Source: Cyanidioschyzon merolae (Eukaryota). Taken from it: 64,000 nucleotides of DNA. The notes under the pieces were generated by a model. That model saw only the letters and a program-made list of their open reading frames with translations. It was not told the origin of the DNA and did no database searches. The DNA is taken from assembly GCA_000091205.1 (NCBI GenBank), contig AP006495.2; one strand, written 5' to 3'. How positions within the stretch are numbered: the first letter of the stretch is position 1; each line of letters begins with the position of its first letter. The position numbers and the translations under genes were made by a program. Shown in pieces: positions 1 through 64,000 of this stretch.

Positions 1-1
1 G

Positions 2-1375
2 GGGCAACTCGTACTTCTCATCACGGATCGTAGCCGCGGTTCCTATCCGTGGCCTATTCGTCTATCAGCGCCAGCAGAAAACAGCCAGCATTTGACCCCG
101 AAGTCACTCGTTGCTCGTTACACCGCACCGCCGCTGCACTTTTCCGGGCTAGAGAACCTTGTTGCAGCACTACCAGGGGAGCAAGCTCCTGTTGTGCTGG
201 TTGCTGGACCCCGCCATACCGGCAAATCAACACTCGTATCGCAGTTGAGTTTCATGGGCTGGCCCTATCACCCGCAGCCGCTCATTCTGGAACTCGATTT
301 AGGTCAGAATTATTTCTTAGCTCCTGGGTACGTCTCTTTCCATGAAGTTCGCGACTTGGCGTGGCCGATATGGAGGGCATCGACTGCGTGCCTCGAGAGC
401 GTCTTCTGCGGGAACGTCACACCATTCGCGGATCCGGCGTTGTATCGACAGGCGGTGCAGCGATTGTGGAGCGCTTGCGAAGCTTGGCGCGGGAAACGAC
501 TGGTGCTCGTGAACACAATGGGTTGGGTTCGTGGCTATGGCGAAGTGCTACTCGGCTCCGTGCTGGACACGATTCGCCCCGACCTTATCGTTTGGGTCAG
601 CGAAGGAACCGATGCGCAACACGCTGGTGGCGAAGCAGAAATAGAAGCATTCGGTACCACTGCCGGGTCACGTGTTCAGGTGCTACACGTCCAGCGAGCC
701 CCGAGTTCGGCTCACAAGCAGCGATCGCTGTTACCAGCAGTTGCGCGTGCGTCCCAACTCATCCATGAACTTGTGCAGCAGTGTGAAGATGGATTACCAC
801 GCGGAATCATTGCGGATCAGTTCCGGTGGTTTTTATGGCAGAATCAACCGGCATACCCGATTGTTCAGTTGCTTTGCAGCATCACACCGTGGTGCGTGCC
901 CCTGGAGTTCTTTGCGGCAGTATTCATGATCGAGCCGTGCGGGATGCATCGTCTCCAGCCTGGCCATGATTCGGAGCGATTATACAGCATGCTGAACGCC
1001 AGTGTCGTCGCATTGTGTGTTACTGTGATCGATAAGGAGGAACCGACGGAGGAGATATCGTTGCAGGCGCCGCAGCGATGGCTCCTGCGCTCCCCTGGTC
1101 TGGGGCTCGTGCGATCGATTGACCCACAAAATGGTCTTCTCTACATCGTGACGAGCGTACCCCTCAGCGTCCTAGAAAGCACGGTTGCTCTCGCGATGAG
1201 CCCCGAGGTGCAGCTTCCCGCAGCAGCTCTGCAACTCGGAGGCATGGAAGCGGAACCGTTTCTGGGTCTGGGGTGCACCGGAACCGCTGAGGATACGGCT
1301 TCTGATGCTGTGGTAACTTCACGGAAGAATCTTCTCCGCAGACGCCTGATGAAAGCGAAGGTGTCGCCTTCATGA
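2..1375 (+). CDS. Clp1/Grc3(NOL9)-family polynucleotide 5'-kinase, 5'-truncated by the window edge
   Basis: P-loop VLVAGPRHTGKSTLVSQL is followed by LDLGQ and a later VLVNTMGWVRGYG block that matches the Clp1/Grc3 LIINTCGWVKG motif. The track start at 92 is TTG, and the frame stays open upstream to position 2 with no stop, so the gene begins outside the window. Confidence 0.6.
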   Translation, partial: GQLVLLITDRSRGSYPWPIRLSAPAENSQHLTPKSLVARYTAPPLHFSGLENLVAALPGEQAPVVLVAGPRHTGKSTLVSQLSFMGWPYHPQPLILELDLGQNYFLAPGYVSFHEVRDLAWPIWRASTACLESVFCGNVTPFADPALYRQAVQRLWSACEAWRGKRLVLVNTMGWVRGYGEVLLGSVLDTIRPDLIVWVSEGTDAQHAGGEAEIEAFGTTAGSRVQVLHVQRAPSSAHKQRSLLPAVARASQLIHELVQQCEDGLPRGIIADQFRWFLWQNQPAYPIVQLLCSITPWCVPLEFFAAVFMIEPCGMHRLQPGHDSERLYSMLNASVVALCVTVIDKEEPTEEISLQAPQRWLLRSPGLGLVRSIDPQNGLLYIVTSVPLSVLESTVALAMSPEVQLPAAALQLGGMEAEPFLGLGCTGTAEDTASDAVVTSRKNLLRRRLMKAKVSPS

Positions 1376-1984
1376 GACGTCTACAGATCCCAGCACGCGA
1401 ATACTTCGTGTCCCAGTCGCACGCGCTGACCCTCGCGCGCAGCTAAGACTTGCCTCGTCGCAAGTGCAGGGTACCGTAAAGCGTTGCGTGATTCCCGTCG
1501 CAGCTCGAATGCTGCCGGACGTGCTCAGAAGCATATTGTAGAACAGGTCGTGTTCTGGTCCAGGTGCTGCGGTTGCTTCGTCGATGCCCGGAGAACGGAA
1601 GCGCTCCTGGCAACGCGTGCCTCGTTGGGCATCAGCAAACATCAGGGAAACCTCGTGCGCGCGCTCGCGTTATTACCAAGGCGCATTGCCGCTATGCACG
1701 ACTCGGATAGAGGTGGAACCGATGAAGTGGACCCATCATCATCCAGCGACGGCAATTGTTCCATGAACGGAATCGAGGTACGGACACGGTAGATCTATTT
1801 GCGTATGCGCGGTATCGCTGATGAACGAAACCTCGCACAGTGGACGCGTCTGGTACCCATACGTTCGCTCGGAATTCAAGCCACGTTGTTTGCATGTCCA
1901 AGCGTGGTTTCTGCATGAGTGCGGACTCTGCCCCCCAGGTATTCGCGAATACTGTGGTACCGACCAGTGCGGAGCCATTTTTTT

Positions 1985-2281
1985 CATGGACAAAACGTTT
2001 ACTTAGGCCAGCGTTCTCCGATTATGCGCTTTTTTCTTTTCTTGCTTTTTTTTGTGTTTTTTCAGTGCACGGTGAGGTATCCATCAAACCCCCTACCTCC
2101 AAGTTACATGACCCATACTTCGTCTCGGATATTCTGGTCGTTTCATACGTCTTATCGTGTGTGCCTAGTGCCTGCCGAAAGCGGCGACAGCAATAGCGCC
2201 TGTAGCGCCGGTGCGGTCGCTGCACGGAGACAGAACGGCGTTGCCGTACCACACACAGAGGGCGTCGGCTCGAGGCAGTGC
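1985..2281 (+). repeat. Dispersed ~290-bp repeat, copy A
   Basis: Near-identical over ~290 bp to 6093-6378 in the same orientation. Shared landmarks are aacgtttacttaggccagcg at the left end, the core cccatact..tctcggatat.ctgg.cgt.tcatacg, and gcgttgccgtaccaca...ggctcgaggc at the right end. Confidence 0.65.
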
Positions 2282-2411
2282 GGGGCAATGCCAGCGCAAG
2301 GCGGTGCCGATTTGCATGGCTCCTGACGCTAGACAACCGGAGCGCTGTTGCGGTCCGAGCAGCAGCACAACGCGGCCTTCACATATCAAGAGACCTATGA
2401 GGCAGCTGTTT

Positions 2412-3473
2412 TCAGGGGTTCAAATCATCTTGAATAATCTCGTCACCAAGGCCTTGCAGGCTCTCATCCTGATTCGTCACTAATCGCTTGAGTTCCAGGA
2501 AGCGCTGGCATTTGAACATAAGCGCAGGCGTCATCATGTCAAGCGCTGCGCCCCGTCCACTTCGACGTTGAGACTCCCCCAAAGTCACCGCTTCAATATC
2601 AGATGCTCGGGGACGTCTGCCCATTCGCGTATAGAAGCCATCGCTCCAGAGTTTGAGGTCCATAGCGAGTGCCGTGAACTGCCGTTTCAGCCGATCGAAG
2701 GCGTTCTCTTCTGAGGTGTCACTGTTAGTGCGGGCCTCGGTGCCTGCACGGTCTCCTCTTCGCTTTACCCAATGGCGGAGCATCGCTCGCCGAATCTTTT
2801 CTCGGGTCGCCTCAGAATGCTTCTTGCCGCGATTCCAGGCCGGTTTTCCCGACAAGGCCTGACGCATTCGTGCTCGAAACGCCGGATCTTGCCAACGTTT
2901 AGATAGGGATGCAGCTTGCTTTGCGATCGTCCCGTTCGACCGCCTGTTCTGCAAAAGCCGAGCGCGCAGCAGTGGGTCCGTCCAGCGTAATCGCATCGTC
3001 TCTGCACGGGTGCTGCTCGGCGTTCGTTTGCGTGCAGGTGGTGCCGTCGGGGACTTCGATTCCGGGTCAAGCGGCTCTGGTTCTGTGCACGCGGTTACTG
3101 CTGCAGCTGTTGGAGTAGACCGCCTAGCGTTCACAGCTTGTCGCTTCTCGTTCACGTCGTCAGGCACTGGAAAAAGCTGCCCAGAGAATACCACCCCAGT
3201 CGATTTACAGTACGTTTCAGGTGTCAGTGCCGTTGTGGCTGTGCCCACTACGTTTGCTAGGATATTGTGTGCAATTCGCGAGCTCCTGAAACCGAGGCTC
3301 TGTAAACTCGAGAGAGCTTCGTTCGCGTGTGGCACCCAACGCTGACCCTTTTGCAGCCCAAGGGTCAGGGCGGACGTCACGTCACGCGTTGTGTGTAACT
3401 TGCAGCGCAGGGGAACCGCTTTACGACCGCAGCGCTCCATTTTGCAATTGCTGAAAGCAGAACAAATGAACAT
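2412..3473 (-). CDS. Hypothetical protein with tandem W-x-DP-x-x-RAR motifs and a NUMOD3-like G-K-K-HSE-x-T-R-E-K-I segment
   Basis: Uninterrupted GC-rich ORF. The track start at 3491 is TTG, and the first ATG checked is at 3473. The repeats LRWTDPLLRARLL and KRWQDPAFRARMRQAL, followed by GKKHSEATREKIRRAM, resemble NUMOD3-type DNA-binding motifs. I know of no other homology. Confidence 0.35.
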   Translation of the reverse strand: MFICSAFSNCKMERCGRKAVPLRCKLHTTRDVTSALTLGLQKGQRWVPHANEALSSLQSLGFRSSRIAHNILANVVGTATTALTPETYCKSTGVVFSGQLFPVPDDVNEKRQAVNARRSTPTAAAVTACTEPEPLDPESKSPTAPPARKRTPSSTRAETMRLRWTDPLLRARLLQNRRSNGTIAKQAASLSKRWQDPAFRARMRQALSGKPAWNRGKKHSEATREKIRRAMLRHWVKRRGDRAGTEARTNSDTSEENAFDRLKRQFTALAMDLKLWSDGFYTRMGRRPRASDIEAVTLGESQRRSGRGAALDMMTPALMFKCQRFLELKRLVTNQDESLQGLGDEIIQDDLNP

Positions 3474-3614
3474 CACCGCAAAGGCACACAAAACGCCGTT
3501 CTAAACTCGAACGACGCCGACCGTCTACAGTAGTGGCGAGAAGCCCGCCCTTGACAAGAAATCTCCAACTGACGTGCGGACGCCTCCTGGTCTTGTTCGA
3601 CCGGCCACCTACTA

Positions 3615-5922
3615 CTATTTCCAATTTTTTTCATATAGTTCGACTTTAAGAGATTCTCCTACAAAATTCTCTCGTGTCAACTTTGGGGGTCTGTTCTCCA
3701 TCACCGCACATCTCCTTATAATGATTGCGGCGTTAAAGTCCCGGTTCACAAACCCCACACGTTTCTTGCCATTGATTGTACTTTCTAATGCAAGTAGTCC
3801 ACGAACTTTCGCTCTCCTTTCCATTCGCTCTTCCGTCAGCGCTCCGTACTTTGCTATATCCTCAGGGCTCCGCTGGCCCTTTTCTATCTCCACTCTCTGA
3901 AGTGTACAACCTGGCTCGTGGTGTGTGTAGCACCTTCAGATCCCATCTATCGGTATCGGAACGAAACGCCGTGCACACTCCTTGTGCGTTCTGGTCGTTG
4001 GAGCTGGCGTAGTCCCTTTTTGGGGCTTCCAGCGCCCTGCCCCGTATGCTACTACGAGCCTCTGACTTTCATCCTCATTCAGGGCGCTCAACTGATTGAA
4101 AAAATTCGCGAACGCCCGCTGTTTCCCACAGTATAGATTCATTCGCAGATGAGCCCACCGGGGCTGGGTATACTCTTTCCACAGCGACTCCCAGTGAGCA
4201 GGGCGAACTTTCATGAATTTCCGAAACGCTTGACAGTCTGCTCCGCGGCTCGTCACCTCGCCCAAAGCTTCCAGGTGATCCTTCATTCCTGCATTCTACG
4301 TAACGATTTTCTTCCTTGCATTCATTATACCGGATTCTCGATGGTACCGTGCTCTCGAGAATCTCAAAAGACGCATGTCTTTCTGACGCAAGTTGCCGGC
4401 AGTACCATCTTCCGCACGTTTGGGTACTGCGATGGTTATGATATTTGTGTTTCCGGGGTCCGCGCCAACGACAAAGTCGTTCTCATGCACTTCCTGCGTG
4501 GTAGGATCCGCCTCCTTCTCATCTTCATGATTCGCCGCGCCTACGAAAAGGTCGTTCCCCTCCACCTCCTGCGTCACAGGATCCGCCTCTTTGTTTTATT
4601 CATGCTTCGCCGAGGTCGAAGCCGAGGGCGGGACAGGGCGATTTGTCTTCGACTGCCGATAGTGTACGCACATGGCTACCCAATCGGTTCCGATCATCCC
4701 AGTGAATACCTTTTGTTTGCTCAGTCGGAGACGTTTAAAATCGAAGATACTCTTCCTGTACGTCTCTCGGTTTTCACCTATGAACTCCTCCCTGCTAACA
4801 TTGAACTCGGGACTGATCTCCTTCATGATGCCGTAAAGGACTCTGGGGTCGATAGTCACAAAATGCGCCTTGATGTTGCACAACTGAATGACGTTGAAGC
4901 GCTTGCCCATTAGGAAAGCCTTCCGTCTCTCCCACTCTTCATTCCATTTCCTCAATCAGCTTCATCTCCGCCTTCCGTTCGAGTTTCCGGTTCAGGAATA
5001 CGAAATGGCGCAGAATGAGGCGATAGTATCTTTCCTCATCTTTTTTCAACTCTGATATCTTGTCTGCTGGATTCGCCAGCCCCAAGAATGCACGATGCTC
5101 TTGTACAGCCGCACAGATTACAGAAGCTTCATTCGTGCTCTTGTTTGACACCTTCTTCCCAACAAATTCGATATCCTGTTCATGCTTGCGATCGTTCGTG
5201 ATGCCATTGATAATCGCCTATACTCCGTTGCGAGACAGGCCCGAGCACAGCGCAAATACGGCGCGTATCATGAAACTTTCGAGGTTCATAGTCAAATGCT
5301 TCTTCAGGTTCGTGATGTACTTCATCGCCCGATAGTCGTAAATATCCACGTGACCCTTGTATCGAGTACCATCGAAGCTGTAAAAGGGATTTTTTTCGTG
5401 GAGGGCGTGAACTCGCTCATTTTCCCTCCGCGCTTCCGCTGTGCCAAGCATCAGGTGCCGACTAAAATTCTTATCGAAAAATCCTCCGGAATCTCGACCG
5501 TTTCCATGTGCGTCACCTCGCGATACATCTCCCGCACCAAATGCATCAGTCCTGAGGACGCCTTGACAATACTCTTGGAGTACGAGTCGATACTTTTTCG
5601 ATAGCGTGTCGCAACTTTTCCCTGTAGGGATCCTTGATATGTCCAAGAAGAAAGGTTTTCACCACCCTCTCGTCGTACAGCCGTCTTTCTTGGCGCCTTC
5701 GACGGAGGACCTTCCCCCTTCGGTTCTTCTTCTCTTCCTTTTCTTCCGGACTCGGCACTGTTTTTTTCTGGCAGCCGGCGACCGTTGGCCTCCAGGATCG
5801 TCGACTTGCTTTTTCATAACTTTCCTTTTTTTAAGTTCTTTTGAAAAATAACGCTCTTTGAACCCTTCTGTTATATACCGCGAAAAACACTTGAATACAC
5901 TTGTTTGAGGTTCCAAAAACAA
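3615..5922 (-). pseudogene. AT-richer block with a chain of frameshifted minus-strand ORF fragments; candidate degenerate transposon-derived coding remnant
   Basis: Minus-strand ORFs 5659-5922 (K/R-rich, NLS-like), 5546-5758, 5218-5646, 4939-5151, 4596-4955, 3936-4286 and 3615-3893 follow one another in different frames. This stretch is visibly more AT-rich than its flanks. I recognise no intact domain. Confidence 0.3.
4476..4621. repeat. Imperfect ~73-bp tandem duplication
   Basis: gtcgttctcatgcacttcctgcgtggtaggatccgcctcc... recurs as gtcgttcccctccacctcctgcgtcacaggatccgcctct.... This duplication produces the low-complexity ORFs 4149-4913 (+) and 4296-4577 (-). Confidence 0.5.
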
Positions 5923-6092
5923 ATGAACTGAATGACTGTACCTGGCTACGACCTCAACGAAAATACAAATTCTACATGAGATCTACATGCTAGAGATCAG
6001 GATCATGTTTCCCTTCAATGGCGGCATGCGCGTCGCGCCAGTTGACTGCCCGACCTCCGAGGTGCGCTCACTAAGCGCGATTCTTTTTTTCT

Positions 6093-6378
6093 CATTGACA
6101 GAACGTTTACTTAGGCCAGCGGCCTCCGATTGAGCGCTTTTTCTTCTCATACTATTTTTCTGTTTTTGTAGTGCGCGGTAAAGTATCCATCAAACCCCGT
6201 ACTTCCAAGTTCCGTTGCCCATACTTTTTCTCGGATATACTGGCCGTCTCATACGTTCTATCGTGTGCTGAGTACCTGACTCGTTCGTCCGCATTAGCGC
6301 CCATAGCGCCTGCGCCGCCGCTGTACGGAGATAGCACGACGTTGCCGTACCACAAAGGGCATCGGCTCGAGGCCTGCT
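6093..6378 (+). repeat. Dispersed ~290-bp repeat, copy B
   Basis: Same-orientation duplicate of 1985-2281, with the same left and right landmarks. Confidence 0.65.
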
Positions 6379-7176
6379 TCATCCGACGTAGAATCGGGTC
6401 TCGTCCTCAGTTTGTGCTCGGACAGTCTGCGGATGCAGGCTTGTCTTCGCTGCACGACACGCTGGAGAAACTTGGCTGTTAGGATATATCATGGGAGCCG
6501 CCTCTTTCCTTCGCGATCATGCATGGAATGCGTCGTTGTCGGTTGGCAATGCGGGTTTGTGTTTGACACCCACCACAGTGGGTAGGCGTAGAGAGCACTA
6601 AACCCGTGTGCGCATCCGATTCGCTCGACCTTCCGCCTAGAAGGTAGAGTGTGAGTTTGTTCGCCACTTATGAGCGCTGAGGCTCGGTTAGCGGACCATC
6701 ACATGCCAGTGCTACACTCAAAGTGAGTGTCCGGCCTTTGACTATCACGCTGCTGCCCAGCTGCTGCTGTCCTTCAAGGAGCTCGCTGTGCTCCTGCTTC
6801 CAGCGCGGGCACTGTAAGCCTAAATATGGCAGCGTCCGGGGGTCTCGTTTCCACAGCAGGGACAGTGTGATTCCCAGTGCGTTTCCAGTGTCCCTATACG
6901 GCTTAGAGGCGGTGCTGCTAGCCAGAAGCCGGCAACGTAGATTTGCGTCTTCTGGATACACTGCCGCACAACAGCGCACGCCGAGATCGACCACCGCCGT
7001 AGCCTCCACCAGTCGTACTGCAGCCGATGATGCTCGCACGCTGGCCCTGAGCGGCATCTCGATCTCTTTTGTGAGAAAGATACGGGTCACTGCTGTACAG
7101 CGATGACCGGAGCTCGCTAGGGAGTCTTATAGGATAGGTTGATGTTCCGACTTTCTTCGCATTCTTTTTTCTCGAG

Positions 7177-8457
7177 ATGACTAAAGAGTGTAAAGCGAAT
7201 CTGGCTCGGACGAGCGCACGTCACGAGCAGCTCGCATCGAAGCCGTTTGGTTTCTGTTACACCGTGCTGCGGGAGGAGAACTCGCACCAAGCGCGTGACG
7301 AGCTTTCCGATGCAATTCGAACCCATTTTGTGAACGCGAAAGTCAACGAGCGGTCCATACCTTCGCGATTTTTCTATGACGACGCTGGAACAGCGCTGTA
7401 TGAACGCATCACCTGCACTGAAGACTACTATCTCACGCGATGTGAACGGGAGATTTTCCGTAAATACTGCGATCGGATATTGAACATCGCAGTTGGACTG
7501 GACGAAGATGCACCTATTCGATCGCACTCTCCCAATGAGAGAGCCTTACATATCATCGAACTGGGCGCTGGCGACGGACACAAAACAGCAGTGCTGGTGC
7601 AGCGTGCTCTGCAACGTGGCCTGCACATCACGTACCGTCCCATTGACATCAGTGAGCGCGCCATGACGGACTGTGCGGAGCGCATCCTCGCAACGCTGAG
7701 CGACCCCGAGAATGGTCATCAGCGTTTGGAGCATTCGAGTGTTGAAGCGCAGTTCACCTTCCATGGTATTGTGGGTGATTTCTTCGAAGGACTTGGATAT
7801 GCGCTGCGCGCACCAGGACGGCGTCTGCAGAACCCTGTTGAGGATCGACTACTGGCAAACGCGGGCAACGCGGGGTATGGTGCAGCTCCCGAGTCAGCTC
7901 ATGAGCATGCTCGGCACTTAGTCATGTTCATTGGATCTTCGATTGGCAACTTTGATCCCACGAACGCTATAGCATTCTGTAAGCAGGTTCGGAGCTTGCT
8001 GCAGCCTGCCAGGGATCACTTTCTTGTCGGGTTCGATCTGCGAAAACCTTATGCAATCATGCACCGAGCGTATAGTGACCGTGAGGGTATTACTGCAGAA
8101 TTTAACCGCAACTTGCTCCGTCGTGTGAACAGAGAACTTGGATCCAATTTCAATCCGGCGAAGTTTGAACATTTTGCCCAGTACAATGTTCGACTCGGGG
8201 CGATGGAGAGCTTCCTTGTCGCCACCGAGCATATGCGTATTGTTTTTCCAAATCTGGCGATGGACACGACGGCGTTGCCGACTGGGAACGAAATCGCGAT
8301 AGAGCTGCGCCCCTGGGAAGCCATCCATACGGAGTACAGCTGGAAGTATACTTTAGAGGACATTTCTGCGCTGGCACAGAAAGCTGGCTTTAGTAGGATT
8401 GCTGCGAATTTCTTTGATTCGAAGAACGGGTTTGTGGACAGTATCTTCGCTCCGTAG
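7177..8457 (+). CDS. EgtD-family SAM-dependent methyltransferase (L-histidine N-alpha-methyltransferase-like, Methyltransf_33)
   Basis: ATG verified at 7177. Motifs FFYDDAGTALYERIT..EDYYLTRCE, IELGAGDGHKT, FIGSSIGNF and EFNRNLLRRVNRELGSNFNPAKFEHFAQYN match the EgtD signature (FYDA.GS.LF..I..LPEYYPTRTE; FLGSTIGN; AFNRNVL..VNREL...FD...FEH.A.WN). Confidence 0.8.
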   Translation: MTKECKANLARTSARHEQLASKPFGFCYTVLREENSHQARDELSDAIRTHFVNAKVNERSIPSRFFYDDAGTALYERITCTEDYYLTRCEREIFRKYCDRILNIAVGLDEDAPIRSHSPNERALHIIELGAGDGHKTAVLVQRALQRGLHITYRPIDISERAMTDCAERILATLSDPENGHQRLEHSSVEAQFTFHGIVGDFFEGLGYALRAPGRRLQNPVEDRLLANAGNAGYGAAPESAHEHARHLVMFIGSSIGNFDPTNAIAFCKQVRSLLQPARDHFLVGFDLRKPYAIMHRAYSDREGITAEFNRNLLRRVNRELGSNFNPAKFEHFAQYNVRLGAMESFLVATEHMRIVFPNLAMDTTALPTGNEIAIELRPWEAIHTEYSWKYTLEDISALAQKAGFSRIAANFFDSKNGFVDSIFAP

Positions 8458-10175
8458 CGAAGGAAACGACGGACGCACCCACGCACGCGCTTGCTGACTC
8501 GGTAAGCGAAACTCGTGTAAGCGGTATCGGATCGCTTTGGCGAACTGAATTGCATTTTGCGGGCTGGTCAAGGCACAAACCAGCGCTCGAGTCCAAGCAC
8601 CGCACAACATCGGTGACTGTCATGTACCGTGCCTGTGCTACTCAGTGCTATATAGCGTAAACTTCCTGAGATCAGTGGCAAGCTTTTCCCATCCCAGAGA
8701 TGACGCTGGTTTCAAGCGCCGGTGGGTTGAAATTGCACGGATCCTCTGGATACCACAACGGAATGCTTTGGAACAGAGTTCCATACGGAAGGCTTTGGAT
8801 CACATTGCCGGCCAGAGCAGGTCTATCGAGATCCCGGCGCTTCGGCATAGAAAAAATGGGAAAGCTGCTCATTTAGTGTACTCAACGCGAGAAAGGCCTC
8901 CTGGTTTCCGCGCCACAGTGTCCATCTGTGCGCAGGAAGACGGGCGTCTAGAGCGTCGCGTATCTGGGACGCAGCGCCACGGTACAGCGTCCACAGAAAA
9001 CAAAGCACAAACGATGCCAGAGATTTCTGTCGCAGATTTTTGGGTTGACGATCTCTCTCGACTGGCAGGATCGCCTAATGATAGATCTCAGTATACCCAA
9101 AACTTTCATAGTCGTATCCACGATCCGGTATTTCTCGCAATATACGGGGTGTGATGCGTGCTTTCCTGACTGCATGAGTCTGCTCTGCCGAGCCGCCTGC
9201 AGATACCACTCGTTATCCGCGGCACGCTTCAGCGCAAGTCGTTTAAACACATCGGAAAGCGGTCTGCAAATGCCACGCACCATGGTAGTGGTATCTATCT
9301 CGCCACAGCAACAGCTCGGAATTCAAAAACGATGTTTAACGGATATCCGGCGCGATCGTTGACTTTCGCGATACTTGCAATGTCTGGATCTTTTCCGGCA
9401 GGTTCGCTGCTCAGAATTCCGATTAGGCTGCACAGAAACTGCCTCTGACCAGGTGTTAAAAAAAGCCTCCAAGTCGTGTGCAGTGCTGAGCACCAAACAT
9501 CTTCGATATGAAGTGCACTGTGGGTAATGATTCGGCGCGGACTCCGCGGCGCATGATTCCTGATGAAAGACATCCCAGATGTACGGCAGCTTTGCTGTTT
9601 TGCCATCGGGCCAAGGCAGAGACGAGCAAACCCCGTGAGCAGACCGTGAATCCCGTCCACGCATCATAAACCACGCCAAATCTACGATAACCAAGCTCGA
9701 GCCAGAGGCGGCACCCGCGCCGTCGAATCACAAGAGCGCATCGAAAGCGCACTGCTTTCTTCGAGGTGCTGGTACAGCACGCAGCGGATAACCTCCCGCC
9801 ACAATCACAGCTTGCCGCCAGCAGAGATCTAAATGGCGGTTACGAATAATCGCCACCAAAACTAGATGCAAAAATTGTAGCAGCATTTCACGAAGCGCAT
9901 GGGCTCCGCATGCCAGTTATCGTAGATTGCAGCGCTGCATCGCGACACACCTCAAACGTTGGTCTCCTGCAGTCAACGGTTCAACGGATCCATCACGATG
10001 AGGAAAATCACATATCGGGCTAGCGACGTGCGCAGACGCCTTGTCCACGGCTCACCACGAATGCCCACCCTGGACTCGATTCCCCACTGAGCTGCAGCGT
10101 ATCGTTTTCAGCAGTAGATCGGACAAGTGACGCTCGGCAGGCGCTGATGCGTTGCATCTGGCGCTCGGTGCACGC

Positions 10176-11258
10176 TCAACCCTCCCGATTCCAGAGGCAC
10201 TCACAATGCTCGGAATCGGCGAGCGCGCGCGTCTCCTCGTCGATGGGTTCCGCATCCAGCTGTGTTAACATAGGCAGAACACGCAGCACCAGCGCTCGAT
10301 ACCACTTGTTTCCGTGCTGAGTCTGGAGCCGTTCAGCGAGCGGGTTTCCCTCCAGGTACAGGGTCCGCAGTTTCGCATGTGCCGAGAGATGGCGCAACTG
10401 TTCAATGCTGTCTATTTTGTTATCGTTCAGCCAGAGCTCTTCGAGATTTTGTAAGTCATCCAACAAGTCATCGAGGCGCGCAATGCGGTTACAACCCAGA
10501 TCCAACAGCTTCAGGTTTCGGAGCATCTCCGTCCCATTTAGAGCCGAGATACCGTTATGACTGAGATAGAGCTCTTCGAGCGAGTCTCGGCAATATTCGA
10601 GGGCGCTCCCTAGTGCCAACAAACGATTGCTCTGCAGTGAAAGGCGTTTGAGTCGGCGGAAGCAGTGCAGCGACGGGAGCTGAACGATCTTGTTCCGTCC
10701 GAGCCATAGCTCCTCTAGCGAGCCTCCTACCTCGAATAGATTGTCTCCAAGCGTTCTTATGCGGTTGGATCCCAGTTCCAACAATCGCAGTTGCGGTAGA
10801 TTATGTGCTTGGAGGCCAGCGATTTCCTTGATTCTATTTTGGACGAGATACAGTTCCTCCAGGGCCGGCAAGTGGAAACGCTCCAGCCCTGCCATACTGT
10901 GGATGCGGTTAAAAGACAAATCCAGGCGTTTCAATTTGGGCTTATGCTCAAGTCCGCTGATTTCCCTGATATGATTTAGATAGAGGTCAATTTCTTCGAG
11001 CTCCGACAGCGTCTCCAGTCCACGTAGCTCCGTGATCAGGTTCTGGCGAAGCACCAAACGACGCAACGAAGTACAACGATCGAGGTTTTGGATTCGACTT
11101 ATTCTGCAGTTCGTCGCCTGGAACTCTAGGAACGGATTGCTAAAAGCGGCGTCAGTTCCGCAGGGAAGTCGATAGGCCTCTGCGATTTCGCCCAGTCCGC
11201 TGTACGAGATGTCGACGACACCGTCCTCGTCCGGACGGACTAACGGTCGCTCCGACAT
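10176..11258 (-). CDS. SDS22: SDS22-type leucine-rich-repeat protein (protein phosphatase 1 regulatory subunit 7)
   Basis: About eleven 22-residue LRRs of the SDS22 type (LELGSNRIR, LWLGRNKI, LSLQSNRL, LYLSHNGI, LWLNDNKI, LYLEGNPL) plus a C-terminal LRR cap. The track start at 11264 is GTG, and the ATG two codons downstream (MSERPL...) is the likely start. Confidence 0.85.
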   Translation of the reverse strand: MSERPLVRPDEDGVVDISYSGLGEIAEAYRLPCGTDAAFSNPFLEFQATNCRISRIQNLDRCTSLRRLVLRQNLITELRGLETLSELEEIDLYLNHIREISGLEHKPKLKRLDLSFNRIHSMAGLERFHLPALEELYLVQNRIKEIAGLQAHNLPQLRLLELGSNRIRTLGDNLFEVGGSLEELWLGRNKIVQLPSLHCFRRLKRLSLQSNRLLALGSALEYCRDSLEELYLSHNGISALNGTEMLRNLKLLDLGCNRIARLDDLLDDLQNLEELWLNDNKIDSIEQLRHLSAHAKLRTLYLEGNPLAERLQTQHGNKWYRALVLRVLPMLTQLDAEPIDEETRALADSEHCECLWNREG

Positions 11259-11866
11259 ATCCACGAAAACGACAGACAGCGTTCAAGTTTGCACACAGAA
11301 GGATCTGGTTGAGCTCATGGAAGCACTTAGGCTGGATCCTGGTTCCCGGCTCACGCGTACCGACACCAAGCTGCCCGCTAGTTGAGTCGTCAGCAAACGC
11401 AGCAGCGATGTATTTCCAGTCTATGGTCCAGGACTGATAAGCCTCACTAGTTCTTCGGGGTGATCACGTGCTGATGCTGTTCCTGGTAACCCGAGAAGAG
11501 GTCTCAGCTCCAGTACAGACGCTTCCACGTCCTACTAGGTCAAGAGCAACGCCCAGATGCGCTGCCACCGCTGCGGCATGGAACTGCTGCCCGGCAGCCG
11601 GCGGAACAGAACAGCTGCAACTTTCCTGTTCAGCTGCGCAGAAGTGTCCTGAGAGTCACGACTCCTGGCGCGTTGCGAAGCGCAAGCAACTGTAGAAAGC
11701 TAACGGACCCAGGGTCCGTGTCGATTTCAAAGTTCTCGCCATGAAAGGCATCTGCACACTGGAAGTAGTCAACTGAGACGAGTTTCGGCGAGAAGCAGCT
11801 GCAAACGCTGCGCTTCATCGTCGACGTTTTGGGTGCAGTTACAAGCACAACGAACTTTTTTGGATC

Positions 11867-13402
11867 ATGAAAACCAAAAGTCGAGGTAAGACGAACCATT
11901 GGGACCGTGACGGTGCTCCGGCGGTGGCACGCGAGCACCAGTACCGCAGCAGCCGCAAAGGCACTGCAAAAGGGAGTGTGGCGGCGCCCGTGCACAAGCG
12001 GAGCTTGTATGCTCGAGGCCTGCTGCTCGTTGTACTCTATCTGTTTCAGGGCGTACCCATGGGCCTCACCTTTGGCTCGCTGCCGTTTCTGCTCCAGACG
12101 CGCTCTTCCTACGCCAAGCTCGGTGTATTTTCCTCTGCGTCGTATCCGTACTCACTGAAGCTTCTCTGGTCACCGATCGTCGACTCGGTATACGCGTCGC
12201 GTCTCGGTCGTCGCAAATCCTGGATTGTACCTGCGCAACTCCTTATAGGGGTCATCATGGCCTCCATGGCCGCAGCAGTGGAACGCTGGGTTCAACATGC
12301 CCGAGTGATGCAGTTGACGCTTTTCTGCTGGGGGCTCGTTTTCCTTGCGGCAACACAGGATATTGCGGTAGACGGTTGGGCATTAACGCTCTTAGGTGAA
12401 GCAGGATCCGGGTACGCATCGATTTGTCAATCGCTAGGGCTTAGTCTAGGGTACTTTTCGAGCTATACAGTTTTCCTCGCGCTGAACAGCGATGAATTTT
12501 GCGTCCGATGGCTGCAGCAAACATCCGCCGTGATTCGCTTGTATACCTTTCTGCGAATCATGGGTGCATCATTCATTGCGTTCACGCTAATGTTGGCAGT
12601 TTTTGTCAAAGAAGAAATGGCGGAGGATTTGACGCTTGTTCCGCAACCCGACACCGGAGGCCTGTGGTCCGCTCTGCGAGATGCGTATGCCGCGCTTTGG
12701 AGCATACTGCGCAAGCGCTCCATTCAGCGCTTGGTTGTATTCCTCTTGTTCAGTAAGTTTCCCTTTGCTGCTCATGATCACATATCGTCACTGCAGCTGG
12801 TGCGTCGCGGGTTCCCGCGTCAACAGCTGGCATTCATGGCGGTGCTCCAGTGGCCGTTCGACGTCATCGGAGCAATCGCTGTTGGTCGGTATGCCCGGAA
12901 CAGCCGTAACCTCAAGGACAGTCTCTGGCGATGGGGCTTTTTTCTGCGGCTGATGCTCGCAATGTTCACTCCGCTGCTCATCCACTATTTCTTCCCGCGT
13001 GGTGAAAGCGCACGATCCCGTTGGATGTTTGTCGCGATTTTCATCGTCAGTGTTCTTTACCAGTTAGCCAGCGATGGTCTAATGTTTGTGTCCACGTCTT
13101 CGTACTGTGCTCGGATTAGCGATAAGCGCTTTGGAGGCACGTACCTCACGCTTTTGAATACTGCATCGAATTTGGGGGGAACGTGGGCGACCCCGTTGGT
13201 TTTCGGTGCAGCGCACCGCTTCGGATACCTTCGTGTCGCTTTGGCTCTCCCTTTGTGTGGCCTGCTCGTATACTTGCTGCTCCTGGGACCAACTCTGGAC
13301 TATTTGGAGAAGGTTCCGGCATCAGCGTGGCAGCTTGATCGGGGTCCAGCCCAAGCCGTCGCTTCTGTGCCTCACCGCAAAACACTCCGATGTCGCGAGT
13401 GA
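11867..13402 (+). CDS. Acetyl-coenzyme A transporter 1 (AT-1 / SLC33A1 family)
   Basis: ATG at 11867. Near-collinear with SLC33A1 motifs: LYLFQGVPMGL..GSLPFLLQ, YPYSLKLLWSPIVDSVY..LGRRKSWIVP, FLAATQDIAVDGWALTLL and GGTYLTLLNTASNLGGTW. A multi-pass MFS-like membrane protein. Confidence 0.85.
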   Translation: MKTKSRGKTNHWDRDGAPAVAREHQYRSSRKGTAKGSVAAPVHKRSLYARGLLLVVLYLFQGVPMGLTFGSLPFLLQTRSSYAKLGVFSSASYPYSLKLLWSPIVDSVYASRLGRRKSWIVPAQLLIGVIMASMAAAVERWVQHARVMQLTLFCWGLVFLAATQDIAVDGWALTLLGEAGSGYASICQSLGLSLGYFSSYTVFLALNSDEFCVRWLQQTSAVIRLYTFLRIMGASFIAFTLMLAVFVKEEMAEDLTLVPQPDTGGLWSALRDAYAALWSILRKRSIQRLVVFLLFSKFPFAAHDHISSLQLVRRGFPRQQLAFMAVLQWPFDVIGAIAVGRYARNSRNLKDSLWRWGFFLRLMLAMFTPLLIHYFFPRGESARSRWMFVAIFIVSVLYQLASDGLMFVSTSSYCARISDKRFGGTYLTLLNTASNLGGTWATPLVFGAAHRFGYLRVALALPLCGLLVYLLLLGPTLDYLEKVPASAWQLDRGPAQAVASVPHRKTLRCRE

Positions 13403-14708
13403 TGAATGCACCTTGACAGTGAGTCGATTACGCAATGCTTCAGTTCCTGACTTGTGAGCACTCAGAATAAGCGCTCTGCCCACGTGGTAGAATGTGGTCT
13501 TGGTCGGCATCGTATTGTGCAAAGAGAACCGTATGGAAACGGGCGCTCCGTACGACGCTTTAACATTAGCGCACGCGCGATGCATCTTTTCCCATACGGC
13601 GAGAAGGCGCTCAGTCTCATGCTTTTCGGACAATACGGGTTATCTCCCGCATCCTCATGTGCCCCGATTCCAGAGCATGTGGTCAGCACGGACGGCTCTG
13701 GAGCATCAGTGGGCTCGTTGTGCCCGGTAGTTGGTTAGGCGCCAAACATCGAGCCATGGTCGCTGTAAGCATCACAGAGACTCAAGGTGGATTCTGGCGG
13801 CAAGAATCCATATACTGGCGAGTCGCCGATATTGTTTGCTCGTTTGCCGCGCTTCTGGACATGGTCGTGAGTAGATTTCTGTTATGCCGCGTTGTTTCTC
13901 GATGGGCACAGGTAATGAAGGCCCGAGGATGCCCGTCATCCATTGAGAGCTTGTCCGTAAACCAATCGATTCCGTACCATGACAAGTGGCACCACGGCTC
14001 GAATGGACCCGTGCGCTGGGATGTCAGAAAAGCTCCGAGGCGCCTCGGAGATGCTCGCACCCGAGCATCGCTACCATTCCAGGGGACTCTGTCTCCGCTT
14101 TGGAATGCCCATGAAAGGACCCTTGCGCCAGGCATTACCAAGAAGCATCGCAGCTGCCGTTTTCCCCAAAGTATGAGCTGGTGCTGCTCCGTGGATACCC
14201 GGTCCAGTTTTGGTACCAAGCCGCCCGTCGATCCTAGAAGCGGCTTTTTCGGAAAAAAGCTTGTCTGCTTGGCACTTCATCGGCAAGCTTCCGACCCGGA
14301 CGTGCGTCACGCTGCTAGCGTCTCCAATGATCATGGTGGCTCCTGGATTTCCGCTCAGGATCCCTGAAGTGAATCAGATGTCGCCAGACGCACAGCTTCA
14401 TAGCAATGCGTCATATCCTTTTCGTTTCTTGTGGAATGAGGGCATCTACCCTGATCTCGCGGGATGCGCGGACCCTCTCCAAGAATCAAAATACGGAGCA
14501 TACCTCTTCGGCTGTCGCTTCGATATTCGCCATGTGCATACCCCAATTCGGGATCGCATGTCAAACAATGAATAAAAAATCAACAAGCCCCTTACAGACC
14601 AGCATCAGCACATCGCGATGCACACTCCGAAACAGAAGCACTTAAAACGTTGGCTGAAAATCACAGGGCAAAGGCGCTTCCTATCAAAACCACGAGTACA
14701 AAGCGCCT

Positions 14709-15677
14709 CCCAGCAACTGTCCGTTTCTTCAAGCACCGGAGCGATGGATGATCGTCACAGTCGATCCTATTTCTTATAACCCAGCAACTGTCCGTTTCTT
14801 CAAGCACTGGAGCGATGGATGATCGTCACGGTCGATCCTATTTCGTATAACCCAGCAACTGTCCGTATCTTAAAGCACTGGAGCGATGGATGATCGTCAC
14901 AGTCGATCCTACTTCTTACATCCCAGCAACTGTCCGTTTCTTCAAGCACTGGAGCGATGGATGATCGTCACGGTCGATCCTATTTCGTATAACCCAGCAA
15001 CTGTCCGTTTCTTAAAGCACTGGAGCGATGGATGATCGTCACAGTCGATCCTACTTCTTACATCCCAGCAACTGTCCGTTTCTTCAAGCACTGGAGCGAT
15101 GGATGATCGTCACAGTCGATCCTATTTCTTATAACCCAGCAACTGTCCGTTTCTTCAAGCACTGGAGCGATGGATGATCGTCACGGTCGATCCTATTTCG
15201 TATAACCCAGCAACTGTCCGTTTCTTAAAGCACTGGAGCGATGGATGATCGTCACAGTCGATCCTACTTCTTACATCCCAGCAACTGTCCGTTTCTTCAA
15301 GCACTGGAGCGATGGATGATCGTCACAGTCGATCCTATTTCTTATAACCCAGCAACTGTCCGTTTCTTCAAGCACTGGAGCGATGGATGATCGTCACAGT
15401 CGATCCTATTTCGTATAACCCAGCAACTGTCCGTATCTTCAAGCACTGGAGCGATGGATGATCGTCACAGTCGATCCTATTTCTTATAACCCAGCAACTG
15501 TCCGTTTCTTAAAGCACTGGAGCGATGGATGATCGTCACAGTCGATCCTATTTCGTATAACCCAGCAACTGTCCGTATCTTAAAGCACTGGAGCGATGGA
15601 TGATCGTCACAGTCGATCCTATTTCGTATAACCCAGCAACTGTCCGTATCTTAAAGCACTGGAGCGATGGATGATCG
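14709..15677. repeat. 71-bp minisatellite, about 13.6 tandem copies
   Basis: The unit CCCAGCAACTGTCCGTTTCTTCAAGCACTGGAGCGATGGATGATCGTCACAGTCGATCCTATTTCTTATAA recurs with period 71. Unit variants differ at ttcttataac / ttcgtataac / cttcttacatc and at cttcaag / cttaaag, and units 4-6 equal units 7-9, giving a 213-bp higher-order repeat. A short (GAC/GAT)n tract follows at 15690-15720. Confidence 0.9.
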
Positions 15678-16041
15678 CCTGCGTATGTGGCGGTCAAACG
15701 ACGACGACGACGATGACGATCTGCGTCGCCATCGAGGTGGCGTTTCTACCTAGCGCCTGTCCGCCGTCGCTTAAACACTAGGTAGCCATTGCGTTTTCTG
15801 TACTCGTTGGAGGGGGACTTTGCTTGAACGGTGTTGGTAACGAACTGGGTCCAGGGCAGCAAGGTATTTCCCAAAAAGACGCTGGCTGAAAGACACTCGA
15901 ACACGTCAGTCAAGCGAGGACTTTGGACATAGTCCTTGTGGACGCAGAAGCAAACGAGCCTGGGTCTTTTTGCGTCGCGAGGCGTTACCGAGCGCATCGA
16001 CTACAGTCTGACGCACCCCTAGGATCGGAATAGTGACTTTA

Positions 16042-19000
16042 ATGGGGGATTTGGGTGAACATGCACCGTCGAATGGCTCCGCAAAGGATAGCGTTCGGCG
16101 CTATGTTGAGGAACACGGCGGTAGTAGACCAATTCAGCGCTTATTGGTCGCAAACAACGGAATCGCCGCCGTAAAGTGCATCCGATCAATGCGAAGATGG
16201 GCATACGAAGCGTTTGGTAGTGAACGAGCGCTGGAGTTTGTAGCAATGGCCACTCCCGAGGATGTTCAAGCCAACGCCGACTACATTCGCCTCGCTGACC
16301 TCTTCGTTCCCGTACCTGGGGGAAGCAACAACCACAACTACGCCAACGTGGAGCTCATCGTCGACATCGCGGAAAGGAACGAGTGCGATGCAGTATGGGC
16401 GGGTTGGGGTCACGCCAGCGAGAACCCGCTGCTGCCCGCTCGCCTTGCGGAGACTGGTATCGCATTCCTGGGACCGGATGCCATTGCCATGAGGGCGCTC
16501 GGCGACAAGATTTCGTCAACGTTGTTAGCTCAGTCTGCGGATGTTCCAGTCGTCAGCTGGAACGGTGATGACTTGAAGGTAACTTTTCACCGCGAGCGCG
16601 GCGGTATTGATGAAGAACGCTATCGCCGTGCCTGCGTTGCGAATGTCGACGAGGCTCGCGCTGCTGCCGATCGTATTGGCTACCCAGTGATGATTAAAGC
16701 CAGCGAAGGAGGCGGTGGCAAAGGCATCCGTCTTTGCCGTCGACCAGAGGATGTTCGAGATGCCTTTCGTCAGGTCGCCGGAGAGATTCCTGGCTCTCCG
16801 ATCTTCATCATGAAAATGGTGGATCAAGCGCGACACCTGGAAGTGCAGATTGTTGCCGATGAATACGGGCACGCGATAGCGCTATATGGGCGTGACTGCT
16901 CCGTGCAGAGACGGCATCAAAAGATCATCGAGGAAGGGCCAGTTACGGCAACGCCACCGCAGGTTTGGAAAGAGCTCGAACATGGAGCGGTGCGTCTTGC
17001 CAAAATGGTCGGTTACGTAGGTGCCGGCACTGTTGAGTATCTCTACGACGGTCGACGTTTCTATTTCCTGGAACTGAATCCGCGCTTGCAGGTGGAGCAC
17101 CCAGTAACCGAGTGGATCACTGGCGTGAACCTGCCTGCAGTCCAGCTGCAGATTGCCATGGGGATTCCGCTCCAGCGTATTGCAGCTATCCAAGCACTTT
17201 ACGGCAATAGACCGGACCTGGATCTCGAGCGACACCAGCCGAACCCGCCGCATGGCCACGTAATCGCCTGCCGCGTTACCGCAGAAAATCCCGAGGAAGG
17301 ATTCCAGCCGACAAGCGGCTCCATTCAGGAGCTTTCGTTTCGAAATACGCCCAATGTGTGGGGCTATTTCAGCGTCGGCGCCTGGGGTGGTGTCCACGAG
17401 TACGCTGACTCGCAATTCGGGCACCTTTTTGCCTGGGGTGCGGATCGCGAGATGGCCCGGAGGAATATGGTGCTGGCACTGAAAGAGCTCAGCATCCGCG
17501 GAGATATCCGCACAACGGTGGAGTATCTTATTACGTTGCTGGAGCTCGAATCGTATCGCGAAAATCGCATCCATACCCGTTGGCTGGACAACCTCATTGC
17601 CTCCAAAGTGAAACCAGAGCGACCGCCGTTCCATATCGCTGTTGTGCTTGGTGCAGTCCATCAGGCGTACAGAGCCTGGTCTGAGCGCCGGCGATCTTTT
17701 GTTGAGTCGCTGAGTCGCGGTCAAGTGCCGCAGCGTATTGACGCTACCTTCATAGAATTTCAGTTCGAGCTGATCTACGATGAGCTCAAGTACGCGCTCA
17801 TCGTCAGGCAAGCGGGTCCGAATGCCTTCCACGTCTCCCTAGCACAGCATCCCGAGGAACGGGTGCGTGTTGATTTCCGACCTCTGCTGGACGGTGGTCT
17901 CTTGATCATGTGCGATGGTCGCTCCTTCAATACTCACTCCAAGGAGGATTCCACTGGCATGCGTCTGAGCATCGACGGGCGAACCTGTGTGTTCCCAGGC
18001 GAAATGGACCCTACGCGCATTGCAGCACAGGCCTCGGGGCGTCTCGTCCGATACCTGGTTGCCAACGAGGAACACGTCGATCAGGGACAAGTCATTGCGG
18101 AGATTGAAGTCATGAAAATGTATCTGAGCGTGCAGGCTCCCGAACCGGGCACCATTCACTTGCTGAAACCAGCGGGAGCGGCCCTGGAGCCAGGCGAAGT
18201 TTTTGCGCAGCTCGATCTCGACGATCCGAGCAAAGTTCGACGGGTGACGCCATTTACTGGGCGCTTTCCGACAATGCTGCCTCCACAGCGACTGGGAAAG
18301 AAACCGCACCAGCGCTTTGAGAGCGCGAAACAGCAGATCGAAGCGCTCCTGGACGGCTACGATGTTGATATGGAGCCGCTCGGCATGCTTCTGCAGCTGG
18401 CGAGCACCGAACCGGCAGTACCGGCCGGGAAACTGCAGGAGGCGCTCTCTTTCCTAGCCGGTCGTATTCCGTCGACGTTGCATGCCGCCCTTCTAGGACA
18501 AGTTTTCGAACTGCGTTCCGTTGCTCGTGATGATCACGAGCGCCTCCAACAGCATTTCCGCGAAATGAAGCGCATGATCAGCGATTTCTGCGAGCAACTT
18601 GCCATCGCAGCGGACCGCGAGGCGCTGGAGGCTACCCTGCGCCCCCTGACCAGTATCCTGGAGGCGTATGTTCGCGGGGGCCTTCGCGGCTACCACGAGC
18701 ATCTCGTTGTATGCCTCATGCAACGCTATGTGAATACGGAGAAGTATTTTGCGCAAGGTCGGCGGCTCGATGAGGTTCTATTCGATCTGCGCGAACAACA
18801 CCGCGAGCACTTGGAAGTTGTTGCGGATATCATGCTCGCACATGCCCAGTTAGCGCGAAAGAACCAACTGATGCTCGCTTTGCTCGATCACATAGCCGCG
18901 GATGCATCGCTTCTGCGCAGTGTCATTGTCCGGCAGTGCCTTCACGAGGTGGCTGCGTTCATCCACCCCGACTATAGCCAACTGGCGCTGCGAGCAAGAC

Positions 19001-22000
19001 TCTTGCTGGCGAGTTCTCGTCGCCGAGCGCTCCCCGAACGTCGAGAGCGCCTCTGCAAGCAGATCGAACAGGCTGTACATGCGCCCACTGAAGAACAATG
19101 CTATCGTCTGTTGCACGCGGTGGTCGAGTCCCAGGAAAGCATCCTGGATGCGCTGGTGAGCCTAACCATGAACCCGGGGGTGCCGGTGGAGATTCGCAAA
19201 GCCGCTGTCCAGTGCCAGATCCTGCGGGCCTACAAAGCGTACCACGTGTACGATCTGGTTGTCGAACTTGACGAGGAACTGGGTTTCCTGCGGGCGTTGT
19301 GGCGTTTCCAGTATCGTTCAAACCTGAACGCTTTTGGTAGTCATTCCAGTATGCGGTCGTTTCCGGCGGCATTGGTGGCGGCGTCGGCTCCGCTAGCCCG
19401 CCGGCAGCTGCGTAGCTACGACTCTGCGGACAATTTGCAGAACTGGGGCTTTCGAGTCGGTATGTTGGTCGTCTTTGAGACGCTGCGGGCGATGGTGCAG
19501 GGTTTCGATCGTGTGCTCCAGGTTTTTCGAGCGGAAACCGGCGGCGAAACGCTGGCTTCGCCTCGTACCAAGTCGAGCGCCGCAGTCGATTCCAGTGCAG
19601 ACTCCAGTGCTGAAGGTATTGGTGTCAATGTACTGACCATCGCCATTCCCTGGACGGCCGTGGAGGTCGCTGATTTTGCGAAATACCTGGGCGTTGCAGA
19701 CGCGGACGACCGTCTGCAGGCAAGTAATGCGAACGACTCGGAGCAGGTTGTCGCCCTGCTCACGCGTTTCTGTCGCTCTTCCGCGGAGCGCAAAGCCTCG
19801 ATGCGCGCTGCCGGTATCAAACTTGTGACCTTTTTGGTGGCACCCGGTGAACTGTGCCAGCGCACGCTGGGCTCCAGTCTGCCTCGTGAAAGCACTTATC
19901 CGGGTTTCTATACGTTGCGGGCATCGCTCGAGTACGCCGAGGATCCCATTTATCGCCACATTGATCCACCAGCGGCTTTCCAGCTGGAGCTGAATCGATT
20001 GGCGAACTTTCGTATCACCCGCTTTGAACATCCGAACCGCTCCATTCACGTCTTCTACGCGGAAGATCGAACCGACAAGGGCGACGCTCGCTTCTTCGTG
20101 CGCGCTTTTGTACGGCAAGCGGAAGTCTACGCCAGTCCCAGCGATACAGCAGCGGTTTCGATCCCGGAAGCGGAGAGGACTTTTGTGGCCTGTCTGGATG
20201 CCTTGGAAACCGCCCGTTGTGATAGGCGCTTCCGACGAACGGACTTTAATCATCTCTTCTTGCACCTGATTCCCCGGGTCTCCATCGATGTGGATGACGT
20301 CGAGGCGATCTGTACGCGCCTCTTTTATCGGTTCTCCTCACGTTGCTGGCGTTTGCGCGTGTTCATGGTAGAGATCAAAGTCCATGTGGAAAAAATGGGC
20401 CCGAAACCGCTTCGATTTATTCTCTATAATCCAACCGGACACTCGTTACGCGTTGAAGGCTACGTGGAACAGGGAGATCGTCTCCTGTCGTTGGATTCCA
20501 GCGATCCGGGTCATTTACATGGTACACCCGTCGATGAGCCGTACCAGGTACTGAACCGTATCCAGCGCCGGCGAGTTGTTGCCCAGACGCTCGAAACAAC
20601 TTACGTCTACGATTACCAGGAGCTTTTCACCAAAGCACTCCATGAGCAGTGGCGGCGTTATTCGCAGGAACGACTTTTGGGAGGATTTCGCCGCCACAAG
20701 ATACCGCTGAAACTGCTGACCTGCACGGAGCTCGTTCTCCAGGATGAAGATCATGACGAGAGCGAGCTGATAGAGACCAACCGCCCCGCCGGGGAGAATG
20801 AAATCGGTATGGTCGCCTGGCGCTACACCTTCTTCACGCCCGAGTATCCCCAGGGTCGCGATGCGATCGTCATTGCCAACGATATCACGTACCTGAGTGG
20901 ATCGTTTGGACCTCGAGAGGATCGCCTCTTTGCCAAGGCGTCTCAGCAGGCGAGAAAGCTCGGTATACCGCGCATCTACATCGCTGCGAATAGCGGAGCC
21001 CGAATCGGCCTCGCGGAAGAACTGCGCAACGTCTTCCAAGTTCAGTGGAAGGATGCACATGACCCGAGCCGAGGCTTCGACTACCTCTACCTGGGACTGG
21101 CGGATAAGCTCAAGTACGAGGATGAACTCGGCATCGTGCGAACGCGAGACGTCGGCGGCGGCAAGTACGCTCTAGTTGATATCTATGGCGCTGAGGATGG
21201 CATTGGTGTCGAGAACCTCATGGGTTCAGCGTGCATCGCTGCCGAGACCTCAGCCGCCTACAATGACTGCTTCACCATCACGTACGTCGCAGCGCGCTGT
21301 GTGGGGATCGGTGCGTACCTCGTGCGCCTGGGGCAGCGCGTTATCCAGCGCGAGCACAATGCACCGATCATCCTCACTGGCTACTCAGCGCTGAATAAGC
21401 TTCTGGGTCGCGAAGTCTACACCAGCCACGAACAGCTGGGCGGTACGAAGATCATGTATCCGAACGGGGTTACCCATCTGCGCGTATCCAATGACTACGA
21501 GGGTGTTCGGGCAATTCTGGACTGGCTCGCTTTTGTGCCTCGTATGCAAGGGGAACGACCTCCGATGATCGACTCCATCGATGCTGTGGTACGCGAAGTC
21601 GACTACGATCCACGAGTGGCTAACGAGGATATTCGATACGCCATTGAAGGCAAGTGGGTCGGACCCTTCGCTCCCGACGGGGCAAGTGTGGTCTCGTCGT
21701 CGGGCTCGTCGGTGTCGTCCAATGGTCCGGTTGCGACAGGTGCGAGCGCTGGACTGCCGCCCGTCAACATGGAGAGTGTCGGCGGTGAAGTTCGGTATCG
21801 TTCGCGGTCGCGGACGGCTTCGTATGCGGGTGCGAATGCAGCAACAGCAGCAGCACCAGGAGCAAGTAGCTTGGCGACCTCTGGAGCGGCACTTGCGAAT
21901 GCTACGGGACGAGCAGCGGCTCGGGTGAGCCTCGTATCGACCAAGCCTGCAACCGGTGTCGAGGAGGTTCCCGCGGCGTTGCCTTCGGGTTCGAGTTCAC

Positions 22001-23447
22001 TGGCGCTCCGCTCGACCGCTGTCGCTGCGCCTGTACCTCAGGAGAGAGCAAAGACGGATGCGGATGCGGATGCGGATGCGGATGCGGATGCCTTGGAGGC
22101 CACTGGAACTGCCCGAGGCGCAGATACCAGCGGTGCTGGGGCGCACGCAAGCCCTGACACCCGGCAGCCGCCCACACTGGATGCCCTGAAGACTGCGAGG
22201 TTTGCACCAGCGCCCGCTGCATTGCCGACGACAGGTTTACGCTCGCCACCACAGTCCCCGGGTTCTGTTTCTGCGTATAGCCCGTTGGAGAGTGGCTCTC
22301 CATTGGAGCCGTCCCTTGACGAGGATCACATCGCTTTCACGGACACCGATCGGATGCGGATCGGGTCGCCTTTGGTACACGCGACCGACGCCTGGGATAC
22401 GAGCAACAGCGTTCACTCGAGTAGCGCGACGACGATGGCTGCAGGTGCCGTCCGGGGCTCGCGACTGTTCACTGCGTCATCGAGTACGTCGGCGGCTGCG
22501 GGAGCAAGCGCCAGCAATAGCAGCAACAACGGTAGCAGCAATGCGAATACGAATACCATGAACAATGCTGGGAGTAGCGTGGCATCGGCAGGCGCACCGC
22601 TCAACACCACCGGTAGCATCAATACCAATACCAATGCCAATGCCAATACCAACAATATCTTGGGTAGCGGTGGTGTTGGTGCGACAGCTTCGCTGACCGC
22701 TTGGAGCGGTAACCTTCCGCCGCTACCGTACGTTCCAAATACGCTCATGGTGGTGGACAACCAAGGGTACGTGTTCCTGGCAGGCCTCTTCGACCGTCAC
22801 TCGTTTCGAGAGACGCTCGCTGGCTGGGCGAAGTCCGTTGTGGTTGGTAGAGCACGCCTTGGTGGTATCCCCGTGGGCGTTATTGCGACACAGACGGTGA
22901 CCACAGAGAAGGTTATTCCCCCGGATCCAGCGGCGCCAGACTCGCGTGAGCTTCGTGAACAGCAGGCCGGTCAAGTCTGGTATCCAGATTCATCCTTCAA
23001 GACTGCCCAAAGTATTCGTGATTTTGATCGCGAGGGTTTGCCTCTGTTTGTTCTGGCCAGCTGGCGCGGTTTCTCTGGCGGAGCACACGACATGTTCCAG
23101 GAAATACTCAAGTTTGGTTCAGAGATCGTTGACGCGCTTCGCGAGTACTCGAAACCCGTCTTTGTGTACATACCACCGGGAGGCGAGCTTCGAGGCGGTG
23201 CCTGGGTCGTCCTCGATACCGCCATCAATCCCCGCTTTATCGAAATGTACGCCGATGAAAGTGCACGTGGTGGTGTGCTCGAACCTGCCGGTACCGTGGA
23301 TATCAAGTTCCGCACCAGAGATTTGCTGAAGACCATGCAGCGCCTGCTACCATCGTCTAGACGTGATGAGAGCGATTCGAGTGCGTCCGACGTTGTCGGC
23401 ATGCTGTCTTTGGACGCATCATCATCATCAGCAGCAGCAACAGCAGC

Positions 23448-23481
<34 letters not shown>

Positions 23482-24201
23482 GCAGGTACCGCTGGGACGT
23501 CCTCTTCGACTGCTGGGCGTAGCGAGTCGCGGGTCACAAAGTCAACGGCGGACGGCTTGCCAGCCTTCGAGGCAGACGGTCGGAGTTCGCTCGAGCAAAC
23601 ACTCTTGCCCATCTTTCAGCAGATAGCCATGACGTTTGCGGATCTGCACGATACAGCGGGTCGGATGCAACATAAGCGCGCGATTCGCCGAGTGGTACCC
23701 TGGCGAACAAGTCGCACGTTTTTCTACTGGCGCCTTCGACGTCGGCTCGCCGAGGAGGAACTGCGGAGTCGCGTTTCACAAGCGGATCCGCAACTCAGCG
23801 ACGCGGAGATCGATGCGCTGCTGCGGAAATGGGCAAGAGCACATGACCCCGCTCTGGACGGTGATATTTACGAACTTGATGATCCTCGTGTCGTGCAATG
23901 GCTCGAGGACGAATTGGATAGCCAGTTGGAGCGGCGTTTGCACAAACTCCGCGAAGCACGCGCCACCTGGCAAGCTGTGGAACTGGGGAATACAGCACCC
24001 GAGGCGTTGCTTGCGGCAATTGAGCGTATTCTCGTACAAATGGATGAAGTTGGTCGCAACGAATGGTTACGAACGCTTAGTGCGCGACTCGAGAACACCT
24101 CATCCGGTTTGGGTGATCTCGAGGCGCCCAGCTCGGGTGAGCAGGCCGCACCACGACGTGTCTTGTCGGGTCGTGGTCTGCTGCGACGCTTCCTCGGGTA
24201 G
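16042..24201 (+). CDS. ACC: Acetyl-CoA carboxylase, eukaryotic multidomain type (biotin carboxylase, BCCP, central domain and carboxyltransferase)
   Basis: The track start at 16033 is GTG, and the first ATG at 16042 sits just after an in-frame TGA at 16009. The biotin carboxylase domain has [51 protein letters not shown] and ELNPRLQVEHPVTE. The biotinylation motif EIEVMKM lies at about 18106-18120. The carboxyltransferase domain has [38 protein letters not shown]. The 2720-residue length reflects low-complexity insertions. Confidence 0.95.
21680..22720 (+). repeat. Low-complexity insertion of about 350 aa inside the ACC carboxyltransferase domain, including (GCGGAT)6 encoding DADADADADADA and an NTNTNANANTNN tract
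   Basis: The insertion lies between the conserved IEGKWVGP block and the PPLPYVPNTLMVVDNQGYVF block. It is S/A/T/N-rich, and the hexamer repeat is visible at 22055-22090. Confidence 0.8.
23424..23486 (+). repeat. (CAA/CAG/ATC)n trinucleotide tract inside ACC, encoding SSSSAAATAATTTTTTTTTTTAG
   Basis: Direct read of atcatcatcagcagcagcaacagcagcaacaacaacaacaacaacaacaacaacaacagcag. Confidence 0.9.
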
Positions 24202-24777
24202 TGCGCTACGACTCTGGAACGATTTGCGCGGGTTGCATCGGTGGTGTTGTCATCGTCGTCGACGCCGACGTCGATGGCAACGGCAGCCTCGTCCAGAGTC
24301 AGGAGTTTGCCGCGCGATGCTGTTTACCTATGGGGGCGTCGGGGAGCTTCCACGACGTTCGGTCGTGGAAAACATACATGGACGACAACGGAGCATTTTC
24401 GACGCTTGCGAACGCGCAAATGCACCAGCACAAGTCATAAACACGAAAAGAATCCGGGGTTTTCATTGCAACGATTCCGGCGAGGTACCCCAGCGGGCTC
24501 TGATCTGCAGAGGTGCTTGTCTAGACGTACGGCTACTCGAGTTGTCGCAGCGTCATGGACGTACTCGTCACGCAAATATGGTTTACGCTTGGGTTTCGGC
24601 TTCATTGCAGACGGCGTGCAGTGTCAACGCGCAAAGATACGCACACAAAGAAGCGCTTTGGTCTAGACGCGGGCATGGATGCTAGCACACCTCTCTAGAC
24701 GAACGAATTCGGTGCCGTGGACGAACCCCAGTACCTAGGTAGCTACACAAACGCGTACGCATGTCGATGCGTCGATG

Positions 24778-26421
24778 CTAGGGTTTATCAGGGCAAAGCG
24801 CATTGCAGCAAGCTGCTTGATCGGAAGCTCGCGAGCCCTGGTATCGATCGTAGTATCGAATACCACGTCCGTCAATGCGAACGAGGTAGTAGGTTCCGGG
24901 GAAGAGTTCCTCCAACGGTTCGGAGGGCTCGTAATCACAGGCGCCGTAGTTCTGTTCGCGAAGACGAAGCGTCTCATGAAAACAAGCAGGCGACGTCGGT
25001 ATCCGTGCTCCTAGTCGTTCTATGAGACCAACTCGTCGAAGAAGCGCCTCCGGAGAGGCCACGACCCGCATGGCGTACATTGACGCTGCCATGCCGCTGC
25101 CAAAACCGAAAAGAACCACCCGTTTGCCGAGTGTACGATCCCTCTCGGCATCGAGTAAGCACAGTAAATTACCAAAAAGCGAGGCGGTGTACGCGTTGCC
25201 GGTTTGTCGAGCCAGCGTCGTCGACGGAGCACACTTGGCGCGATACAGTGGCTCCGAGCATTCAAGCACGAGCTGCATCAGGGTTCGATCCCAGTAGGTT
25301 GACGGTGGCGGTACGCACACACCAGTCGGGTTCAGGTGCGCAGGGAGGCGTTTCAGCTTGGCAAGTTGCGCACGTAACGCACCCGATACGGCACGATGCT
25401 GTGAAGCCAGTTCAGGATAGCGCAAGTAGTCGTTGAGCACGAGTCGCGCAAACGATTTGCGCACCAGTTTGTTGAATGGTGCATGGAAAACCACATAATC
25501 GAGTTGCGTTGCGTCGGCATCCGCGACCGGTGTCACCGAAGGCTCAGCAAAAGCGGTGCTTGTCAGCAGGGTGCATCGAAGCGACTGTTGTTCGGTGACC
25601 TGCTCGGCACCGGGTCGACCGCTGGTTTCCGCCAGCCATACTCGTGTGCGTCGAGTCTGCTGCTCGACTCGTCCAGTAAACCTGGTGTAACAGATATCGA
25701 GTGCTCTAAAATAGCAAGCAATGCTTTCCGTGCCATTCACAATAGGATACTCTGTATCCTGTCGACGAGCAGGCTTGAAAAAGTCCCATGTGTTTTCAAA
25801 ATGGCTACTTTTAAGGCCCGGTTCCAGCACCAGGATGGGCTCTAGCTGCGGGTAGCGTTGGGGCTGCGCTCGACCAATGAGGAGCGCGACTGCGCCCGCT
25901 CCACCGGTTGCTCTCGCTGGTCCGCGCGGATACACGGCAATATCGCCGCACACCACGAGCCCGAAGCGACCATCAAAGAGGGTACAGCTCTCGCACCAAG
26001 CGATGGTGTTGAAGAGGGCATTGGTACCAGCGTAGCAGGCGTTGGTAGAATCGATGCCTTCGACCTCAAAGTTGCCGCTCTGTTCAAAGAGGGACATGAG
26101 CGCCGTCTTGATCGACTTGGCTCGATCGATGATGGTCTCGGTGCCGACCTCGAGCCTGCCGATGTCGTTGTATTCAATTCGGTATTTCTCCATGAGCGTC
26201 TGCACGACTGTCATGCACATCGAGCGCACATCCTCGCGATCGCCACAGAACGACATGGCTTGTTGTCCCAAACCGATGGTGTATTTCCCAGGGGTGACGC
26301 CGTCGAAGCTCTCCAGCGCCCGTTGATCGACATATTTGCGTGGGAAGTATACTTCAATGGCCAGAATACCTACCGGATCAAAGGTGGAGACTGAAGGAGC
26401 CAAAAGCTGCGCTTGTCGCAT
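24778..26421 (-). CDS. HMGCS: Hydroxymethylglutaryl-CoA synthase (cytosolic mevalonate-pathway type)
   Basis: Long collinear match to HMG-CoA synthase: VGILAIEVYFPRKYVDQRALESFDGV, GKYTIGLGQQAMSFCGDREDVRSMCMTVVQTLMEKY, GRLEVGTETIIDRAKSIKT, EGIDSTNACYAGTNALFN and GGAGAVALLIG. An ATG (minus strand) at 26421 sits just before the conserved N-terminus. The ORF is open further upstream to 26595, so a 58-aa N-terminal extension is possible. Confidence 0.9.
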   Translation of the reverse strand: MRQAQLLAPSVSTFDPVGILAIEVYFPRKYVDQRALESFDGVTPGKYTIGLGQQAMSFCGDREDVRSMCMTVVQTLMEKYRIEYNDIGRLEVGTETIIDRAKSIKTALMSLFEQSGNFEVEGIDSTNACYAGTNALFNTIAWCESCTLFDGRFGLVVCGDIAVYPRGPARATGGAGAVALLIGRAQPQRYPQLEPILVLEPGLKSSHFENTWDFFKPARRQDTEYPIVNGTESIACYFRALDICYTRFTGRVEQQTRRTRVWLAETSGRPGAEQVTEQQSLRCTLLTSTAFAEPSVTPVADADATQLDYVVFHAPFNKLVRKSFARLVLNDYLRYPELASQHRAVSGALRAQLAKLKRLPAHLNPTGVCVPPPSTYWDRTLMQLVLECSEPLYRAKCAPSTTLARQTGNAYTASLFGNLLCLLDAERDRTLGKRVVLFGFGSGMAASMYAMRVVASPEALLRRVGLIERLGARIPTSPACFHETLRLREQNYGACDYEPSEPLEELFPGTYYLVRIDGRGIRYYDRYQGSRASDQAACCNALCPDKP

Positions 26422-27862
26422 CGTATCCGGGTGAAGTGGCTCCGACTCCTGTGCAGCACTCGTTGTTGGCGGCATTCCGCAAAACCAAGGCCTGTTTTGT
26501 TCCCTGCGTGACAAGCATGAAGACGTCCGCTGCGTTTGCTGGTCAGACGAGCACCAGCTGTCTTTGTCTGATAACCAACTTGTCTGGAGCTCCATAGGCT
26601 GTAGTGCTCCACCGAGCTCTTTTTAACCGTGCCGGTCGCTTGTATTCTAGAAGCCGCGACACTTCAGGTCGGTCGATGTACAGCAACCCAACGCAAGCGG
26701 TGGCGCTTTTCGTGCAGAAGCGCGGACCTCGCCGTACGTATCGCTCAGGCTCCGAAACGCACCAGCGAGTTTCTCGTTCGCAGTGAGAGTTCAGCCACTC
26801 AGTTCGATGGACCAGGCTTGTCTAATCGACGCAATGTTCCACCATACATAGAAACATGGTGCAACCAAAGTCTTTCCCGAACGGCATGAGCCAACCGCTT
26901 TGCTCATACGTATCCAGCTGGGAGAAGCAGCAGCAGCGGCAGCGGCGATGGCGGCGGCAGCGGCGATCTCCACGCTTGGAGCCACCAGGGCTCGTGTCCG
27001 TTTTTTCTTTCTACGAGATAGCGCCCATGAAACACGGAGTGCAGGCAGTGCTCCTGCTTCCTGCTAGACGAACGGATACGATCGCGTGTCAACGAGATGC
27101 TCGAGTCGAGTCTGTCCGATTCTGGTGCTGGGAACATGACGGGTCTTTTCGTATACGCGTACGGCCTCATATCCGTTTATGTGAAACGGGATCTCGGATC
27201 CCAACCCAGTCGCTCCATCAACGTTCTTGTGAACAGTACCGAAGCTTGACATGCTGCGGCCTGTTTGGTAGCATTTCTCAGACAACTTTTGCAGCGGCAT
27301 CAATTGATCAAAAGACCTTCGAGTTGATAGAGTCAAACAGATTCCGTTTCGGGTGCACGGTGTTCAGCGTAAGGGCCAGGAGACGGGTGACTCATGCACC
27401 CGCTTATCGTAGAATGAGTACCATGGGGAAAACGGTAGATTTTTCGCCTGCTACCGGTGACGGAATCCAGACTTTCGGCGGTCTGGCTCCCGACTAGTGG
27501 ATGCATTCCTTCTATTGAATACTTCCGGGAAAACAGAACCCAATCGGCGTGATGGTATAGGTATTCCAGAATTTACTGCTCTGCGTCTACCAGCATGACA
27601 GTGCTAAGTTTAGATGCATCATTCGTGTACCATTTAGACTGTTCAAGGGATCGACTTCATCGCAGACAACATTTCGAAAAAAGACGGTATTGGCGTGTCA
27701 CAGCCGCGAACGGCCGGTCGTGCGCCTTGAACAACCCGAATGCGGGACGTAGCCAGTATGCACCGCAAGCTCCAAAGTACGGACCAACACCAAAAACCTA
27801 ATCGATTCAACTGCAGAGATGCCTGCTTGTGAATTCCAGCCAGTCGCGTACCGCCACGTGCT

Positions 27863-28597
27863 CTAGACAAGCTCGATGTATGCGAGTTCAGCGTTATCAC
27901 CTCGCCGAAACCCAGCACGTATGATCCGGGTGTAGCCACCGTTGCGGTCGCCGTAGCGCTCGGGAGCTGCCTCGAAGAGCGCATGCACCAGTTGCTTATC
28001 GTAGATGAAACCGATTGCTTGCCGTCGCGCCGCAAGCGTTCCTCTTTTCGCCAGCGTTATCATTTTATCTGCATACTGCCGAACAACCTTCGCGCGCACT
28101 ACAGTTGTCTTTATGCGTCCGTGCCGTAGCACTTCTGTAGTGAGCGCCCGGATAAGTGCTTTTCGTTGGTCAGCAGGCCGGTTCAACTTCTTGAGACGGT
28201 CTCCGTGGCGCATCGCTTCCAGGCTCAAAACGCCACTTCCAGCCGGCACCCGAGTCTGAACCGCAAAGTTGAAACGCGGAACTGGCACGCTGGGGATCAA
28301 CGGAGCGCCCCTGAAGACACTTGCCGGTCGCGCAGGCAGCACGCGACACGCCGCAACGCAGGACGCCGGTGCAACCCTCGCGAGAGGTGCTTGAACAAAA
28401 CCCAGTGTTATTCTAGAAAGCATTTGTCTAGAATCAGAACAGACACGAACACAAGCAACGAACTGGGAAAACGAAAGATACCCTGTGAACCGAGTCGAGA
28501 CGTCTTTCGCCAGCGTCGAACGTGGCGTCCAACACGATACCCCCAAAAGTGTCTTGTGATAGCGCCAAGCGCTCGACAATGTGCGCAGTGATGGCAT
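27863..28597 (-). CDS. Organellar (bacterial-type) ribosomal protein bL17 with a ~120-aa N-terminal extension
   Basis: The C-terminal half matches bacterial L17: [46 protein letters not shown] and [30 protein letters not shown] verified at 28597 (minus). The N-terminal extension is S/R/A-rich, consistent with a transit peptide. Confidence 0.8.
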
Positions 28598-30136
28598 CCT
28601 ATCGAGTACGACGGCGGCGACGATCGGCGAGGCGCCGCCGTTGCACGCAAGTGGACGAAATTGTCATGATTGTACAGCTTTCAACATGCCCCAGATGTAG
28701 GCTGTGCTGCGCATCCGCGTGGCGCGGGCGCACCTCGGTATCCGTGTTCAGCGTCGTACCCGAGATAGACATCGCTACCATCTCTATTCCTGTGCGTTTG
28801 AGAAGAGCACCGCTCCAGTCAGCTGACCTGAACGTGCATACGAAAGTTTGGGTATCGTACGACGCTTGAGAATACCTGTCTGTTTTGCGAGCCGCTCTCT
28901 GCGATTGCTTCCTTTTACGCTTTCATCTCCAGCTTTACATTCGTTCTTCGCTTTTGTCTCTTTTGCTGTATTGTCTGCAGTTGATGAGTATTTTTGAGCA
29001 GCGCTAGAGACACGATATCGCTGCTTACGGGTGTTGTTGATGCATCTCATGCATTGGCAGTCTTTGCGAGCAACGAAGCTTCTTTGTGTCTAGCCGTGGC
29101 GCAGCGTGCACAATCGTGACGCCTACCTCGCGTAACGTGTTTCCATGGGTCCACGACACCTCATAGTCCTGCGAGATCCTCGCTGTGTGGTGCCTGACGA
29201 CTTGCGTCACCGCTCAGTACATGCTCGTGACGCGTACAGAGTGCTCTTCTCAATGTGCTCCTCCGTTTCCGCGTCTGATGTCTTATCTTTTGATCACAGG
29301 CCTCCTGTGGGCCATTCACCTGGGCGAGTCTCTTGATCAGTTGCACGCGCAATTGCACGCTGGCCAATGCGGTAGAGGATCTGTGGAGCGCGACATTGTG
29401 CACGATGCACCAAGCGCCGAGAGCAATATCCAGACTGGAGATCAAGTCGAGAGATTTCGAACCGTCGATGCTCTCTCCATGCGAAACGATGACGCAACCT
29501 CTTCCAGAGGAGATCGCTGAAAGAACTCAGGTTCGATACCAGGACCCTTTGCCATACGAGGAGAACAGGCGGGAGCCTCTGGGAGCATATCTCGTGAGCG
29601 CTGTGATGCTGCTTTCGAATGCCGTTTCTTCACTGGCTGCAAAGAGGAGTTGATTGATCGTCTAAACGTAATCGATTACTTCAAAGGACGAATCCAGTGA
29701 AATTTGCGCATGAACTTATGAACAAGTCTCAAAGGGACGATGTCGACGTTTTGTCCTGGTTCATCCAGCGACGTGAATCCTTGCGCCAACGAGATGCTTT
29801 AAGAAAGAAAAATCAAGAACTTGATCGATGCACGATTTGAACATGTTGCATGTATGGAGTTGGCAATCGCTGCGGCTCGTATGTATGATTCGGATCATGG
29901 CGTGGACTAGTTTACGGACCCGTGTTCGCGGGCGTCGCGCATCATCTAGGCTCCAGTGATGTAACGAATCCCAGCAGGAAAGCGTCAAGGAAGCCCATCT
30001 GAAACGCCAACCGATCATCCTAAAACTACGAATGAATCCGCAAGCCCTCATCCTTTCACATCTAGAAACCATTCGGGTAAAATCGAAAGGCAGGAACAGA
30101 GCCAGCAGTGCAGCCTTCCTTCAGAATCTGACACGC

Positions 30137-31072
30137 TCATAGCGCACGTCGCGTTGCAGCGGCCGCTGCAGCGCGCCGTCGGAGCACCAAAAAGCCGCTC
30201 ACGGTCCAGAAGGGCATGGCAAATCCCAGGTACCCGAGGGTTTGCATTAAATTCCATTTTGTGAAAAACATCACGAGCATCGCGAGCGCACTGCCCAGAC
30301 AAAGCTGCCACGCCAGTGCATGCGTTCCCAGGGACGCATCCAGCGCCCAAGGCGTTACAAGCAGGCCCTGTGCGAACGCCAGTGCGCACCACGCGAACCC
30401 AGCGGCAACGACAGTCGCGGTGCAGAGGCCTGCGACCAGAGGATACGTTTTCGGTGTCGAATGCGAATATTGAACGGCAAATTCGGGTCGAGGACCCCAG
30501 TGCACTGTAAAGTTTCGTTCAAAGATGCCGGGCCTCTCGGGTACCGGTGTCGGTCGCAGGTCGACTTTTAAGGTCGCGCTTCGACGATCAGCGGAGCGTT
30601 GGCCAGGCGGCGCTTCAAGCGACCACACCAGCGGTGCCTCGTCTCGCGCGCTCCCGGCAATAACTACCAGTGTCGCGAACGAGTCCTCCACCAGGTATGG
30701 TTCTTGTACCAGATGCTCCGCTGGCGAGAACCGAAAACCTATCGTGTTCTCGCGTCTCACGTTCGCTGTAAGGGCGTGCTGCACCCCAGTGTGCTCATTG
30801 AAGAGCAGAAAGAAAGCTTGCTCAGGAGCGGTGGCGAAGGGCTCGAGCTCGACCCAAAACTGCAGTGCGTCTCCGCGACTTAGTCTCAGTGGCAGGTGCG
30901 AAGCCAGACTCTGCCCGAAAGTATTCGCATCTCCGCTGATGCGGAGTGGCTCACCCGAACGCTCGACTTGGAGCGTTGCTCGTGCAACCTGGTAACCGAG
31001 TACTGGCTGCATGCCGCACACGCCGCTCAAAACCACGGAGATGCAGAGCAAAATCAGAAGAAACTTCACCAT
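30137..31072 (-). CDS. Hypothetical secretory-pathway membrane protein (signal peptide plus C-terminal hydrophobic segments)
   Basis: The track start at 31126 is TTG, and the ATG at 31072 gives MVKFLLILLCISVVLSGVCG, which is signal-peptide-like. The C-terminus has two hydrophobic stretches and a poly-Ala/Arg tail. I recognise no family. Confidence 0.4.
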   Translation of the reverse strand: MVKFLLILLCISVVLSGVCGMQPVLGYQVARATLQVERSGEPLRISGDANTFGQSLASHLPLRLSRGDALQFWVELEPFATAPEQAFFLLFNEHTGVQHALTANVRRENTIGFRFSPAEHLVQEPYLVEDSFATLVVIAGSARDEAPLVWSLEAPPGQRSADRRSATLKVDLRPTPVPERPGIFERNFTVHWGPRPEFAVQYSHSTPKTYPLVAGLCTATVVAAGFAWCALAFAQGLLVTPWALDASLGTHALAWQLCLGSALAMLVMFFTKWNLMQTLGYLGFAMPFWTVSGFLVLRRRAAAAAATRRAL

Positions 31073-32171
31073 TTCGAAACAATGTCTCGGTGAAAGGAAG
31101 TAGATCAACGCCTGTCGCCTTTGCAAGTACCCGCCAGCTGTGGTAGACTCGGCGCTCCCCGGCGTAGGTCGATTCCGTGGGAGAGGTGCGCGCGCGTTCG
31201 CGCCGGGCGCACGCTGACCCTGAGCGCCGCTGAGGCGCCTCGGCAGGTTGCTTCGACCCGTTCCTACAACACCTGTGAAGCATCATCATTGGGTGAATGC
31301 CTTTGGAATTTTTCGGGACCTTTCTAGATGCATTGCTTTGGTATGCGACATGCAGCAATAAGGGTTTCGGGATGCATGGAGAGTTCCCGGATTTTCAGGT
31401 ACATTCTCGAAGCGCCTCTTTCGACGCGTTGACGTTGGAATTTCATCACGCATTTCATCATAGACATCAGGACGTTTCACGAATCCCTTATCGAACGCGA
31501 ATGTGTGGGCACGCGCGTGCACCGGACGTAACCGCTCGCCGAGAGAATCGCCCAGAAGCAGCCCGTGATCCTGGTGTCCGGCCCTGAGCGCCCAAACGCA
31601 TGAGAGCGTCGACTGAGGCCTCCTGTACCCGTCAGTAGAAAGTGCCGAACGGTGCAGTTCGTATTTGCATCCTACAGGCCGGCCCTTATTAGAACTAGTT
31701 CTGGTACACAAGGAGAAACACCCGATCACAGTCAAATGTCACCGCTGCGACGAGAGAACCGAGGCTGTATGCATGGACGACGAAAATGGCAGCCAATTCG
31801 GAGATCCTAACTTGCCTCTGTGCATGACACGAATTGATAAAGGTCGTACGCTACTCATCCAGGTGTTCAACGCTGCCACCAGTATCGCTCGACTACGGAC
31901 AAGGCAGCTCGAGGGAAACTAGAGATCAAAGCATCTACATTCGAATCCAATAGAAAGGATATGGAGGCAGTTGTAGGAAAGGCTCGCAAAAGGCCACTGC
32001 TCACAACACTTGGGAGCGATGCAAATGTTAGAGCGTACGCTCGGGTTCGCTGCGTCGATCTATACGGTTCCGGTTTCTGACGCTTGTGTAGCGGAATACG
32101 ACGTCGGTAGTTGCGGTCGTGGACTGGCGATGCGCCGGCCACAGCCGCATGCGCGCTCATGATGTGACGCA

Positions 32172-33191
32172 ATGACCTGCTCGTACGTCTTGGACGCCTA
32201 CACGCGTTGCCGCGAGACAATGAAAGAGGGAGCACTGGTGGACGGCAGTGAGCACACAGGCTCCAGCTTCACGCCGATCTGGCGGAGAGTGTTCTTCGTG
32301 GGCACCGAATGGGACCAGATCGACGAGGTTTACAGGTTTCCGTGGGATTTCAGCCACCTCGACAGGGACGTGGTTCAGTTTCTGCAAGAGCCGTCGGCGT
32401 TTCGGTGGTATCTCTTCGGGGCCACTGAACCGCAACTCGTGCACTGGCAGCAACAGGAGACCGTTCTGCCTATTCCGGTAGTCGTCGTCGTCCAAAGTAA
32501 AGTGCCGCCGCCGGCACTCGTCGGCATCAAGTCCGTCCAGCGCACAACCGAGCAAGTCGTTCCGATGCGGGCCGTGAAAATGGAGTTCTTTCCACTCGAC
32601 GTATCCGAGATGGATGCGCACAACCTAACGCCGTCTAAGAAAAAGCTCGAAACTCAGCAACGCGTGACCGATCGAGTCCAGATTTTGCAGTGCGAACAGC
32701 GTCGAAGCAGTTTGCGGGCGCTGTCGGCGGAACGACTCCACCGCTATGACTACGTGCTGCCGTATGCGCTGCGGGCTGAGCTGCAGCAGGACGCCAACAC
32801 GGACCTGGTTGTTGATACAACCGTCGACGGTATCGCTGAGATACCTGAGCGCCCCGGACAACCGGTCCTTTTTGAGTTCGACTGGGAGATGGATATTCTC
32901 GAGGAATATATAACGGAACTGCTGGAGAGCGAGTCTCTGGCGAATACTGAAGCCAATCGAACAGCGCTGCGGCAAACGATTCAACAAGCTATTCAACAGA
33001 GACAGGCCGCATTGCGAGCGGAGCAGTCAGCGCGGGAACGACGCCTGCAAGCAATGACGCCCGCTGAGCGCGAGTCGTACCAGTCCATGCGTGTTATCAA
33101 GTATTATCCGCAGAATCGAGAGCCCAGTATTCAGGCCCTCAAAACAGCTTTCGTGAATCGTTATTACGGAAAAGCTGACGAGATACGATAA
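32172..33191 (+). CDS. Hypothetical conserved-looking protein, 339 aa, with an acidic and coiled-coil C-terminus
   Basis: Clean ATG-initiated ORF between two well-supported genes. It has no internal low complexity apart from a Q/R-rich C-terminal helix. I could not assign a family. Confidence 0.45.
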   Translation: MTCSYVLDAYTRCRETMKEGALVDGSEHTGSSFTPIWRRVFFVGTEWDQIDEVYRFPWDFSHLDRDVVQFLQEPSAFRWYLFGATEPQLVHWQQQETVLPIPVVVVVQSKVPPPALVGIKSVQRTTEQVVPMRAVKMEFFPLDVSEMDAHNLTPSKKKLETQQRVTDRVQILQCEQRRSSLRALSAERLHRYDYVLPYALRAELQQDANTDLVVDTTVDGIAEIPERPGQPVLFEFDWEMDILEEYITELLESESLANTEANRTALRQTIQQAIQQRQAALRAEQSARERRLQAMTPAERESYQSMRVIKYYPQNREPSIQALKTAFVNRYYGKADEIR

Positions 33192-33743
33192 CGAGGTTGA
33201 AGCGAGCATGAAGCGTTCTACGAAATCCCGTGGAGTGCGCTTGTCAGAGCCGTACACCAGCTGGCAATGAGCAGGAAGAAAAGCGGCCCGACGCTCGCGC
33301 CCTTATAGGTAAGCAGGCTTGCAAACGCGTCTCCATACCAAACGCATCCCTCGATATGATCCGGAATGGACGCGCGTACCAGTACAGCAGAGGCTTCCCG
33401 TGTCTATCCGGATGATGCGTTCGGCTTGGTGCATGGAAATTCGCCGGATTGATGAAGCATTCGTTCCTTCGCGGAATCTTGTTCTAAAGTCGGTGGAATT
33501 AGAAGCGTTACTGGGGGAGCTCAAGCGTTTTCCCTGTGCTAACCATTCATGCGCGCGCATGCATCCGAAGAAACCTGCTTCAGACCGAGAGAAAAAGAAC
33601 ACGAGGCCGTGCTGGCAGCTGCTGCAAACCGCAGACCGCCTCTGCTGCGGAACGGCAATCGCATACACACACACACACAGACACTGCTCGTGTCTCGTGA
33701 GAATGCTCGACGGGCGCCCAGGCTCCTACGTCGTGGAGCGGCG

Positions 33744-35039
33744 CTAGCTCCGAAGATCCAAGACCTCTGCGCTCTGCTCTATGATAGGAACAAATGCAAG
33801 TACACGATCCGCATCTGTACAATGGTAGGTAGCGCGCCACTGGGTGATGTCCTCGACCGACGTGCAAGCATTTGTCGGGGATACGCCCTCTGAGGCTTTG
33901 CATCCAGGCTCGGCAGCGTCTTCGTCGTCTTCGTTGTCCTTGTCGTCGGGACGGCATTGCATCGCCCCAGTGGACATCGAGGCATGCCAGCCAGATAGAA
34001 TGGCTCGCTGTACGGTTTCCATGCTCGCTTCGCGTCGCTGCACTTGACGAACTAGGACGCTGCTCCCGAATCGGTGAAAGTAGCGCGTATCGTAGATGCG
34101 TACGAGCTTGCGATCGATGCGAAGCCAGAACCGGGCCAACAAGTACCAAAAGGCTTGCCGCATGACCCGAATTCTCACGCTATAACTCGATATCCCCTGG
34201 TCATCGAGTTCATCTTCAAACAGAATTAACTCGGTATAAAATTCCGGCGGTATCTCACGCGACTGCAGCTCGGTTAGGGGCAGCGCTTTGGATACAGGCA
34301 CCGGTCGCCAGCTGCCTATCTGCAAGTGATCCGCCAGCGTACCTGCATAGGTCGTGGTGAAAGTCCAGTCCTTGGCGACCGTCAGCGGGACCCGCGCAAC
34401 GCTCGATACCTGCCGCTGCCAGGCGCTCGCTTCGTGGACTTGGGGCGGCGCTGCGGGTGCCGGCTGCACCTCGCGAAGCGCATCAACAGCGTTGAATCGA
34501 AGGATAGGCTGAAACCCTTCTGCAGCGTCATTACCGCAGTAACGCTCTATATGGATGTTGTTTTGCGTGAAAAGCATGCTAGGCAAGCTATGCAGGTCAC
34601 ACAAGCACGTCCGCTGCAGCAGCGAACGCTCCTCTTCGCCTGCGATGGCACCCCGCGTGACGCGTATCCGCCATTGACAGTGCTGGAAGTCTTGGCTCGA
34701 CGGAGAGGTCGGCAGCAGGTTCGACGCCGCCGGTTGCCTGGTGCCTGGGGTCTCCAAACTGCTCATGTCAGCAGCCGACGCTGCGACGAGCTGCCCTGTA
34801 CCCGGAAGCGCTCCGCTGAGGCCGCTCCGCTGGCCAGCGCTGCCGTTGCCGTGGCCCTGCGGATCCACCGGAGCGGAGCGTTGCCGACGCAGTCGTCGAG
34901 GCTGTCTCGTGTCGGTTGTTGTCGTTACGGGACCGGGGAGTGCTCTAGTCTGTAAGAGGTGTTCGGAGGGCAACAATTGCAATTCTGCAGTAGATCGGGA
35001 ACGGTGCTCAGGGCAGAGCGCAAGAGGGTGCTTTTCCAT
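33744..35039 (-). CDS. TIP41: TIP41-like protein (TOR signalling pathway regulator family)
   Basis: The C-terminal ~230 aa match the TIP41 family: WTFTTTYAGT, ELILFEDELDDQGISSYSVRIRVMRQAFWYLLARFWLRIDRKLVRIYDTRYFHRF. ATG verified at 35039. The N-terminal ~200 aa are low-complexity (P/S/A/R-rich). Confidence 0.75.
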   Translation of the reverse strand: MEKHPLALCPEHRSRSTAELQLLPSEHLLQTRALPGPVTTTTDTRQPRRLRRQRSAPVDPQGHGNGSAGQRSGLSGALPGTGQLVAASAADMSSLETPGTRQPAASNLLPTSPSSQDFQHCQWRIRVTRGAIAGEEERSLLQRTCLCDLHSLPSMLFTQNNIHIERYCGNDAAEGFQPILRFNAVDALREVQPAPAAPPQVHEASAWQRQVSSVARVPLTVAKDWTFTTTYAGTLADHLQIGSWRPVPVSKALPLTELQSREIPPEFYTELILFEDELDDQGISSYSVRIRVMRQAFWYLLARFWLRIDRKLVRIYDTRYFHRFGSSVLVRQVQRREASMETVQRAILSGWHASMSTGAMQCRPDDKDNEDDEDAAEPGCKASEGVSPTNACTSVEDITQWRATYHCTDADRVLAFVPIIEQSAEVLDLRS

Positions 35040-35110
35040 AGAGGAGCAGTGAACGCCGCAGCCGCAGCTATTCGGCGAGTGGCTGGCAACGCAGTGCTCT
35101 GGGTCTCACG

Positions 35111-35150
35111 TGTGTGTGTGTGTGTGTGTGTGTTTGTGTGTGTGTTTGTG
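35111..35150. repeat. (TG)n microsatellite
   Basis: Direct read of gtgtgtgtgtgtgtgtgtgtgtttgtgtgtgtgtttgtgt, in the intergenic region between the TIP41 gene and the RlmI-like gene. Confidence 0.95.
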
Positions 35151-35428
35151 TCCGTGAACGTTGACATTCTTCTTCGCATAATATTACTGCCGTCGCTGCG
35201 TAGTCATTTGCTGGCCAGTGGACAGAGAGTGACGAGTGCTTCGTTTCGTGGCTGTCTACGACAACGTTCTTGTTGCAGTCTGACTGCGTAGCAGCTTACG
35301 TACCGGAATCGTGCTCCGAACTGCACGCTGTGCCGTGGCTTGCTTGTAATGGAATACGAGGACTAGATCTATAGACAGGTTTGCACTGCAGATCAGAAGA
35401 CACTGCGAGTTTCTGAACGCAAGCCTAC

Positions 35429-35592
35429 GACGCACAGCGTACAGCACGCCTTCAAAGAGCAGGTTCATTCGCAGCTGTTTCGAGTTCGACACCCTTCCGT
35501 CACTTCGTAAGACGCACAGCGTACAGCACGCCTTCAAAGAGCAGGTTCATTCGCAGCTGTTTCGAGTTCGACACCCCTCCGTCGCTTCGGAC
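35429..35592. repeat. 82-bp tandem duplication (2 copies)
   Basis: gacgcacagcgtacagcacgccttcaaagagcaggttcattcgcagctgtttcgagttcgacaccc.tccgtc.cttcg occurs twice back to back. It is the reason minus ORFs 35256-35537 and 35500-35913 share the peptide SNSKQLRMNLLFEGVLYAV. Confidence 0.85.
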
Positions 35593-35740
35593 GGGACGTT
35601 GTTGAAGCCTGACCAGCCGCTCACCTCTATTCCTCGAGAGCAAGGCATCTGCCACGGGCGACGCATCGCCGTCCGACACGTGTCTCCAGAGACGGCAGTA
35701 GCGGAGCGCTGCAAGCAGACCTCCGGCACCACGTGTCAGC

Positions 35741-37594
35741 ATGGATGACGAAAGCGGCAGACTGCCGCAGTGCGCTGTCACTTGTACAGCGCTTCGTACG
35801 AGATCATTTTCGACTCGAGCAGTACAAGTCAGTGGTGGCTCTGGGGTTGCTTTTGTCACTGTCCGGCTTTTAGAGAGAATCCCTGGACGACGTACGTTGC
35901 TGGGCTCTCGCACGACGCTCGAGCGTGTCGTGCACGTACATCGTACATGCCCGGAACGTGCGAGGAATCAGTCTGCGCTCTGGATAATGCCTGCTTGCAT
36001 TGCCGCACGTTCTCGCTTCTGCTCGTCAACTCTCCAGTTGCAGTCGCGCAGACAGGTGCCGCTCACGAGACCGGCGTGCAGGTCACTGGCAGGCGGCACT
36101 TTTCGGAAATCATGGATCTGCAGCGTTTCGAATCGGGAATGTGAAAGCCACGGGACTACGAGCGCCCCGAATGTACCCACGGTGTACGTTCGCTCAGAAA
36201 AAGCGCACCTCTTCGCGCGACAAGTGCGGCCACTAATCTTTGGTAGAGCGATTGTAGTGCCTACCACGCGCCCGAACGGGACGTACGAGGCGCTCCAGCC
36301 GCGCACAGATGACCTGGTATGCGTTCGTTTGGCTACCTCTGGCCTAGAAGGGCAGGGAGGCCGCACCGATACGCCGGGTCCGGTCCTTGGCTATGGGTTT
36401 TACAATCCAGACTCCATGTATCGCGTGCGTTTGATCTGGCAGAATCGTTTGGACGGTGATTCCGTGCCGCTCCTGAAGTATCCAGATGGATCGTACCGCG
36501 TGGACCTGTTGCGTGTGCTCACGCGTCTTTTCACTGCAGCCTGGCGACTTCGAGAGAGACTGGGTCTCGTTGGTAGCGCCCATGCTGCGTGTCGTCTAAT
36601 CAACGGCGAGGGCGACCGCGTCAGCGGACTCTGTATTGACCTCTATGCACGGTACCTCGTTGTACAGAGCTCAGCGCGATGGGTCGAGCACCATCGACCC
36701 GTGATCGAGCAGGCGCTGCGCAACGTGACTAAGAATGCATACGAACTCGTGTGGCGGTCAAACTCGGATCGATTACGACAAGACGGTTTCGTGATGAGCG
36801 ACGACCCGAGTCGGGCTACAGCACCCGGGGCAGCGTCTACGATGACGCGCCGGGCATCGAGCACCGCTGCTACCTGGATTACAGAACACGGCCTCATGTA
36901 CGAAGTCGACATCATGCACGGCCAGAAAACAGGGCATTACTGCGACCAACGAGACAATCGACTCTTTATACGCCATCTTGTGCAAGAAGCGAGCATTCAG
37001 CGGGTCTTGGACCTCTGCACCTATACTGGCGGCTTTGCGCTGAACGCAGTGCTCGGCGGTGCGCTGCATGTCACTGCTGTAGACTCATCTGGCCAGGCCC
37101 TGATGCAAGCACATCGCAATGCAGAGCGCAATCAAGTATCATCGAGGCTGATTCTGGACAAGGAGCCGGGTATACCGGGTGAGTCGCCACCGACGCTATG
37201 GCTGGTGCGTGACGACGTGCAGCGTTTTTGTGAGCGCCTTGAATCACATATCGAGCATCACCCAGAGAGCACTCAACGCTACGATCTTGTGGTGCTGGAT
37301 CCGCCCAAACTGGCACCCACAGTGGAGAGCCTGCCCAGGGCTCGCCATCGGTATCGCAAAATGAATGCTGCAGCGTTGCGACTCGTTCGTTCGAGCGGCT
37401 TTCTCTTCACCTGCACGTGCTCTGCATCGATGACGCAAAGCGGTCAGTTCTCGGCGGTGCTCATGGAGGCTGCCCTCGACGCTGGAAGGAGGATAACCAT
37501 CTTGGCAGAGCGCGGTGCTGCTCTGGATCATGTCGTGTCGCCGGCCGCGCCAGAGGGTCGCTACCTCACCGCAATGCTCCTGGCCGTCGAATGA
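35741..37594 (+). CDS. Bacterial-type 23S rRNA m5C methyltransferase RlmI/RlmK-like (PUA-like N-domain plus class I SAM methyltransferase), probably organelle-targeted
   Basis: GQKTGHYCDQRDNRLFIR, VLDLCTYTGGFALNAVLGGA..VTAVDSSGQAL, YDLVVLDPPKLAP, GFLFTCTCSASMT and PEGRYLTAMLLAV are collinear with E. coli RlmI (GLKTGYYLDQRDSR; FDVIVMDPPKF; LLTFSCSGLMT; PEGLYLKGFA). ATG at 35741, with an alternative ATG at 35987. The first ~150 aa look like a presequence. Confidence 0.8.
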   Translation: MDDESGRLPQCAVTCTALRTRSFSTRAVQVSGGSGVAFVTVRLLERIPGRRTLLGSRTTLERVVHVHRTCPERARNQSALWIMPACIAARSRFCSSTLQLQSRRQVPLTRPACRSLAGGTFRKSWICSVSNRECESHGTTSAPNVPTVYVRSEKAHLFARQVRPLIFGRAIVVPTTRPNGTYEALQPRTDDLVCVRLATSGLEGQGGRTDTPGPVLGYGFYNPDSMYRVRLIWQNRLDGDSVPLLKYPDGSYRVDLLRVLTRLFTAAWRLRERLGLVGSAHAACRLINGEGDRVSGLCIDLYARYLVVQSSARWVEHHRPVIEQALRNVTKNAYELVWRSNSDRLRQDGFVMSDDPSRATAPGAASTMTRRASSTAATWITEHGLMYEVDIMHGQKTGHYCDQRDNRLFIRHLVQEASIQRVLDLCTYTGGFALNAVLGGALHVTAVDSSGQALMQAHRNAERNQVSSRLILDKEPGIPGESPPTLWLVRDDVQRFCERLESHIEHHPESTQRYDLVVLDPPKLAPTVESLPRARHRYRKMNAAALRLVRSSGFLFTCTCSASMTQSGQFSAVLMEAALDAGRRITILAERGAALDHVVSPAAPEGRYLTAMLLAVE

Positions 37595-38772
37595 CGCCGT
37601 CTGGTCATGCTGGGACTTGCTGTGCAGCATTTCGCATCAGAGATAGCAGCAGGATCAGTGGTAGCACCGTTCATGACGAGCATACGCTTACCAGCATTGT
37701 TATGAGCGGAGCCTGGAAAACTCGCCGTCTACGTCTCTCGTTAAAAAGCGTTTGTGGCGTTGCAATGCGCGAGGAGGTGTGCGTAACCTCGAAACATTCC
37801 CGCAAGATGCGGTAAAGACGTTATGCTCGCAACGAGCAGCAGCACAGTGCGCTGCTGGTGCCACAAAAAAAACTCCCCGCAGTGTCTCGTGGAGCAAAAT
37901 TGTAGCATCGACGTCGCCAGTCGCTGGTTACAACGAGTCATTGCAGGACTATCGGCAGCGTGCTACAAAACATACAAGTCAAAGCGAACACGCACCGTAT
38001 CTGACTAGTGCAGAGCACCACGTTCTGGTAGCGCGAGGGAAAACTCTCCAAAAACGTACGTTTCCGTCTTTTCCGATCATGTCTATCACCAACCTTCTCG
38101 AGATATTTGCTGCGGTCGCAACTGCCATAAATTCTGTGCATTGCGCTCGTCGTAACGAAGCGCACTCTGCAATATCGATTCATCGGAACAAAGCTATTGA
38201 TCACCAGTTGCCCAGGGAAACGGTTGCCGGTGTACCTGGACCGCACCCCAGCATCACCGAATTCCTGAAGCGTACCATACCAGCGCCTGGCTCCGAACTC
38301 GAATCCACTGCTCTGTCTCCTGGTCACTGATCTATTTCATCAAAGGTCAGAAACATGTCATTTCCATGCTCACACTGAGTACTCAAAGATTCCATTCAAC
38401 GGTAGCTCGAAACAATGCCAGCTGTTAGTCGAAGCATTCAAGTCACGGTTTAGAAATCGCTTGCGTTCATCGTTGAGCATGGAATCACACGTCATTCCAC
38501 GGCTTTCATGTTCGAGTGCCGGGGATGCACTCCGCTGTTGCACGCCTGCGACAACAAGAAAGACACAAAAATTGAAGGCTCAGCGGATACTAGAGTTCCA
38601 GCATTCATTGCCCTGCGTAGAACGGAAAACGACGAACAGCCGCTGTCCAGCCATCAAGAGCGCTGCTTTGGACTGCGCGACCCGACCGTTCGAACGTACG
38701 CACGAACCATGCAGCAGACTCCACTTGGCGCTGCACTCCGACACCTCTCGGTTGGCTTTCGTCACTAAAGCG

Positions 38773-39402
38773 ATGTTGATTCGCACAACTCCCGTCCAAG
38801 AGACTGGGAACCACCAGCCAAAAACCGAGCCAGCGTCGTTTGCGTTTCCACCTTGGCACCAATACCCGCCACTGTATACGATCCAACCGTGTGCACGCAC
38901 GCGAGAAAGACAGCTTTATTTATGGAGGCGTCTGATTCTGGACTACTGTGAGCACTTTTGGATATTGACCCTGCGTTTGTATGATGCGGAAAGCCCCCAA
39001 ATGCCGTTATTTTGTAACCGTGCGATCCAGCGCCGGCTAAGTCGTTCAGCACTGCAGTGCATCTTCCAGGAACTCGTCTTGAGTGGAGACGCAGCTTGGA
39101 GCAACCCCGAGGAAAAAGAGGAGTTGCTTATTTTCTGGCGATCACCACGACTCTGGGCCGATGAACTGCTCCGCGTCGTGGCCCAGTACGGGCAGAACAA
39201 GGGCGGCGTGTTCACACTGCCAGAGTTAGCGAGCATGCTTGGTGAGCGCTGCTCGCTCGGACGACAGCAGCGCGCACAAGCCCTGCAAACAGCCATACCT
39301 ATCGCTTTTTTGGAGCATATTCTGGAGCTACTCGCAGCACAGGGCAAAGCGCGTGTGTTCAGCACGAATGAGGGACGCGGTGTGAAGTTTGATTTCTCAT
39401 AA
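38773..39402 (+). CDS. VPS25: ESCRT-II subunit Vps25 (EAP20)
   Basis: Collinear with Vps25: FPPWHQYPPLYTIQP..TRERQLYLWRRLILDYCEHF matches FPPFFTLQPN..TRQKQL..W..LVLSYCRHH, PLFCNRAIQRRL matches PLFNN..IQRKL, and GQNKGGVFTLPEL...DGRGVKF matches GQNNSVFTLYEL...DGRGVKF. The track start at 38461 is TTG, and the first in-frame ATG before the conserved block is at 38773. Confidence 0.85.
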   Translation: MLIRTTPVQETGNHQPKTEPASFAFPPWHQYPPLYTIQPCARTRERQLYLWRRLILDYCEHFWILTLRLYDAESPQMPLFCNRAIQRRLSRSALQCIFQELVLSGDAAWSNPEEKEELLIFWRSPRLWADELLRVVAQYGQNKGGVFTLPELASMLGERCSLGRQQRAQALQTAIPIAFLEHILELLAAQGKARVFSTNEGRGVKFDFS

Positions 39403-40036
39403 GCGGTCTAGTGCGGTTGCTGCTGCCGCTCCAATGAAAAGGTGGATGCGGAAACAGCCCGAGTCGTACGTGCACTATCACCAATAAGCAGCACCGGATG
39501 TGATTTTATGATGTCCGATCCATGAAGCGCACCGAATTCCCACGGATACGTCATCGATGTCCGTACCGAGGAAGCAGACCTCAATTTCTCAGCGGGCACT
39601 GCACAGCAGGGTGCCAGCTCGCTGTGCAGGCGTGTTCAGCATACACGCTACTCGGGAAGCAGGGTCGAGCCAGCGCGCGTGCTCCCTTTGGCCCAGTCGA
39701 CGTGTTGTGGGAGCACGTGCTGCACGAGGCCGTCGCAACTGCGGACGCACTCACACAGACACACATACGTAAACAACGCCTCGATAAGAAGCCTGCGACG
39801 TTGCCGCCAGCCACTTTTCTCCTTCCACGAATATGCATCGAGTGAGCGCGATGCAGCCTGGCAAATAACGAGCTCGACGTGATGATTCCTGGTGATGTTC
39901 CGCTGATCTCTAACCCCGATGCAACGGTTACCCCGGTAATTGTAGCTTCAGAGCGAGTACCGCCGATGTCTACGCAGACGAATGCAAAGCAGCACAACTT
40001 GAGATCAGCAAGGGACGCGGCGAGCAGCCCTGATGT

Positions 40037-41701
40037 CTAGGCAGTCTGATGCAACGCAGCGGCTGGCTGATTCAAAAAAGAACTGGGTTGGCCGGTGGAA
40101 CTCAGGAGGCGCGACCAGGTTCGATCCCGGATATCCACTCGTTGTTGCTGCCCAGCGACGTCCTGCAGAGGGATCATCGCGTGTCGACCGTTGACAGGTC
40201 CCACAGTGAAGGACGTGAAACCAGCCATAGCGCCGTGGATGGCGCTATGCGCCAGCACTGCACAGTACATCTGATCGCTCGCCGTCGCTGGCACTGCGCG
40301 TACCATGTACGTTGGATCGATGTACTTCATGGAGACTTCAATATTCTCCCGATTGAAATACGCCTGCAACCGTTCTTTCAGGTACAGTCCGATGTCGTTA
40401 AACTTGCGATTTCCACTAGCGTCGATTTCGGTGCTTGCGGCGAGGAGATCCTGGCCGGCGCCTTCCGCCACCACGAGCAGAAAATGGCCATTTTCCTGCA
40501 ATCGTTTTTCCACAAAGGCTGCCAGGCCATTCGGGCCCTCAATCTCAAAGGGCAACTCGGGTATCAAGCAGCAGTCCACATCGCGATTCGCAAGCGAAGC
40601 GTACATCGCGATGAAGCCCGAGTTGCGACCCATGAGGCGTACGATACCGATGCCGTTTGGGAAACAGGTGGCCTCGACGTGCGCCGCATTCAGCGCACGT
40701 TGCGCTTCCTCCACTGCAGTCATGAACCCAAAACTGTGATCAATGACTGGAATATCATTGTCGATTGTTTTGGGAATGCTCGCAACACTCACGCGAAGAC
40801 GCTCACGCATGCACGCCTCCGCTATTGCGGCAGCGCCCCGAATGGTACCGTCGCCTCCGATAATGTACAACTGGTTGAGGCCGTGGCGACGGATCGCACC
40901 GAGGATCTGCTCGAGGTCGAAGCCGCCTCGCGACGATCCCAGGATCGTACCACCCAGTCGATGGATACCGTCCACGGTTCGCGGGGAGAGCTCCAGGTAC
41001 GGGGTGCCATTGTAGAAGCCGCGGTATCCGCCGCGTATTCCGACGATACTGCGTACATCGTACAGGTGCCATAGGCCATCCGTCAGCTCTCGAATAACTG
41101 TATTGATGCCAGGACAGAGGCCGCCGCAGGTTACGATGGCAGCACGAACCTCTTCGGGTCGAAACGCAATCCAGCTTCGTGGACCGGCCCGTAGATAGCG
41201 GGCAAAGTTGCGACGCTTGTCGGGATTAATGACGGTCTGCTTCAAAACAACGTCGTTTGGCGATGTGTCGTAGTTGTCGAGCCCACGGAACGAAACTTTC
41301 GACGTAGCCGGGTTGCATACGCGGGGTATTTGACTTGCCGGCAAAAAGTCCTGCAGTCGTGGTATGGATTTTAAATATCTACCGCTGTCGATATCCGAGA
41401 TAGAGAGGCTTTGGTAGATTTCTGGTGAGAGGATGAAATCCGCGTCGTTTTCGTCGAAAGCTTCCCGTGCGTCCGAGCTACCACCTGGCCTTCCGTGCGT
41501 ACAGCTTATCTGGAAAGCCGAACGCCCTCTTGCTGGTTGTCCGCTCTGCGCAGTGCGACGCTGCAGTCGCACGAAGCCCTGCTTACCGAGTTGCAACGGG
41601 GTGCGCAACTTCCACTGCAACGGTTTTCGACTCGCACCGCAAGTGGAGTTTTGCCCCGATCTACCGAAGAAGCAACTAGGAACAAAGTTTAGTGCGAGCA
41701 T
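40037..41701 (-). CDS. PFK: Plant-type (group B) ATP-dependent 6-phosphofructokinase with an N-terminal extension
   Basis: CGGLCPGINTVIREL, GGYRGF, IGGDGTIRGA, IPKTIDNDIPVIDHSFGFMTAVEEAQRA and MGRNSGFIAMYASLA are hallmark PFK-A/PFP-family motifs of the plant/protist short type. The track start at 41887 is GTG, and the first ATG is at 41701, about 90 aa before the conserved core. Confidence 0.85.
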   Translation of the reverse strand: MLALNFVPSCFFGRSGQNSTCGASRKPLQWKLRTPLQLGKQGFVRLQRRTAQSGQPARGRSAFQISCTHGRPGGSSDAREAFDENDADFILSPEIYQSLSISDIDSGRYLKSIPRLQDFLPASQIPRVCNPATSKVSFRGLDNYDTSPNDVVLKQTVINPDKRRNFARYLRAGPRSWIAFRPEEVRAAIVTCGGLCPGINTVIRELTDGLWHLYDVRSIVGIRGGYRGFYNGTPYLELSPRTVDGIHRLGGTILGSSRGGFDLEQILGAIRRHGLNQLYIIGGDGTIRGAAAIAEACMRERLRVSVASIPKTIDNDIPVIDHSFGFMTAVEEAQRALNAAHVEATCFPNGIGIVRLMGRNSGFIAMYASLANRDVDCCLIPELPFEIEGPNGLAAFVEKRLQENGHFLLVVAEGAGQDLLAASTEIDASGNRKFNDIGLYLKERLQAYFNRENIEVSMKYIDPTYMVRAVPATASDQMYCAVLAHSAIHGAMAGFTSFTVGPVNGRHAMIPLQDVAGQQQRVDIRDRTWSRLLSSTGQPSSFLNQPAAALHQTA

Positions 41702-42739
41702 TCGAATCACGTGGATGATCGATAAGAAAAACAGCGCCTGCGCACACACACACGCACCTCGGCGAAGCGTTAAGGTATGGATATGGTGCAGCGGTCGCGA
41801 TCGCAGCGTTCCCGTTCGAATCAACGGAAGGAGGCCACGATATTTTGCGCTCCTGGATTCGCATCCCGAAGCTGATCGTTTTTCCACTGAATTCTATGAC
41901 ACATCCCGTACGTGAACTTGAAAGCTTTCTCGCGGTGTATAGCAGGCAACCGAAATCAATATGCAATGTTTTGTATAGATTGTCGATGAATTGCCTGTAG
42001 GATATGTCCTGTACTGAACAGTGCGCGGAGGACTGCATTCCTCCTGAAGGTCTGCTATACCACAGCACTCTGATGATTCAGGAACACTGGACGGAAAGAA
42101 GCAGATACGTTCATCGCCAAAAACTGGTATTGATAAAGTGTGCCTGACGTCTATGGTAGAACACGACACTTGATCGCATTACGGAAAGCAGAAGCTACGA
42201 CAGTAGCCACCACATGTGTGGCTGTTTCTCAACAGTTTGTTCGTGCGGACCTGAAATCACTGGGATGTAAACACAAAACCAGAGTTCTAGTTCACGAACG
42301 GCCATCCTTCACCGAAATGGCACCTACAGCGTGCCTGGAACGTCGCGACCGGTATGACGCACAAAGACGACGGCTTGTTTTGCACCTCGGTGATACCTCC
42401 GCCCGAAGAACCGGTCGAAGCGTGTGTGCGTATTCGCGGAGACGGGAGCCCGTTATATGTACGATCGATCCCGAAGGGAGCTCGGAAACCACTTTGTCGA
42501 ATCATTGAAGACTTTTCTTTCGACTTCTGGCGACGTCCTTCTTTCGTACAATATCGCAGTTAAACATTCGCTTTGGGTTCCAGCTTTTGCTGATGTTATC
42601 AGGGTAGAGTTGCTCTTCATTCCTCTGTACGCTCCGTAGATCAACCAAAATGAAACTGTCTTTTGTAATGTGAAATGTAATGAACGCCACGCTGGATTTT
42701 TTCTTTAACAAAATTTTTACATGGACCATGGATCCTGGA

Positions 42740-43060
42740 TTGCGGGATGGATCGCAGCATTCGGGAAAGTGTCCACATGCAGCAACCGATGTTCCAGCTC
42801 CATAACCCATACCTCTCCTCGGATATACTGGTCGTTGCATACGCTCGATCGTGCGCCAAGCCTGCCGTGAGCGCCCGCGGCCCGTATAGCAATATTCGAC
42901 AGCGTGTCGTCCTGAAATGCGCTCTGGCTACCTCCCTGGTCACCGCGGGCATCAGCGAGCGTCGGACGTTTCGAGCTCTACCCGTGGACCCCGTATCAGT
43001 TCGTCTGTACATCGAAGCAGAACCCACACCAGATTATTCAGTTATTATGCAGGTGCCCTA
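42740..43060 (+). repeat. Dispersed repeat, diverged third copy (C), solo
   Basis: Shares the core ..cccatacctctcctcggatatactggtcgttgcatacgctcgatcgtgcg.. and a downstream gcgcccgcggcccgtatagc segment with copies A and B, in the same orientation. Similarity is lower and shorter. Confidence 0.45.
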
Positions 43061-43770
43061 AAAAGCACTCCAAGGCTGTCCTGTCTCGGTTTGATTCCAG
43101 CGGTAGAGCGTCCAGAGCTGGAGCAGGCGCCAGCGATAGACTCGGAACCCAGAACTTCGAATCACACTACACGAGCCGCTGTTCAAGAGGGCTTGTCTGA
43201 GTAAGGATTGATGGAACCTTGGCAAGTTTACTGAGGAACGAAAGCCTGTTTGGCGGCTATGAGCGGTGTTTTGCGCGCGACGGGCGCATCCACGGAATCC
43301 AACGGGAAGCAGCGATCCCTCTACGTAGAGGACGAACCGAGAAGTCGCTGTCCGTTCCGCGCGCCGATCCCAAATCGGACCCTGTGCCAGCGCCGTCGTA
43401 GTGCCCGCGAAATGCGCAACACCGCAAACTCCTTGTGAAACCGTTCATCGGAAGGCTGTAGGTGACAAGGCTCGTGTGAGACCTTACCTGGCGCTTAGAT
43501 AGTGCGAGAACCTCTCTGCCCGCGGGCCGTGTTCGCAAGCTGCTTTCAAGGTCGCAGGCGCGTGCGCAGCTGGTACACACCGCTTTCCGCGGAACGCATC
43601 ACGCTCTCGCGCACGCTGCGTCACGGCGAAGTGCGGCAACGAATAAGGCGAAGGGCGTTGCTCTCAGCGCACGCCCTGCCTTGCTTTCGAGGCAAAATAC
43701 TGGAGATAGTTCTGAAGTTGTGGCTTTAGAAGAAAAATCTTCGCCGGGGCTGCACTCGCTTCCTAAATAT

Positions 43771-44994
43771 ATGCCCGAACCAGGGAGTAACTCGCCAAGT
43801 GCGACACGAACGGGAGCACATGCCACAGAGTACCTGCGTGGGGAAGGCAGCATGCCGCGTGATAGCCCGAAAGATAAGGAGTTTGGCATTGTAGACGCTG
43901 GGGGCTTGACATCGCTGTCACTGAGCCCCTTTCTTCAAGGTCTCACTGGTGAAGACGCGCTCGTAGCGGTGCATGGCGCAAGCTTATGGGAGACAACCGC
44001 AACCGGCCGAACGAGGGACACACTCACGCAAGATATTACCATCCGAAAAGAGACATTGACCGAAGGCGATATGTCGCATGCCCCCTATGGCGAGCGTGCT
44101 GGAACCCAGAGGCGCGCTGCGTCACAAAAGCGCACGCAACCTGAACTGGAGGGTACTTTAGCGCCCGCGGCGAAAACACGTCACAGTCTATCGCGAACGG
44201 GATGCATACGCTCCAGTCGCAGGGCATCGCCGGGGTCGTCTGAGGCGGACTCTGACCCCCAAAACCATGGCGATAAAGTCAGGGAGATTCAGCGCCGCAA
44301 GCGGCTGCGGGAGCGGGAGCGTCGTGAATCGATGCGCACAAAATACAATGCGTTGATCGAGTTGCTTCGGCAAGGTCGCCGCAACCTCATGTCGTGGGAC
44401 CTCTACAGACGCCAGCGTAGCAATCGAGCAGATATACAGGTCTCTGCTGGCAAGTCGCTTGATGAGTCCGCAATGCCGCACAGCTTTGTTATTCCAAGCG
44501 ACAAAGACGCAGTGCTCTCTGAATGCATGGGCCAGCTGAATGCGTTTAACCGTCTTATGGCCGGCATCCGGGAGGAATTCGATACCCTGCATCATCAGCT
44601 GGATGAAATGCGGTCGGAAAAAGCAGATCTACGGAATGACAAGCTGTATCTACGGGAGGAGGTGCAGAGACTGCGGGATGAAGTTCGCCGGCTGCGCGAG
44701 GGTACGCTACAGATGTTTCTGGCGTCACGCAAGGGCGATATGGTCGCAGACGGGACTCTGGAAGCGGCATTGCGAAATCGAATTTTTGACTCGAACGATG
44801 AGCAACTTGATCTGCTGCTGGACCCGTCTACGAGCGTTCCGATGGGCTCTGTACCGTCCGGCGCAACGCCACAGATTCACCAGGAGCGCGATAAAACGTC
44901 TGCTATGCTTAGCAACGCGCGCGAGGGTTACTCGAGCTATGGAAAATGCCCTGATAACAGTGCTGATGAGCCGGATTATAGTACTTGTGCCTAG
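43771..44994 (+). CDS. Putative bHLH-leucine-zipper-like DNA-binding protein
   Basis: Basic region plus helix 1 RRKRLRERERRESMRTKYNALIELL, a loop, helix 2 KDAVLSECMGQLNAFNRL, then a heptad Leu/Arg-rich coiled coil (LRNDKLYLREEVQRLRDEVRRLREG). The track start at 43681 is TTG, and the first ATG is at 43771. The rest of the protein is low-complexity. Confidence 0.35.
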   Translation: MPEPGSNSPSATRTGAHATEYLRGEGSMPRDSPKDKEFGIVDAGGLTSLSLSPFLQGLTGEDALVAVHGASLWETTATGRTRDTLTQDITIRKETLTEGDMSHAPYGERAGTQRRAASQKRTQPELEGTLAPAAKTRHSLSRTGCIRSSRRASPGSSEADSDPQNHGDKVREIQRRKRLRERERRESMRTKYNALIELLRQGRRNLMSWDLYRRQRSNRADIQVSAGKSLDESAMPHSFVIPSDKDAVLSECMGQLNAFNRLMAGIREEFDTLHHQLDEMRSEKADLRNDKLYLREEVQRLRDEVRRLREGTLQMFLASRKGDMVADGTLEAALRNRIFDSNDEQLDLLLDPSTSVPMGSVPSGATPQIHQERDKTSAMLSNAREGYSSYGKCPDNSADEPDYSTCA

Positions 44995-47900
44995 TGCGCA
45001 GCAAGTAGAGACGCGCTGAGCCAACAAGCTTGGAAGCGCAGCACCGAGTCGAGGATGCTTCGCCAATCAAGCATGGTTTAAGTAGGTATTTCGCCGAAGA
45101 TTCGAACTAAAATGCCTCTGAAATGGAAGCGCGCTCTCCATTTCCACGTTAGAAGGTATTGGGTTCACCATGTTCACACACTGAGTGTGATGCGCTCTGT
45201 ACCATCGACTCGTGGTGCTCCAAGATCCTTCCCGATGCATAGACTCGGCGCCTCAGGCCTGCTGCATTGGGAAACCGTATCATGTCAGTGCGTTACTGCA
45301 GACAAGAATCCAATGCTTGCTCCCTGGGAGACTGTTTTTTCCCGACGAAAGCCCTCAGAGTTTCAATACTTTGCCGACACGGCGCTCTGAATGCCGCTCT
45401 CGAACGTTCGCTCAGGACAAAGGCGCTTGACGGTACGGAAGCCCGAGTCCTTCGCGCATGATGAAGAAGGCTTTCAAGCGCAGATGACGATAGTGCTTGG
45501 GCGCATTTTGGCTGGCACAATCACCCCGTAACAAGCCTCGCAGCTTCGCCGTCTGACGTTTACTCATCGAACCGCAAACCATCGCATGTATCCATCTCTG
45601 TTTTACGCGCGACTTGTCTGCTAGTTTCAGCGCGTACTCTTGCTCATGATGCCGGGATATCGTCCCGAACTCATCGATGGGAATCGTGAACAATCGATTC
45701 CCACACTCGTTGCGTCCTCGAGTCCAGGACGACACAGTGCGGCCCGTGAGCGTTGCAGCAATGGCCAGCGCCATCACCACCACTGCCACCATCACTAAAC
45801 GACGTGTCGTGCCTCTCATGTCCGTTCCCAACTCAATCAACAAGTTGGCGAATGCTCACGTCTTGTCCCTGTGCAGTTGAAAGCTTTCGCGACCTCCGGG
45901 CGGTTGCAGCACTCTTGCCGAGGATGTTACGCCTAACCCATTCGGACGATCGAATCCTACATAAAGCGTGGCATTCCGTCCGGTAGCTCACGCTTTCCTG
46001 GGCCACTAGGATCAGGCTACAGCGCCCATAGGATGGGCCTCATGAAACCTTCGATATTTGCCTACATACGGTCTTGGTATTCGGTGTTGGTTTGATACAT
46101 TCGGAACCGGCGCTAGAGGTATTCTTATCGCCGGTGTGGAGCGTTAAAGCATCAAGATATTCTTGGGATACGCGTATGCAAATCGCTGGTCCTACGATGA
46201 AGACGTGTTGCACCGTTCGCGCCAAGCATCGGTTGCGTCGTCGCACGAAGGTTCGGGCACGAGCTTTGTTAAAAAACCGTGGACTATAGGTAGCTTTGTA
46301 TTCAGAATTCCTACGAATATTGGCGTGACGAAGTGCGTCGTAGCGAGGAAATCTCGGCGAGTCTTGCGCGCGTGGAAGGCAATACGATATTTCATGACGT
46401 GGTGGAGCTCAGTTTTTAAAAACTCCGCTTTTCATGCGTTTCCCTTGGAGGGATTCCAGAAAGGTGTTTCCGCTTCAATGGCTTTTCCTACCTGTCCCAT
46501 CTCGTCCTCTTTTGGTGATGATCTTTCTTTTCTTTCTCCCTAGGTTTCTACTGTTCCCCCGTTACCTCATTGCATGGCATGGATAAAGCAGCCATTCTCC
46601 AGGTAAGATACTCATCACGGGACTCAGACCCATTGAATTGAGTGTTGCACTGAAGTTTGCAATTTCCACGCTTGTGTCTACCATGCGCGAGGGACCTTTT
46701 TGTCACCTTGTCAGTTGCGAAAAACGTCCATGAACTGAAGCGCAACTTTCCGCTCCCTCGAGCGCACGAGTAGAGGAGCAACAGAGCTACTCAGAGCGAG
46801 AGTGGAACTGGAGAAGAACAATTTGCCAGAGAACGGTGCCACGGATGCGAGCGACGCGTCGATTCATCCGCGAGCGCCTGAATCGCGTTTTCGCAACAGA
46901 AAAGATGCGTTCGCGTGCATTGAACTCGGCAGCACTGGCTTGCACGATGAGCAACTTGCCGCCAATCTCAACAGCGCACATCATGATCGCTGCTGAGTGA
47001 ACGCAAGAGACGTACTCTAAGAACAGGATAGGGGAATACGGGAAGGAGGTACCACCTCGAGGTGCATCGACGAAGGATACGATGTTGAGCGATACTGTTC
47101 GTTTGGCGATTCGTAGACGAGCACACAATAACATCGTCGCAGGGGCTCGTGTTGTCGTGGTACTCGCATGTCTTTTCTTTGCCAATGGCGGTTTTTCCCT
47201 CATTGAATACGCATATGCTAGAGGTCAACGATGTATCCTGAATGCTATCTGATTGACTGTGGCGAACGCGTATTGTTTCGGTCAGATACGTTCGTGTTTC
47301 AGGGCAAAATCGATCAGATAAAGTTCCGTGCGTGACGGGTTCCCAGAGGGGTGCGCATTTTTTGTTTGTCCATCTGCGTCTCTCCATCATCGTTGGGAGC
47401 ACTGGACGGATACTTCACATTCTGCGGCTTCTTTGATGGTATTTCTCAGAAAAACATATGGTTTGGAATGGATTGGCAAGGAGACAGTCGTATAGATAAT
47501 GTCTGATACGTTCTGTATTCGATGCACGACGTTCAGGATAAGGGCGACGACAAGGGTGATTTTCATCAACCGTCTGACAGGATAAGGACTGCCATGGACA
47601 CTTGGGATCCTTTTTCTCCCGGGAGCGCGGTGGGTGCCTCAAGTCTATCAGCGACCTTGCTCCAATCTATCGGATACATCTTCTTTTGCTAGATACCCGC
47701 TGGAAACCATGCAAAGACAGACATTGCATCCTGAACCAGACATTCGGCAAGTCATTGCTCTGCGTATACCAGCGAATGCCATAGCGACTGTACGTAGCCC
47801 GGACGCGGCAACTCAGTATGTTGACGTCAGGCGACGGATGTCGAGTTCACCTTGGCCAGTGTGATCATCACAGCAATATCCAGGTACTGAAGATATCGTT

Positions 47901-50327
47901 TCCGCACGCCGCGTCAGCTAGCACCATGACACCCGCGGGGCCGCGACTGCCAGATCGCTTTCAGCGTTGCCTCGGTCAACGCTCCGGCGCATGTGGTCTA
48001 CTGTCGTTGCCTCCGGAGTCGTGCTTGTGTCGTGTGATGATTAGCATTCGCCAATACCCATAGCGTTGCGTAAATGAAAACCCCTACGCTAGCAACACTT
48101 CCCTGTATTCAGTGCTCATGATGGACGCCACTTCAGTGATACTCGTGTTCTTCTCGTCTGGACACGAGGTTTCATAACGTCTAAAGTTGTTGATGGGCGC
48201 TAGATCTACAGTATCTCTAATATTTACCCGTATTGATTATGTCTATTTCGAAATCTTCCATCAGGACCTGCTATTCATGTTCGCATCGGAGGCGACTGTC
48301 AACCCTATGGTTTATCTCAGCAGCCCATGCCGGCGACGCCGTTGGCTGAAAGCGATGGAATATAGGGAGTCTGGTGTCAGCCTTGAAAACAAAGCTGATA
48401 CCAGTTTGTTCTTGGACGTGTGCCTCGAACTGAACGTCACTTTGACGGAGCGACCTTCTAGGGATCGCCACGCTGGAATCGGGTCTAGGCGAGCGGCGAG
48501 ATGCACGTTGCGTCTGCCTCTCACGCAAGACACAGTTCCTGTACGCTTCGATATGGGCACTGGTGAGCGATGGCGTACAACAATATGTCGCCGCCGTCGC
48601 CAACAACGTCCGCGGAACAGATGAAGTTGTCGTGTTCCGTCAAAGATTGCTAGGTTTGGTAGAAAAAATTGCCTACTCCAGCACGATCAAGAAAGCATTG
48701 ATTGCGAGGCGTCCTGGCCCGTATCCGATCTCCAAAAGGTCCATCATAGAGATACATGCAGGGCAATGAGGTATGTATTCTGGACGGGGTCGTACACTAC
48801 CCATGGGATATATCGGGTACGAAGCACTGGTACAGTTCGTAAACCAAGACGAATGCGGTTCGATTCGGTGACGCCATCCATGGTATCACGAAGAACAGCA
48901 CTTTCACAGAATATAGTGTCTTCTTGCTCGTGTCGAAACGTGAATTTCGGATGCGGGAAATCAGGTGGACTGACGGGCAATCAACTCGTTGAGCGCTTGT
49001 GCTTTCTCCAAGGGGTGTTCTGTGTGGTGCGAGCGCCTAAACACGAATGTTCAGTACAGCGTGCAATGCTGATGGCCGCGTTTGCGCCCCATCGAATGGC
49101 AAACCAGCAAGCTCTTGCATGCGAGTGAAAACTTGAAGAATCCCGCGGGAGAAGATTGTCAGACGCATCGTTCCATGCAGATCAGCAGATTTAGTCGCTC
49201 GTATCGCACTGGCGTCCGACTCGCTGAATTTCGCGGTCATTAAAAAATCCCCGAGGTTTTCGTCTCCATACATGGCGCACTCGCACGGCAAGTGCAGCGA
49301 AGGAGCCACAGTTCAAGCATAGAAAATGACGCGAGCAAGCGACATGCGCCCGTCGTCAATGAAACGCGCGTTGTTTCCGAGAACCGTACGTTTTCAGGGC
49401 GCCTACGGCCTCAGATGAGTGTGTGATAAGTTGAGTTCCATTAAAAATCACGACGGAATGAGCTGATGAGATACCTGAAGCGTTCTGATACAGAAAACCC
49501 GCTCCTTGGGGTACTGGTAGTGGAGCTTGGGTTCGGCCCGCAGCTCAGTTCTCGTCAGTGTTGCGTGCACGCGTCGCTGGACCAGCTTGAAACGCAGCCA
49601 TTAAAAAGTCTTCTTGGATACAGTAACGGATACATCTATAGGTGATCAGTCTTGTACCGACAAGAGCTGGGTAAAGGATCCTCAAGAGTCGAGAGTACGC
49701 TCTCGGCGCAGATGCCTACAGAGCACTGCATGCTTGTAGCGTTGGCACTACCGCACTTGAATTGCAAGTCAAGCGCGGATTTTCTCTAGATAAAGTCAGT
49801 CGATTCCTGAAATCATGGAACTCGAGAACGCCAGGCTGCAGTGTGCAGGCTAGTCCGATAGAACTCTAGAGACCACAGCAGTTCCCCAGTGTGTTCTATG
49901 CCGAAGAAACGATCCGCTCGTTTCGCGAAGTTTCTAACCAATGCTATACGCGGCACATGATCTGCACGATGCGATCATGAAGACATCTTGGGTCAAGAAG
50001 TCCTGAAGTTCACGCAGCGCGGTGACAAACTGAAGTCGCAGCGCGTAGCCAAGCTGCAATGTTGCAAATATGCTTGCAATGGACGGAAGCGCTCGCAGGA
50101 GGCAGCGTCGGCGACATGTCCATTCCATACATTCATGTCGCAAAAGTATCAACAACGTCTAATAGCGTATGCAGCGTGCAGCATCGCCCTGGATGCGACA
50201 TGTCCTTGAAATGCATTGATGTCGCAAAAGCATTCACTCGATCAGATCGCTGGCGCTGTTTTTCTGCGGGTAGCTGCTTGCGCGTACCACAGTTGCTGGC
50301 CTGAGTGCCCTGTGTCGCGGTGATGCT

Positions 50328-50852
50328 ATGGACGCAGAAAACTTACCGGATCCGGGGAATATCCAAGGATTTACGATTCGGGTTACCGAAAGCTTGTTAA
50401 ATAGGCTAGGCGACGGATTTTCACGGCGTTCGCCGATGGAAGGAGACGTTGGTGTCCAGGTCCGGACACCTCGGGAGCGACAGCTCGTGGAGCAAGTTCA
50501 AGCAATAGAGCGACGTAAACGCATTGAGCTCGCGAAACGTGTTCAGTCACGTTTGCAGCAGCTCGAAGAACGAAGGCTCCTTCAGGCAAGGGAGGCAGCG
50601 GAGCGCAAGTTGCAGGAACTGGAGCAGAAGGACTATGCAGCTCCGGCACCGGTGGGCGCCCTGCCGTGTTCCGCTGAACGCCGAGCGCTCTTTCGCTGCT
50701 ATAAGGAAAACCCGAACCCCTTGCAGTGTGGTCTAGAGGTGTCAGCTTTTGAACAATGCGCGAAAGAGGTCGAGCTCCAGGTTCTGCGTAGGGAACTCGG
50801 GCCGCAGCACGCGGCGAACGTTGCCGCTGCCCGCAGCTCTGCGTCCGAGTGA
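50328..50852 (+). CDS. MICOS subunit Mic19-like (CHCHD3/6 family; DUF737 plus twin Cx9C CHCH domain)
   Basis: ATG verified at 50328. N-terminal NIQGFTIRVTESLLNRL matches Mic19 NITVVKGIRLSENVIDRM, followed by a central coiled coil. The C-terminal twin Cx9C is CSAERRALFRC...CGLEVSAFEQC. Confidence 0.6.
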   Translation: MDAENLPDPGNIQGFTIRVTESLLNRLGDGFSRRSPMEGDVGVQVRTPRERQLVEQVQAIERRKRIELAKRVQSRLQQLEERRLLQAREAAERKLQELEQKDYAAPAPVGALPCSAERRALFRCYKENPNPLQCGLEVSAFEQCAKEVELQVLRRELGPQHAANVAAARSSASE

Positions 50853-51910
50853 AACGTTCGACGCGGTGCTGTGGCGAAGGACTGGTGCGCCATCAAATGT
50901 TTACCTAGATATCGTTCTGCAGGTATAGACTCGTCTCCAAGCAATGTAACGCTATATTTTCTGAAGACGCTGACAAAGCTTTTGAAGCGCGCGTGCTACA
51001 AGCCGGTGAAGAGGTCAGCAGCGGACACCTTGACAGCCGCCACTCGGCGTAGCGGTTTCATCCTGTCTGCTATCTGAGCAGATTATGAACTCCAGTTGTG
51101 CTGAGCCCGCGGGACATGTGACGGAACCAGCGAACCTGCATCATTTACGGAAGATTTGAAAAGAAAATCCCAAGCGCTGTTCGGAAACCGCAGGAGCCAT
51201 GCCACCAGCTTTCAAGTCGCACGCAAATGTGGGATCGTACTCACATCGGCTTTCGATGGATCACGCTGCCGCTACGTAGCTTTCCGGAGAAACGCCCCGT
51301 TCCAGTGCGTTCGATATGAAGTGTTGGATCGATACGCACTACACGTGCGGATCTGTTTGCGAACAACGCTCGATGCGCTTGAACGCCTCGTGGTTCAATG
51401 GAGATGCGCGTGTGCATCTTCGTGTGCGTTATGAATATATGACGTAGCGTTCGTCGTTCTTCGAGGAGGATGCATCCCCAGCGAACGGCGTTTCGGGAAG
51501 CGCTCCTGTACCGGACGATAGAGACATGGATGGCGAGGTTGCCGTCCGTCGCTCGCCTGAACAGAGCGCGCTCCACTCCGAGGCTACGCTCTAGAACCAA
51601 GTCGTATCTATCAGGCGTATGACGTAAAAACGCTCTGCTATGATGCTGTGCATAAAACCGCGTTCAGTATGGGGGCCAAGAGCGACGAACGTGGATCCAA
51701 GTGCGATGCGTGGAGCAAGCACCACAGCCGCAACCCGTGAGCTGATGACCCTCAAGTCCGGGGCGGGCGAGCTTGCCAGCAGTCCTGGGCTCGACTAGCA
51801 CACGATTCGCAGTGTTCCAGTCTTATGGCGTCAGAATGCGTGTTTACCAGTTTTACGGCCGCTCGCACCGACTAGGGCGCCTGCGGAAACGCCCACGGCT
51901 TATGTGTGGA

Positions 51911-53245
51911 CTACATGCGCGCATCTTCTGCTGTTGCCGATACTGGACGCGGTTCTCCGTTACTATCGATCCGCATGGCTGCTTTGGCTGCTTGCTTGTG
52001 AAGGCGCTTTGCCTCTTTGCCTACTGGCTGCTCGAGCAGTTGTCGGACATATGGGTCTTGAATTGTTTTCGAGCTTTTGACCCCAGTTGGAAAGGGCATC
52101 GTGGTGATGCGCTGCGTGTACGCTGGGAGGATGAGCGCAGTATACTTGAATCGGGCGATGTAATGGCCTTCTTTCTCATAGAGAACTGGGTAAGGGATGA
52201 CGAGGCCATGGCTCTGCATTTCTCCGATACCGAGCCGCGCAACCTTGTTCTCCGGATCATCCTGGACGATCCCCCGGAGCGTGAACGGAAAAACTGGTGA
52301 AGTTCGATTCACCTCGTTGAACAACTGGCGGGAGGCTTTCATTTTGAGCAAGTAATCCCGATCGATCGCTCGTTTGAACACCGTTGTCCTTGCATCGCCA
52401 GGCTTGACTTTGCCGGTCTCCGAGGTCGACATCACAACATCGATAGCGAAGACGCTGTTCACCTCAAACTCGCATTCCTCTACCCGCTGGTCGACTGTCG
52501 GCTTGCTTAAGATCACACGCCTCCCGTCTATGACATATCGTTTCATTTCATGGGAAAGCACACCCTCCACGACGGAACACCCGAAATCTGCGGCCACTTT
52601 AGCCAGGACCTCTGTCACTTGCGAATTCTTACACCCTGGTCTTAGAAGTCGCAAAGCAGCTTCCGCTGCATAGTAGGCAGCGCAAATTGCATCCGCTGCT
52701 CGCTCGGGAACCGCCGGTTGATCTTTTCCATTCCGTTCTACCTGCATGCTTTCAGTTTCCGAGGCTCCAGGTGCCTCCGAGGTCTCGTTGCGAGTCTTCG
52801 CCTCAGACCACGCAAAAAGTTCCAGGGGATGCGCCTGCCATTGGAGTCCAGATTCGGTAACGATGCCAGTGGCTGCCAGGAGCGCCACATAACCGTCGAT
52901 ATGGGCCCCCAGGTCGATACTGCAAACGTCGCCCTCCTTTACCGTGGTGTCCTCGGTTTCTAGCGGAGAAAAATGACCTGCACAGTTATTGATCCCGATA
53001 CAAGTCGGGAACGCCACGCCTTTTCCAATTGGTTCCCGCTTCTTCCCCTTGTTTTTGTTGAATACCGTTCCGCAGCGGTTGCGGATCGCTTCGTCACCCA
53101 GCCGACACAGCGCAGCGACGGACGCTCCTGGCCGTAGCGCTCGAGAGACAGCCTCTAACGCTTGGTTTGCGATATCCGCGGCTGTTTTATATTTCGTTAT
53201 CACATCAGGGTCCTCGATGTTGCGCTCCGGCGCGTCGTCTGCCAT
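51911..53245 (-). CDS. PA2G4: Proliferation-associated protein 2G4 / EBP1 homologue (M24 methionine-aminopeptidase-like fold, non-peptidase)
   Basis: N-terminal VITKYKTAADIANQALEAV matches EBP1 VVTKYKMGGDIANRVL. The M24 fold runs throughout (GDVCSIDLGAHIDGY, a pita-bread-like core), and the C-terminal tail is lysine-rich as in EBP1. ATG (minus strand) at 53245 gives MADDAPERNIEDPDVITKYK. Confidence 0.8.
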   Translation of the reverse strand: MADDAPERNIEDPDVITKYKTAADIANQALEAVSRALRPGASVAALCRLGDEAIRNRCGTVFNKNKGKKREPIGKGVAFPTCIGINNCAGHFSPLETEDTTVKEGDVCSIDLGAHIDGYVALLAATGIVTESGLQWQAHPLELFAWSEAKTRNETSEAPGASETESMQVERNGKDQPAVPERAADAICAAYYAAEAALRLLRPGCKNSQVTEVLAKVAADFGCSVVEGVLSHEMKRYVIDGRRVILSKPTVDQRVEECEFEVNSVFAIDVVMSTSETGKVKPGDARTTVFKRAIDRDYLLKMKASRQLFNEVNRTSPVFPFTLRGIVQDDPENKVARLGIGEMQSHGLVIPYPVLYEKEGHYIARFKYTALILPAYTQRITTMPFPTGVKSSKTIQDPYVRQLLEQPVGKEAKRLHKQAAKAAMRIDSNGEPRPVSATAEDARM

Positions 53246-53531
53246 GTTCGTGAAGGAGGCGTTACGGCTGCGCGGATACGAAACGAGGGGTTCTACCTCT
53301 TGACCGAAAGAGGCTCTCAAACTCAGTTTCGGCCCTAAACAGCTCAGAAACAGGAAGCACTCACGAGGGCAACACGCTTTGACACAAAACCGGTGCCTAC
53401 GAGTCGCACGCTCTCACGCAGTCAAAGCTTGTGAGCGCTCACGCGCTGCCCCCGATAGCCTCGCCCCGCGTTTGTCAGTAGACGCCAGGTCGAGTCGGGT
53501 ACACACACGAGGTTGTCGTTGTCGTCGACGA

Positions 53532-53556
53532 CGGCGGCGGCGGCGGCGGCGGCGGC
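53532..53556. repeat. (CGG)8 microsatellite
   Basis: Direct read of acggcggcggcggcggcggcggcggcc in intergenic DNA downstream of the EBP1 gene. Confidence 0.9.
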
Positions 53557-55247
53557 CATCGCTCGCCGCGCTCTCCTGGACACCATCCAGCAGAGCGCTT
53601 CGCCGAGCGGCCTCGCGGTACGTACGGGAATCGACCTGTTGTCCAGCGTCATTGAGGGCGTCGCGTTTTTGTCTACCGTTTTGCTGGCGCGTCTGTACGC
53701 GGGTGTCGATGCTGAACCTATCCCTAATTTTGACGAGGGCAGCGTACACCGCAGCGGCTTTTGATAGGAGAGGTGGTGATAGCGAAATCGGGACGCATGG
53801 GTAACACGCTCTCTCATGTGTGACGCATGCTCATTCCGGAGCGAGACTGGTGGATGAAAGGCAGTTCCAATGCATAGACGTGTCGCACATTCTCTCTTGC
53901 CTGTCGTGTGTGAGCGTTGTGGACCGGAGAGCGCGCGGCGACGGGTGCCTCACATGAACATACATACACTGGAGCGCATCGACGCATACATGCAGGTACA
54001 CAAGCAAGCATCCTAGATGGAGTTGGCATTTGTTGACAGTATCCGGCTCCGAACTAACGAATGCTAGACTGGTTGTATGGTCGCGCGGGGTGCACCAATC
54101 CGAAAGCACCATTGTGAGGTTGTGTGGCGCTGCAAGAGCCTTCGCGTAATGCGCGCAGCAGACCGGCACTCGCAACATGGTGAACATCTGCCCCGTGCCT
54201 AGAGGTGCATCTTGCAGCGGCTCTTCGCGAAAAAAGAATGCGTGTATTCGGTTGTCTAGGTACAAGGGATCCATACGGTCTTGAACCCTTTGCTTTAGGA
54301 TCTCTTGCTACGCATACGCTCGATCACTTGAAGCAATCGACATCGGGGTGTTTCACATGGAGCTCATGAAATGGATCGAGGTTACGCAGTATGCCATCAA
54401 AGAGACTCAATCGGTTCGGTCAGCTGAAATTTTTCAGCCGCTCGCGAGCATTGACGAGTCTGATGCAGAACATAGATACGAGGCGCACGCTTCGCCATGG
54501 AAAGAAAACAACTCTGCTCGCAGACTGTTTGATCTCTGTACATTAGAAGTAAACTGGAGCTTCCCTGTGCACCTGGGGAGATCGGCTCCGTGCGTCGTCT
54601 GCACAGTAATCGACAAATATCCAGAGCATTGGATAACATGTTATCGACTCTCGAACGACACAATCTAGAGACTCGCTTTCGTATAGATATGTAGATACGC
54701 ACTATGGCAGTGAAACGATCAAGTCCCGCGATAACAGCGTAAATGAATACCCGCCTGCAGACGCCTCCCAGCCTTTTTTGACCAGCGGCTTCTTATCGGT
54801 TCGCGTTTCTCCTTGGACATTTCGATCCTGGGAGTTTGCCCAAGAAAATAGATCGCGTCAGCTCTTCGGATCTCATCTGCAACATCATACATCATCTCAT
54901 ATAGCTGGCGATGTTGAAGTCTGTATTCACGAGATCCGCGCGTTTATTGCCTCTGGTTGAACGCACCATTGCAAGGATTCCTCTAATTCTTGCGCTCTGT
55001 GCTACGCCAGTATCATCATTGTCCCACTGAGCAAACGCCTTCTCTCGCGTATCGCCCTTCATATCGCTCGCCTCCTTCCTCTTCGTCACTCGCTCTTCTT
55101 CGCTCGCTGGTCGGCGAGAACTGGATTTTGCATTGTTTGTTTCTGTCAGGGAGCGACGTCTGCCTCCAAGATCCCTGTCTTTCATCTTCATACCTCCCCC
55201 TTGGATTTTCTATTTCTTCACAAGAACGCACTCGGAACACATTTGCT

Positions 55248-56828
55248 ATGCACTGCGATAAAGCATTTGGTTACACGCATCTGCCTATGGAACACAATTC
55301 AGGTGAAACACTTGAACACACCCAGGTGCACTGCCGGCACGCAACTACGCTGAAAGCGCACGTGGAGCTGCAGTCGACTTTCACTGGACCGAAGCTCCCT
55401 GGCGAGCCAACAAGCATGCAGGGAACTTGTTCAGTAGCTACAGAACGTTACGGCTTCGTCGCACCGAACCAGTTGCTTCAGCAGAACAAGCGCTGGCGAA
55501 CGCAGGCTCTTCGGCGAGCAGGCGTCTGGGACGTTCCCGAGGCCGTTGTTTCACTGAGAACGTTTCGGGTTGCTCGGAACGCGGGCAGTGGGCGCGTGCC
55601 CCGGGCCGGCTTCATACGTCGAGTGCTGGCACTCTCTGTGCGACACGCTCGGGAAGGGCAAACGCTTGACCCCAGCGCTGCGCCACGGTCCTCTCTAGAG
55701 TCGGGGACCTGGTTCAAGCTTATTTGCGGAGCTTCGTTCAACGAGGTGACAGAGATTGCTCCGCTCACGAGAGACTATGCGCTAGCAGGTGCTGATTGCG
55801 TAGACTGCGCGGCCGAGCCAGCCGTTGTTCAAGCAGTCCTGGACGGACTAGACGAGGCGGAGCGTCGGTGGCGGTGGACCCTCACCAGTGACTCGTCTTG
55901 CGCCCGTCCGGATCGATTGACGAAGAGCTTCGCACGTCCATGGATCATGGTGTCAATTACCGACGATGAGATGGAACCGCACTTTCGAAAAGCGCGTGTG
56001 CACGTCGACGCGCACGCACCTTGCTGGCAATGCCCTGCTCCGTGTGCTCAACTTTGTCCAGCGGACGCCCTCACGTTGCCAGCGACGGCGAAAAACGTGA
56101 ACCAATTCCAAATATTCGGCATTTCGAGCACCCGATGTTATGGTTGTGGGCGCTGCATCCCCGCCTGTCCGTATCATTTGATTGAGACGCACTCGAGCAA
56201 GCAGACCCCACAGCAAGTGATGGCACTCGTGCGCAATTATCCCATCGATGCAGTCGAGGTTCACACGCGTGATCCGCTTAGCGAGTCGTTTGCTGCCCTC
56301 TGGTACAGCGAAATCGGGCGCACCCTGCGAGCGACGATGAAACTCATCGCGATTAGCATGCCGGAGCCCAATGACTGGAGTGTTTTCGAGTACATTGCGC
56401 GGCTCGTGTACGGGGCGCACGTCGACGAGTCGGGAACTGTGCAGGAGGCACCAGCGACGCCACCGAGTACGCCCATTCTTCTGTGGCAGTGTGATGGTAA
56501 GCCTATGACCGGTGATCTGGGTGCACCTGCCACCACTCGGGCGACCGTGCGCTATGCCACCAGCTTAGCGGAATACTTTCGAAGGAATCCGCACTTGCTT
56601 GCCGCACGGGGATTCATTCAGTGTGCTGGCGGTACCAATGCCCATACGATTCCGCTCCTTGAGGGCGTGGACGGGGTCCACGGGGTAGCTTACGGTGGCT
56701 ACGCGCGTCGACTCGTTGCAACCGGCGGCTATGAGGCTGCGCAACGGTTGGTACAGCAGGTGAAAACGCGCTTGGTATCTCCGAAAGCTGCCAATCGAGA
56801 AGCTGTGCAACCCGAAACGAGTCTGTAA
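55248..56828 (+). CDS. Fe-S protein with an LdpA-like N-domain and a 4Fe-4S ferredoxin motif; long N-terminal extension
   Basis: KLICGASFNEV...YALAGADCVDCAAEPAVVQAVLDGL recalls the KLICGAS signature of cyanobacterial LdpA as I remember it. A canonical CxxCxxCxxxCP (CYGCGRCIPACP) is present. The track start at 54990 is TTG, and the first ATG is at 55248. The ~150 aa before the conserved block are S/T/R-rich and transit-peptide-like. Confidence 0.45.
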   Translation: MHCDKAFGYTHLPMEHNSGETLEHTQVHCRHATTLKAHVELQSTFTGPKLPGEPTSMQGTCSVATERYGFVAPNQLLQQNKRWRTQALRRAGVWDVPEAVVSLRTFRVARNAGSGRVPRAGFIRRVLALSVRHAREGQTLDPSAAPRSSLESGTWFKLICGASFNEVTEIAPLTRDYALAGADCVDCAAEPAVVQAVLDGLDEAERRWRWTLTSDSSCARPDRLTKSFARPWIMVSITDDEMEPHFRKARVHVDAHAPCWQCPAPCAQLCPADALTLPATAKNVNQFQIFGISSTRCYGCGRCIPACPYHLIETHSSKQTPQQVMALVRNYPIDAVEVHTRDPLSESFAALWYSEIGRTLRATMKLIAISMPEPNDWSVFEYIARLVYGAHVDESGTVQEAPATPPSTPILLWQCDGKPMTGDLGAPATTRATVRYATSLAEYFRRNPHLLAARGFIQCAGGTNAHTIPLLEGVDGVHGVAYGGYARRLVATGGYEAAQRLVQQVKTRLVSPKAANREAVQPETSL

Positions 56829-59800
56829 AGGAATCTGCTTACTGAATGCAGGCGAGAACAGGAGCCGCCTTTCTCTCTGCATCCAGCATAGACGATGTTT
56901 GGGGTACATTTCGGGTAGCGGATCGTGCTTGGAACCAAATTGAATCGAAGAGTTCACCAGGAGCGGTGTGCGTTTTTTGCGGTGCAGTATCGAACTCCAC
57001 AACCTGGTATACACTTGTCAAGCGCGATGCGAAGCCGGTCTTGGCGAAGCGTATTGTTCGAGCCTCCCGAGACTTGCTCGCATTCATGGGAATATGTGGC
57101 GGCGCTTGTCGCTCGATACTATCGACGTGTAGCGAAGGACTCGTGTCGGGAATGCTCGCTCGTCGTGTACGATCAGACGACGGTACGCTTTGCGGCAGCC
57201 GACACGCTCTGAAGCTCGATCGCCTCCCGGGTTTGTCGGAGGACCTCGCATGGATGCTCTAGTGCCTGGTTTCTGCTCTTCTCCTCAAAGCAGTGAATTC
57301 TGGAACAGCAGTGCCAATGCACCCGTTTTAGTTTGTTTGTTTTCTCCCAGGTATTCAACAACAGGCATGCCTCCTGCAGAACAGAAATAGGTTCCGGGAA
57401 AAAGTTGTCCTGTCACCGCTCGGTGGAGAGAAAAATGACCGTACTTGTGCTAGTCAGGGATTCACTGGTCACCCGCTTGATGAACCAGCCTTCTCCCTGT
57501 ATGTATCCAGTGCGCATCGCACACCCAAAATAGAGCTTATCCAAGTGTATACCCAGCTGTATCTTCGTCAATTTGATCCCTTCCTTCCGTTCTCGAACAA
57601 GTGCTTTCAATGAAGCTAGGGGATGCGGAGCTTCTGTACCGTTTATGTGGACGGCAATGAAGACACCGGGTGGACGATGAAGAAAGCGCGCTTCCATGGC
57701 AGAGTGTCAAGCATCGAACAACACACACCGTGGATTCGGCACGGCAACGCGAATGCTTTATGCAGTAATGACGGATGTCGGTTTCAGTCGATGAGACTAC
57801 ATTTTGGAGAAATGTTAGACCGGCACATCGGCACCAAAAGAAACGCACACCGGTGTTCATAAACATGTCGCGAGCGAGCATGGAGGCCCTGTCTGCCCTA
57901 ACGGCAATATGATCGTATGCTTGCCACCAAGTCACGAAAACGGATACGATCGTTCAGCATCGCGTGTTTTGTCGAGACACTGTGCACGGCTTCTCTATCC
58001 TACATTCTTGTGCACTGTTACTTGGCGACGTCGCTTTCCACCTCTCAAAAGCAGTCGAGGAGTACACAGCTGAGACTCTTGTTGAGCTCCTCTTCGTGCA
58101 TGCCTATTCTTCCTGATTCAATCCCTTGAAGGCGTCTTCTCCGTTGTCAAACGCCATTTTTTCGTCGCCAGATCAAAAGAAGCGCCGTTCGCGTCCGCAA
58201 GGCCATGTTTCTACATGTCGTTCTCAGCGGTCGCCAGGCCTGAATGGCTCTGTCGCGTCTCTGGGCGTTCGTGGGAAGGTGCGAAAAGGTGCATTTCGAT
58301 TCGTGGGCATGCTCGCGACGAATATGGCGGGAAGGTGCTTGAAGAATGGTAAATACATGCACAGAAAGGGTGAGCTTCAATGCCATTCTCCACCCAGTGC
58401 GTTTGAATCCAAACGAATACAAACGCCTATGGAGTCAAGCGACCACATCCATATCATACCGCCAAAAAGGTAGAAGCAGGTTGGTCAAACGGACAAAGAG
58501 AAGAAAGAATCTTCCGAAAAGAGGACGAAGAGCGATGCGAAGAGACACGTTTCGGACGGGAGAGATCAGGCAGAACCTGTTGACAAGACCTTCCTATTAA
58601 ACTACATCAACGGGAAGCATCTACGAATATGTGGAATGCAGGATGCTGCCAAAGATAGCGAAGCTTCTCACTCGAGAAAGACTCGTCTAGCGTCTCTCGC
58701 TTTGATGTACCTTGTCAAGCACCTGCACGTATGCGTTCCGAACGCGGGGCTGTAAGCTGTAAAAATTTCTCTGGAAATTTTATGAACAATTCTTCATGCG
58801 AAAACACAAGTGGGTTTCAGGCCTCAAGAAGCAGTTCGGTCTGAATATTCCATGACCCGGTATTATACGGGGCCGTGTACCACGGACGCCAGCATAAAAA
58901 ACCAACAAGTGGCACGAGGGCGTCTGGACCAGTGCTCGAAGCCACGAGCACCGTACTGAGCAGAGGGCTTGCGTCGTATGCTTCATCCAGCGAGCACACG
59001 AGCGTCCAAATGACTCATGCGAACTATCTTTGCCTGGAGTGCGTGAGACTGCGTTGGAGTCGCAAATCGTTTCGGTTGTACGCAGCCGAGAGGCGTGCAA
59101 TAACCAACTTCTAGAGTGCAATAAAAACGGCAGTGACCGGACACTCGTCTTGATTGGCGGTGCTGCATCCCGGCGCTCGACGTACCGTCATGTGCAGAGG
59201 GTGCAGCTCTACTCCCGCGACGAAAGCTTGCAACGAGTGCAGGAATCGATTCTGTACGGTTCCCATCGATGCATTCGGGACGACGTATACGCATCACAGG
59301 CACAGCTGCTCGCTGGAAAAGTAGGAGAATACGAGCGTGAAATAGAGTCGGATGCACTGGATGGTGTTCGGGATGCAGCCCGAACGTCAGATGGCGAGGC
59401 AGTCATAGCTGAAAAGCATTCCATGGTGTGATTGCACCAGCAGCAGAGCGCATAGGCGCGCCCTGTACCGCGATCTCAGAGCCTTGATCAACATTCGGAA
59501 ATGTCTCATGCTGTCTGAGCGTCGAGCGGCTTGGTGTCGAGCGAACTTTCGAGCGGATGACTGAGTCCTCGGCGTTGACCTTCAGTTGAAACGCTGAAGA
59601 CATTTGACGAAAAAACAGAGAGCTATCTGTTACGACTAACTTCTCGCCTGGGCCAAGACACTGGTAGAGAGCGGTTCAGGAATTCAACAAGACTGAAGCG
59701 CCGGTTATAAACACCAAGAATGATTTTCCCGGTCAAATCTTCACTGATAATCGTATTCCATGGTTCAATATTTCTGAGCATATGCTGCTGTCGTGGCGAC

Positions 59801-60369
59801 GCGGATGCGGAATTCAGAACGATTGCTCGAAATATGACCAGCTGCAGCGGCGATGCAAGTTTATGACCGAGCCAGCCCTGCAACCGCTCTGCTCAGTACC
59901 CTGCTATTGTACAAGCCGTGGTGCAATGGCGCCGAGTTATAAGTGCAACGAGAACGAAACGACTTGGCTCTTGCGCGTTGCGCCCTCAGGCCGAGTAACG
60001 GAGTCCTTTTTTGTGCCAGAAATAATGACGCCTACGAATTTCGCGAAAACAGACCGACTGCTGTAGTTTCAGAGGACGGTCACCAGGGGTTTCGATACGC
60101 CAGAAACCGCTCGGTTGGAAGCGCGCTCCAAACGGAATTGGATGTAAAGGATCAGTGTCTGGGGCCAGCAAACCTCTCACACTGCGTACGCTGCAGGCTT
60201 CTCCAAGTCGCTACACTTTCTGCGGTTATCGGTTGGATCAGTCCGAAAGTAACCCCGAATATCTCTGTTCTCTGAAATCATTATCGCCACTGCCAGTCCT
60301 TCTTCCTAGATACAAATCCTAGGCGAAGCGTGCGCACTCCTATTCATACATTCGACACGGAAAGCGAGG

Positions 60370-63075
60370 TCATGACGTGAAAACCTCACCAACAAAGGGC
60401 GCCGCAAATGCCATCCATCCGTGCAGATGCGCTGCCAGCAACGCTTCCCGCTGGGCAGCCGAGAGCACCATCGCAAACTCATCCAGATATCGTTCGAAAT
60501 CGGCAGCATCTCCCGCCTTAAATGTCGACTCGAGGTAACGTTGAAACAAGTGCTCCTTCTGATCGCTTCGGAGACGGAAATGGTGCAGGAAGAGCTTGAC
60601 CACACTACGGGCCGTCGCCTGCGCATGCGATGACGCCCTGGATGCTGCGGCCCAAGTCAGACTCAGAGCAGCACTGGGACGCCCCCACAAGTCCTCCGCT
60701 GTAAAATCGTGCAACATCGTCGTATGATTCGGTTTCCGCAGCACCATACGAAGACGACGGATTGGACGTGGCCGGTACCAAGAGCTGGGGCATTCCGCTT
60801 GTAGGCGCTCAACGCTTACGACGTCTCCATGGACGCCTCCGATTTCAATTCGTAGCGCTAGATGTGGAACCTCAAGGGTGTTCTGTCGACCGGTTACTAT
60901 GGTTACTTTCAAAATCGCTTCGTTATTTGTTCGAATCAAGCGCAGTACGATTGCACCCTCACCTAGAAAGACATTCAGGCTAGACAACTCGCCAAAGCGG
61001 CGAAAACAAGTATCCGTCGGCAATGCTGTATTCCATACTGCGGAATCGTCGAGCGCTATGCCATCCAGGTCCGTGCAGGGATGCATCGTCGCAATGCCCT
61101 CATCCCAAGCAATCCATTGCCGATGTGGAGGTAGACACACGCTAACGGAGCTGAGTTGCGTGGATGCTTCGCGAGGGCTCAAGAAAGGAGCCACAATGAC
61201 CGTGTTGCCCCCGAGGTAATACTGGTTGGTCCAGCTGTCAAAAGCAGGTGGTGTCCAGCTCCGGCGCTCTGGTGCTTCGCTCCAGGAGAAATGATACATG
61301 GGTGCACAAATTGGGATATGCGCTGGAATCGATGCGAAAAACAGAGCAAGCGAAGCGCGCAGACTCAGAATCTTTCGAGCAATAGCCTCGATTTCGAAAG
61401 AGCCGAATGCCCAGGGCGTTCGACTCATGAATGGATTCTTGCTGCAATGCAGGCGCAAGATCGGCGAAAAACAGCCCCACTGAAGCCAGCGCACGTAAAG
61501 CTCGGGATCCTCGTAGCCTCCGTAGTGGCCACCAATGTCGTGCGACCAGTAGTAGAACCCCACGTTTGCCGCCATAGCGGTGAACGCCGGTTGCATCGCT
61601 AGAGAATCCCATGTTGCCAGGGTATCCCCTGAGAATCCCACGGGATAGCGATGTCCACCAAGACCTGGCCATCGCGACAGGATTACCGGCAGGAGACGTC
61701 CGTTGCGGGAGCCGTTCGCGGCCCAGAGGTAGTGGTAGTGGTTCAGCAGGGGCATCGGATCGAACCCGTCCCTCTTGGAGACGCCTTGTTGCCAATCAAC
61801 CCACCAGAAATCGACACCGTGTTTGATCATTCGCATTTCATTCGCAGCAATCTGATTCTCCAACGCGTTCAGGACGACGCTAAAGTATGCCTGACGAAAA
61901 CGGCAATCCATGATGTGGAATGGAATGTGTTCGGTTTCATTGTGCTCGGGGTATGCGAGTGCTCGAGCCTGCAGGAACATATCCTCATTTGGAGCAATCC
62001 CGTCTGCGGGGTGCAAGTTCAGCGCTACCCGCACCGGACACGGTCTGCTGTGCAACCATGCCATCAGGGCCTCTGGATCCGGAAACAAAGCTCGATTCCA
62101 GCTAAATCCGGTCCATTGATCTGGCTGATGCCAGTCCATATCGATAACGAAGATGGACAAGTCTACTGCCGGTAGGCGACATGGCTGCGAGGCGTTCGCC
62201 TGGCCTCGGTGCGGCGCGCTTTCGGGTTCCGATCTGTTTTCAAAGCGAAGGACAAGGTCCATAATATCCTGCTGACGATAGGGCCAGTAGCGACAAAACC
62301 ACACACCGAAAACCTCTAAGGGTGGCTTTGGGGGTGCCCCTATATATGGAAAGAGGTACTTGCGGAGAATTTCCGGGAAGCTCTGTTCGGGCCCTTTTGG
62401 ACTGTGCTCAAACAGTACTAGGTCCAGGTGATCGTGTGATCCACCGAAAAAAGCCGCTCGTGTGACAAACCCCTGCTCGTCGAGGGGATCGCTCCAGTTT
62501 TTGCCCGTGAATACCAACGAGTTACTATCATTGATGATCGCAAGTCCGTCGGCACTAAAAAATCCCTCTCCGATACCGTTTTGACGAATATCGACGAGCT
62601 TTCGGATGTGGTACCAACCATCGCATTCATCGAGCGTTTGAATCGTTCCGCCCTGATTCTGTGGGTCCCGTACTGTACGGTATTTCATCCGAGGTGGATC
62701 ATTTTTCGACGCTGCTGCGGTTTCGGCTGCATCCGCAACGCCCGAGTCGACGTATTCTAGGACTGTTTTGCGGCACTGCTGCGTCATCGCCAGCAGGTTA
62801 CCGCTCCTTGTGTCCAGGCAAAGTCGAAGTTGATGGCTCTCCGCCAGTACAATGAGATCGTCCTTTGCATGCCGCTCTGAACCGAGAGCGCTTTCCGTAA
62901 TGTCTGGTGCGGTTCCCAGGGCGCCGCTCCGCCCTATCGTGTAGATGCGGGGCTCAGACCTGGTAGCACGAGAGATGAAGGCAAACGATGGGCTATCGAG
63001 GAACCGGCCCCGTTCGTTGTACTCTACGCGCAAGAGTCGCTCGTTGAGCACCGTTATCCGACAGTTTCCCTCCAT
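60370..63075 (-). CDS. Glycoside hydrolase family 31 protein (alpha-glucosidase/alpha-xylosidase type)
   Basis: GH31 hallmarks include WVDWQQG (resembling WIDMNE) and the YWSHDIGGH catalytic-region motif. Size and layout fit a GH31 N-beta-sandwich, TIM barrel and C-terminal domains. The track start at 63135 is TTG, and the ATG at 63075 gives MEGNCRITVLNERLL. Confidence 0.8.
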   Translation of the reverse strand: MEGNCRITVLNERLLRVEYNERGRFLDSPSFAFISRATRSEPRIYTIGRSGALGTAPDITESALGSERHAKDDLIVLAESHQLRLCLDTRSGNLLAMTQQCRKTVLEYVDSGVADAAETAAASKNDPPRMKYRTVRDPQNQGGTIQTLDECDGWYHIRKLVDIRQNGIGEGFFSADGLAIINDSNSLVFTGKNWSDPLDEQGFVTRAAFFGGSHDHLDLVLFEHSPKGPEQSFPEILRKYLFPYIGAPPKPPLEVFGVWFCRYWPYRQQDIMDLVLRFENRSEPESAPHRGQANASQPCRLPAVDLSIFVIDMDWHQPDQWTGFSWNRALFPDPEALMAWLHSRPCPVRVALNLHPADGIAPNEDMFLQARALAYPEHNETEHIPFHIMDCRFRQAYFSVVLNALENQIAANEMRMIKHGVDFWWVDWQQGVSKRDGFDPMPLLNHYHYLWAANGSRNGRLLPVILSRWPGLGGHRYPVGFSGDTLATWDSLAMQPAFTAMAANVGFYYWSHDIGGHYGGYEDPELYVRWLQWGCFSPILRLHCSKNPFMSRTPWAFGSFEIEAIARKILSLRASLALFFASIPAHIPICAPMYHFSWSEAPERRSWTPPAFDSWTNQYYLGGNTVIVAPFLSPREASTQLSSVSVCLPPHRQWIAWDEGIATMHPCTDLDGIALDDSAVWNTALPTDTCFRRFGELSSLNVFLGEGAIVLRLIRTNNEAILKVTIVTGRQNTLEVPHLALRIEIGGVHGDVVSVERLQAECPSSWYRPRPIRRLRMVLRKPNHTTMLHDFTAEDLWGRPSAALSLTWAAASRASSHAQATARSVVKLFLHHFRLRSDQKEHLFQRYLESTFKAGDAADFERYLDEFAMVLSAAQREALLAAHLHGWMAFAAPFVGEVFTS

Positions 63076-64000
63076 ATTCCCGATTGATCGATCATCAACA
63101 CAAGTGTTGCTGTTCGTTGTGTCTCTTTGCAGCAAGCGGGTGCGCAGGGCGCCTCTGGGAAAAACGCTCTAGCTAGATCCAGTACGCCGCTGCTTTCGCT
63201 CACCTACACGAACACCGTATTCTGTCTCAAGTAAAAGGCCCCGTCTCGCCTTCAGGCTGCCCAGACTGTAAGTACTAGCTGCAGCGGTGCAACAAAAGCA
63301 CTGTGCCGCTTGGAGTCCGGCAGACTGTCTCGACCAGCCGGCTCCAGAAGCACCGCAGTACCAGCGACAGCGCTTGCGAAGCGAACGAACGCGAGCGAAA
63401 CTGAGAACCTCCCCTGCGAATGCCCAGGGGTTACGCACTTATTCTAAACACCGAACCAACTTGTCTCTCCGGCGTCAAATCTGTTCGTAGCACAATGCTC
63501 AACATAAAAGCTTCGCCTTTTGCGGTAGACCTATGGATGCATACAGTGGAACGTGTTCCTTGATCGAAGCGGGGGTATGCAAGCCAAAATTTGTGACTGC
63601 TCCCTTGGGTTTTCTATGTTCTCCTACTGTCAACGTGTCGATCTCTCGTTTCCCTCTTGCTCCGTATTCAACAGCCTAATGATGTTGATAGCAGTGTTAG
63701 AGATCTGATTGCGCTGTCTCGGGCTATTACCGACGCAGTTCCTGTAGAAAGAGAAGTTGCGATAAACGCTTCGGTAGCCATTTGCCATCTTCTTTGAAGA
63801 CAGCCTTGATGCGCCCATCGCAGCGGTGACACTAGGCTGTAGTCATATGTTGCCGTCTGTTCAACATGGTCCATCCTACGAAGGCATCCCTGTGGCGAGT
63901 GAATGCTCGCTTCCTCGCTCGGTACATGCCCTCTACGTATACAGAAGGTTAACCTCAATGCCTTCTTCCGTTTCCAATCCCGGGGCCGTACACTGCGCCC

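Follow-up and report, generated by a model that had tools for sequence, protein, structure and literature searches.

Genomic context and extent of the element

The window, a stretch of 64,000 nucleotides from the chromosome of Cyanidioschyzon merolae 10D on which the CMM genes lie, contained open reading frames (ORFs) exactly matching the 10D proteins BAM81035.1 (CMM182C), BAM81036.1, BAM81038.1, BAM81044.1, and BAM81045.1. A relic of the transposable element (TE) CMe-1A was identified between CMM182C and the EgtD-like gene BAM81036. Its decayed core, consisting of a Fanzor1 gene with a 5' leader and a 3' end, occupied positions 3482..6081 on the minus strand. A 2.6-kb unannotated "intergenic" stretch of this chromosome (3.5 kb with the adjoining repeat) is now explained. 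We found no NCBI protein models for the relic ORF fragments looked up; relic fragments and an antisense ORF are called as hypothetical proteins by metagenome gene callers, and such calls should be treated with caution.

The preliminary description of this DNA had reported an AT-richer island of broken coding sequence at 3615-5922. The feature was real, and the element proved to be larger (~3482-6081): homology extended beyond both ends of that span, to ~3482-3491 on the 3' side and to 6067-6081 on the 5' side, and coverage by 84 related loci dropped sharply at ~3491 and ~6081. The chain of minus-strand ORFs in shifting frames was also found as described, with eight fragments of at least 70 aa rather than seven, located at 5659-5922, 5546-5758, 5218-5646, and 4939-5151 in the upstream half and at 4596-4955, 4296-4577, 3936-4286, and 3615-3893 in the downstream half. 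From ~4955 to 3615 a single frame was interrupted solely by three in-frame stops, and four frame shifts were present upstream of ~4955. All four peptides quoted from the island were located in minus-strand ORFs within 3615-5922, namely GLANPADKISELKKDEERYYRLILRHFVF (ORF 4939-5151), a 30-letter peptide (ORF 4596-4955), RLVVAYGAGRWKPQKG (ORF 3936-4286), and KKRKRRR (ORF 5659-5922).

The GC content was 0.492 for 3615-5922 and 0.497 for the element (3480-6085), compared with a mean of 0.550 (sd 0.021) for non-overlapping 2.6-kb windows, which gives the element a z of -2.6. The lowest value among 2.6-kb windows clear of the element and the adjoining repeat was 0.505, and only 0.7% of sliding windows were as low as the element, each of them overlapping it. 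The reported contrast is therefore real, yet modest. Family copies averaged 0.494 against 0.557 for their flanks, and the coding strand of the relic was 58% purine. The lower GC and the purine-rich coding strand of the relic are inherited from its TE family. The preliminary description had taken composition as an argument for foreign origin; this argument would fail if low GC were not shared by the entire family, and the difference of only 5 GC points is weak evidence alone.

Identification of the CMe-1A family and its Fanzor1 protein

The suggestion that the fragments are decayed real protein sequence was borne out, as the stitched C-terminal 446 aa matched 177 database proteins (best E = 1.5e-216), well outside what chance would give, and the stitched fragments gave a protein sharing 60-78% identity with a high-copy family. 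Similarity to databases, whose absence in every frame had been named beforehand as evidence against the preliminary reading, was thus clearly present. A separate search of 1.84 billion proteins returned 1232 cluster representatives at E<=1e-3, and Cyanidiales metagenome contigs contained more than 353 related stretches. Family copies were 87-92% identical to a consensus that we rebuilt, to which the relic was 87.8% identical; a stop-free frame of at least 700 aa was kept at only 3 of the 84 related loci.

CMe-1A was described from C. merolae by Bao & Jurka (2013, Mobile DNA 4:12; PMC3627910), with ~150 genomic copies, each ~80% identical to the consensus and without terminal inverted repeats (TIRs). 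The relic corresponds to ~positions 646-3169 of the published 3169-bp consensus: consensus 660-2196 aligned with window 6067-4535 at 84.4% identity and consensus 2117-3145 with window 4539-3515 at 87.9% (blastn). These results indicate that the island is almost certainly an inactive, anciently inserted copy of CMe-1A, a non-autonomous TE encoding Fanzor1. Family, host, and rough copy number have been on record since 2013, and the biochemical role of Fanzor1 since 2023. The foreign origin proposed earlier (TE, viral, or organellar) is accordingly upheld for a TE, by the multiple copies and the CMe-1A match, while the viral and organellar options found no support. The 64-kb window holds four or more Fanzor1 relics, although the genome is famed as compact and TE-poor.

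The Fanzor1 assignment depended on a deep family profile. Scans of the stitched translation and close intact homologs against Pfam and NCBIfam gave nothing significant, the only precomputed domain match was a weak one to DUF8286, and PDB sequences yielded no match to a profile built solely from close copies (A1). AlphaFold2 on the shallow alignment A1 was unusable (mean pLDDT 31, pTM 0.19). A profile of 44 proteins that included distant representatives from the 1.84-billion-protein search (A2) was required before any PDB match, and it matched the Fanzor1 structures 9cf0 (E = 1.5e-21), 8gkh (1.1e-11), and 9cer (8.6e-8), its D, E, and D motifs lining up with those of the solved chains. The sole further PDB row was PrgH, which was not significant (E = 1.4). 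Pfam PF07282 (Cas12f1-like_TNB) was matched by 8 of the 44 family members (best 5.6e-5); the CMe-1 proteins did not match it.

The sole gene of CMe-1A encodes Fanzor1, the eukaryotic homolog of bacterial IS200/IS605 TnpB. Saito et al. 2023 (PMC10432273) demonstrated RNA-guided cleavage of double-stranded DNA by SpuFz1 and GtFz1. By analogy with the solved and tested Fanzor1 proteins, active members of the family are expected to be omega-RNA-guided, RuvC-type double-strand DNA endonucleases, and transcription at the element's 3' end would yield their guide RNA. The relic itself has no nuclease role and drifts as non-coding spacer DNA between CMM182C and the EgtD-like gene. The rebuilt 803-codon consensus and about two environmental loci with long ORFs provide material for testing a thermo-acidophilic red-algal Fanzor1.

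Degradation of the Fanzor1 gene

The remnant of the Fanzor1 ORF was traced codon by codon at 3550..5817 on the minus strand, with the rebuilt family consensus and its intact 803-codon ORF as the reference for lesions. The ancestral ATG lies at 5817-5815, and the ancestral stop position (3552-3550) now reads AAG. Relative to the consensus, the relic carried five frameshifts and four nonsense codons, in which all three stop codons were represented. The nonsense changes TGG>TAG at consensus codon 204 (5218..5220), GAA>TAA at codon 429 (4596..4598), and TGG>TAG at codon 554 (4296..4298) were common to six environmental strains. The fourth fell within the RuvC-II motif (3936..3944), where the family sequence VDEFRTS has been reduced to IDGI and a stop: the codon of the catalytic Glu has become GGG (Gly) at 3944-3942, and CGA has become TGA at 3938-3936. 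This Glu (E656 of the homolog P0001) was invariant in A2 and aligned with the DEF/DEY of the solved Fanzor1 proteins.

The other catalytic positions were better preserved. The RuvC-I Asp codon (GAC, 4458..4460), corresponding to D484, which was invariant in A2 and aligned with DPG/DPN of the Fanzor1 structures, was kept, as was the RuvC-III Asp codon (GAC, 3738..3740) in VNRDFNAAIIIR, although the conserved N beside the latter has become I. In A2, R724 was invariant and D725 nearly so (>=90%). The relic therefore retained both Asp codons of the Asp-Glu-Asp triad and had Gly in place of Glu. With its triad incomplete and its ORF interrupted, it is a dead Fanzor1 member; five frameshifts, four premature stops, and Gly for the RuvC-II Glu leave it unable to make a nuclease.

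The frameshifts, all placed approximately, were a 7-nt deletion at 5764..5768, 1-nt deletions at 5591..5595, 5482..5486, and 3628..3632, and a 1-nt insertion at 4943..4947. The 7-nt deletion moved a purine-rich stretch into a frame reading KKRKRRR, so that the NLS-like stretch noted in the preliminary description is an out-of-frame artefact; the ancestral frame at this site reads SPEEKEEKKNRRGK, 84% identical to residues 1-55 of P0001. The true N-terminus is likewise basic. At the opposite end, the frameshift at 3628..3632 severed a basic C-terminal tail that runs on in another frame to ~3550, and the tail of the homolog P0003 matched 3624-3484 (tblastn). Just upstream of the RuvC-I strand, a tandem repeat with an acidic unit of 25 aa (75 nt; 4460..4612) was present in two copies in the relic and in one to five or more in other family copies (A1). 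Compared with the consensus, 54 and 75 nt are deleted here.

Adjoining repeats and structured ends

A TE-N2_CMe-like repeat (6086..6944, plus strand) stands head-to-head with the 5' end of the Fanzor core. Within it, 6176-6398 on the plus strand matched CMe-1A consensus 60-282 (74% identity), and the whole of 6086-6944 matched positions 4401-5262 of metagenome contig L001 (84%). The same head-to-head junction was found at ~9 non-orthologous loci. The repeat is truncated at ~6944 and extends further in other copies. A second, partial TE-N2_CMe-like copy (1978..2276, plus strand) lies on the far side of CMM182C; it is a direct repeat of 6086-6373 (79% identical) and matched CMe-1A consensus 84-256 (78%). 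No inverted repeats were found in window positions 1-9000. A reading of 6086-6944 as an upstream part of the element, oriented like the gene, was rejected on the consensus alignment, which identified a TE-N2-like repeat in the opposite orientation. The relic has no canonical 5' 635-bp TE-N2_CMe in the orientation of the Fanzor gene and begins at ~consensus 646-660; judged by sequence, it is a 5'-variant or truncated CMe-1A copy and not a separate family.

Both ends of the core contain a hairpin. The 3' subterminal one (3493..3517, minus strand) has a 9-bp stem and is followed by a semi-conserved tail of ~10 nt, TTTGNTGNTG (3492-3482), which ends the element. At least 28 of 32 copies have it, in one of two sequence versions that both fold; as DNA, its folding z was -1.1 in the relic and down to -4.8 in better-preserved copies. 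A small GC-rich hairpin, GCGCTT-AGT-GAGCGC (6064..6078, minus strand), lies at the conserved core start and marks the point of 5' divergence among copies. No omega-RNA structure could be established from the tests applied. Rfam had no match to 1500-7500 at E<=1, RNAalifold assigned the last 180 nt -4.65 kcal/mol and a single compensatory pair, and conservation at third codon positions was flat, with no rise toward the 3' end. An exhaustive scan of column pairs returned numerous helices that exclude one another, a result of the excessive similarity of the copies and the recurrence of GGCG-type words.

It is conceivable, if rather doubtful, that the Fanzor1 core (~2.55 kb) is a self-contained module that moves or recombines by way of its structured ends. 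Hints of such a module are the hairpin exactly at the 5' divergence point, the 8-11-bp hairpin ~10 nt from the 3' terminus that is kept in two sequence versions, and a set of five or more alternative 5' partners, each repeated in its own right, one of which is TE-N2_CMe in either orientation. The mechanism may be an IS1341-like or rolling-circle-like, single-strand one operating in a eukaryote, and the 3' hairpin could perhaps double as the last omega-RNA stem. If correct, this would be the first mechanistic handle on the Fanzor1 carriers that Bao & Jurka left as "classification unknown" (PMC3627910).

Sequence drift and alternative explanations

The orthologous locus in six environmental strains was 99.2-99.4% identical and had the same stops. 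The relic showed 19.6 variable sites per kb among these strains; the coding sequences on either side had 3.9 and 10.4, and non-coding DNA had 17-30. The relic varies like non-coding DNA, which shows neutral drift. In a search for an empty site, all orthologous contigs carried the relic except L092, which departs from the window sequence at 6446, inside the adjoining repeat. This departure is probably an assembly jump.

A gene that still functions through introns, programmed frameshifting, or stop-codon readthrough is hard to reconcile with this level of variability, with nine independent ORF-breaking lesions that include all three stop codons, or with the loss of the catalytic Glu, and the fragments looked up have no NCBI protein model. 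Some family copies do retain long ORFs, and dN/dS of the relic against the consensus was 0.33, below 1. However, other copies with several stops gave values of 0.32-0.52, so the low ratio reflects selection that preceded the death of the copies; with only about two distinct intact loci, dN/dS among intact copies is uninformative. We regard a functional gene as having practically no chance of being correct. Co-option of the relic as regulatory DNA, with its 3' end serving as a putative promoter or 5' UTR of CMM182C, is more plausible and nevertheless quite unlikely: the annotated CMM182C start (3473) lies ~10-20 bp from the end of the element in the same orientation, and the relic is fixed across the six environmental strains, but its variability gives no sign of constraint, and environmental gene calls put the CMM182C start further downstream, at 3440.

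The decay of a native single-copy host gene, as opposed to a mobile element, would suit the gene-dense setting, the position directly upstream of CMM182C on the same strand, and the failure to find TIRs or target site duplications (TSDs). The number of copies and their shared boundaries refute this reading, and we give it next to no credence: hundreds of paralogous copies occur at different loci with unrelated flanks, similarity to all of them stops sharply at the same points, further relics of the superfamily lie within the window, and a published TE consensus is matched. The preliminary description was therefore right to set a native gene aside, given the more than 353 related stretches and the 84-88% match to CMe-1A. 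An integrated viral or organellar fragment (a giant-virus Fanzor, NUMT, or NUPT) is very improbable. Large dsDNA viruses, too, carry Fanzor genes (PMC3627910), and the GC of the relic is below that of the host; the significant PDB profile matches, however, were only to Fanzor1 of a fungus, a chytrid, and a cryptophyte. Copies reside among ordinary nuclear genes (MFS transporter, helicase, CcmE, peptidase), and neither viral nor organellar genes were seen nearby. The C. merolae organelle genomes, moreover, have a GC far below 0.50, which counts against an organellar origin.

Comparison with known systems

The relic shares with CMe-1A its family, host, gene, published divergence (~80%), lack of TIRs, and association with TE-N2_CMe. 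It differs in having a diverged inverted repeat in place of the direct-orientation 5' TE-N2_CMe and in being disabled by nine ORF-breaking lesions, and the semi-conserved sequence of the family continues ~10 nt beyond the published CMe-1A end.

Helitron-type rolling-circle elements carry Fanzor1 in Chlamydomonas (PMC3627910, supplementary table). CMe-1A resembles them in lacking TIRs, in its 3' hairpin ~10 nt from the terminus, and in combining conserved 3' with differing 5' parts. In contrast to Helitrons, it has no Rep/Hel ORF, Fanzor1 being its sole ORF, and its 3' terminus is TTTGNTGNTG and not CTRR; despite the 3' hairpin, these differences led us to reject Helitron membership.

The tnpB-only IS200/IS605 elements (IS1341 type) consist of a single TnpB-family gene, without a transposase, TIRs, or TSDs, and have a 3' subterminal hairpin. 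CMe-1A likewise has a single TnpB-family gene and a 3' subterminal hairpin, and neither a transposase nor TIRs or TSDs were found in it. A Y1 TnpA partner and a common target motif, as in IS200/IS605, were not found in CMe-1A, which does have hairpins near its 3' end and at its core start. Unlike IS1341-type elements, it resides in a eukaryotic nucleus, and its 5' end is heterogeneous, not a defined left end.

The CMe-1 family is homologous to the solved Fanzor1 proteins of Parasitella parasitica (9cf0), Spizellomyces punctatus (8gkh), and Guillardia theta (9cer) from the REC region through the split RuvC, with the motifs DPG, DEF/DEY-R/K-T-S, and NRD..A..N aligned. In contrast to these proteins, the segment between RuvC-II and RuvC-III in CMe-1 proteins contains HH...C...C only, without the CxxC...CxxC cysteines of the zinc ribbon, and the family carries its variable acidic 25-aa tandem repeat before RuvC-I.

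Protein family of the island

The chain of minus-strand ORF fragments at 3615-5922 was confirmed to be real, and all the peptides quoted in the preliminary description were found there. In three-frame translation, the frame was constant from ~4955 to 3615 except for three in-frame stops, with several frame changes upstream. Stitched translations had no match in Pfam or NCBIfam. Queried against the database, the C-terminal 446 aa identified 177 proteins with 60-78% identity (best E = 1.5e-216), all from JGI or ENA metagenome assemblies, which bears out the proposal that the fragments are decayed real protein sequence. Eukaryote-type genes neighbored several homologs on the contigs that were read (L001-L004). 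When the longest homolog (P0001, 752 aa) was used as the query of an exhaustive phmmer search, it matched 1232 cluster representatives, many of them 560-780 aa long with 28-42% identity.

In an alignment of 44 of these diverse representatives, D484, E656, and R724 (P0001 numbering) were invariant and D725, beside R724, was nearly so, within the motifs GxDPG, VDEFRT, and NRDxNAAxNI, respectively. The profile of this alignment matched the Fanzor1 proteins of Parasitella parasitica (9cf0, E = 1.5e-21), Spizellomyces punctatus (8gkh, E = 1.1e-11), and Guillardia theta (9cer, E = 8.6e-8). Because all three motifs aligned with these three independently solved proteins and 8 of the 44 members reached Pfam Cas12f1-like_TNB, the protein family of the island is identified at the sequence level as Fanzor1, a eukaryotic TnpB homolog. 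Omega-RNA-guided DNA endonuclease activity has been demonstrated for Fanzor1 proteins (PMC10432273). AlphaFold on a shallow alignment gave no usable fold (pLDDT 31).

Extent and composition

Eighty more copies were retrieved from metagenome contigs, and their similarity to the window ended abruptly at ~3491 and ~6081. Past the last conserved hairpin, ~10 nt more were semi-conserved (TTTGNTGNTG), placing the 3' end near 3482. By the end points common among copies, the whole element lies on the minus strand at 3482-6081 (~2.6 kb); the span of 3615-5922 was thus too narrow.

The GC content was 0.492 over 3615-5922 and 0.497 over the full element, the latter with z = -2.6 against non-overlapping 2.6-kb windows (mean 0.550, sd 0.021), none of which was equally low, in agreement with the description of an AT-richer island. 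The purine share of the coding strand was 58%. Since family copies averaged 0.494 versus 0.557 in their flanks, AT-richness comes with the transposable element, which encodes a K-, E-, and N-rich protein, rather than with this locus.

Lesions of the window copy

Twenty-four near-full-length copies, with the window copy excluded, gave a new consensus of 2715 bp that contains an intact 803-codon ORF; the window copy was 87.8% identical to this consensus. Relative to this ORF, we identified minus-strand frameshifts at ~5766 (-7), ~5593 (-1), ~5484 (-1), ~4945 (+1), and ~3630 (-1), and nonsense changes at 5220-5218 (TGG>TAG), 4598-4596 (GAA>TAA), 4298-4296 (TGG>TAG), and 3938-3936 (CGA>TGA). Parts of the 75-nt tandem repeat were also deleted in frame. 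VDEFRTS became IDGI*, so that Gly replaces the catalytic Glu, and both catalytic Asp codons were kept. The NLS-like string KKRKRRR was present as reported, but it is an out-of-frame product of the 7-nt deletion, which shifts a purine-rich stretch into that frame; the ancestral frame reads SPEEKEEKKNRRGK, and the true N-terminus is still basic.

Among close family copies, the number of units of a 25-aa acidic repeat (4460-4612) ranged from 1 to at least 5. The repeat takes in the residues before the RuvC-I catalytic Asp, so that with each added unit the beginning of the RuvC-I strand is copied once more. Over the first ~100 ORF codons (5817-5520), conservation among copies was 0.85-0.87 at positions 1 and 2 versus 0.84-0.88 at position 3; beyond them, positions 1 and 2 were clearly above position 3. 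This equality suggests that the N-terminal basic region either lacks protein-level constraint or is under a nucleotide-level one.

Age and selection

Six environmental contigs with an identical EgtD protein were 99.2-99.4% identical to the window over 1177-9000 and shared all four stops with the window copy. Variable sites per kb among strains numbered 19.6 in the relic, 17-30 in nearby non-coding sequence, and 10.4 and 3.9 in the two flanking coding sequences. The dN/dS of the window copy against the consensus was 0.33; other copies bearing several stops fell in the same range (0.32-0.52), indicating that the signal predates inactivation. A stop-free frame of at least 700 aa was found in just 3 of 84 related loci.

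Neighboring genes

CMM182C (BAM81035.1, a NUMOD-domain protein; 2412-3473, minus) lies directly downstream of the island and an EgtD-like methyltransferase gene (7177-8457) on its far side, so the island occupies their spacer. Four long window ORFs were exact matches to BAM81036.1, BAM81038.1, BAM81044.1, and BAM81045.1 of C. merolae 10D. None of the island fragments looked up had an NCBI protein, and the only two with any record, 3936-4286 and 3615-3893, were known solely as metagenome gene calls.

The element 3' end is ~10-20 bp from the annotated CMM182C start (3473; junction region 3440-3491). Environmental gene calls place this start at 3440; the CMM182C promoter and 5' UTR would then fall within the relic. 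Opposite the relic, an antisense ATG ORF of 254 aa (4149-4913, plus), called as a gene in orthologous metagenome contigs, had no Pfam match and no NCBI entry. It is most likely spurious, arising because the antisense frame of a purine-rich coding strand contains few stops.

Other relics and repeats in the window

A second, far more decayed Fanzor1-like relic was observed at 58477-59663 (plus), with 29-34% identity to three family proteins (P0001, P0097, and P0172) over 205-235 aa by tblastn, recognizable RuvC-II (IDAFGTTYTHH) and RuvC-III (RDLRALINIRKC), and several in-frame stops. A third at 45328-45918 (minus; IPIDEFGT...) had 28-38% identity to family proteins, and its DNA was 71% similar to part of the second (59230-59400). 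The fourth (54721-55276, minus), a RuvC-III end (VNTDFNIA...) just upstream of a long ORF starting at 54990, matched the consensus of CMe-1A, the published C. merolae Fanzor1 element, at 67-68% in DNA.

A tandem array at 14709-15677 (71-bp unit, 13.6 copies, 94% matches) lies in a lower-GC stretch just upstream of a 2722-aa ORF (16033-24201), and an 82-bp unit is present twice (35429-35589, 97% identity) directly upstream of the ORF of BAM81045.1 (35741-37594).

Structured ends and relationship to CMe-1A

At least 28 of 32 copies carried a hairpin of 8-11 bp, existing in two distinct sequence versions, ~10 nt from the element 3' end. A small GC hairpin was present at the start of the conserved core. 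No omega RNA could be established: there was no Rfam match, the consensus fold was weak with ambiguous candidate helices, and synonymous sites had no excess conservation toward the 3' end.

CMe-1A is the one Fanzor1 family listed for C. merolae by Bao and Jurka (2013; PMC3627910), with ~150 copies, each ~80% identical to a 3169-bp consensus; TIRs were not found, TSDs could not be determined, and the 5' 635 bp are a separate repeat, TE-N2_CMe (PMC3627910). In the window, a TE-N2_CMe-related repeat (6086-6944, plus; 74% over CMe-1A consensus 60-282) stands head-to-head with the Fanzor core, versus direct orientation in canonical CMe-1A. This junction recurred in ~9 non-orthologous loci. Elsewhere, the arrangement was canonical or the core was joined to one of at least four further 5' partners, each of them recurrent. 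As to how these Fanzor1-only, TIR-less elements move, the hairpins and swappable 5' partners are leads rather than results.

Another TE-N2-like copy, a partial one, is found at 1978-2276. A further TE-N2_CMe-like fragment (42695-42881, plus) was 80% identical to CMe-1A consensus 6-178, and neighboring stretches (41920-42690) matched flanks of Fanzor copies in two metagenome loci (L055 and L067). In one environmental contig (L092), unrelated sequence (1-472, with a 160-aa minus-strand ORF) is joined to window sequence at 6446, midway along the TE-N2-like repeat; either this contig differs structurally or its assembly jumped at the repeat.

We aligned the CMe-1A consensus from the supplementary file of Bao and Jurka (2013) to the window. 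Consensus 660-2196 corresponded to 6067-4535 (84.4%) and 2117-3145 to 4539-3515 (87.9%). Of the foreign origins that had been put forward, a transposable element was the right one: the island is an inactive copy of the already known element CMe-1A.

Follow-up and report, generated by a model that had tools for sequence, protein, structure and literature searches.

A predicted standalone EgtD-type L-histidine N-alpha-methyltransferase in the red alga Cyanidioschyzon merolae

EgtD, a class-I SAM-dependent methyltransferase with two domains, adds methyl groups one after another, three in all, to the alpha-amino nitrogen of L-histidine and so produces hercynine (N-alpha-trimethylhistidine). An original prediction, made from the letters of a 64-kb stretch of C. 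merolae DNA (64,000 nucleotides of contig AP006495.2, referred to as the window), placed an enzyme of this type at positions 7177-8457 and described it as free of the EgtB module that is fused to it in fungal Egt1. The locus raises two questions: whether it encodes a genuine EgtD, and whether the product would enter a split, bacterial-style ergothioneine pathway or be hercynine made for another purpose.

The gene is intact. The ORF listing gives an intron-less frame of 426 aa on the plus strand, which starts with the ATG at 7177 (the first one past an upstream stop codon) and ends with the stop codon at 8455-8457. By exact sequence match its product is C. merolae 10D protein BAM81036.1 / XP_005537072.1 / UniProt M1UTD2, the name used below. 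Three ORFs of the window, M1UTD2 among them, are exact C. merolae 10D proteins, and the eukaryotic source assumed in the original prediction is thereby established. NCBI labels the protein 'hypothetical protein, conserved'; in UniProt and at JGI it is a histidine-specific / L-histidine N-alpha-methyltransferase-type protein. It is thus already catalogued publicly under the right domain label as a eukaryotic member of a known family and, given the standalone homologues in Cyanidium and Pyropia, the finding is less surprising than had been suggested. No paper on this C. merolae EgtD gene itself was found in the searchable open-access literature. Antisense ORFs of 69-168 aa overlap the gene, and searches with Rfam and ARAGORN found no RNA genes in the 64-kb window. 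The gene and its domain are located as follows.

7177..8457, plus strand: complete gene, predicted standalone EgtD-type SAM-dependent L-histidine N-alpha-methyltransferase (ORF listing, exact match to BAM81036.1, PF10017, AlphaFold fold)
7345..8439, plus strand: Methyltransf_33 domain, aa 57-421 (Pfam, profile positions 12-299 of 304)

A single Pfam domain was detected in M1UTD2, PF10017 Methyltransf_33 (E=7.7e-75, 252.2 bits, cut-off 23). The best solved relatives by sequence, and the only ones found with phmmer, are the EgtD enzymes of M. smegmatis and M. tuberculosis (E ~1e-29), and bacterial proteins named L-histidine N-alpha-methyltransferase align over 84-95% of M1UTD2 with 33-40% identity. 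The EgtD-type ORF is therefore real, and the match lies far beyond chance. Calling it full-length and well-conserved, as the original prediction did, is borne out by the coverage of the profile and has to be qualified in two respects: M1UTD2 carries about 90 lineage-specific residues that bacterial EgtDs do not have, and the top NCBIfam model, the egtD equivalog TIGR03438, gives it 223.7 bits, which is below the equivalog cut-off of 290.9 bits of a model built and calibrated for bacterial and archaeal (prokaryotic) annotation. When the lineage-specific insertions were removed in silico, the TIGR03438 score rose to 282.4 bits, still 8.5 below the cut-off. Thus, the low score is mostly due to these insertions. 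The EasF model is far behind egtD for the native protein. The extra residues form an N-terminal extension and four insertions.

7177..7239, plus strand: aa 1-21, an N-terminal extension specific to cyanidiophytes, helical in the model and absent in bacterial EgtDs (pLDDT ~76)
7495..7536, plus strand: insertion 1, aa 107-120 (alignment; pLDDT dip to ~70)
7699..7746, plus strand: insertion 2, aa 175-190 (alignment; pLDDT 61-81)
7813..7905, plus strand: insertion 3, the largest, 31 aa, aa 213-243 (alignment; pLDDT 56-67)
8263..8295, plus strand: insertion 4, aa 363-373 (alignment; pLDDT ~70)

An AlphaFold2 model built from a 120-sequence alignment has a mean pLDDT of 89.4 and a pTM of 0.89. When it was compared with the PDB by Foldseek, the top 15 matches were all EgtD (E ~1e-30, target-normalised TM 0.85-0.91), and the next fold class followed at E ~1e-8. 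As modelled, M1UTD2 has the EgtD two-domain fold. The extension and the insertions coincide with the sole stretches of low model confidence (pLDDT 56-81), as would be expected of surface loops. The insertion of the Pyropia homologues at the site of aa 213-243 is longer still.

To compare active sites, M. smegmatis EgtD residues 11-300 were rebuilt from HMMER alignments and mapped in 4PIM numbering, the SAM- and histidine-site positions being those of the published EgtD structures. All four SAM-site residues (G86, G88, K92 and D113 in M. smegmatis) are identical in M1UTD2 (G130, G132, K136 and D157) and invariant in the alignments. Identity in the histidine pocket extends to 8 of 10 positions (Y39, Y56, G161, N166, Y206, T213, E282 and S284); the two differences are F47Y and M252S. 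The sites are distributed along the gene in five segments.

7375..7431, plus strand: N-terminal part of the pocket, aa 67-85, with Y67=Tyr39, Y75=Phe47 (now Tyr) and Y84=Tyr56 (residue mapping)
7555..7587, plus strand: SAM-binding motif I IELGAGDGHKT, aa 127-137, with G130=G86, G132=G88 and K136=K92 (invariant in 120-154 aligned homologues)
7927..7953, plus strand: FIGSSIGNF, aa 251-259, with G253=Gly161 and N258=Asn166 (both invariant across homologues)
8071..8217, plus strand: central pocket, aa 299-347, with Y299=Tyr206, T306=Thr213 and GAMESFL, whose S345 lies at the Met252 site (residue mapping)
8326..8349, plus strand: HTEYSWKY, aa 384-391, with E386=Glu282 and S388=Ser284 (invariant in alignments)

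Gly161 and Asn166 of EgtD contact the alpha-amino group, Glu282 contacts the imidazole and Ser284 the carboxylate, and Thr213 also reads the imidazole ring. The phmmer alignment to 4pim left Glu282 and Ser284 unaligned. We attribute this to the 11-aa insertion immediately before them and rejected it as an artefact, since HTEYSWKY falls on the EgtD motif in the MAFFT alignment.

The two exchanges, F47Y and M252S, are conservative. Ser252 is the family majority, present in 136 of the 154 representatives and in every one of the 121 close matches, and in GAMESFL of M1UTD2 a Met sits two residues before S345. Among homologues fused to EgtB, P0226 combines Tyr47 with Ser252, and P0176, P0269, P0288 and P0166 have Ser252. 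Ser252 is likewise present in P0006, P0009 and P0013, the three nearest of the bacterial homologues inspected; all of them score above the TIGR03438 cut-off, and each has an egtB gene (DinB_2+FGE-sulfatase, ~423 aa) directly upstream. Since both exchanges are found in EgtB-fused proteins and Ser252 also in egtB-adjacent ones, the pocket variant of M1UTD2 is that of ergothioneine gene sets. The original prediction had named loss of the substrate-binding residues as its weak point; these residues turn out to be conserved, and the two exceptions are both seen in EgtB-fused homologues.

The Methyltransf_33 family also includes enzymes for other substrates, which counts in favour of reading M1UTD2 as a paralogue engaged in tryptophan/tyrosine betaine synthesis or in an EasF-like activity. 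The EasF model TIGR03439 indeed matches the protein (E=2.4e-35); however, its score, 122 bits for the native sequence and 162.5 without the loops, lies under its own cut-off of 205.55 and, natively, far under the egtD score. The pocket differs from that of mycobacterial EgtD at positions 47 and 252, and 252 is one of the two re-engineered specificity residues: the title of PDB entry 4pip, 'EgtD-M252V,E282A in complex with tryptophan', points to 252 and 282 as specificity determinants. Yet this engineered tryptophan-accepting EgtD needed both M252V and E282A, whereas M1UTD2 retains the imidazole-reading Glu282 and Thr213 together with the remaining pocket, and shares F47Y and M252S with EgtB-fused proteins. 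A different substrate is accordingly very unlikely in our judgement, and M1UTD2 is, as far as sequence and model can tell, very probably a histidine N-alpha-methylating enzyme.

A further reading concerns the source of the gene. In the first search, bacteria supplied the nearest relatives outside the algae (33-40% identity), as would be expected if the gene were bacterial contamination or had been acquired horizontally very recently, possibly without function. Against this, the gene has typical eukaryotic genes on both sides. Its window neighbours encode a NOL9/CLP1-like kinase, an SDS22-like LRR protein, an acetyl-CoA transporter, a 2722-aa multidomain cytosolic ACCase and HMG-CoA synthase, and further window genes encode TIP41, ESCRT-II, PFK and an LdpA-like Fe-S protein; these surroundings are plainly eukaryotic and algal. 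GC near the gene (0.53-0.55) equals the whole-window level. The gene order NOL9 - hypothetical - MT33 - LRR - acetyl-CoA transporter - ACCase is common to C. merolae and three other cyanidiophyte lineages, and the intact ORF remains syntenic in these four lineages down to 48% identity.

Orthologue in a JGI hot-spring cyanidiophyte: 66% identity, syntenic
Orthologue in Cyanidiococcus yangmingshanensis: 62% identity, syntenic
Orthologue in Cyanidium caldarium: 48% identity, syntenic

Shared synteny makes the EgtD-type gene older than the split of these cyanidiophyte lineages and thus neither a contamination nor a recent insertion: it has long resided in the nuclear genome. Conserved synteny rules out a contamination or assembly artefact, and we regard the whole reading, recent acquisition included, as extremely improbable.

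Neighbour-joining trees with bootstrapping were computed for the 121 close matches and for 154 representatives at 50% identity. All five sequences from cyanidiophytes group together (100/100 bootstraps) in a clade for which these trees support no sister group, bacterial or other: the best candidate obtains 17/100, and Pyropia 7/100. The horizontal origin from bacteria that the original prediction implied thus finds no backing in the phylogeny and, with no supported sister group, we make no claim on horizontal transfer.

We then considered what, if anything, is attached to the methyltransferase. M1UTD2 ends straight after its only domain, the stop codon follows, and nothing EgtB-like lies downstream; Methyltransf_33, DinB_2 and FGE-sulfatase are not combined on one polypeptide. 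A tblastn search of the 64-kb window with nine EgtB modules found no EgtB-like sequence (best E 0.76), and Pfam revealed no DinB_2 or FGE-sulfatase domain in the 20 largest other window ORFs. The standalone architecture and the absence of an EgtB-like gene from the window, both part of the original prediction, are thus upheld. Nor did the 20 largest window ORFs show a rhodanese domain, the kind found in EanB, the sulfurtransferase that partners the methyltransferase EanA in the anaerobic ergothioneine pathway. When the search was extended to the window together with the +/-10 kb flanks in cyanidiophyte relatives, using the nine EgtB and two aminotransferase modules in tblastn, the best match had E=0.027. 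A six-module eukaryote-like EgtB profile was run against 5.8 billion proteins, and the best 120 matches listed were bacterial and protist EgtBs only.

This lack of linkage bears on the other purpose raised at the outset, namely that hercynine (or mono-/dimethyl-histidine) is the end product, which might act in the hot and acidic surroundings as a compatible solute or bind metals, or might lead to selenoneine, independently of any ergothioneine pathway. It would fit such a role that no EgtB or C-S lyase gene is linked to the M1UTD2 gene, either in the window or in the +/-10 kb around it in the genomes of four relatives, and that M1UTD2 scores under the egtD equivalog cut-off. Genes of eukaryotic pathways are seldom clustered, however, and the missing EgtB linkage therefore says little. 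Where genomic contexts of close homologues were found, they always included an EgtB neighbour or an EgtB fusion.

Moreover, an EgtB-type gene has been reported elsewhere in the C. merolae genome. C. merolae CMR147C (M1UW85) and M2X023 of Galdieria sulphuraria appear in one 2015 survey among 'SUMF-like' proteins similar to S. pombe Egt1 (PMC4659905). The red-algal SUMF-like members have DinB_2 and FGE-sulfatase only, without PF10017, while green-lineage and fungal members contain PF10017 as well (PMC4659905). Described without Methyltransf_33, CMR147C has the architecture of a standalone EgtB and is not a fused Egt1 that would make M1UTD2 redundant, a possibility against which the original prediction had warned. 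We found no other mention of CMR147C in the literature beyond PMC4659905.

Chemical data come from related algae. According to measurements published in 2024, Galdieria sp. NS3 contains 35-39 mg ergothioneine per 100 g dry weight, autotrophic cultures included (PMC10815428), and its presence in autotrophic cells suggests that a cyanidiophyte makes the compound de novo. Ergothioneine has also been reported from Porphyridium, as cited in PMC4659905. For C. merolae the searchable literature yielded no report of ergothioneine, a point in favour of hercynine as the end product, and publications on red-algal ergothioneine, EgtD or OvoA amounted at most to general reviews without red-algal pathway genes. 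Neither a C-S lyase candidate nor a Galdieria orthologue of M1UTD2 was identified, which we count against the split pathway. On balance, the reported CMR147C (PMC4659905) and the ergothioneine built up autotrophically by the sister cyanidiophyte Galdieria (PMC10815428) make hercynine as an end product unlikely. Of the two routes offered by the original prediction, the split one is favoured: M1UTD2 is probably an EgtD orthologue that acts with a separate EgtB in a bacterial-style ergothioneine pathway in a eukaryote.

In this split pathway SAM would be bound in the Rossmann domain (IELGAGDGHKT, D157) and L-histidine between both domains. By analogy with EgtD, the alpha-amino group would be held by Y67, G253 and N258, the carboxylate by Y299 and S388, and the imidazole by T306 and E386. 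We infer that L-histidine is the substrate and that three methyl transfers to it would yield hercynine, which would then most likely be passed to an EgtB-type iron sulfoxide synthase encoded by another gene, for which the reported CMR147C/M1UW85, outside the window, is the candidate. That enzyme would couple hercynine oxidatively to cysteine or gamma-glutamylcysteine, and a PLP-dependent C-S lyase would finish ergothioneine.

Among the fused forms of protists and fungi at least three domain orders are seen: EgtD-EgtB, EgtB-EgtD and aminotransferase-EgtB-EgtD. It is conceivable, if rather doubtful, that red algae keep an ancient unfused EgtD/EgtB pair from which independent fusions arose, or that the red-alga-specific loops, notably aa 213-243, mediate a non-covalent EgtD-EgtB complex or a regulation unlike that in bacteria.

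If the split pathway is real, a C. merolae protein still called hypothetical by NCBI gains a function, ergothioneine in cyanidiophytes and other red algae has a genetic basis, and eukaryotes use unfused EgtD and EgtB besides the fusion of fungal Egt1. Genetic manipulation is feasible in C. merolae, so the pathway could be tested directly there. Cyanidiophytes such as Galdieria are under development as ergothioneine-containing biomass. The current understanding of the ergothioneine pathway is not overturned by M1UTD2.

Compared with the EgtD enzymes of M. smegmatis and M. tuberculosis (4PIM, 4PIN, 4UY6, 7SCF), M1UTD2 has the same two-domain fold (TM 0.89-0.91 for the model) and the same standalone, single-domain build, with identical SAM residues and 8 of 10 histidine-pocket residues in common. 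It differs in overall sequence (~25% identity in the structural alignment), in F47Y and M252S and in its ~90 extra residues, and its gene is eukaryotic and nuclear, outside any egtABCDE operon.

The closest group outside algae and protists is formed by the EgtDs of two-gene egtB-egtD operons in diverse bacteria, for example P0006, P0009 and P0013 (38-39% identity for these three). Relatives in this group are named from Myxococcota, Polyangiaceae and Legionella. Their EgtDs share GAMES(Y/F)L with Ser252 and are likewise standalone, with EgtB as a separate protein. In contrast to M1UTD2, they are 329-341 aa long, have no insertions, score 297-317 bits with TIGR03438 and are co-transcribed with egtB, whereas the M1UTD2 gene is unlinked to its presumed EgtB partner.

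With fungal Egt1 (N. crassa, S. pombe Mug158) and the EgtD-EgtB fusions P0249 and P0260, M1UTD2 has in common its eukaryotic setting, the Methyltransf_33 module and hercynine as the expected product. Egt1 carries DinB_2 and FGE-sulfatase on the same polypeptide (PMC4659905), unlike the unfused M1UTD2.

The nearest counterparts are the red-algal homologues of Cyanidium caldarium (KAK4536131.1), Cyanidiococcus yangmingshanensis (F1559_003014) and Pyropia yezoensis (EP00170_P001699, 447 aa). Identity to M1UTD2 is 48-62% for the two cyanidiophyte proteins, whose genes are syntenic with that of M1UTD2, and ~42% for Pyropia, whose specific sister relation appears in 7/100 bootstraps. All are unfused proteins of 421-447 aa that, like M1UTD2, have insertions in the loop that leads from the central strand to the FLGSS motif, and their pocket residues are identical to those of M1UTD2.

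Two homologues of the C. merolae EgtD-type protein unite three modules, Aminotran_1_2 (PLP), DinB_2/FGE-sulfatase (EgtB) and Methyltransf_33 (EgtD):

L010:4185-8000, P0269, 1271 aa, Aminotran_1_2, EgtB and EgtD modules
P0176, 1160 aa, Aminotran_1_2, EgtB and EgtD modules

Each protein carries all three modules on a single polypeptide, an architecture that could represent the entire ergothioneine pathway within one protein. Neighbours of P0269 on its contig are of eukaryotic type (ATP11, a mitochondrial-processing-peptidase-like M16 protease and a Solute_trans_a transporter). Besides these three-module proteins, both possible orders of the EgtB and EgtD modules were found among fusion homologues: EgtB-EgtD in P0226, P0288 and P0166 from Mantamonas, and EgtD-EgtB in P0249 and P0260.

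Standalone EgtD homologues of ~447 aa were identified in Pyropia yezoensis and related Bangiales assemblies (P0163, P0309 and P0211). They contain a ~55-aa acidic, Ser/Pro-rich insertion at the loop matching the largest lineage-specific insertion of the C. merolae protein (aa 213-243). Insertions in the same loop may be a feature common to red algae; alternatively, this site may be tolerant of insertions. The cyanidiophyte EgtD clade gained a fifth member, 43% identical to the C. merolae protein and carrying low-complexity poly-Gly/Ala insertions and a long, Ser/Ala-rich N-terminus:

L009:454-1818, P0005, 454 aa, from Logan SRR31152685

Three further features of the window were recorded:

2412-3491, minus strand, ORF of 359 aa with a NUMOD3 DNA-binding motif (E=1.4e-6)
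45000-50300, ORF-poor stretch of ~5 kb with no ORFs of at least 180 aa
54990-56828, plus strand, LdpA homologue of 612 aa carrying the LdpA C-terminal domain and the LdpA Fe-S-binding domain

The NUMOD3 motif is the sole recognisable feature of the first. A gene of similar size keeps this position, between NOL9 and the methyltransferase gene, in Cyanidiococcus, the JGI cyanidiophyte and Cyanidium, and these positional counterparts have no Pfam hit on record. The window is gene-dense apart from the ORF-poor stretch, where GC content is ~0.51 vs ~0.55 elsewhere in the window; a search for tRNA and Rfam matches returned none accounting for it. The product of the third feature is homologous to the light-dependent-period protein of cyanobacteria, a clock input protein; the gene for this algal homologue is located in red-algal nuclear DNA.

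Follow-up and report, generated by a model that had tools for sequence, protein, structure and literature searches.

The window analysed here is a stretch of 64,000 nucleotides that forms part of chromosome 13 of Cyanidioschyzon merolae 10D. Three neighbouring genes in it have acetyl-CoA in common. The first (11867–13402, + strand) codes for an MFS transporter of the AT-1/SLC33A1 family, a putative acetyl-CoA transporter. Its match to the Pfam Acatn profile (PF13000) reaches 329.8 bits for a cut-off of 23.7 (E = 3.9e-98), which places it in the family, and its translation is identical to BAM81038.1/XP_005537074.1 of C. merolae 10D. Mammalian AT-1 transports acetyl-CoA into the lumen of the ER/Golgi, and the closest named homologues of the C. 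merolae protein carry an acetyl-CoA transporter annotation. Orthologues are found in Cyanidiococcus (72% identity), Cyanidium (57%), and Galdieria and Porphyridium (41–44%). At NCBI, BAM81038.1 is labelled "hypothetical protein, conserved."

The second gene, also on the + strand, is intronless and codes for a multidomain acetyl-CoA carboxylase of 2719 aa, ACC1 (start at 16033/16042, end at 24201). It corresponds to CMM188C, an assignment taken from an orthogroup table, and the accession between BAM81038.1 (AT-1) and BAM81040.1 (HMGS) is presumably that of this protein. The Pfam domains Biotin_carb_N, CPSase_L_D2, Biotin_carb_C, ACCA_BT, Biotin_lipoyl, ACC_central, and Carboxyl_trans follow each other in the canonical order, so that BC, BCCP, the central region, and CT lie in one polypeptide, as expected of a eukaryotic multidomain ACC. 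The biotinylation motif EVMKM occupies residues 688–692 (K692), and a low-complexity insert of ~360 aa (21679–22761) lies within the carboxyltransferase region. Identity is 74% to the Cyanidiococcus homologue and ranges from 42% to 74% across red-algal and vertebrate ACCs.

The third gene, on the − strand, codes for an HMG-CoA synthase, HMGS (CMM189C), with both the HMG_CoA_synt_N and HMG_CoA_synt_C domains (E = 3.2e-79 and 1.5e-62, respectively) and an exact match to BAM81040.1. The deposited protein of 605 aa is encoded at 24778–26595. An alternative start at 26421 gives a protein of 547 aa, which is also among metagenome gene calls; this shorter form is the one originally predicted, with the right gene and strand but not the deposited start. 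The catalytic Glu/Cys/His residues are intact (E153, C187, and H371), each in a conserved motif, and the motifs GTETIID, NACYAGT, and VFHAPF are invariant in an alignment of four Cyanidiales sequences. The N-terminal extension was considered as a mitochondrial presequence, a reading that its poor conservation and its acidic residues do not favour. Pfam matches, exact protein matches, and coordinates thus bear out the identities, strands, and adjacency of the three genes as first described. All three are probably independently transcribed housekeeping genes, and they are already annotated in C. merolae 10D and partly characterised.

AT-1 and ACC1 lie in tandem, separated by 2639 bp (13403–16041), within which the ACC1 promoter should fall. 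This spacer contains a minisatellite of 13.6 copies of a 71-bp unit (14709–15677, TRF) that is found nowhere else in the window, and an ORF of 236 aa (13657–14367). It measures 1653 bp in Cyanidiococcus, 370 bp in a Cyanidium-like contig, and 367 bp in Cyanidium. ACC1 and HMGS converge 3′ to 3′ over 576 bp (24202–24777). In Galdieria sulphuraria and G. partita alike, this distance is 68 bp; it comes to 101 bp in the Cyanidium-like contig and 120 bp in Cyanidium caldarium, and reaches 1216 bp in Cyanidiococcus. With one junction in tandem over 2.6 kb and the other convergent, the three genes have no common promoter. A hidden gene or RNA between them was also considered and rejected: there are no tRNAs and no Rfam families in 9000–30000, and neither the ORF at 13657–14367 nor a further one at 26856–27497 has a Pfam match or a tblastn match in any relative. 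Because the intervening ORFs are unconserved, the view that nothing but the minisatellite separates the genes stands.

Two of the generic pathway labels given to these genes are misleading in C. merolae. HMGS had been taken as the commitment to the mevalonate/isoprenoid pathway, yet searches with plant, algal, yeast, bacterial, and animal queries found no enzyme of this pathway beyond HMGS in C. merolae (PMC12649381), an absence also reported in PMC6642084. On this literature, HMGR, MK, PMK, and MDD are missing and HMGS is the only mevalonate-specific enzyme that remains (PMC12649381, PMC6642084). Hence, it is an orphan enzyme that cannot commit carbon to isoprenoids. In its intact catalytic residues and the lack of HMGR, MK, PMK, and MDD, it resembles the orphan HMGS of other algae without the mevalonate pathway (PMC6642084); the linkage to ACC1 brings no demonstrated functional information. 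The linkage is also present in Galdieria, a genus reported to run both the mevalonate and the MEP pathways (PMC12649381). Similarly, ACC1 had been described as the commitment to fatty-acid synthesis, but the GFP fusion of CMM188C is cytosolic and de novo fatty-acid synthesis is plastidial, via a multisubunit plastid ACCase (PMC4928187); ACC1 is therefore not the carboxylase of fatty-acid synthesis. If HMGS is cytosolic, all three products plausibly handle the same cytosolic pool of acetyl-CoA, a point that would speak against pure coincidence.

Among Cyanidiales, the order AT-1(+)/ACC(+)/HMGS(−) is kept in two Cyanidiococcus loci, in the Cyanidium-like contig, and in Cyanidium caldarium, while two further Cyanidiococcus loci span the AT-1 and ACC side only. 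The trio is not singular in this respect, as the whole block from ~2.4 to 41.7 kb is also collinear in Cyanidiococcus and Cyanidium as far as each locus extends. Upstream, the conserved genes code for a NUMOD3 protein, a Methyltransf_33 protein, and an LRR protein, with, in C. caldarium, a NOL9-like gene that only this locus is long enough to show, the others ending before it. Downstream they code for L17, ribophorin II, and TIP41, and in the Cyanidium-like contig also for a methyltransferase, an ESCRT-II protein, and PFK. By a published estimate, 86.0% of genes are collinear among the three Cyanidiales genera (PMC9812998). Because the flanking block and most of the genome are also collinear, the persistence of the trio in Cyanidiococcus and Cyanidium says little: where nearly everything is collinear, conserved order is no evidence of function.

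Comparisons with more distant red algae give a different picture for each junction. In G. sulphuraria and G. partita, ACC(+) and HMGS(−) are adjacent, and their convergent orientation is unchanged across the Galdieriales–Cyanidiales split; in PMC9812998, Cyanidiophyceae are described as having lived in hot springs for >1 billion years. With the exception of the NOL9-like gene in G. partita, neither AT-1 nor any other gene of the window is found near these two Galdieria loci, and the two species already have different genes on the far side of HMGS. AT-1 lies on other scaffolds than ACC in two Galdieria species, among unrelated neighbours, and on a different contig from ACC in Porphyridium. Neither AT-1 nor HMGS is present within 10 kb of ACC in Rhodosorus, Porphyridium, or Gracilariopsis. 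The original prediction looked to gene order in related genomes for support; the order is found in Cyanidiococcus and Cyanidium, with flanks as collinear as the trio itself, and is broken in Galdieria and Porphyridium.

The retention of ACC next to HMGS in Galdieria could be taken as a sign of selection, an idea that we dropped in view of the background rate and of the local pattern of decay. Among pairs of genes numbered as adjacent in Cyanidiococcus, 13 of 54 (24%) are also adjacent in G. partita, a baseline that relies on the gene numbering of the orthogroup table of PMC13353863, among the rows listed and for one orthogroup size class only. Hence, towards Galdieria too, about one-quarter of the sampled adjacent pairs persist. 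Locally, five orthologues common to both lineages lie within ~15 genes (CMM177C/g5197, CMM180C/g5196, CMM188C/g5192, CMM189C/g5193, and CMM196C/g5183), which is what remains of a decayed block that includes ACC and HMGS. The pair is in this respect like the rest of the residual ancestral microsynteny between Galdieriales and Cyanidiales; it falls into the category of conserved microsynteny and does not differ from it.

Well-known metabolic clusters of eukaryotes, such as GAL and DAL in yeast and the specialised-metabolite clusters of fungi and plants, bring together co-regulated genes for successive steps of one pathway. AT-1, ACC1, and HMGS resemble them in being adjacent, nonhomologous metabolic genes. 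They differ in that only the substrate is common to three separate processes, one of them a truncated pathway, and in that their order is not conserved above background synteny, given the 86% collinearity, the 24% baseline for pairs, and outgroups that lack both adjacencies. If ~45 of the 4775 genes use acetyl-CoA (a class size that is our own estimate), one expects by chance ~0.4 adjacent pairs and ~0.004 trios per genome, and the probability that a pair already in place is extended to a trio is ~1.8%, all these figures being for the acetyl-CoA theme alone and before correction for other themes. Taken alone, and uncorrected for other themes, the trio is therefore unlikely.

That low expectation counts in favour of a selected arrangement, in which a chromatin-level module would split cytosolic acetyl-CoA among import into the ER, malonyl-CoA, and HMG-CoA, selection having kept ACC next to HMGS since the cyanidiophycean ancestor and AT-1 having been recruited in Cyanidiales. 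The presence of the trio in all three Cyanidiales genera, the cytosolic location of ACC1 (PMC4928187), and the persistence of ACC–HMGS in Galdieria while the far side of HMGS was rearranged between the two species are all consistent with it. Nevertheless, it appears very improbable, as conservation does not exceed the background in either comparison (PMC9812998 for Cyanidiales), AT-1 lies apart from ACC in Galdieria and Porphyridium, the genes share no promoter, and they serve three different pathways, with that of HMGS truncated (PMC12649381). The few expression data lend it no support but say little: ACC and HMGS are both "non-DEG" in a single comparison, of haploid with diploid cells, and in the main text of a nickel-stress study only ACC among the three is reported as changed. 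Expression of all three genes together is not found in the indexed papers naming CMM188C or CMM189C, and the supplements of PMC12112623 and PMC12770821 have no entries for CMM185C–CMM190C.

A constraint of structure rather than of function would concern only the convergent pair. Here the close 3′ ends of ACC and HMGS, with overlapping transcripts or terminators, would make breakpoints between them rare or harmful; antisense or transcriptional-interference coupling might follow, and AT-1 would be a bystander. The short stop-to-stop distances in Galdieria, the Cyanidium-like contig, and C. caldarium (68–120 bp) fit this idea, as does the survival of the pair while the adjoining junctions broke. 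However, C. merolae and Cyanidiococcus have kept the pair together even with longer spacers of 576 and 1216 bp, respectively, so tight overlap is not required, and a background retention of 24% needs no special mechanism. This explanation is thus improbable as well, if somewhat less so than selected co-regulation.

The gene identities, the gene order seen across nine further genomes or contigs, and the background retention of adjacency together make it quite probable that AT-1, ACC1, and HMGS are neighbours by ordinary inherited gene order and coincidence, and do not form a functional cluster. Since the order of the trio is no better conserved than that of its neighbours, a chance neighbourhood is the most likely explanation, and we infer that neither selection for the arrangement nor shared regulation is involved. 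In such a history, the convergent ACC1/HMGS pair would date to the common ancestor of Cyanidiophyceae and would have survived inside a partly decayed synteny block, like about one-quarter of the sampled pairs; AT-1 is found beside ACC1 in Cyanidiales alone, and gene order in that group would have stayed almost entirely frozen since. The shared acetyl-CoA theme would then most likely be coincidental, the three products serving what are probably unrelated processes: acetyl-CoA import into the secretory pathway, the supply of malonyl-CoA to fatty-acid elongation in the cytosol/ER, and a pool of HMG-CoA. Of the two possibilities raised originally, background synteny thus favours coincidence; functional clustering is left unsupported, with conservation no higher than background and AT-1 away from ACC in Galdieria and Porphyridium.

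The available text of the literature naming CMM188C or CMM189C does not mention the ACC1/HMGS adjacency. As it stands, this adjacency matters little, because background synteny explains it. It is very doubtful that selection maintains the pair, joined by AT-1 in Cyanidiales, as a module that acts through chromatin or transcriptional interference and balances the competing sinks of a small cytosolic acetyl-CoA pool. If it did, the linkage to ACC1 might hint at the role of orphan HMGS in algae without the mevalonate pathway. Were the pair co-regulated, it would rank among the rare instances in which genes of primary metabolism cluster around a shared substrate, and would offer a clue to the puzzle of why red and green algae have kept HMGS.

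The three genes are immediate neighbors, as originally noted and as both the ORF listing and Pfam scans confirm. A gene of the AT-1/SLC33A1 family (11867-13402, +; Pfam Acatn/PF13000, E 3.9e-98) is followed by that of the multidomain acetyl-CoA carboxylase ACC1 (16042-24201, +), which has all the Pfam biotin carboxylase, BT, BCCP, central, and carboxyltransferase domains and the biotinylation motif EVMKM, and then by the convergent gene of HMG-CoA synthase (HMGS; 24778-26595, -), with both Pfam HMGS domains. The AT-1 and HMGS translations exactly match the C. merolae 10D proteins BAM81038.1 and BAM81040.1, which places the window on chromosome 13, and ACC and HMGS are CMM188C and CMM189C in a published orthogroup table (PMC13353863). 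The genes are already annotated and partly characterized; the AT-1 homolog is a putative acetyl-CoA transporter, assigned through family membership. They have no promoter in common.

The AT-1/ACC spacer (2639 bp) contains a minisatellite upstream of ACC1 (71 bp x 13.6, 14709-15677, 94% matches), which occurs only once in the window. Because this spacer is shorter in Cyanidiococcus (1653 bp) and Cyanidium (~370 bp), the minisatellite has probably expanded recently, in the lineage of Cyanidioschyzon. The ORF at 13657-14367 in the same spacer has no Pfam domain and, by tblastn, no counterpart in the relatives' loci compared. The ACC/HMGS spacer measures 576 bp. No tRNA gene or Rfam family was found around the trio or in its spacers.

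ACC1 carries a low-complexity insert of ~360 aa (21679-22761, residues ~1880-2240), rich in Ala, Ser, Thr, Gly, and Asn, that interrupts the carboxyltransferase region between two conserved segments. The short coding repeats 22055-22091 and 22620-22652 fall inside this insert. The CAA/polyGln run at 23438-23481 lies downstream of the insert and is separate from it. The insert is full length in Cyanidiococcus and ~120 aa long in the Cyanidium-like ACC, and its flanks are contiguous in the ACC of Galdieria, Rhodosorus, Porphyridium, Gracilariopsis, and birds.

The order AT-1(+)/ACC(+)/HMGS(-) is also found in Cyanidiococcus yangmingshanensis (L001), a second genome resembling Cyanidiococcus (L002), a Cyanidium-like metagenome contig (L005), and Cyanidium caldarium (L012); the loci L003-L004 carry the same AT-1 and ACC as L002, but stop just past ACC. 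When all ORFs of the window were compared with these loci by tblastn, the whole stretch ~2412-41701 was collinear, with the genes for a NUMOD3 protein, Methyltransf_33, an LRR protein, AT-1, ACC, HMGS, mitochondrial L17, ribophorin II, an unnamed product, and TIP41; in L005, methyltransferase, ESCRT-II, and PFK come next. As 86.0% of genes are collinear among three Cyanidiales genera (PMC9812998), conservation of the trio within this order is the default outcome and is uninformative on function.

The first gene of this stretch (2412-3491, -) encodes a conserved Cyanidiales protein of ~355 aa, whose orthologs in Cyanidiococcus and on the Cyanidium-like contig are found at the equivalent place; its sole Pfam match is NUMOD3, a DNA-binding motif of homing endonucleases. 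An 82 bp x 2 tandem duplication (35429-35589, 97% matches) immediately precedes the methyltransferase gene that begins at 35741; another (75 bp x 2, 4460-4612) is inside the unconserved ORF 4149-4913. Compared with the central block, 3492-7176 and 41888-64000 look poorer in genes, and ORFs of 180 aa or more are limited there to 4149-4913, 43681-44994, 51911-53320, 54990-56828, and 60370-63135, with 61238-61795 nested within the last of these.

Outside the Cyanidiales, the trio breaks up. In Galdieria sulphuraria and G. partita, ACC(+) and HMGS(-) are immediate convergent neighbors, 68 bp apart, but AT-1 is absent from these loci and all other neighbors differ from those of the window; in Galdieria, AT-1 is found on separate scaffolds, in unrelated surroundings. 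Neither HMGS nor AT-1 is within 10 kb of ACC in Rhodosorus marinus, Porphyridium purpureum, or Gracilariopsis chorda, and in Porphyridium AT-1 and ACC are on different contigs. On this evidence, AT-1/ACC adjacency is limited to Cyanidiales and ACC/HMGS adjacency to Cyanidiophyceae.

At first, we considered that the retention of ACC/HMGS might be remarkable, given that Galdieriales and Cyanidiales are described as having a gene order "not strongly conserved" between them (PMC9812998), and dropped this idea on two grounds. Among the 257 orthogroups taken from three parts of the truncated PMC13353863 table (a single size class, with adjacency taken from gene numbers in genome order), 13 of the 54 pairs numbered adjacent in Cyanidiococcus are also numbered adjacent in G. 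partita (24%), ACC/HMGS being one of them. The same table equates CMM177C, CMM180C, CMM188C, CMM189C, and CMM196C with G. partita g5197, g5196, g5192, g5193, and g5183, respectively, which marks the region as a decayed block of synteny. In agreement with this, the NOL9/Grc3-like gene ~15 kb upstream of ACC (92-1375, +; CLP1_P + NOL9_C; CMM180C in that table) matches G. partita NOL9, three genes beyond HMGS (L009, the ACC locus, 23142-25022, -), and is, along with CMM177C and CMM196C, a remnant of a larger ancestral block. Therefore, the retention of ACC/HMGS needs no special explanation. Most of the orthogroups covered from supplementary file 6 of PMC13353863 have two G. partita genes with mirrored numbering (e.g., ACC g1008/g5192, HMGS g1007/g5193, NOL9 g1004/g5196), and the block is thus present twice in the N1 assembly, as two haplotypes or a large duplication.

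If ~45 acetyl-CoA-using genes (our own estimate) were randomly ordered among 4775 genes (the total given in PMC12770821), one would expect ~0.4 adjacent acetyl-CoA pairs and ~0.004 trios per genome, and the probability of finding a third gene of this kind next to an existing pair would be ~1.8%. The chance of a trio is low, yet the theme was picked after seeing the data, where a hundred or more metabolites or pathways could have supplied a comparable one; with this correction, some such trio might be expected at the order of tenths per genome. Inherited gene order together with coincidence is most likely the explanation of the trio. The proposed functional cluster finds no backing, as order is conserved no more than background (86.0% collinearity, 24% pair retention). 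An improbable, minor alternative is that ACC and HMGS, a tightly convergent pair and the one adjacency shared with Galdieria, which falls within this background, are held together by a structural constraint. Selected co-regulation of cytosolic acetyl-CoA sinks is unsupported and more improbable still. When haploid and diploid cells of three species are compared, both ACC and HMGS are classed as "non-DEG" (PMC13353863), a result that is uninformative on co-expression.

Two of the three products also differ from what was originally supposed. HMGS does not commit acetyl-CoA to the mevalonate/isoprenoid pathway in C. merolae, which depends on the MEP pathway and in which no mevalonate enzyme past HMGS is detectable (PMC12649381). 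Such an unexplained orphan HMGS is known from many red algae and from some green ones (PMC6642084). Since the alignment shows no variation in its catalytic Glu, Cys, and His motifs, the C. merolae enzyme is probably active; its N-terminal extension (~58-75 aa) is poorly conserved and partly acidic. It has two candidate start codons, at 26595 and 26421, and an internal variable insert at residues ~315-365. Nor is ACC1 the enzyme that commits acetyl-CoA to fatty-acid synthesis: it is cytosolic by GFP, and de novo synthesis is plastidial, via a multisubunit ACCase (PMC4928187). ACC1 therefore most likely provides malonyl-CoA for elongation in the ER.

Follow-up and report, generated by a model that had tools for sequence, protein, structure and literature searches.

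The spacer between the acetyl-CoA transporter 1 gene (AT-1) and the acetyl-CoA carboxylase gene (ACC1) of Cyanidioschyzon merolae harbors a tandem array of 71-bp units, which raises the question of whether this array serves as a regulatory element of ACC1, gives rise to a product, belongs to a dispersed satellite or is simply a variable repeat without a function of its own. The window in which it was analyzed is a 64,000-nucleotide stretch of contig AP006495.2 (assembly GCA_000091205.1), whose GC content of approximately 55% is the same as that reported for the C. merolae genome. The reading in which we place considerable, if not complete, confidence is that the array represents a locus-specific, noncoding, hypervariable minisatellite (VNTR), which is probably neutral. 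The existence of the array, its locus specificity, its variation between strains, its absence from relatives and its lack of a coding or RNA-structure signal were each demonstrated.

AT-1 (positions 11867 to 13402, plus strand) was identified by its match to the Pfam family Acatn (E=4e-98), while ACC1 (16042 to 24201, plus strand) corresponds to a 2,722-amino-acid open reading frame (ORF) which contains all of the domains of a multifunctional acetyl-CoA carboxylase. The ACC1 start codon at position 16042 is also the one called in a metagenome contig (L001), and it is consistent with the alignment to the ACC proteins of relatives, which begins at residues 1 to 2. An HMG-CoA synthase gene follows ACC1 on the opposite strand, and in C. 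merolae ACC1 and HMGS are CMM188C and CMM189C, with neighbors as in the window. The AT-1 product shares 72% identity with that of Cyanidiococcus yangmingshanensis, 69% with that of a second species of the Cyanidioschyzon clade (GCA_041825655.1; hereafter species B) and 57% with that of Cyanidium caldarium. In all four Cyanidiales species examined (represented by the window, L011 of species B, L015 of Cyanidiococcus and L020 of Cyanidium), AT-1 is followed by ACC, and HMG-CoA synthase is positioned after ACC in both the window and Cyanidium, the species B and Cyanidiococcus loci stopping short of this point. These three adjacent genes (11867 to 26595), all of which use acetyl-CoA, may constitute a small conserved metabolic gene cluster. 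The ACC protein itself varies in length, from approximately 2,720 amino acids here to 2,635 in species B and 2,575 in Cyanidium; the C. merolae ORF harbors in-frame repeats of CGGATG (6 copies; 22055 to 22091), CAATAC (5.5 copies; 22620 to 22652) and CAA (14.7 copies; 23438 to 23481), which sit within long Ser/Ala/Thr/Asn-rich inserts.

The AT-1/ACC spacer measures 2,639 bp in the window (1,670 bp without the array), 1,653 bp in Cyanidiococcus and 367 bp in C. caldarium. Its unique left part (13403 to 14708), a segment of 1,306 bp, is 99.6 to 99.85% identical between strains and displays at most one 1-bp indel (in contig L008). Located between AT-1 and the array, within this part, is a 236-amino-acid ORF (13657 to 14367), which is open in several strains and was gene-called in some of the metagenome contigs; it returned no Pfam match and only chance-level tblastn matches to the corresponding loci of three relatives (E>=2.4), and with its abundance of W, C, R and S it looks noncoding in composition. 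A blastn comparison (word size 7) of the spacer with those relatives produced one chance-level match only (E=0.01), which fell within the relatives' ACC gene. As neither this search nor the tblastn search with the ORF yielded a match above chance, the spacer does not appear to contain a conserved hidden gene or RNA. The unique stretch of approximately 365 bp which separates the array from the ACC1 start codon (15678 to 16041, plus strand) is presumed to encompass the core promoter and 5' untranslated region of ACC1. This stretch is as long as the entire AT-1/ACC spacer of C. caldarium, which suggests that the functional promoter is proximal and that the array is located just outside it.

Tandem Repeats Finder (TRF) reported one large array at positions 14709 to 15677 (period, 71; 13.6 copies; 94% matches; 0% indels; score, 1735), and in-register cutting generated 13 full units and a 46-nucleotide terminal partial unit, corresponding to 13.65 copies. 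These values uphold the preliminary description of this DNA, in which a 71-bp array of about 13.6 copies was placed between AT-1 and ACC with the same start coordinate, although the end then given, 15720, overshoots: positions 15678 to 15720 represent unique sequence with a short GAC-rich run and lie outside the array. The array is positioned 3' of AT-1 and 365 to 1,333 bp 5' of the ACC1 ATG, and its GC content is 48%, versus 54% for the remainder of the spacer. The head-to-tail arrangement of its units, and their length, which falls within the range of approximately 10 to 100 bp, are those of a minisatellite. Decayed 71-bp units were not found in the left flank, while a unit-like stretch in the right flank (15711 to 15789, plus strand), which is out of register with the array and attained a local score of 15, a value reached by 5 of 200 shuffles, is a possible decayed copy of marginal standing.

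The units of the array fall into recurring types. Type A matches the consensus and is represented by units 6 and 9, with unit 1 (A') carrying one additional change, while type B (units 2, 4 and 7) is defined by G51 and G66, and type C (units 5 and 8) is defined by A22, C62, C69 and T71, to which unit 3 (C') adds A17 (numbers refer to unit positions). Along the array the types run A' B C' B C A B C A, after which come four further mosaics. As had been observed initially, units 4 to 6 (14922 to 15134) are repeated exactly as units 7 to 9 (15135 to 15347), forming a 213-bp block duplication across 14922 to 15347, and the exact match at a lag of 213 extends over 263 bp (14922 to 15184 being identical to 15135 to 15397). 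A near-exact duplication of a two-unit block was also evident (14780 to 15063), units 2 and 3 being identical to units 4 and 5 at 141 of 142 positions. The proposal of a three-unit higher-order repeat was not borne out: identities within the array at lags of 71, 142, 213, 284 and 355 were 94.9%, 96.3%, 96.7%, 94.6% and 96.9%, respectively, so that a lag of 213 performs no better than one of 142 or 355, TRF returned no 213-bp row, and an array-wide multiunit period with blocks more alike than adjacent units, as would characterize a higher-order satellite, was absent. The 213-bp block is a single recent three-unit duplication, seen only in the window allele, and the three-unit pattern is absent from every other allele.

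Other strains were represented by metagenome contigs. An exact-protein look-up with a metagenome-derived AT-1 sequence (P0001), which differs from the window AT-1 by one residue, retrieved ten contigs from JGI, ENA and Logan, the equivalent look-up with the window AT-1 matching nothing; a DNA scan added three contigs as well as L018, a second stretch of the contig behind L001. The left array junction was identical to that of the window in 13 further contigs from other samples, and all contigs which span the array end in the same 46-nucleotide partial unit. Spanning alleles comprise 13.65 (window), 7.65 (L006), 4.65 (L001), 3.65 (L002) and 3.65 (L019) copies, the last two possessing different unit variants. 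The copy numbers of the short alleles represent lower bounds, as short-read metagenome assemblies can collapse arrays, and most short-read contigs break within the array; the length polymorphism, being read from short-read assembly copy numbers, is therefore suggestive but not proven. The differences in unit order between strains, by comparison, are genuine sequence differences. When all alleles were pooled, 12 of the 71 unit positions proved variable, with A1, G4, T26 and A33 being common in other contigs and absent from the window, and the two-unit maps of the left end assumed nine different forms among 12 informative contigs. Such interspersed unit variants and allele-specific maps are again those of a minisatellite.

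This diversity is accompanied by flanks which are 99.3 to 99.85% identical to those of the other-strain contigs, i.e., a divergence of about 0.2 to 0.7%, in keeping with the 0.71% reported to separate C. merolae 10D from the Yellowstone strain MS1 (PMC13353863). L001 and L002, which come from independent samples, show no difference across the 4.7 kb left of the array and 3 differences among the 8,363 bases on its right, while their arrays are exactly one 71-bp unit apart; L002 possesses a unit adjacency missing from L001, which argues for a genuine difference in copy number. Near-identical flanks coupled with differing unit maps indicate that the array turns over much faster than its flanks and does so in whole units. 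The recent unequal crossover or gene conversion initially invoked for this array is thus supported by the exact three-unit block, the near-exact two-unit block and the strain differences in unit order and number. Overall, the earlier observations were partly confirmed and the interpretation placed on them was partly supported.

No array was present in the corresponding spacers of Cyanidiococcus (L015) and Cyanidium (L020). Species B harbors an array of its own in the same spacer, with a unit of 60 bp (L011, 12453 to 12742; L012, 12464 to 12818), which comprises 3.5 copies in one sample and 5.5 in another and ends 374 to 418 bp 5' of the ACC ATG; its 60-mers are approximately 80% alike and its 120-mers 97% alike, representing a true 120-bp higher order. 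Kinship between the 71-mer and this 60/120-mer was considered and rejected, the alignment score lying within the range of shuffled sequences and no 7-mer being common to both. Three arrays occur in 21.5 kb of species B, from which the chance expectation of such sharing of a spacer is approximately 1 in 3; the shared location is therefore a lead only, one that might point to a hot spot or to a role which depends on position. PMC9812998 describes the intergenic regions of Cyanidioschyzon as having been enlarged by repeat expansion (mean, 1,890 bp, versus 930 and 320 bp in relatives), and the array is consistent with this repeat-driven enlargement of spacers.

It is proposed that the array originated within the C. 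merolae lineage, later than the divergence of Cyanidiococcus and earlier than that of the present strains, and that whole units have since been gained, lost and exchanged in register. The candidates for the underlying process are replication slippage, the repair of breaks through strand annealing or synthesis, and unequal exchange, either between sister chromatids or at meiosis; these would rearrange the unit variants and from time to time duplicate a block of two to three units, the 213-bp block probably being the product of one such recent event. [quoted passage not shown] Both this mutational mechanism and the neutrality of the array are what we infer, the latter because the array lacks conservation. 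The array most probably serves no function that depends on its sequence, and it would be tolerated because it is located 5' of the proximal region of approximately 365 bp, which probably holds the ACC1 promoter.

An alternative which deserves consideration, although we regard it as unlikely, is that the array functions as a cis-regulatory element of ACC1, through reiterated sites or through chromatin (including Polycomb), with copy number tuning transcription in the way that has been suggested for variable repeats in yeast promoters. Its location upstream of ACC1 and the independent, variable array at the same position in species B are compatible with such a role, as is the presence in every unit of every strain of CAACTG (unit positions 6 to 11) and CGTCA (45 to 49), which we take to resemble Myb/E-box and bZIP half-sites. 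Furthermore, H3K27me3 is found on approximately half of the annotated repetitive elements of C. merolae and anti-correlates with expression (PMC5405695). Motifs of six bases are, however, expected by chance in any 71-mer, and a protected sub-motif was not apparent. The 30-nucleotide core, which had been described as fixed in each unit and as a potential reiterated protein-binding site, carries an A-to-G change at unit position 51 in 3 of 13 units and varies at position 33 in other strains, while the longest invariant run in the unit, with alleles pooled, is 17 nucleotides, a length which random placement of the 12 variable positions readily reproduces in simulation (P=0.41). Neither aspect of the binding-site proposal is thus sustained, and the lack of conservation in relatives argues in the same direction, since the array is missing from Cyanidiococcus and Cyanidium and the units of C. 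merolae and species B have no 7-mer in common. Apparent copy number moreover spans approximately 4-fold among strains with such similar flanks, and the sharing of a position with species B, in which arrays are common, carries the 1-in-3 chance expectation given above.

A broader proposal, which we consider decidedly improbable, is that the AT-1/ACC1 spacer is a conserved hot spot of instability or recombination, in which unrelated arrays arose independently in two species of the Cyanidioschyzon clade, each ending approximately 365 to 420 bp 5' of the ACC1 start, and that array length, through spacing or repeat-directed chromatin, tunes the expression of cytosolic ACC. If true, this would represent a fast-mutating control over lipid precursor supply in these extremophiles.

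We attach very little weight to the suggestion that the array is transcribed into a product, be it a peptide, a repetitive small RNA or a portion of the ACC1 leader. Small ORFs of 49 to 53 amino acids do recur along the array on both strands, and prokaryote-style gene callers place small genes on it in metagenome contigs. The longest ORF in the array nevertheless encodes just 53 amino acids, the unit length of 71 is not divisible by 3, and stop codons occur within 150 nucleotides in every frame. A search of the array against Rfam gave no match at E<=1, and folding of either strand revealed no excess of structure over shuffled sequences (z = 0.13 and 0.01), such that neither an ORF, an RNA family nor a fold marks it as a coding or structured-RNA repeat. 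An upstream exon is not needed to account for the N terminus of ACC, which aligns with that of relatives from residues 1 to 2. RNA interference machinery is reported to be missing from C. merolae (PMC11376382), and a small-RNA test is therefore unlikely to be informative.

That the array belongs to a genome-wide satellite, a possibility raised in the preliminary description, or to a centromere-associated repeat, appears scarcely tenable. Such repeats are under-represented in short-read assemblies, and the genome was viewed directly over 64 kb only; within that window, however, no second copy of the core or of the left half of the unit was detected at up to three mismatches (core matches arising in 0 of 100 shuffled sequences). 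An exact 21-mer of the core, searched against the JGI metagenome collection of 241 million records, retrieved four stretches, all of which align to positions 4314 to 17526 of the window over the AT-1/ACC spacer and carry AT-1 or ACC flanks, none having other flanks. Among 596 Gb of prokaryote genomes, three isolated 21-mer matches were obtained in unrelated bacterial MAGs, with identity to the unit at 35 to 36 of 71 positions and no similarity beyond the 21-mer. Across the window and the metagenome collection, the unit is therefore confined to a single locus, rather than dispersed over many as a satellite would be, and the array is specific to AT-1/ACC1. Unit k-mers elsewhere in the window occur at approximately twice a crude mononucleotide expectation, an uninformative excess which reflects overlapping k-mers at a few scattered sites, and they display no concentration 5' of genes within the window. 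The location of the array within a gene order conserved over four Cyanidiales species and its GC content, which is not strongly AT-rich, also argue against a satellite. The words satellite and minisatellite are not used in the available text of the C. merolae genome papers PMC1955436, PMC9812998 and PMC11050394, and our literature search found no paper combining minisatellites and Cyanidiales. The idea of a centromere was likewise set aside, having no basis in the sequence, and PMC3744952 is silent on the centromere of the ACC1 chromosome.

We find it barely credible that an assembly artefact accounts for the array, or for its length and block duplication. Repeats of this type are error-prone, and a mis-join might in theory produce the exact 213-bp duplicate, but the 71-bp unit occupies identical junctions in assemblies made independently from over 10 samples and three data sources, and errors of assembly tend to shorten arrays by collapse, not to lengthen them.

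Hypervariable minisatellites, or VNTR loci, were first described in humans, with MS32 and CEB1 as examples. The C. merolae array resembles them in its single-locus, head-to-tail units of 10 to 100 bp, with interspersed variants and allele-specific maps, and in its whole-unit gains and losses, block duplications and change far faster than that of the flanks, a likeness which is one of sequence and implies neither a mutation rate nor a meiotic origin. It differs from the human loci in that its unit is not GC-rich and is devoid of a chi-like core, and in that it is interstitial, beside a housekeeping gene in the compact genome of a unicellular red alga, rather than subtelomeric. For variable tandem repeats in the promoters of yeast genes (Vinces et al. 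2009) and for the VNTR of the insulin gene, changes in copy number reportedly affect expression or chromatin; the array is similarly located a few hundred base pairs 5' of a gene and apparently differs in copy number between strains, but the tests for constraint in its sequence were negative. A parallel with higher-order satellites, such as alpha satellite, is provided by the three-unit block, which is 100% identical to its neighboring block compared with approximately 95% for adjacent units, yet the array contains only two copies of the block, shows no multiunit period, lacks the block in other alleles, is shorter than 1 kb and is probably not centromeric. With respect to Cho et al. 2023 (PMC9812998), the available text of that study likewise describes spacers enlarged by repeats relative to those of Cyanidiococcus and Cyanidium, presenting genome-wide RepeatModeler totals rather than this array, its alleles or its locus specificity. 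The array is, therefore, a new example of a well-known class of element, and nothing suggests a new kind of element.

Additional repeats were observed in the window. A dispersed repeat of approximately 300 bp is present at 1978 to 2276 and 6086 to 6373 (78.7% identity), with a partial third copy at 42796 to 42856. Its two direct copies, 4.1 kb apart, flank ORFs at 2412 to 3491 (minus strand), for which a weak NUMOD3 match was obtained in L001, and 4149 to 4913 (plus strand), and the repeat may represent the termini of an interspersed or mobile element. Two-copy tandem duplications were identified at 35426 to 35589 (82 bp; 96%), approximately 150 bp 5' of an ORF at 35741 to 37594, and at 4460 to 4612 (75 bp; 79%), within the ORF at 4149 to 4913. 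An inverted pair of approximately 171 to 178 bp (45543 to 45713 and 59230 to 59400) displays 71% similarity over a distance of 13.5 kb.

The minisatellite described here offers a strain-typing marker for Cyanidioschyzon in hot-spring metagenomes, as unit maps differ where flanks are 99.3 to 99.85% identical, and the breaking of most short-read contigs at the array serves as a warning for assembly. Caution is also called for where the region upstream of ACC1 is to be used as a promoter fragment. Given the precise homologous recombination of C. merolae, the array is an easy site at which to test the effects of promoter-proximal repeats. For the biology of this lineage, it supplies one concrete, dated case of the enlargement of spacers by repeats which has been reported for Cyanidioschyzon.

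Follow-up and report, generated by a model that had tools for sequence, protein, structure and literature searches.

A Cyanidioschyzon merolae nuclear gene encoding a probable red-algal orthologue of cyanobacterial LdpA

Gene model and translation start

Analysis of the 64-kb window (the whole stretch of DNA studied here) revealed an open reading frame (ORF) of 612 codons on the plus strand at positions 54990-56828. It lies among eukaryotic neighbor genes encoding a multidomain ACCase, HMG-CoA synthase, TIP41, PFK, and a GH31 glycosidase. Scanning the window for tRNA genes and Rfam families gave no matches. The product translated from the first ATG (55248) is identical at 526 of 526 residues to the C. 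merolae 10D protein BAM81051.1/XP_005537087.1, deposited as "hypothetical protein, conserved." The gene is therefore already known and is present in GenBank and UniProt, where it carries LdpA Pfam domains. The original prediction, made without knowledge of the source, had considered either a photosynthetic organism or one with a relic plastid; the 100% identity to the 10D protein settles this in favor of the former and shows the window to be nuclear DNA of a red alga. The deposited coding sequence (55248..56828, plus strand, 526 amino acids [aa]) is intronless, and a single uninterrupted ORF spans the LdpA profile.

The gene was originally placed at 54990-56828. The 612-codon ORF is real, but 54990 is not a eukaryotic start: the codon is TTG, which serves as a start under the bacterial code only, and the frame merely opens here after a stop. 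The first three in-frame ATGs are codon 87 (55248, the start of the deposited GenBank model), codon 100 (55287), and codon 143 (55416). Codons 1 to 86 (54990..55247, plus strand) contain no ATG and have a codon usage resembling that of intergenic DNA, with log-odds of -0.20 and -0.24 (coding mean, +0.16; intergenic mean, -0.27) and an in-frame score no better than those of the other frames. The GC content of this stretch is 0.47 to 0.52, compared to 0.59 to 0.60 within the gene. These observations indicate that 54990..55247 most likely belongs to a 5' leader or to intergenic DNA and does not encode protein.

The next segment, codons 87 to 142 (55248..55415, plus strand), is ambiguous. It has a net charge of -2 with 7 His and 6 acidic residues, unlike a transit peptide; its codon usage scores are borderline (0.04 and 0.015), and the GC content climbs only near 55400. 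Translation may start at either of two candidate positions, 55248 or 55416, and codons 87 to 142 are accordingly either the start of the presequence or 5' untranslated region. Environmental C. merolae-like contigs, which are ~99.2 to 99.5% identical, contain ~10 variable sites in the ORF, too few for a choice of start codon. A 470-aa cluster member beginning with MQGTC was considered as support for the start at 55416 and was rejected as a truncation artifact because its contig begins 53 nt 5' of the gene.

LdpA domains, motifs, and predicted fold

Profile searches bore out the original proposal of an LdpA-like Fe-S protein. Two Pfam domains were found above their gathering thresholds and in the correct order: PF25160 (LdpA_Fe-S-bd; 56 bits, cutoff 27.6, 3.5e-15, residues 347 to 403) and PF12617 (LdpA_C; 97.4 bits, cutoff 22.2, 9.8e-28, residues 414 to 591). 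The NCBIfam LdpA model NF045992 matched 348 residues with 263.7 bits (E 2.4e-78; profile positions 4 to 320 of 360) and led every other NCBIfam family by far. This alignment begins at codon 231 and spans the N-domain, the Fe-S domain, and the C-domain; the final ~40 profile positions are unmatched.

The NCBIfam profile, the invariant alignment columns, and the structural model together define an LdpA N-terminal region at codons 231 to 346 (55680..56027, plus strand), which contains the predicted strands beta1 to beta3. It includes KLICGASF (55716-55739) and LAGADCVDCAAEPAVV (55782-55829), the latter corresponding to the AGADC(I/V)D block. Both had been recognized from the sequence as an LdpA signature, and in a set of 120 homologues they contribute the invariant columns of the region (K, I, C, G, A, S, C128, and D130). 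C246 and C270 (ORF numbering) are two invariant cysteines outside the cluster motifs.

Matches to PF25160, Fer4_7, and PDB structures delimit an inserted 2x[4Fe-4S] ferredoxin-type domain at codons 347 to 403 (56028..56198, plus strand). Cluster motif 1, CWQCPAPCAQLCP (56022-56060), begins two codons 5' of the Pfam boundary. Cluster motif 2, CYGCGRCIPACP (56136-56171), is the CxxCxxCxxxCP motif noted in the original prediction and is present in 120 of 120 homologues. Motif 1 has the form Cx3Cx3Cx3CP in 117 of them and Cx2Cx3Cx3CP only in the three from Cyanidiales. All eight cluster cysteines are kept, and two [4Fe-4S] clusters are predicted; seven of the cysteines occupy invariant columns, and the first, shifted in Cyanidiales, is conserved in at least 90% of the 120 homologues. 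The C-terminal domain at codons 414 to 591 (56229..56762, plus strand), with predicted strands beta4 to beta8, is supported by PF12617, the invariant columns, and the model. Its invariant motifs are EVHT (56256-56267), WQxDGxPMxGD (56484-56516), and AGGTN (56625-56639).

The reading as a generic ferredoxin-domain (2x[4Fe-4S]) or radical-SAM-type protein with a superficial likeness to LdpA is ruled out, since the many Fer4 Pfam families and the NuoI, HydN, and RnfB models that match residues ~340 to 405 reach at most ~34 bits and are confined to the ~60-residue insert, whereas the LdpA profile extends through the N-domain over 348 residues at 264 bits and the motifs specific to LdpA in the N- and C-domains do not vary among the 120 homologues.

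The structural model predicts a TIM barrel, (beta/alpha)8, with the 2x[4Fe-4S] domain inserted after strand 3. PDB matches were of the NuoI/TYKY/PsaC type only and were limited to the ~60-residue ferredoxin insert; none of the solved structures searched has the entire barrel plus ferredoxin architecture. Phosphate-binding TIM barrels (PdxJ, IGPS, and TrpA) share 7 to 16% sequence identity with the barrel, and comparable ferredoxin modules (NuoI/TYKY, PsaC, and polyferredoxins) are not combined with a TIM barrel in this arrangement in any of the solved structures.

Comparison with cyanobacterial LdpA (Synechococcus elongatus PCC 7942 and orthologues) revealed the same three-part architecture, with all eight cysteines of the cluster motifs, both invariant cysteines outside them, and the motifs KLICGAS...AGADC(I/V)D, HFRKA, E-x-H-T, WQ-DG-PM-GD, and AGGTN. 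The C. merolae protein differs in the Cx2Cx3Cx3CP form of motif 1 and in an N-terminal extension of 88 to 144 aa, and it is only 36 to 44% identical to non-cyanidialean homologues in the alignment. Its gene is nuclear, and it is not followed by the Ycf45-like gene that lies directly after ldpA in nearly all cyanobacteria. Against NF045992, cyanobacterial LdpA proteins score 478 to 624 bits, streptophyte proteins 380 to 408, other Cyanidiales 284 to 305, and the C. merolae protein 263.7, below the equivalog (same-function) cutoff of 450 bits. Redox sensing in circadian input can therefore not be transferred to the C. merolae protein, which we classify from its sequence as an LdpA homologue by a score that does not imply functional identity.

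Origin of the gene and its N-terminal extension

Two cyanidialean orthologues were found, in Cyanidiococcus yangmingshanensis (KAF6003053.1, 61% BLASTP identity) and Cyanidium caldarium (KAK4536117.1, 51%). Both share the Cx2C variant with C. merolae and have N-terminal extensions of 96 to 110 aa. The order M24 peptidase/LdpA/GH31 glycosidase is kept in the three genera, with differing intergenic distances. Streptophyte homologues include Physcomitrium patens XP_024394853.1, a Medicago truncatula "putative iron-sulfur binding protein LdpA," and Klebsormidium KFL_003690090. These are uncharacterized nuclear "4Fe-4S ferredoxin-type domain-containing" proteins with the same LdpA Pfam domains as the C. 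merolae protein and a place in the same clan of the tree. They retain the Cx3C spacing, unlike Cyanidiales, and are nearer to cyanobacterial LdpA (380 to 408 bits) than the cyanidialean proteins are (264 to 305 bits). None of the streptophyte homologues found bears a functional name. In the literature searched, no paper on a eukaryotic LdpA homologue was found, and searches combining LdpA with Cyanidioschyzon, R3H, or PF12617 returned nothing.

The plastid (cyanobacterial) ancestry suggested at the outset is supported by three lines of evidence. Among the best 80 of 573 prokaryotic loci, the named relatives are nearly all cyanobacteria, and the rest are metagenome-assembled genomes or, in two cases, oddly labeled. 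In a survey of 11,264 prokaryote genomes, LdpA occurs only in cyanobacteria (PMC5520375). In a distance-based neighbor-joining (NJ) tree, the proteins of red algae and streptophytes group in a single clan (bootstrap 96%; 88 to 91% on slow sites), although part of this support could be due to long-branch attraction because both eukaryote groups are long branches. Analyzed separately, the reds and the greens join neighboring cyanobacterial lineages. The gene thus appears to be an ordinary example of inheritance from the plastid's cyanobacterial ancestor via endosymbiotic gene transfer.

Since the LdpA profile starts at codon 231, the N-terminal extension is at most 144 aa long, or 88 aa if counted from codon 143. 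The original prediction of a ~150- to 230-aa presequence rich in S, T, and R holds for the Arg-rich part only; it overestimated the length, and the stretch rich in Ser (17 Ser in codons 1 to 86) lies 5' of any ATG. Composition, AlphaFold confidence, and homologue lengths identify codons 143 to 230 (55416..55679, plus strand) as an Arg-rich, acid-poor candidate organelle-targeting peptide with 14 Arg and a net charge of +10. Most of this segment is modeled by AlphaFold with low confidence (pLDDT below 50 at residues 1 to 21, 43 to 59, and 77 to 82; 10-residue block means of 30 to 66). Extensions measure 49 to 200 aa in the eukaryotic clan, with the exception of the Klebsormidium gene model (22 aa), compared to 12 to 32 aa (median 15) in 104 cyanobacterial sequences. 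Because the extension is clade-wide in the eukaryotic homologues, it is putatively organelle targeting. Together with the red/green clan, this distribution fits endosymbiotic gene transfer followed by organelle import.

The extensions of the three cyanidialean genera could not be aligned with each other (local score 35.5; shuffles 39.5 +/- 8), and a seemingly common "CRHAT" was discarded as a chance match. Between two Cyanidiococcus strains, the 112-codon extension shows 0 indels compared to four indel events in the 400 nt 5' of it, which is weak evidence; the substitution rate and codon-position pattern of the extension look unconstrained.

The extension bears on the destination of the protein. 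Its Arg-rich, acid-poor composition and predicted amphipathic-looking helices are also features of mitochondrial presequences and would be compatible with mitochondrial import. Phe-containing N-termini have been reported for red-algal transit peptides. GFVAP (55452-55466), located 13 residues past the ATG at 55416, and the N-terminus MGFVQT of the Cyanidium orthologue presumably resemble these, which speaks against a mitochondrial destination. The same is true of the distribution of the LdpA family, which is otherwise limited to cyanobacteria and plastid-bearing eukaryotes (PMC5520375), and of its described role, which is tied to photosynthetic electron flow (PMC13421787). We regard import into mitochondria, or dual targeting, as improbable; the protein is probably plastid targeted. 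Overall, it is likely that this single-exon nuclear gene of C. merolae 10D is the red-algal orthologue of cyanobacterial LdpA, that it was acquired from the plastid ancestor by endosymbiotic transfer, and that its product is a barrel protein with an inserted two-[4Fe-4S] module that is imported into an organelle.

Possible function of the protein and the LdpA family

In the mechanism that we propose, the Arg-rich final 88 aa of the extension would serve as an import signal, most likely to the plastid. There, electrons would pass between the clusters and the photosynthetic electron transport chain or the acceptor side of that chain. From the clusters, electrons or the redox state would be relayed to a conserved pocket on the C-terminal side of the modeled barrel, lined by the invariant residues K, C, C, D, E-x-H-T, Q-x-D, and AGGTN. 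To our knowledge, Kai proteins do not form the basis of eukaryotic clocks. In that case, the output would probably differ from the KaiA/CikA route described for Synechococcus.

Two reviews describe LdpA of Synechococcus as a [4Fe-4S] protein that responds to redox conditions (PMC13421787, PMC6378743). In S. elongatus it modulates CikA abundance and the circadian period and copurifies with KaiA and CikA, and this redox-active role is described for S. elongatus only (PMC6378743, PMC13421787). The LdpA family, with the C. merolae protein among its members, might instead consist primarily of oxidoreductase-type enzymes acting with a Ycf45-like AAA/R3H ATPase, the circadian phenotype of Synechococcus being secondary. 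In such an enzyme, the predicted TIM barrel would bind a phosphate-bearing substrate or cofactor and would be fed by the two [4Fe-4S] clusters. The structural model is consistent with this, as invariant polar residues lie in or beside the predicted barrel strands and AGGTN follows beta7, the usual phosphate-binding position of such barrels.

Several observations on cyanobacteria point in the same direction. ldpA is "conserved" among them, whereas cikA and kaiA are only semiconserved (PMC5464585); Prochlorococcus has LdpA but neither KaiA nor CikA (PMC5520375); and the period is just ~1 h shorter in an ldpA knockout (PMC12000584). At 71 of 79 cyanobacterial loci, ldpA is followed on the same strand (median gap 70 nt) by a gene for a ~600-aa protein with AAA, PTPase-like, and R3H domains. 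This neighbor is putatively Ycf45, judged only by its domains and its length, and the adjacency is absent in the red-algal nucleus. We put forward an enzymatic primary function as a tentative possibility, clearly less probable than the orthology and plastid origin of the gene.

LdpA, which the literature treats solely as a circadian-input factor of cyanobacteria, is conserved in red algae and across land plants, the family being kept in angiosperms, mosses, conifers, charophytes, and Cyanidiales. This retention, which also favors an enzymatic role, and the linkage to a Ycf45-like gene hint that the core job of the protein has to do with plastid or photosynthetic redox biology and not with the Kai clock. 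Rather than being basically a clock protein, LdpA may possibly be an enzyme-like module that arose early in oxygenic phototrophs and has persisted, as plastids evolved, in red algae and plants, whose clocks are not known to use Kai proteins. If this is true, the C. merolae gene would offer a genetically tractable, Kai-free system for studying the primary function of the family.

Identity and chromosomal setting of the LdpA homolog

Analysis of the mechanical ORF list revealed an open frame of 612 codons at 54990-56828 on the plus strand. The motifs quoted in the original prediction of an LdpA-like Fe-S protein were all located in this frame: KLICGASF (55716-55739), LAGADCVDCAAEPAVV (55782-55829), and the CxxCxxCxxxCP motif, here CYGCGRCIPACP (56136-56171). 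The other cluster motif, CWQCPAPCAQLCP, lies at 56022-56060; all four are on the plus strand. Profile searches with the ORF product detected the Pfam families LdpA_C (97.4 bits; cut-off, 22.2) and LdpA_Fe-S-bd (56 bits; cut-off, 27.6). The NCBIfam model NF045992 ("circadian clock protein LdpA") matched with 263.7 bits (E value, 2.4e-78), aligning residues 231 to 578 with profile positions 4 to 320 of 360. These scores indicate that the likeness of the motifs to LdpA is not due to chance. The remaining NCBIfam models (NuoI, HydN, RnfB, and others) scored below 30 bits and were limited to residues ~340 to 410, and matches in a PDB sequence search were confined to the two-cluster ferredoxin module of ~60 residues. 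With the LdpA profile spanning residues 231 to 578, the matches are not those of a generic ferredoxin or radical-SAM protein alone, and the reading of the product as an LdpA-family Fe-S protein is essentially right.

Searching a large protein collection revealed a 526-amino-acid (aa) protein with 99% identity as the best match, followed by proteins from Cyanidiococcus yangmingshanensis (61%) and Cyanidium caldarium (51%) and then by cyanobacterial and streptophyte sequences (35 to 42%). The 90% cluster of the best match includes BAM81051.1/XP_005537087.1, annotated as "hypothetical protein, conserved" (Cyanidioschyzon merolae strain 10D) and encoded on a contig of 866,983 bp, and the translation of 55248-56828 is identical to BAM81051.1 at 526/526 residues. 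This identity decides between the two hosts considered originally, a photosynthetic organism and one with a relic plastid, in favor of a photosynthetic red alga. Both the gene and the assignment of its domains were already public.

Outside this gene, too, the window is clearly nuclear DNA of a eukaryote, encoding a multidomain eukaryotic acetyl-CoA carboxylase (2,722 codons; 16033-24201), HMG-CoA synthase (24778-26595), an acetyl-CoA transporter homolog (11867-13402), TIP41, phosphofructokinase, and a GH31 glycosidase. The first three genes, all related to acetyl-CoA, lie inside ~15 kb, a clustering that may be coincidental. Scans of the 64-kb window for tRNAs and Rfam families gave zero matches.

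The order M24 peptidase (minus)/LdpA (plus)/GH31 (minus) is also found in C. merolae-like metagenome contigs, Cyanidiococcus, and Cyanidium. This recurrence indicates that the LdpA gene is a stable resident of cyanidialean chromosomes and not a contaminant. Between the divergently oriented M24 peptidase and LdpA genes, the intergenic DNA contains a perfect (CGG)8 microsatellite (53532-53556), near which a related strain carries a 6-bp deletion (53512-53517). The convergent LdpA-GH31 interval (56829-60369; ~3.5 kb) contains no ORFs of >150 aa, tRNAs, or Rfam matches; its counterpart spans ~100 bp in Cyanidium, compared with ~0.7 kb in a Cyanidiococcus-like contig. At 56070 (codon 361), a little past the first cluster motif, Leu (ADALTL) is found in strain 10D and Phe (ADAFTL) in all recovered environmental C. 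merolae-like variants.

Ancestry and divergence within the LdpA family

A prokaryotic scan with one genome per species yielded 573 relatives, the best 80 of which were examined. Named records among these 80 are cyanobacteria, bar one Sericytochromatia and one Bacteroidota label, and several of the 80 are "uncultured bacterium" metagenome-assembled genomes (MAGs). The two deviating loci, L043 and L087, are LdpA relatives on MAG contigs that carry the labels Candidatus Sericytochromatia and Bacteroidota and probably represent mis-binned cyanobacterial DNA; a genuine Sericytochromatia record would bear on how the family originated. In a survey covering 11,264 prokaryotic genomes, LdpA was found in cyanobacteria only (PMC5520375). 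Eukaryotic homologs occur widely among members of the green lineage (Klebsormidium, Closterium, Physcomitrium, ferns, Picea, Aristolochia, Juncus, and angiosperms from Amborella through legumes and monocots). Almost all carry the label "uncharacterized"; an entry from Medicago reads "putative iron-sulfur binding protein LdpA."

A neighbor-joining tree (350 columns, 200 bootstraps) recovered the Cyanidiales as monophyletic (100%) and the streptophytes with 91% support. Red and green sequences formed one clan with P0062 (96%), and support for the red and green clan on slowly evolving columns was 88 to 91%. P0062, whose N-terminal extension measures 62 aa, is a metagenome protein encoded on a gene-sparse contig (L007) and takes a basal position in the eukaryote clan. 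Reds or greens analyzed without the other group attached to adjacent cyanobacterial lineages. The nearest prokaryotic neighbor of the Cyanidiales is P0081, from an "uncultured bacterium" MAG (L008), in 61/100 replicates. The cyanobacterial ancestry proposed originally, for which a phylogeny had been suggested as a check, is supported by the nearly all-cyanobacterial named records and by the joint clan, which fits a single endosymbiotic gene transfer. Because a distance method was used and both eukaryote groups have long branches, the tree support is good, not conclusive.

Conservation was scored across an alignment of 120 homologs. Seven of the eight cluster cysteines occupy invariant columns, and the first is conserved in at least 90% of the sequences and shifted in the Cyanidiales. 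The CxxCxxCxxxCP motif is present in 120/120 homologs; the first cluster motif is Cx3Cx3Cx3CP in 117/120 and Cx2Cx3Cx3CP solely in the three Cyanidiales. Two more cysteines are invariant (ORF numbering), C246 in KLICGAS (55725-55727) and C270 in AGADC (55797-55799), as are K243, D272, HFR, E-x-H-T, W-Q-x-D-G, M-x-G-D, and A-G-G-T-N. Comparison of NF045992 scores revealed 478 to 624 bits for cyanobacterial LdpA, 380 to 408 for streptophytes, and 264 to 305 for Cyanidiales, at a curated cut-off of 450 bits. The C. merolae protein shares the cluster cysteines with cyanobacterial LdpA but differs in its score (264 bits), its Cx2C first motif, and its long extension, and it differs from the streptophyte homologs, which have Cx3C, in motif and score. 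It is a clear yet diverged member of the family. Since eukaryotic scores fall below 450 bits, the NCBI criterion does not establish any eukaryotic homolog as functionally equivalent to the clock protein of Synechococcus, and the circadian/redox-sensor function of Synechococcus LdpA should not be transferred to the C. merolae protein.

Translation start and N-terminal extension

Position 54990 is TTG, a start codon under the bacterial code of the ORF tool only. In-frame ATG codons occur at codons 87 (55248; GenBank start), 100 (55287), and 143 (55416). Codon-usage log-odds were trained on the window's Pfam-supported genes versus its ORF-poor stretches (means: coding, +0.16; intergenic, -0.27). 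The scores were -0.20 for codons 1 to 43, -0.24 for codons 44 to 86, +0.04 and +0.015 for codons 87 to 142, and +0.02 to +0.25 from codon 143 onward, except for codons 301 to 400 (-0.02). Codons 1 to 86 look intergenic, which makes their Ser-rich stretch (17 Ser) almost certainly untranslated, and codons 87 to 142 are borderline. Near 55400, the GC content climbs from 0.52 to 0.60. Codons 87 to 142 are rich in His and Glu (net charge, -2); codons 143 to 230 encode 14 Arg and few acidic residues (net charge, +10). As the LdpA profile starts at codon 231, the extension would comprise at most 144 aa, or 88 aa with a start at 55416. Of the S/T/R-rich presequence of ~150 to 230 aa predicted originally, the extension itself and its Arg-rich part (codons 143 to 230) stand, and its length and Ser-rich part need correction. 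The overall picture of an Fe-S protein of the LdpA family that has cyanobacterial ancestry and an extended N terminus, in a photosynthetic red alga, is essentially right.

Strain polymorphism was too sparse to choose among the candidate start codons, and a 470-aa database variant considered as support for the 55416 start proved to be a contig-end artifact. The extensions of the three cyanidialean genera aligned with each other no better than shuffled sequence. In the 120-sequence alignment, 49 to 200 residues precede the conserved Trp of WFKLICGAS in the eukaryote clan, the Klebsormidium model (22) excepted, versus 12 to 32 (median, 15) in cyanobacterial sequences (n = 104). With that exception, an extension is a property of the entire eukaryotic group. 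In the predicted model, the C. merolae extension is mostly of low confidence, with pLDDT of <50 at residues 1 to 21, 43 to 59, and 77 to 82. The extension shows properties expected of an organelle-targeting peptide, which suggests organellar targeting of the C. merolae protein. Red-algal transit peptides have been reported to have N-termini containing Phe. The GFVAP motif 13 residues past the ATG at 55416 and the MGFVQT start of the Cyanidium caldarium gene model are reminiscent of such N-termini, as a lead only.

Predicted fold and possible role of LdpA

The invariant residues are located in or beside predicted barrel strands, positions at which TIM barrels usually bind ligands. AGGTN follows predicted strand 7, a position common for phosphate binding. 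C246 and C270 lie on the neighboring predicted strands 1 and 2 and could form a redox-active pair or an additional metal site. The two Fe-S clusters may provide an electron path between a photosynthetic electron transport partner and the barrel pocket.

Among the cyanobacterial ldpA loci within L008 to L087, a gene of ~600 aa lies directly 3' of ldpA on the same strand in 71/79 cases (median gap, 70 nt; e.g., L045:6136-7941); four of the eight exceptions have no room on the contig. Its product contains SpoIIIAA-like/AAA, "PTPase" (PF25516), and R3H domains and by architecture and length looks like Ycf45. In Synechocystis, slr0692 (1,770 nt) bears the annotation ycf45 (PMC13139465), and red-algal plastid genomes give the label ycf45 to orf565 (PMC5217408, PMC3716797). 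In 20 loci, ndhN is located upstream of ldpA on the same strand. Among the papers searched, none linked LdpA with R3H.

The clocks of plants and algae are not known to be built on Kai proteins, and the output of LdpA in C. merolae is therefore probably different from that in Synechococcus. There, LdpA is described as an Fe-S protein that responds to how reduced or oxidized the plastoquinone pool is and alters CikA abundance, and the period becomes about 1 h shorter when LdpA is deleted (PMC13421787, PMC6378743, PMC12000584). The linkage of ldpA to the R3H/AAA gene and the retention of LdpA in Kai-less lineages are the basis for a tentative, on balance doubtful, reading that LdpA might be an ancient enzyme-like module of oxygenic phototrophs and not fundamentally a clock protein.
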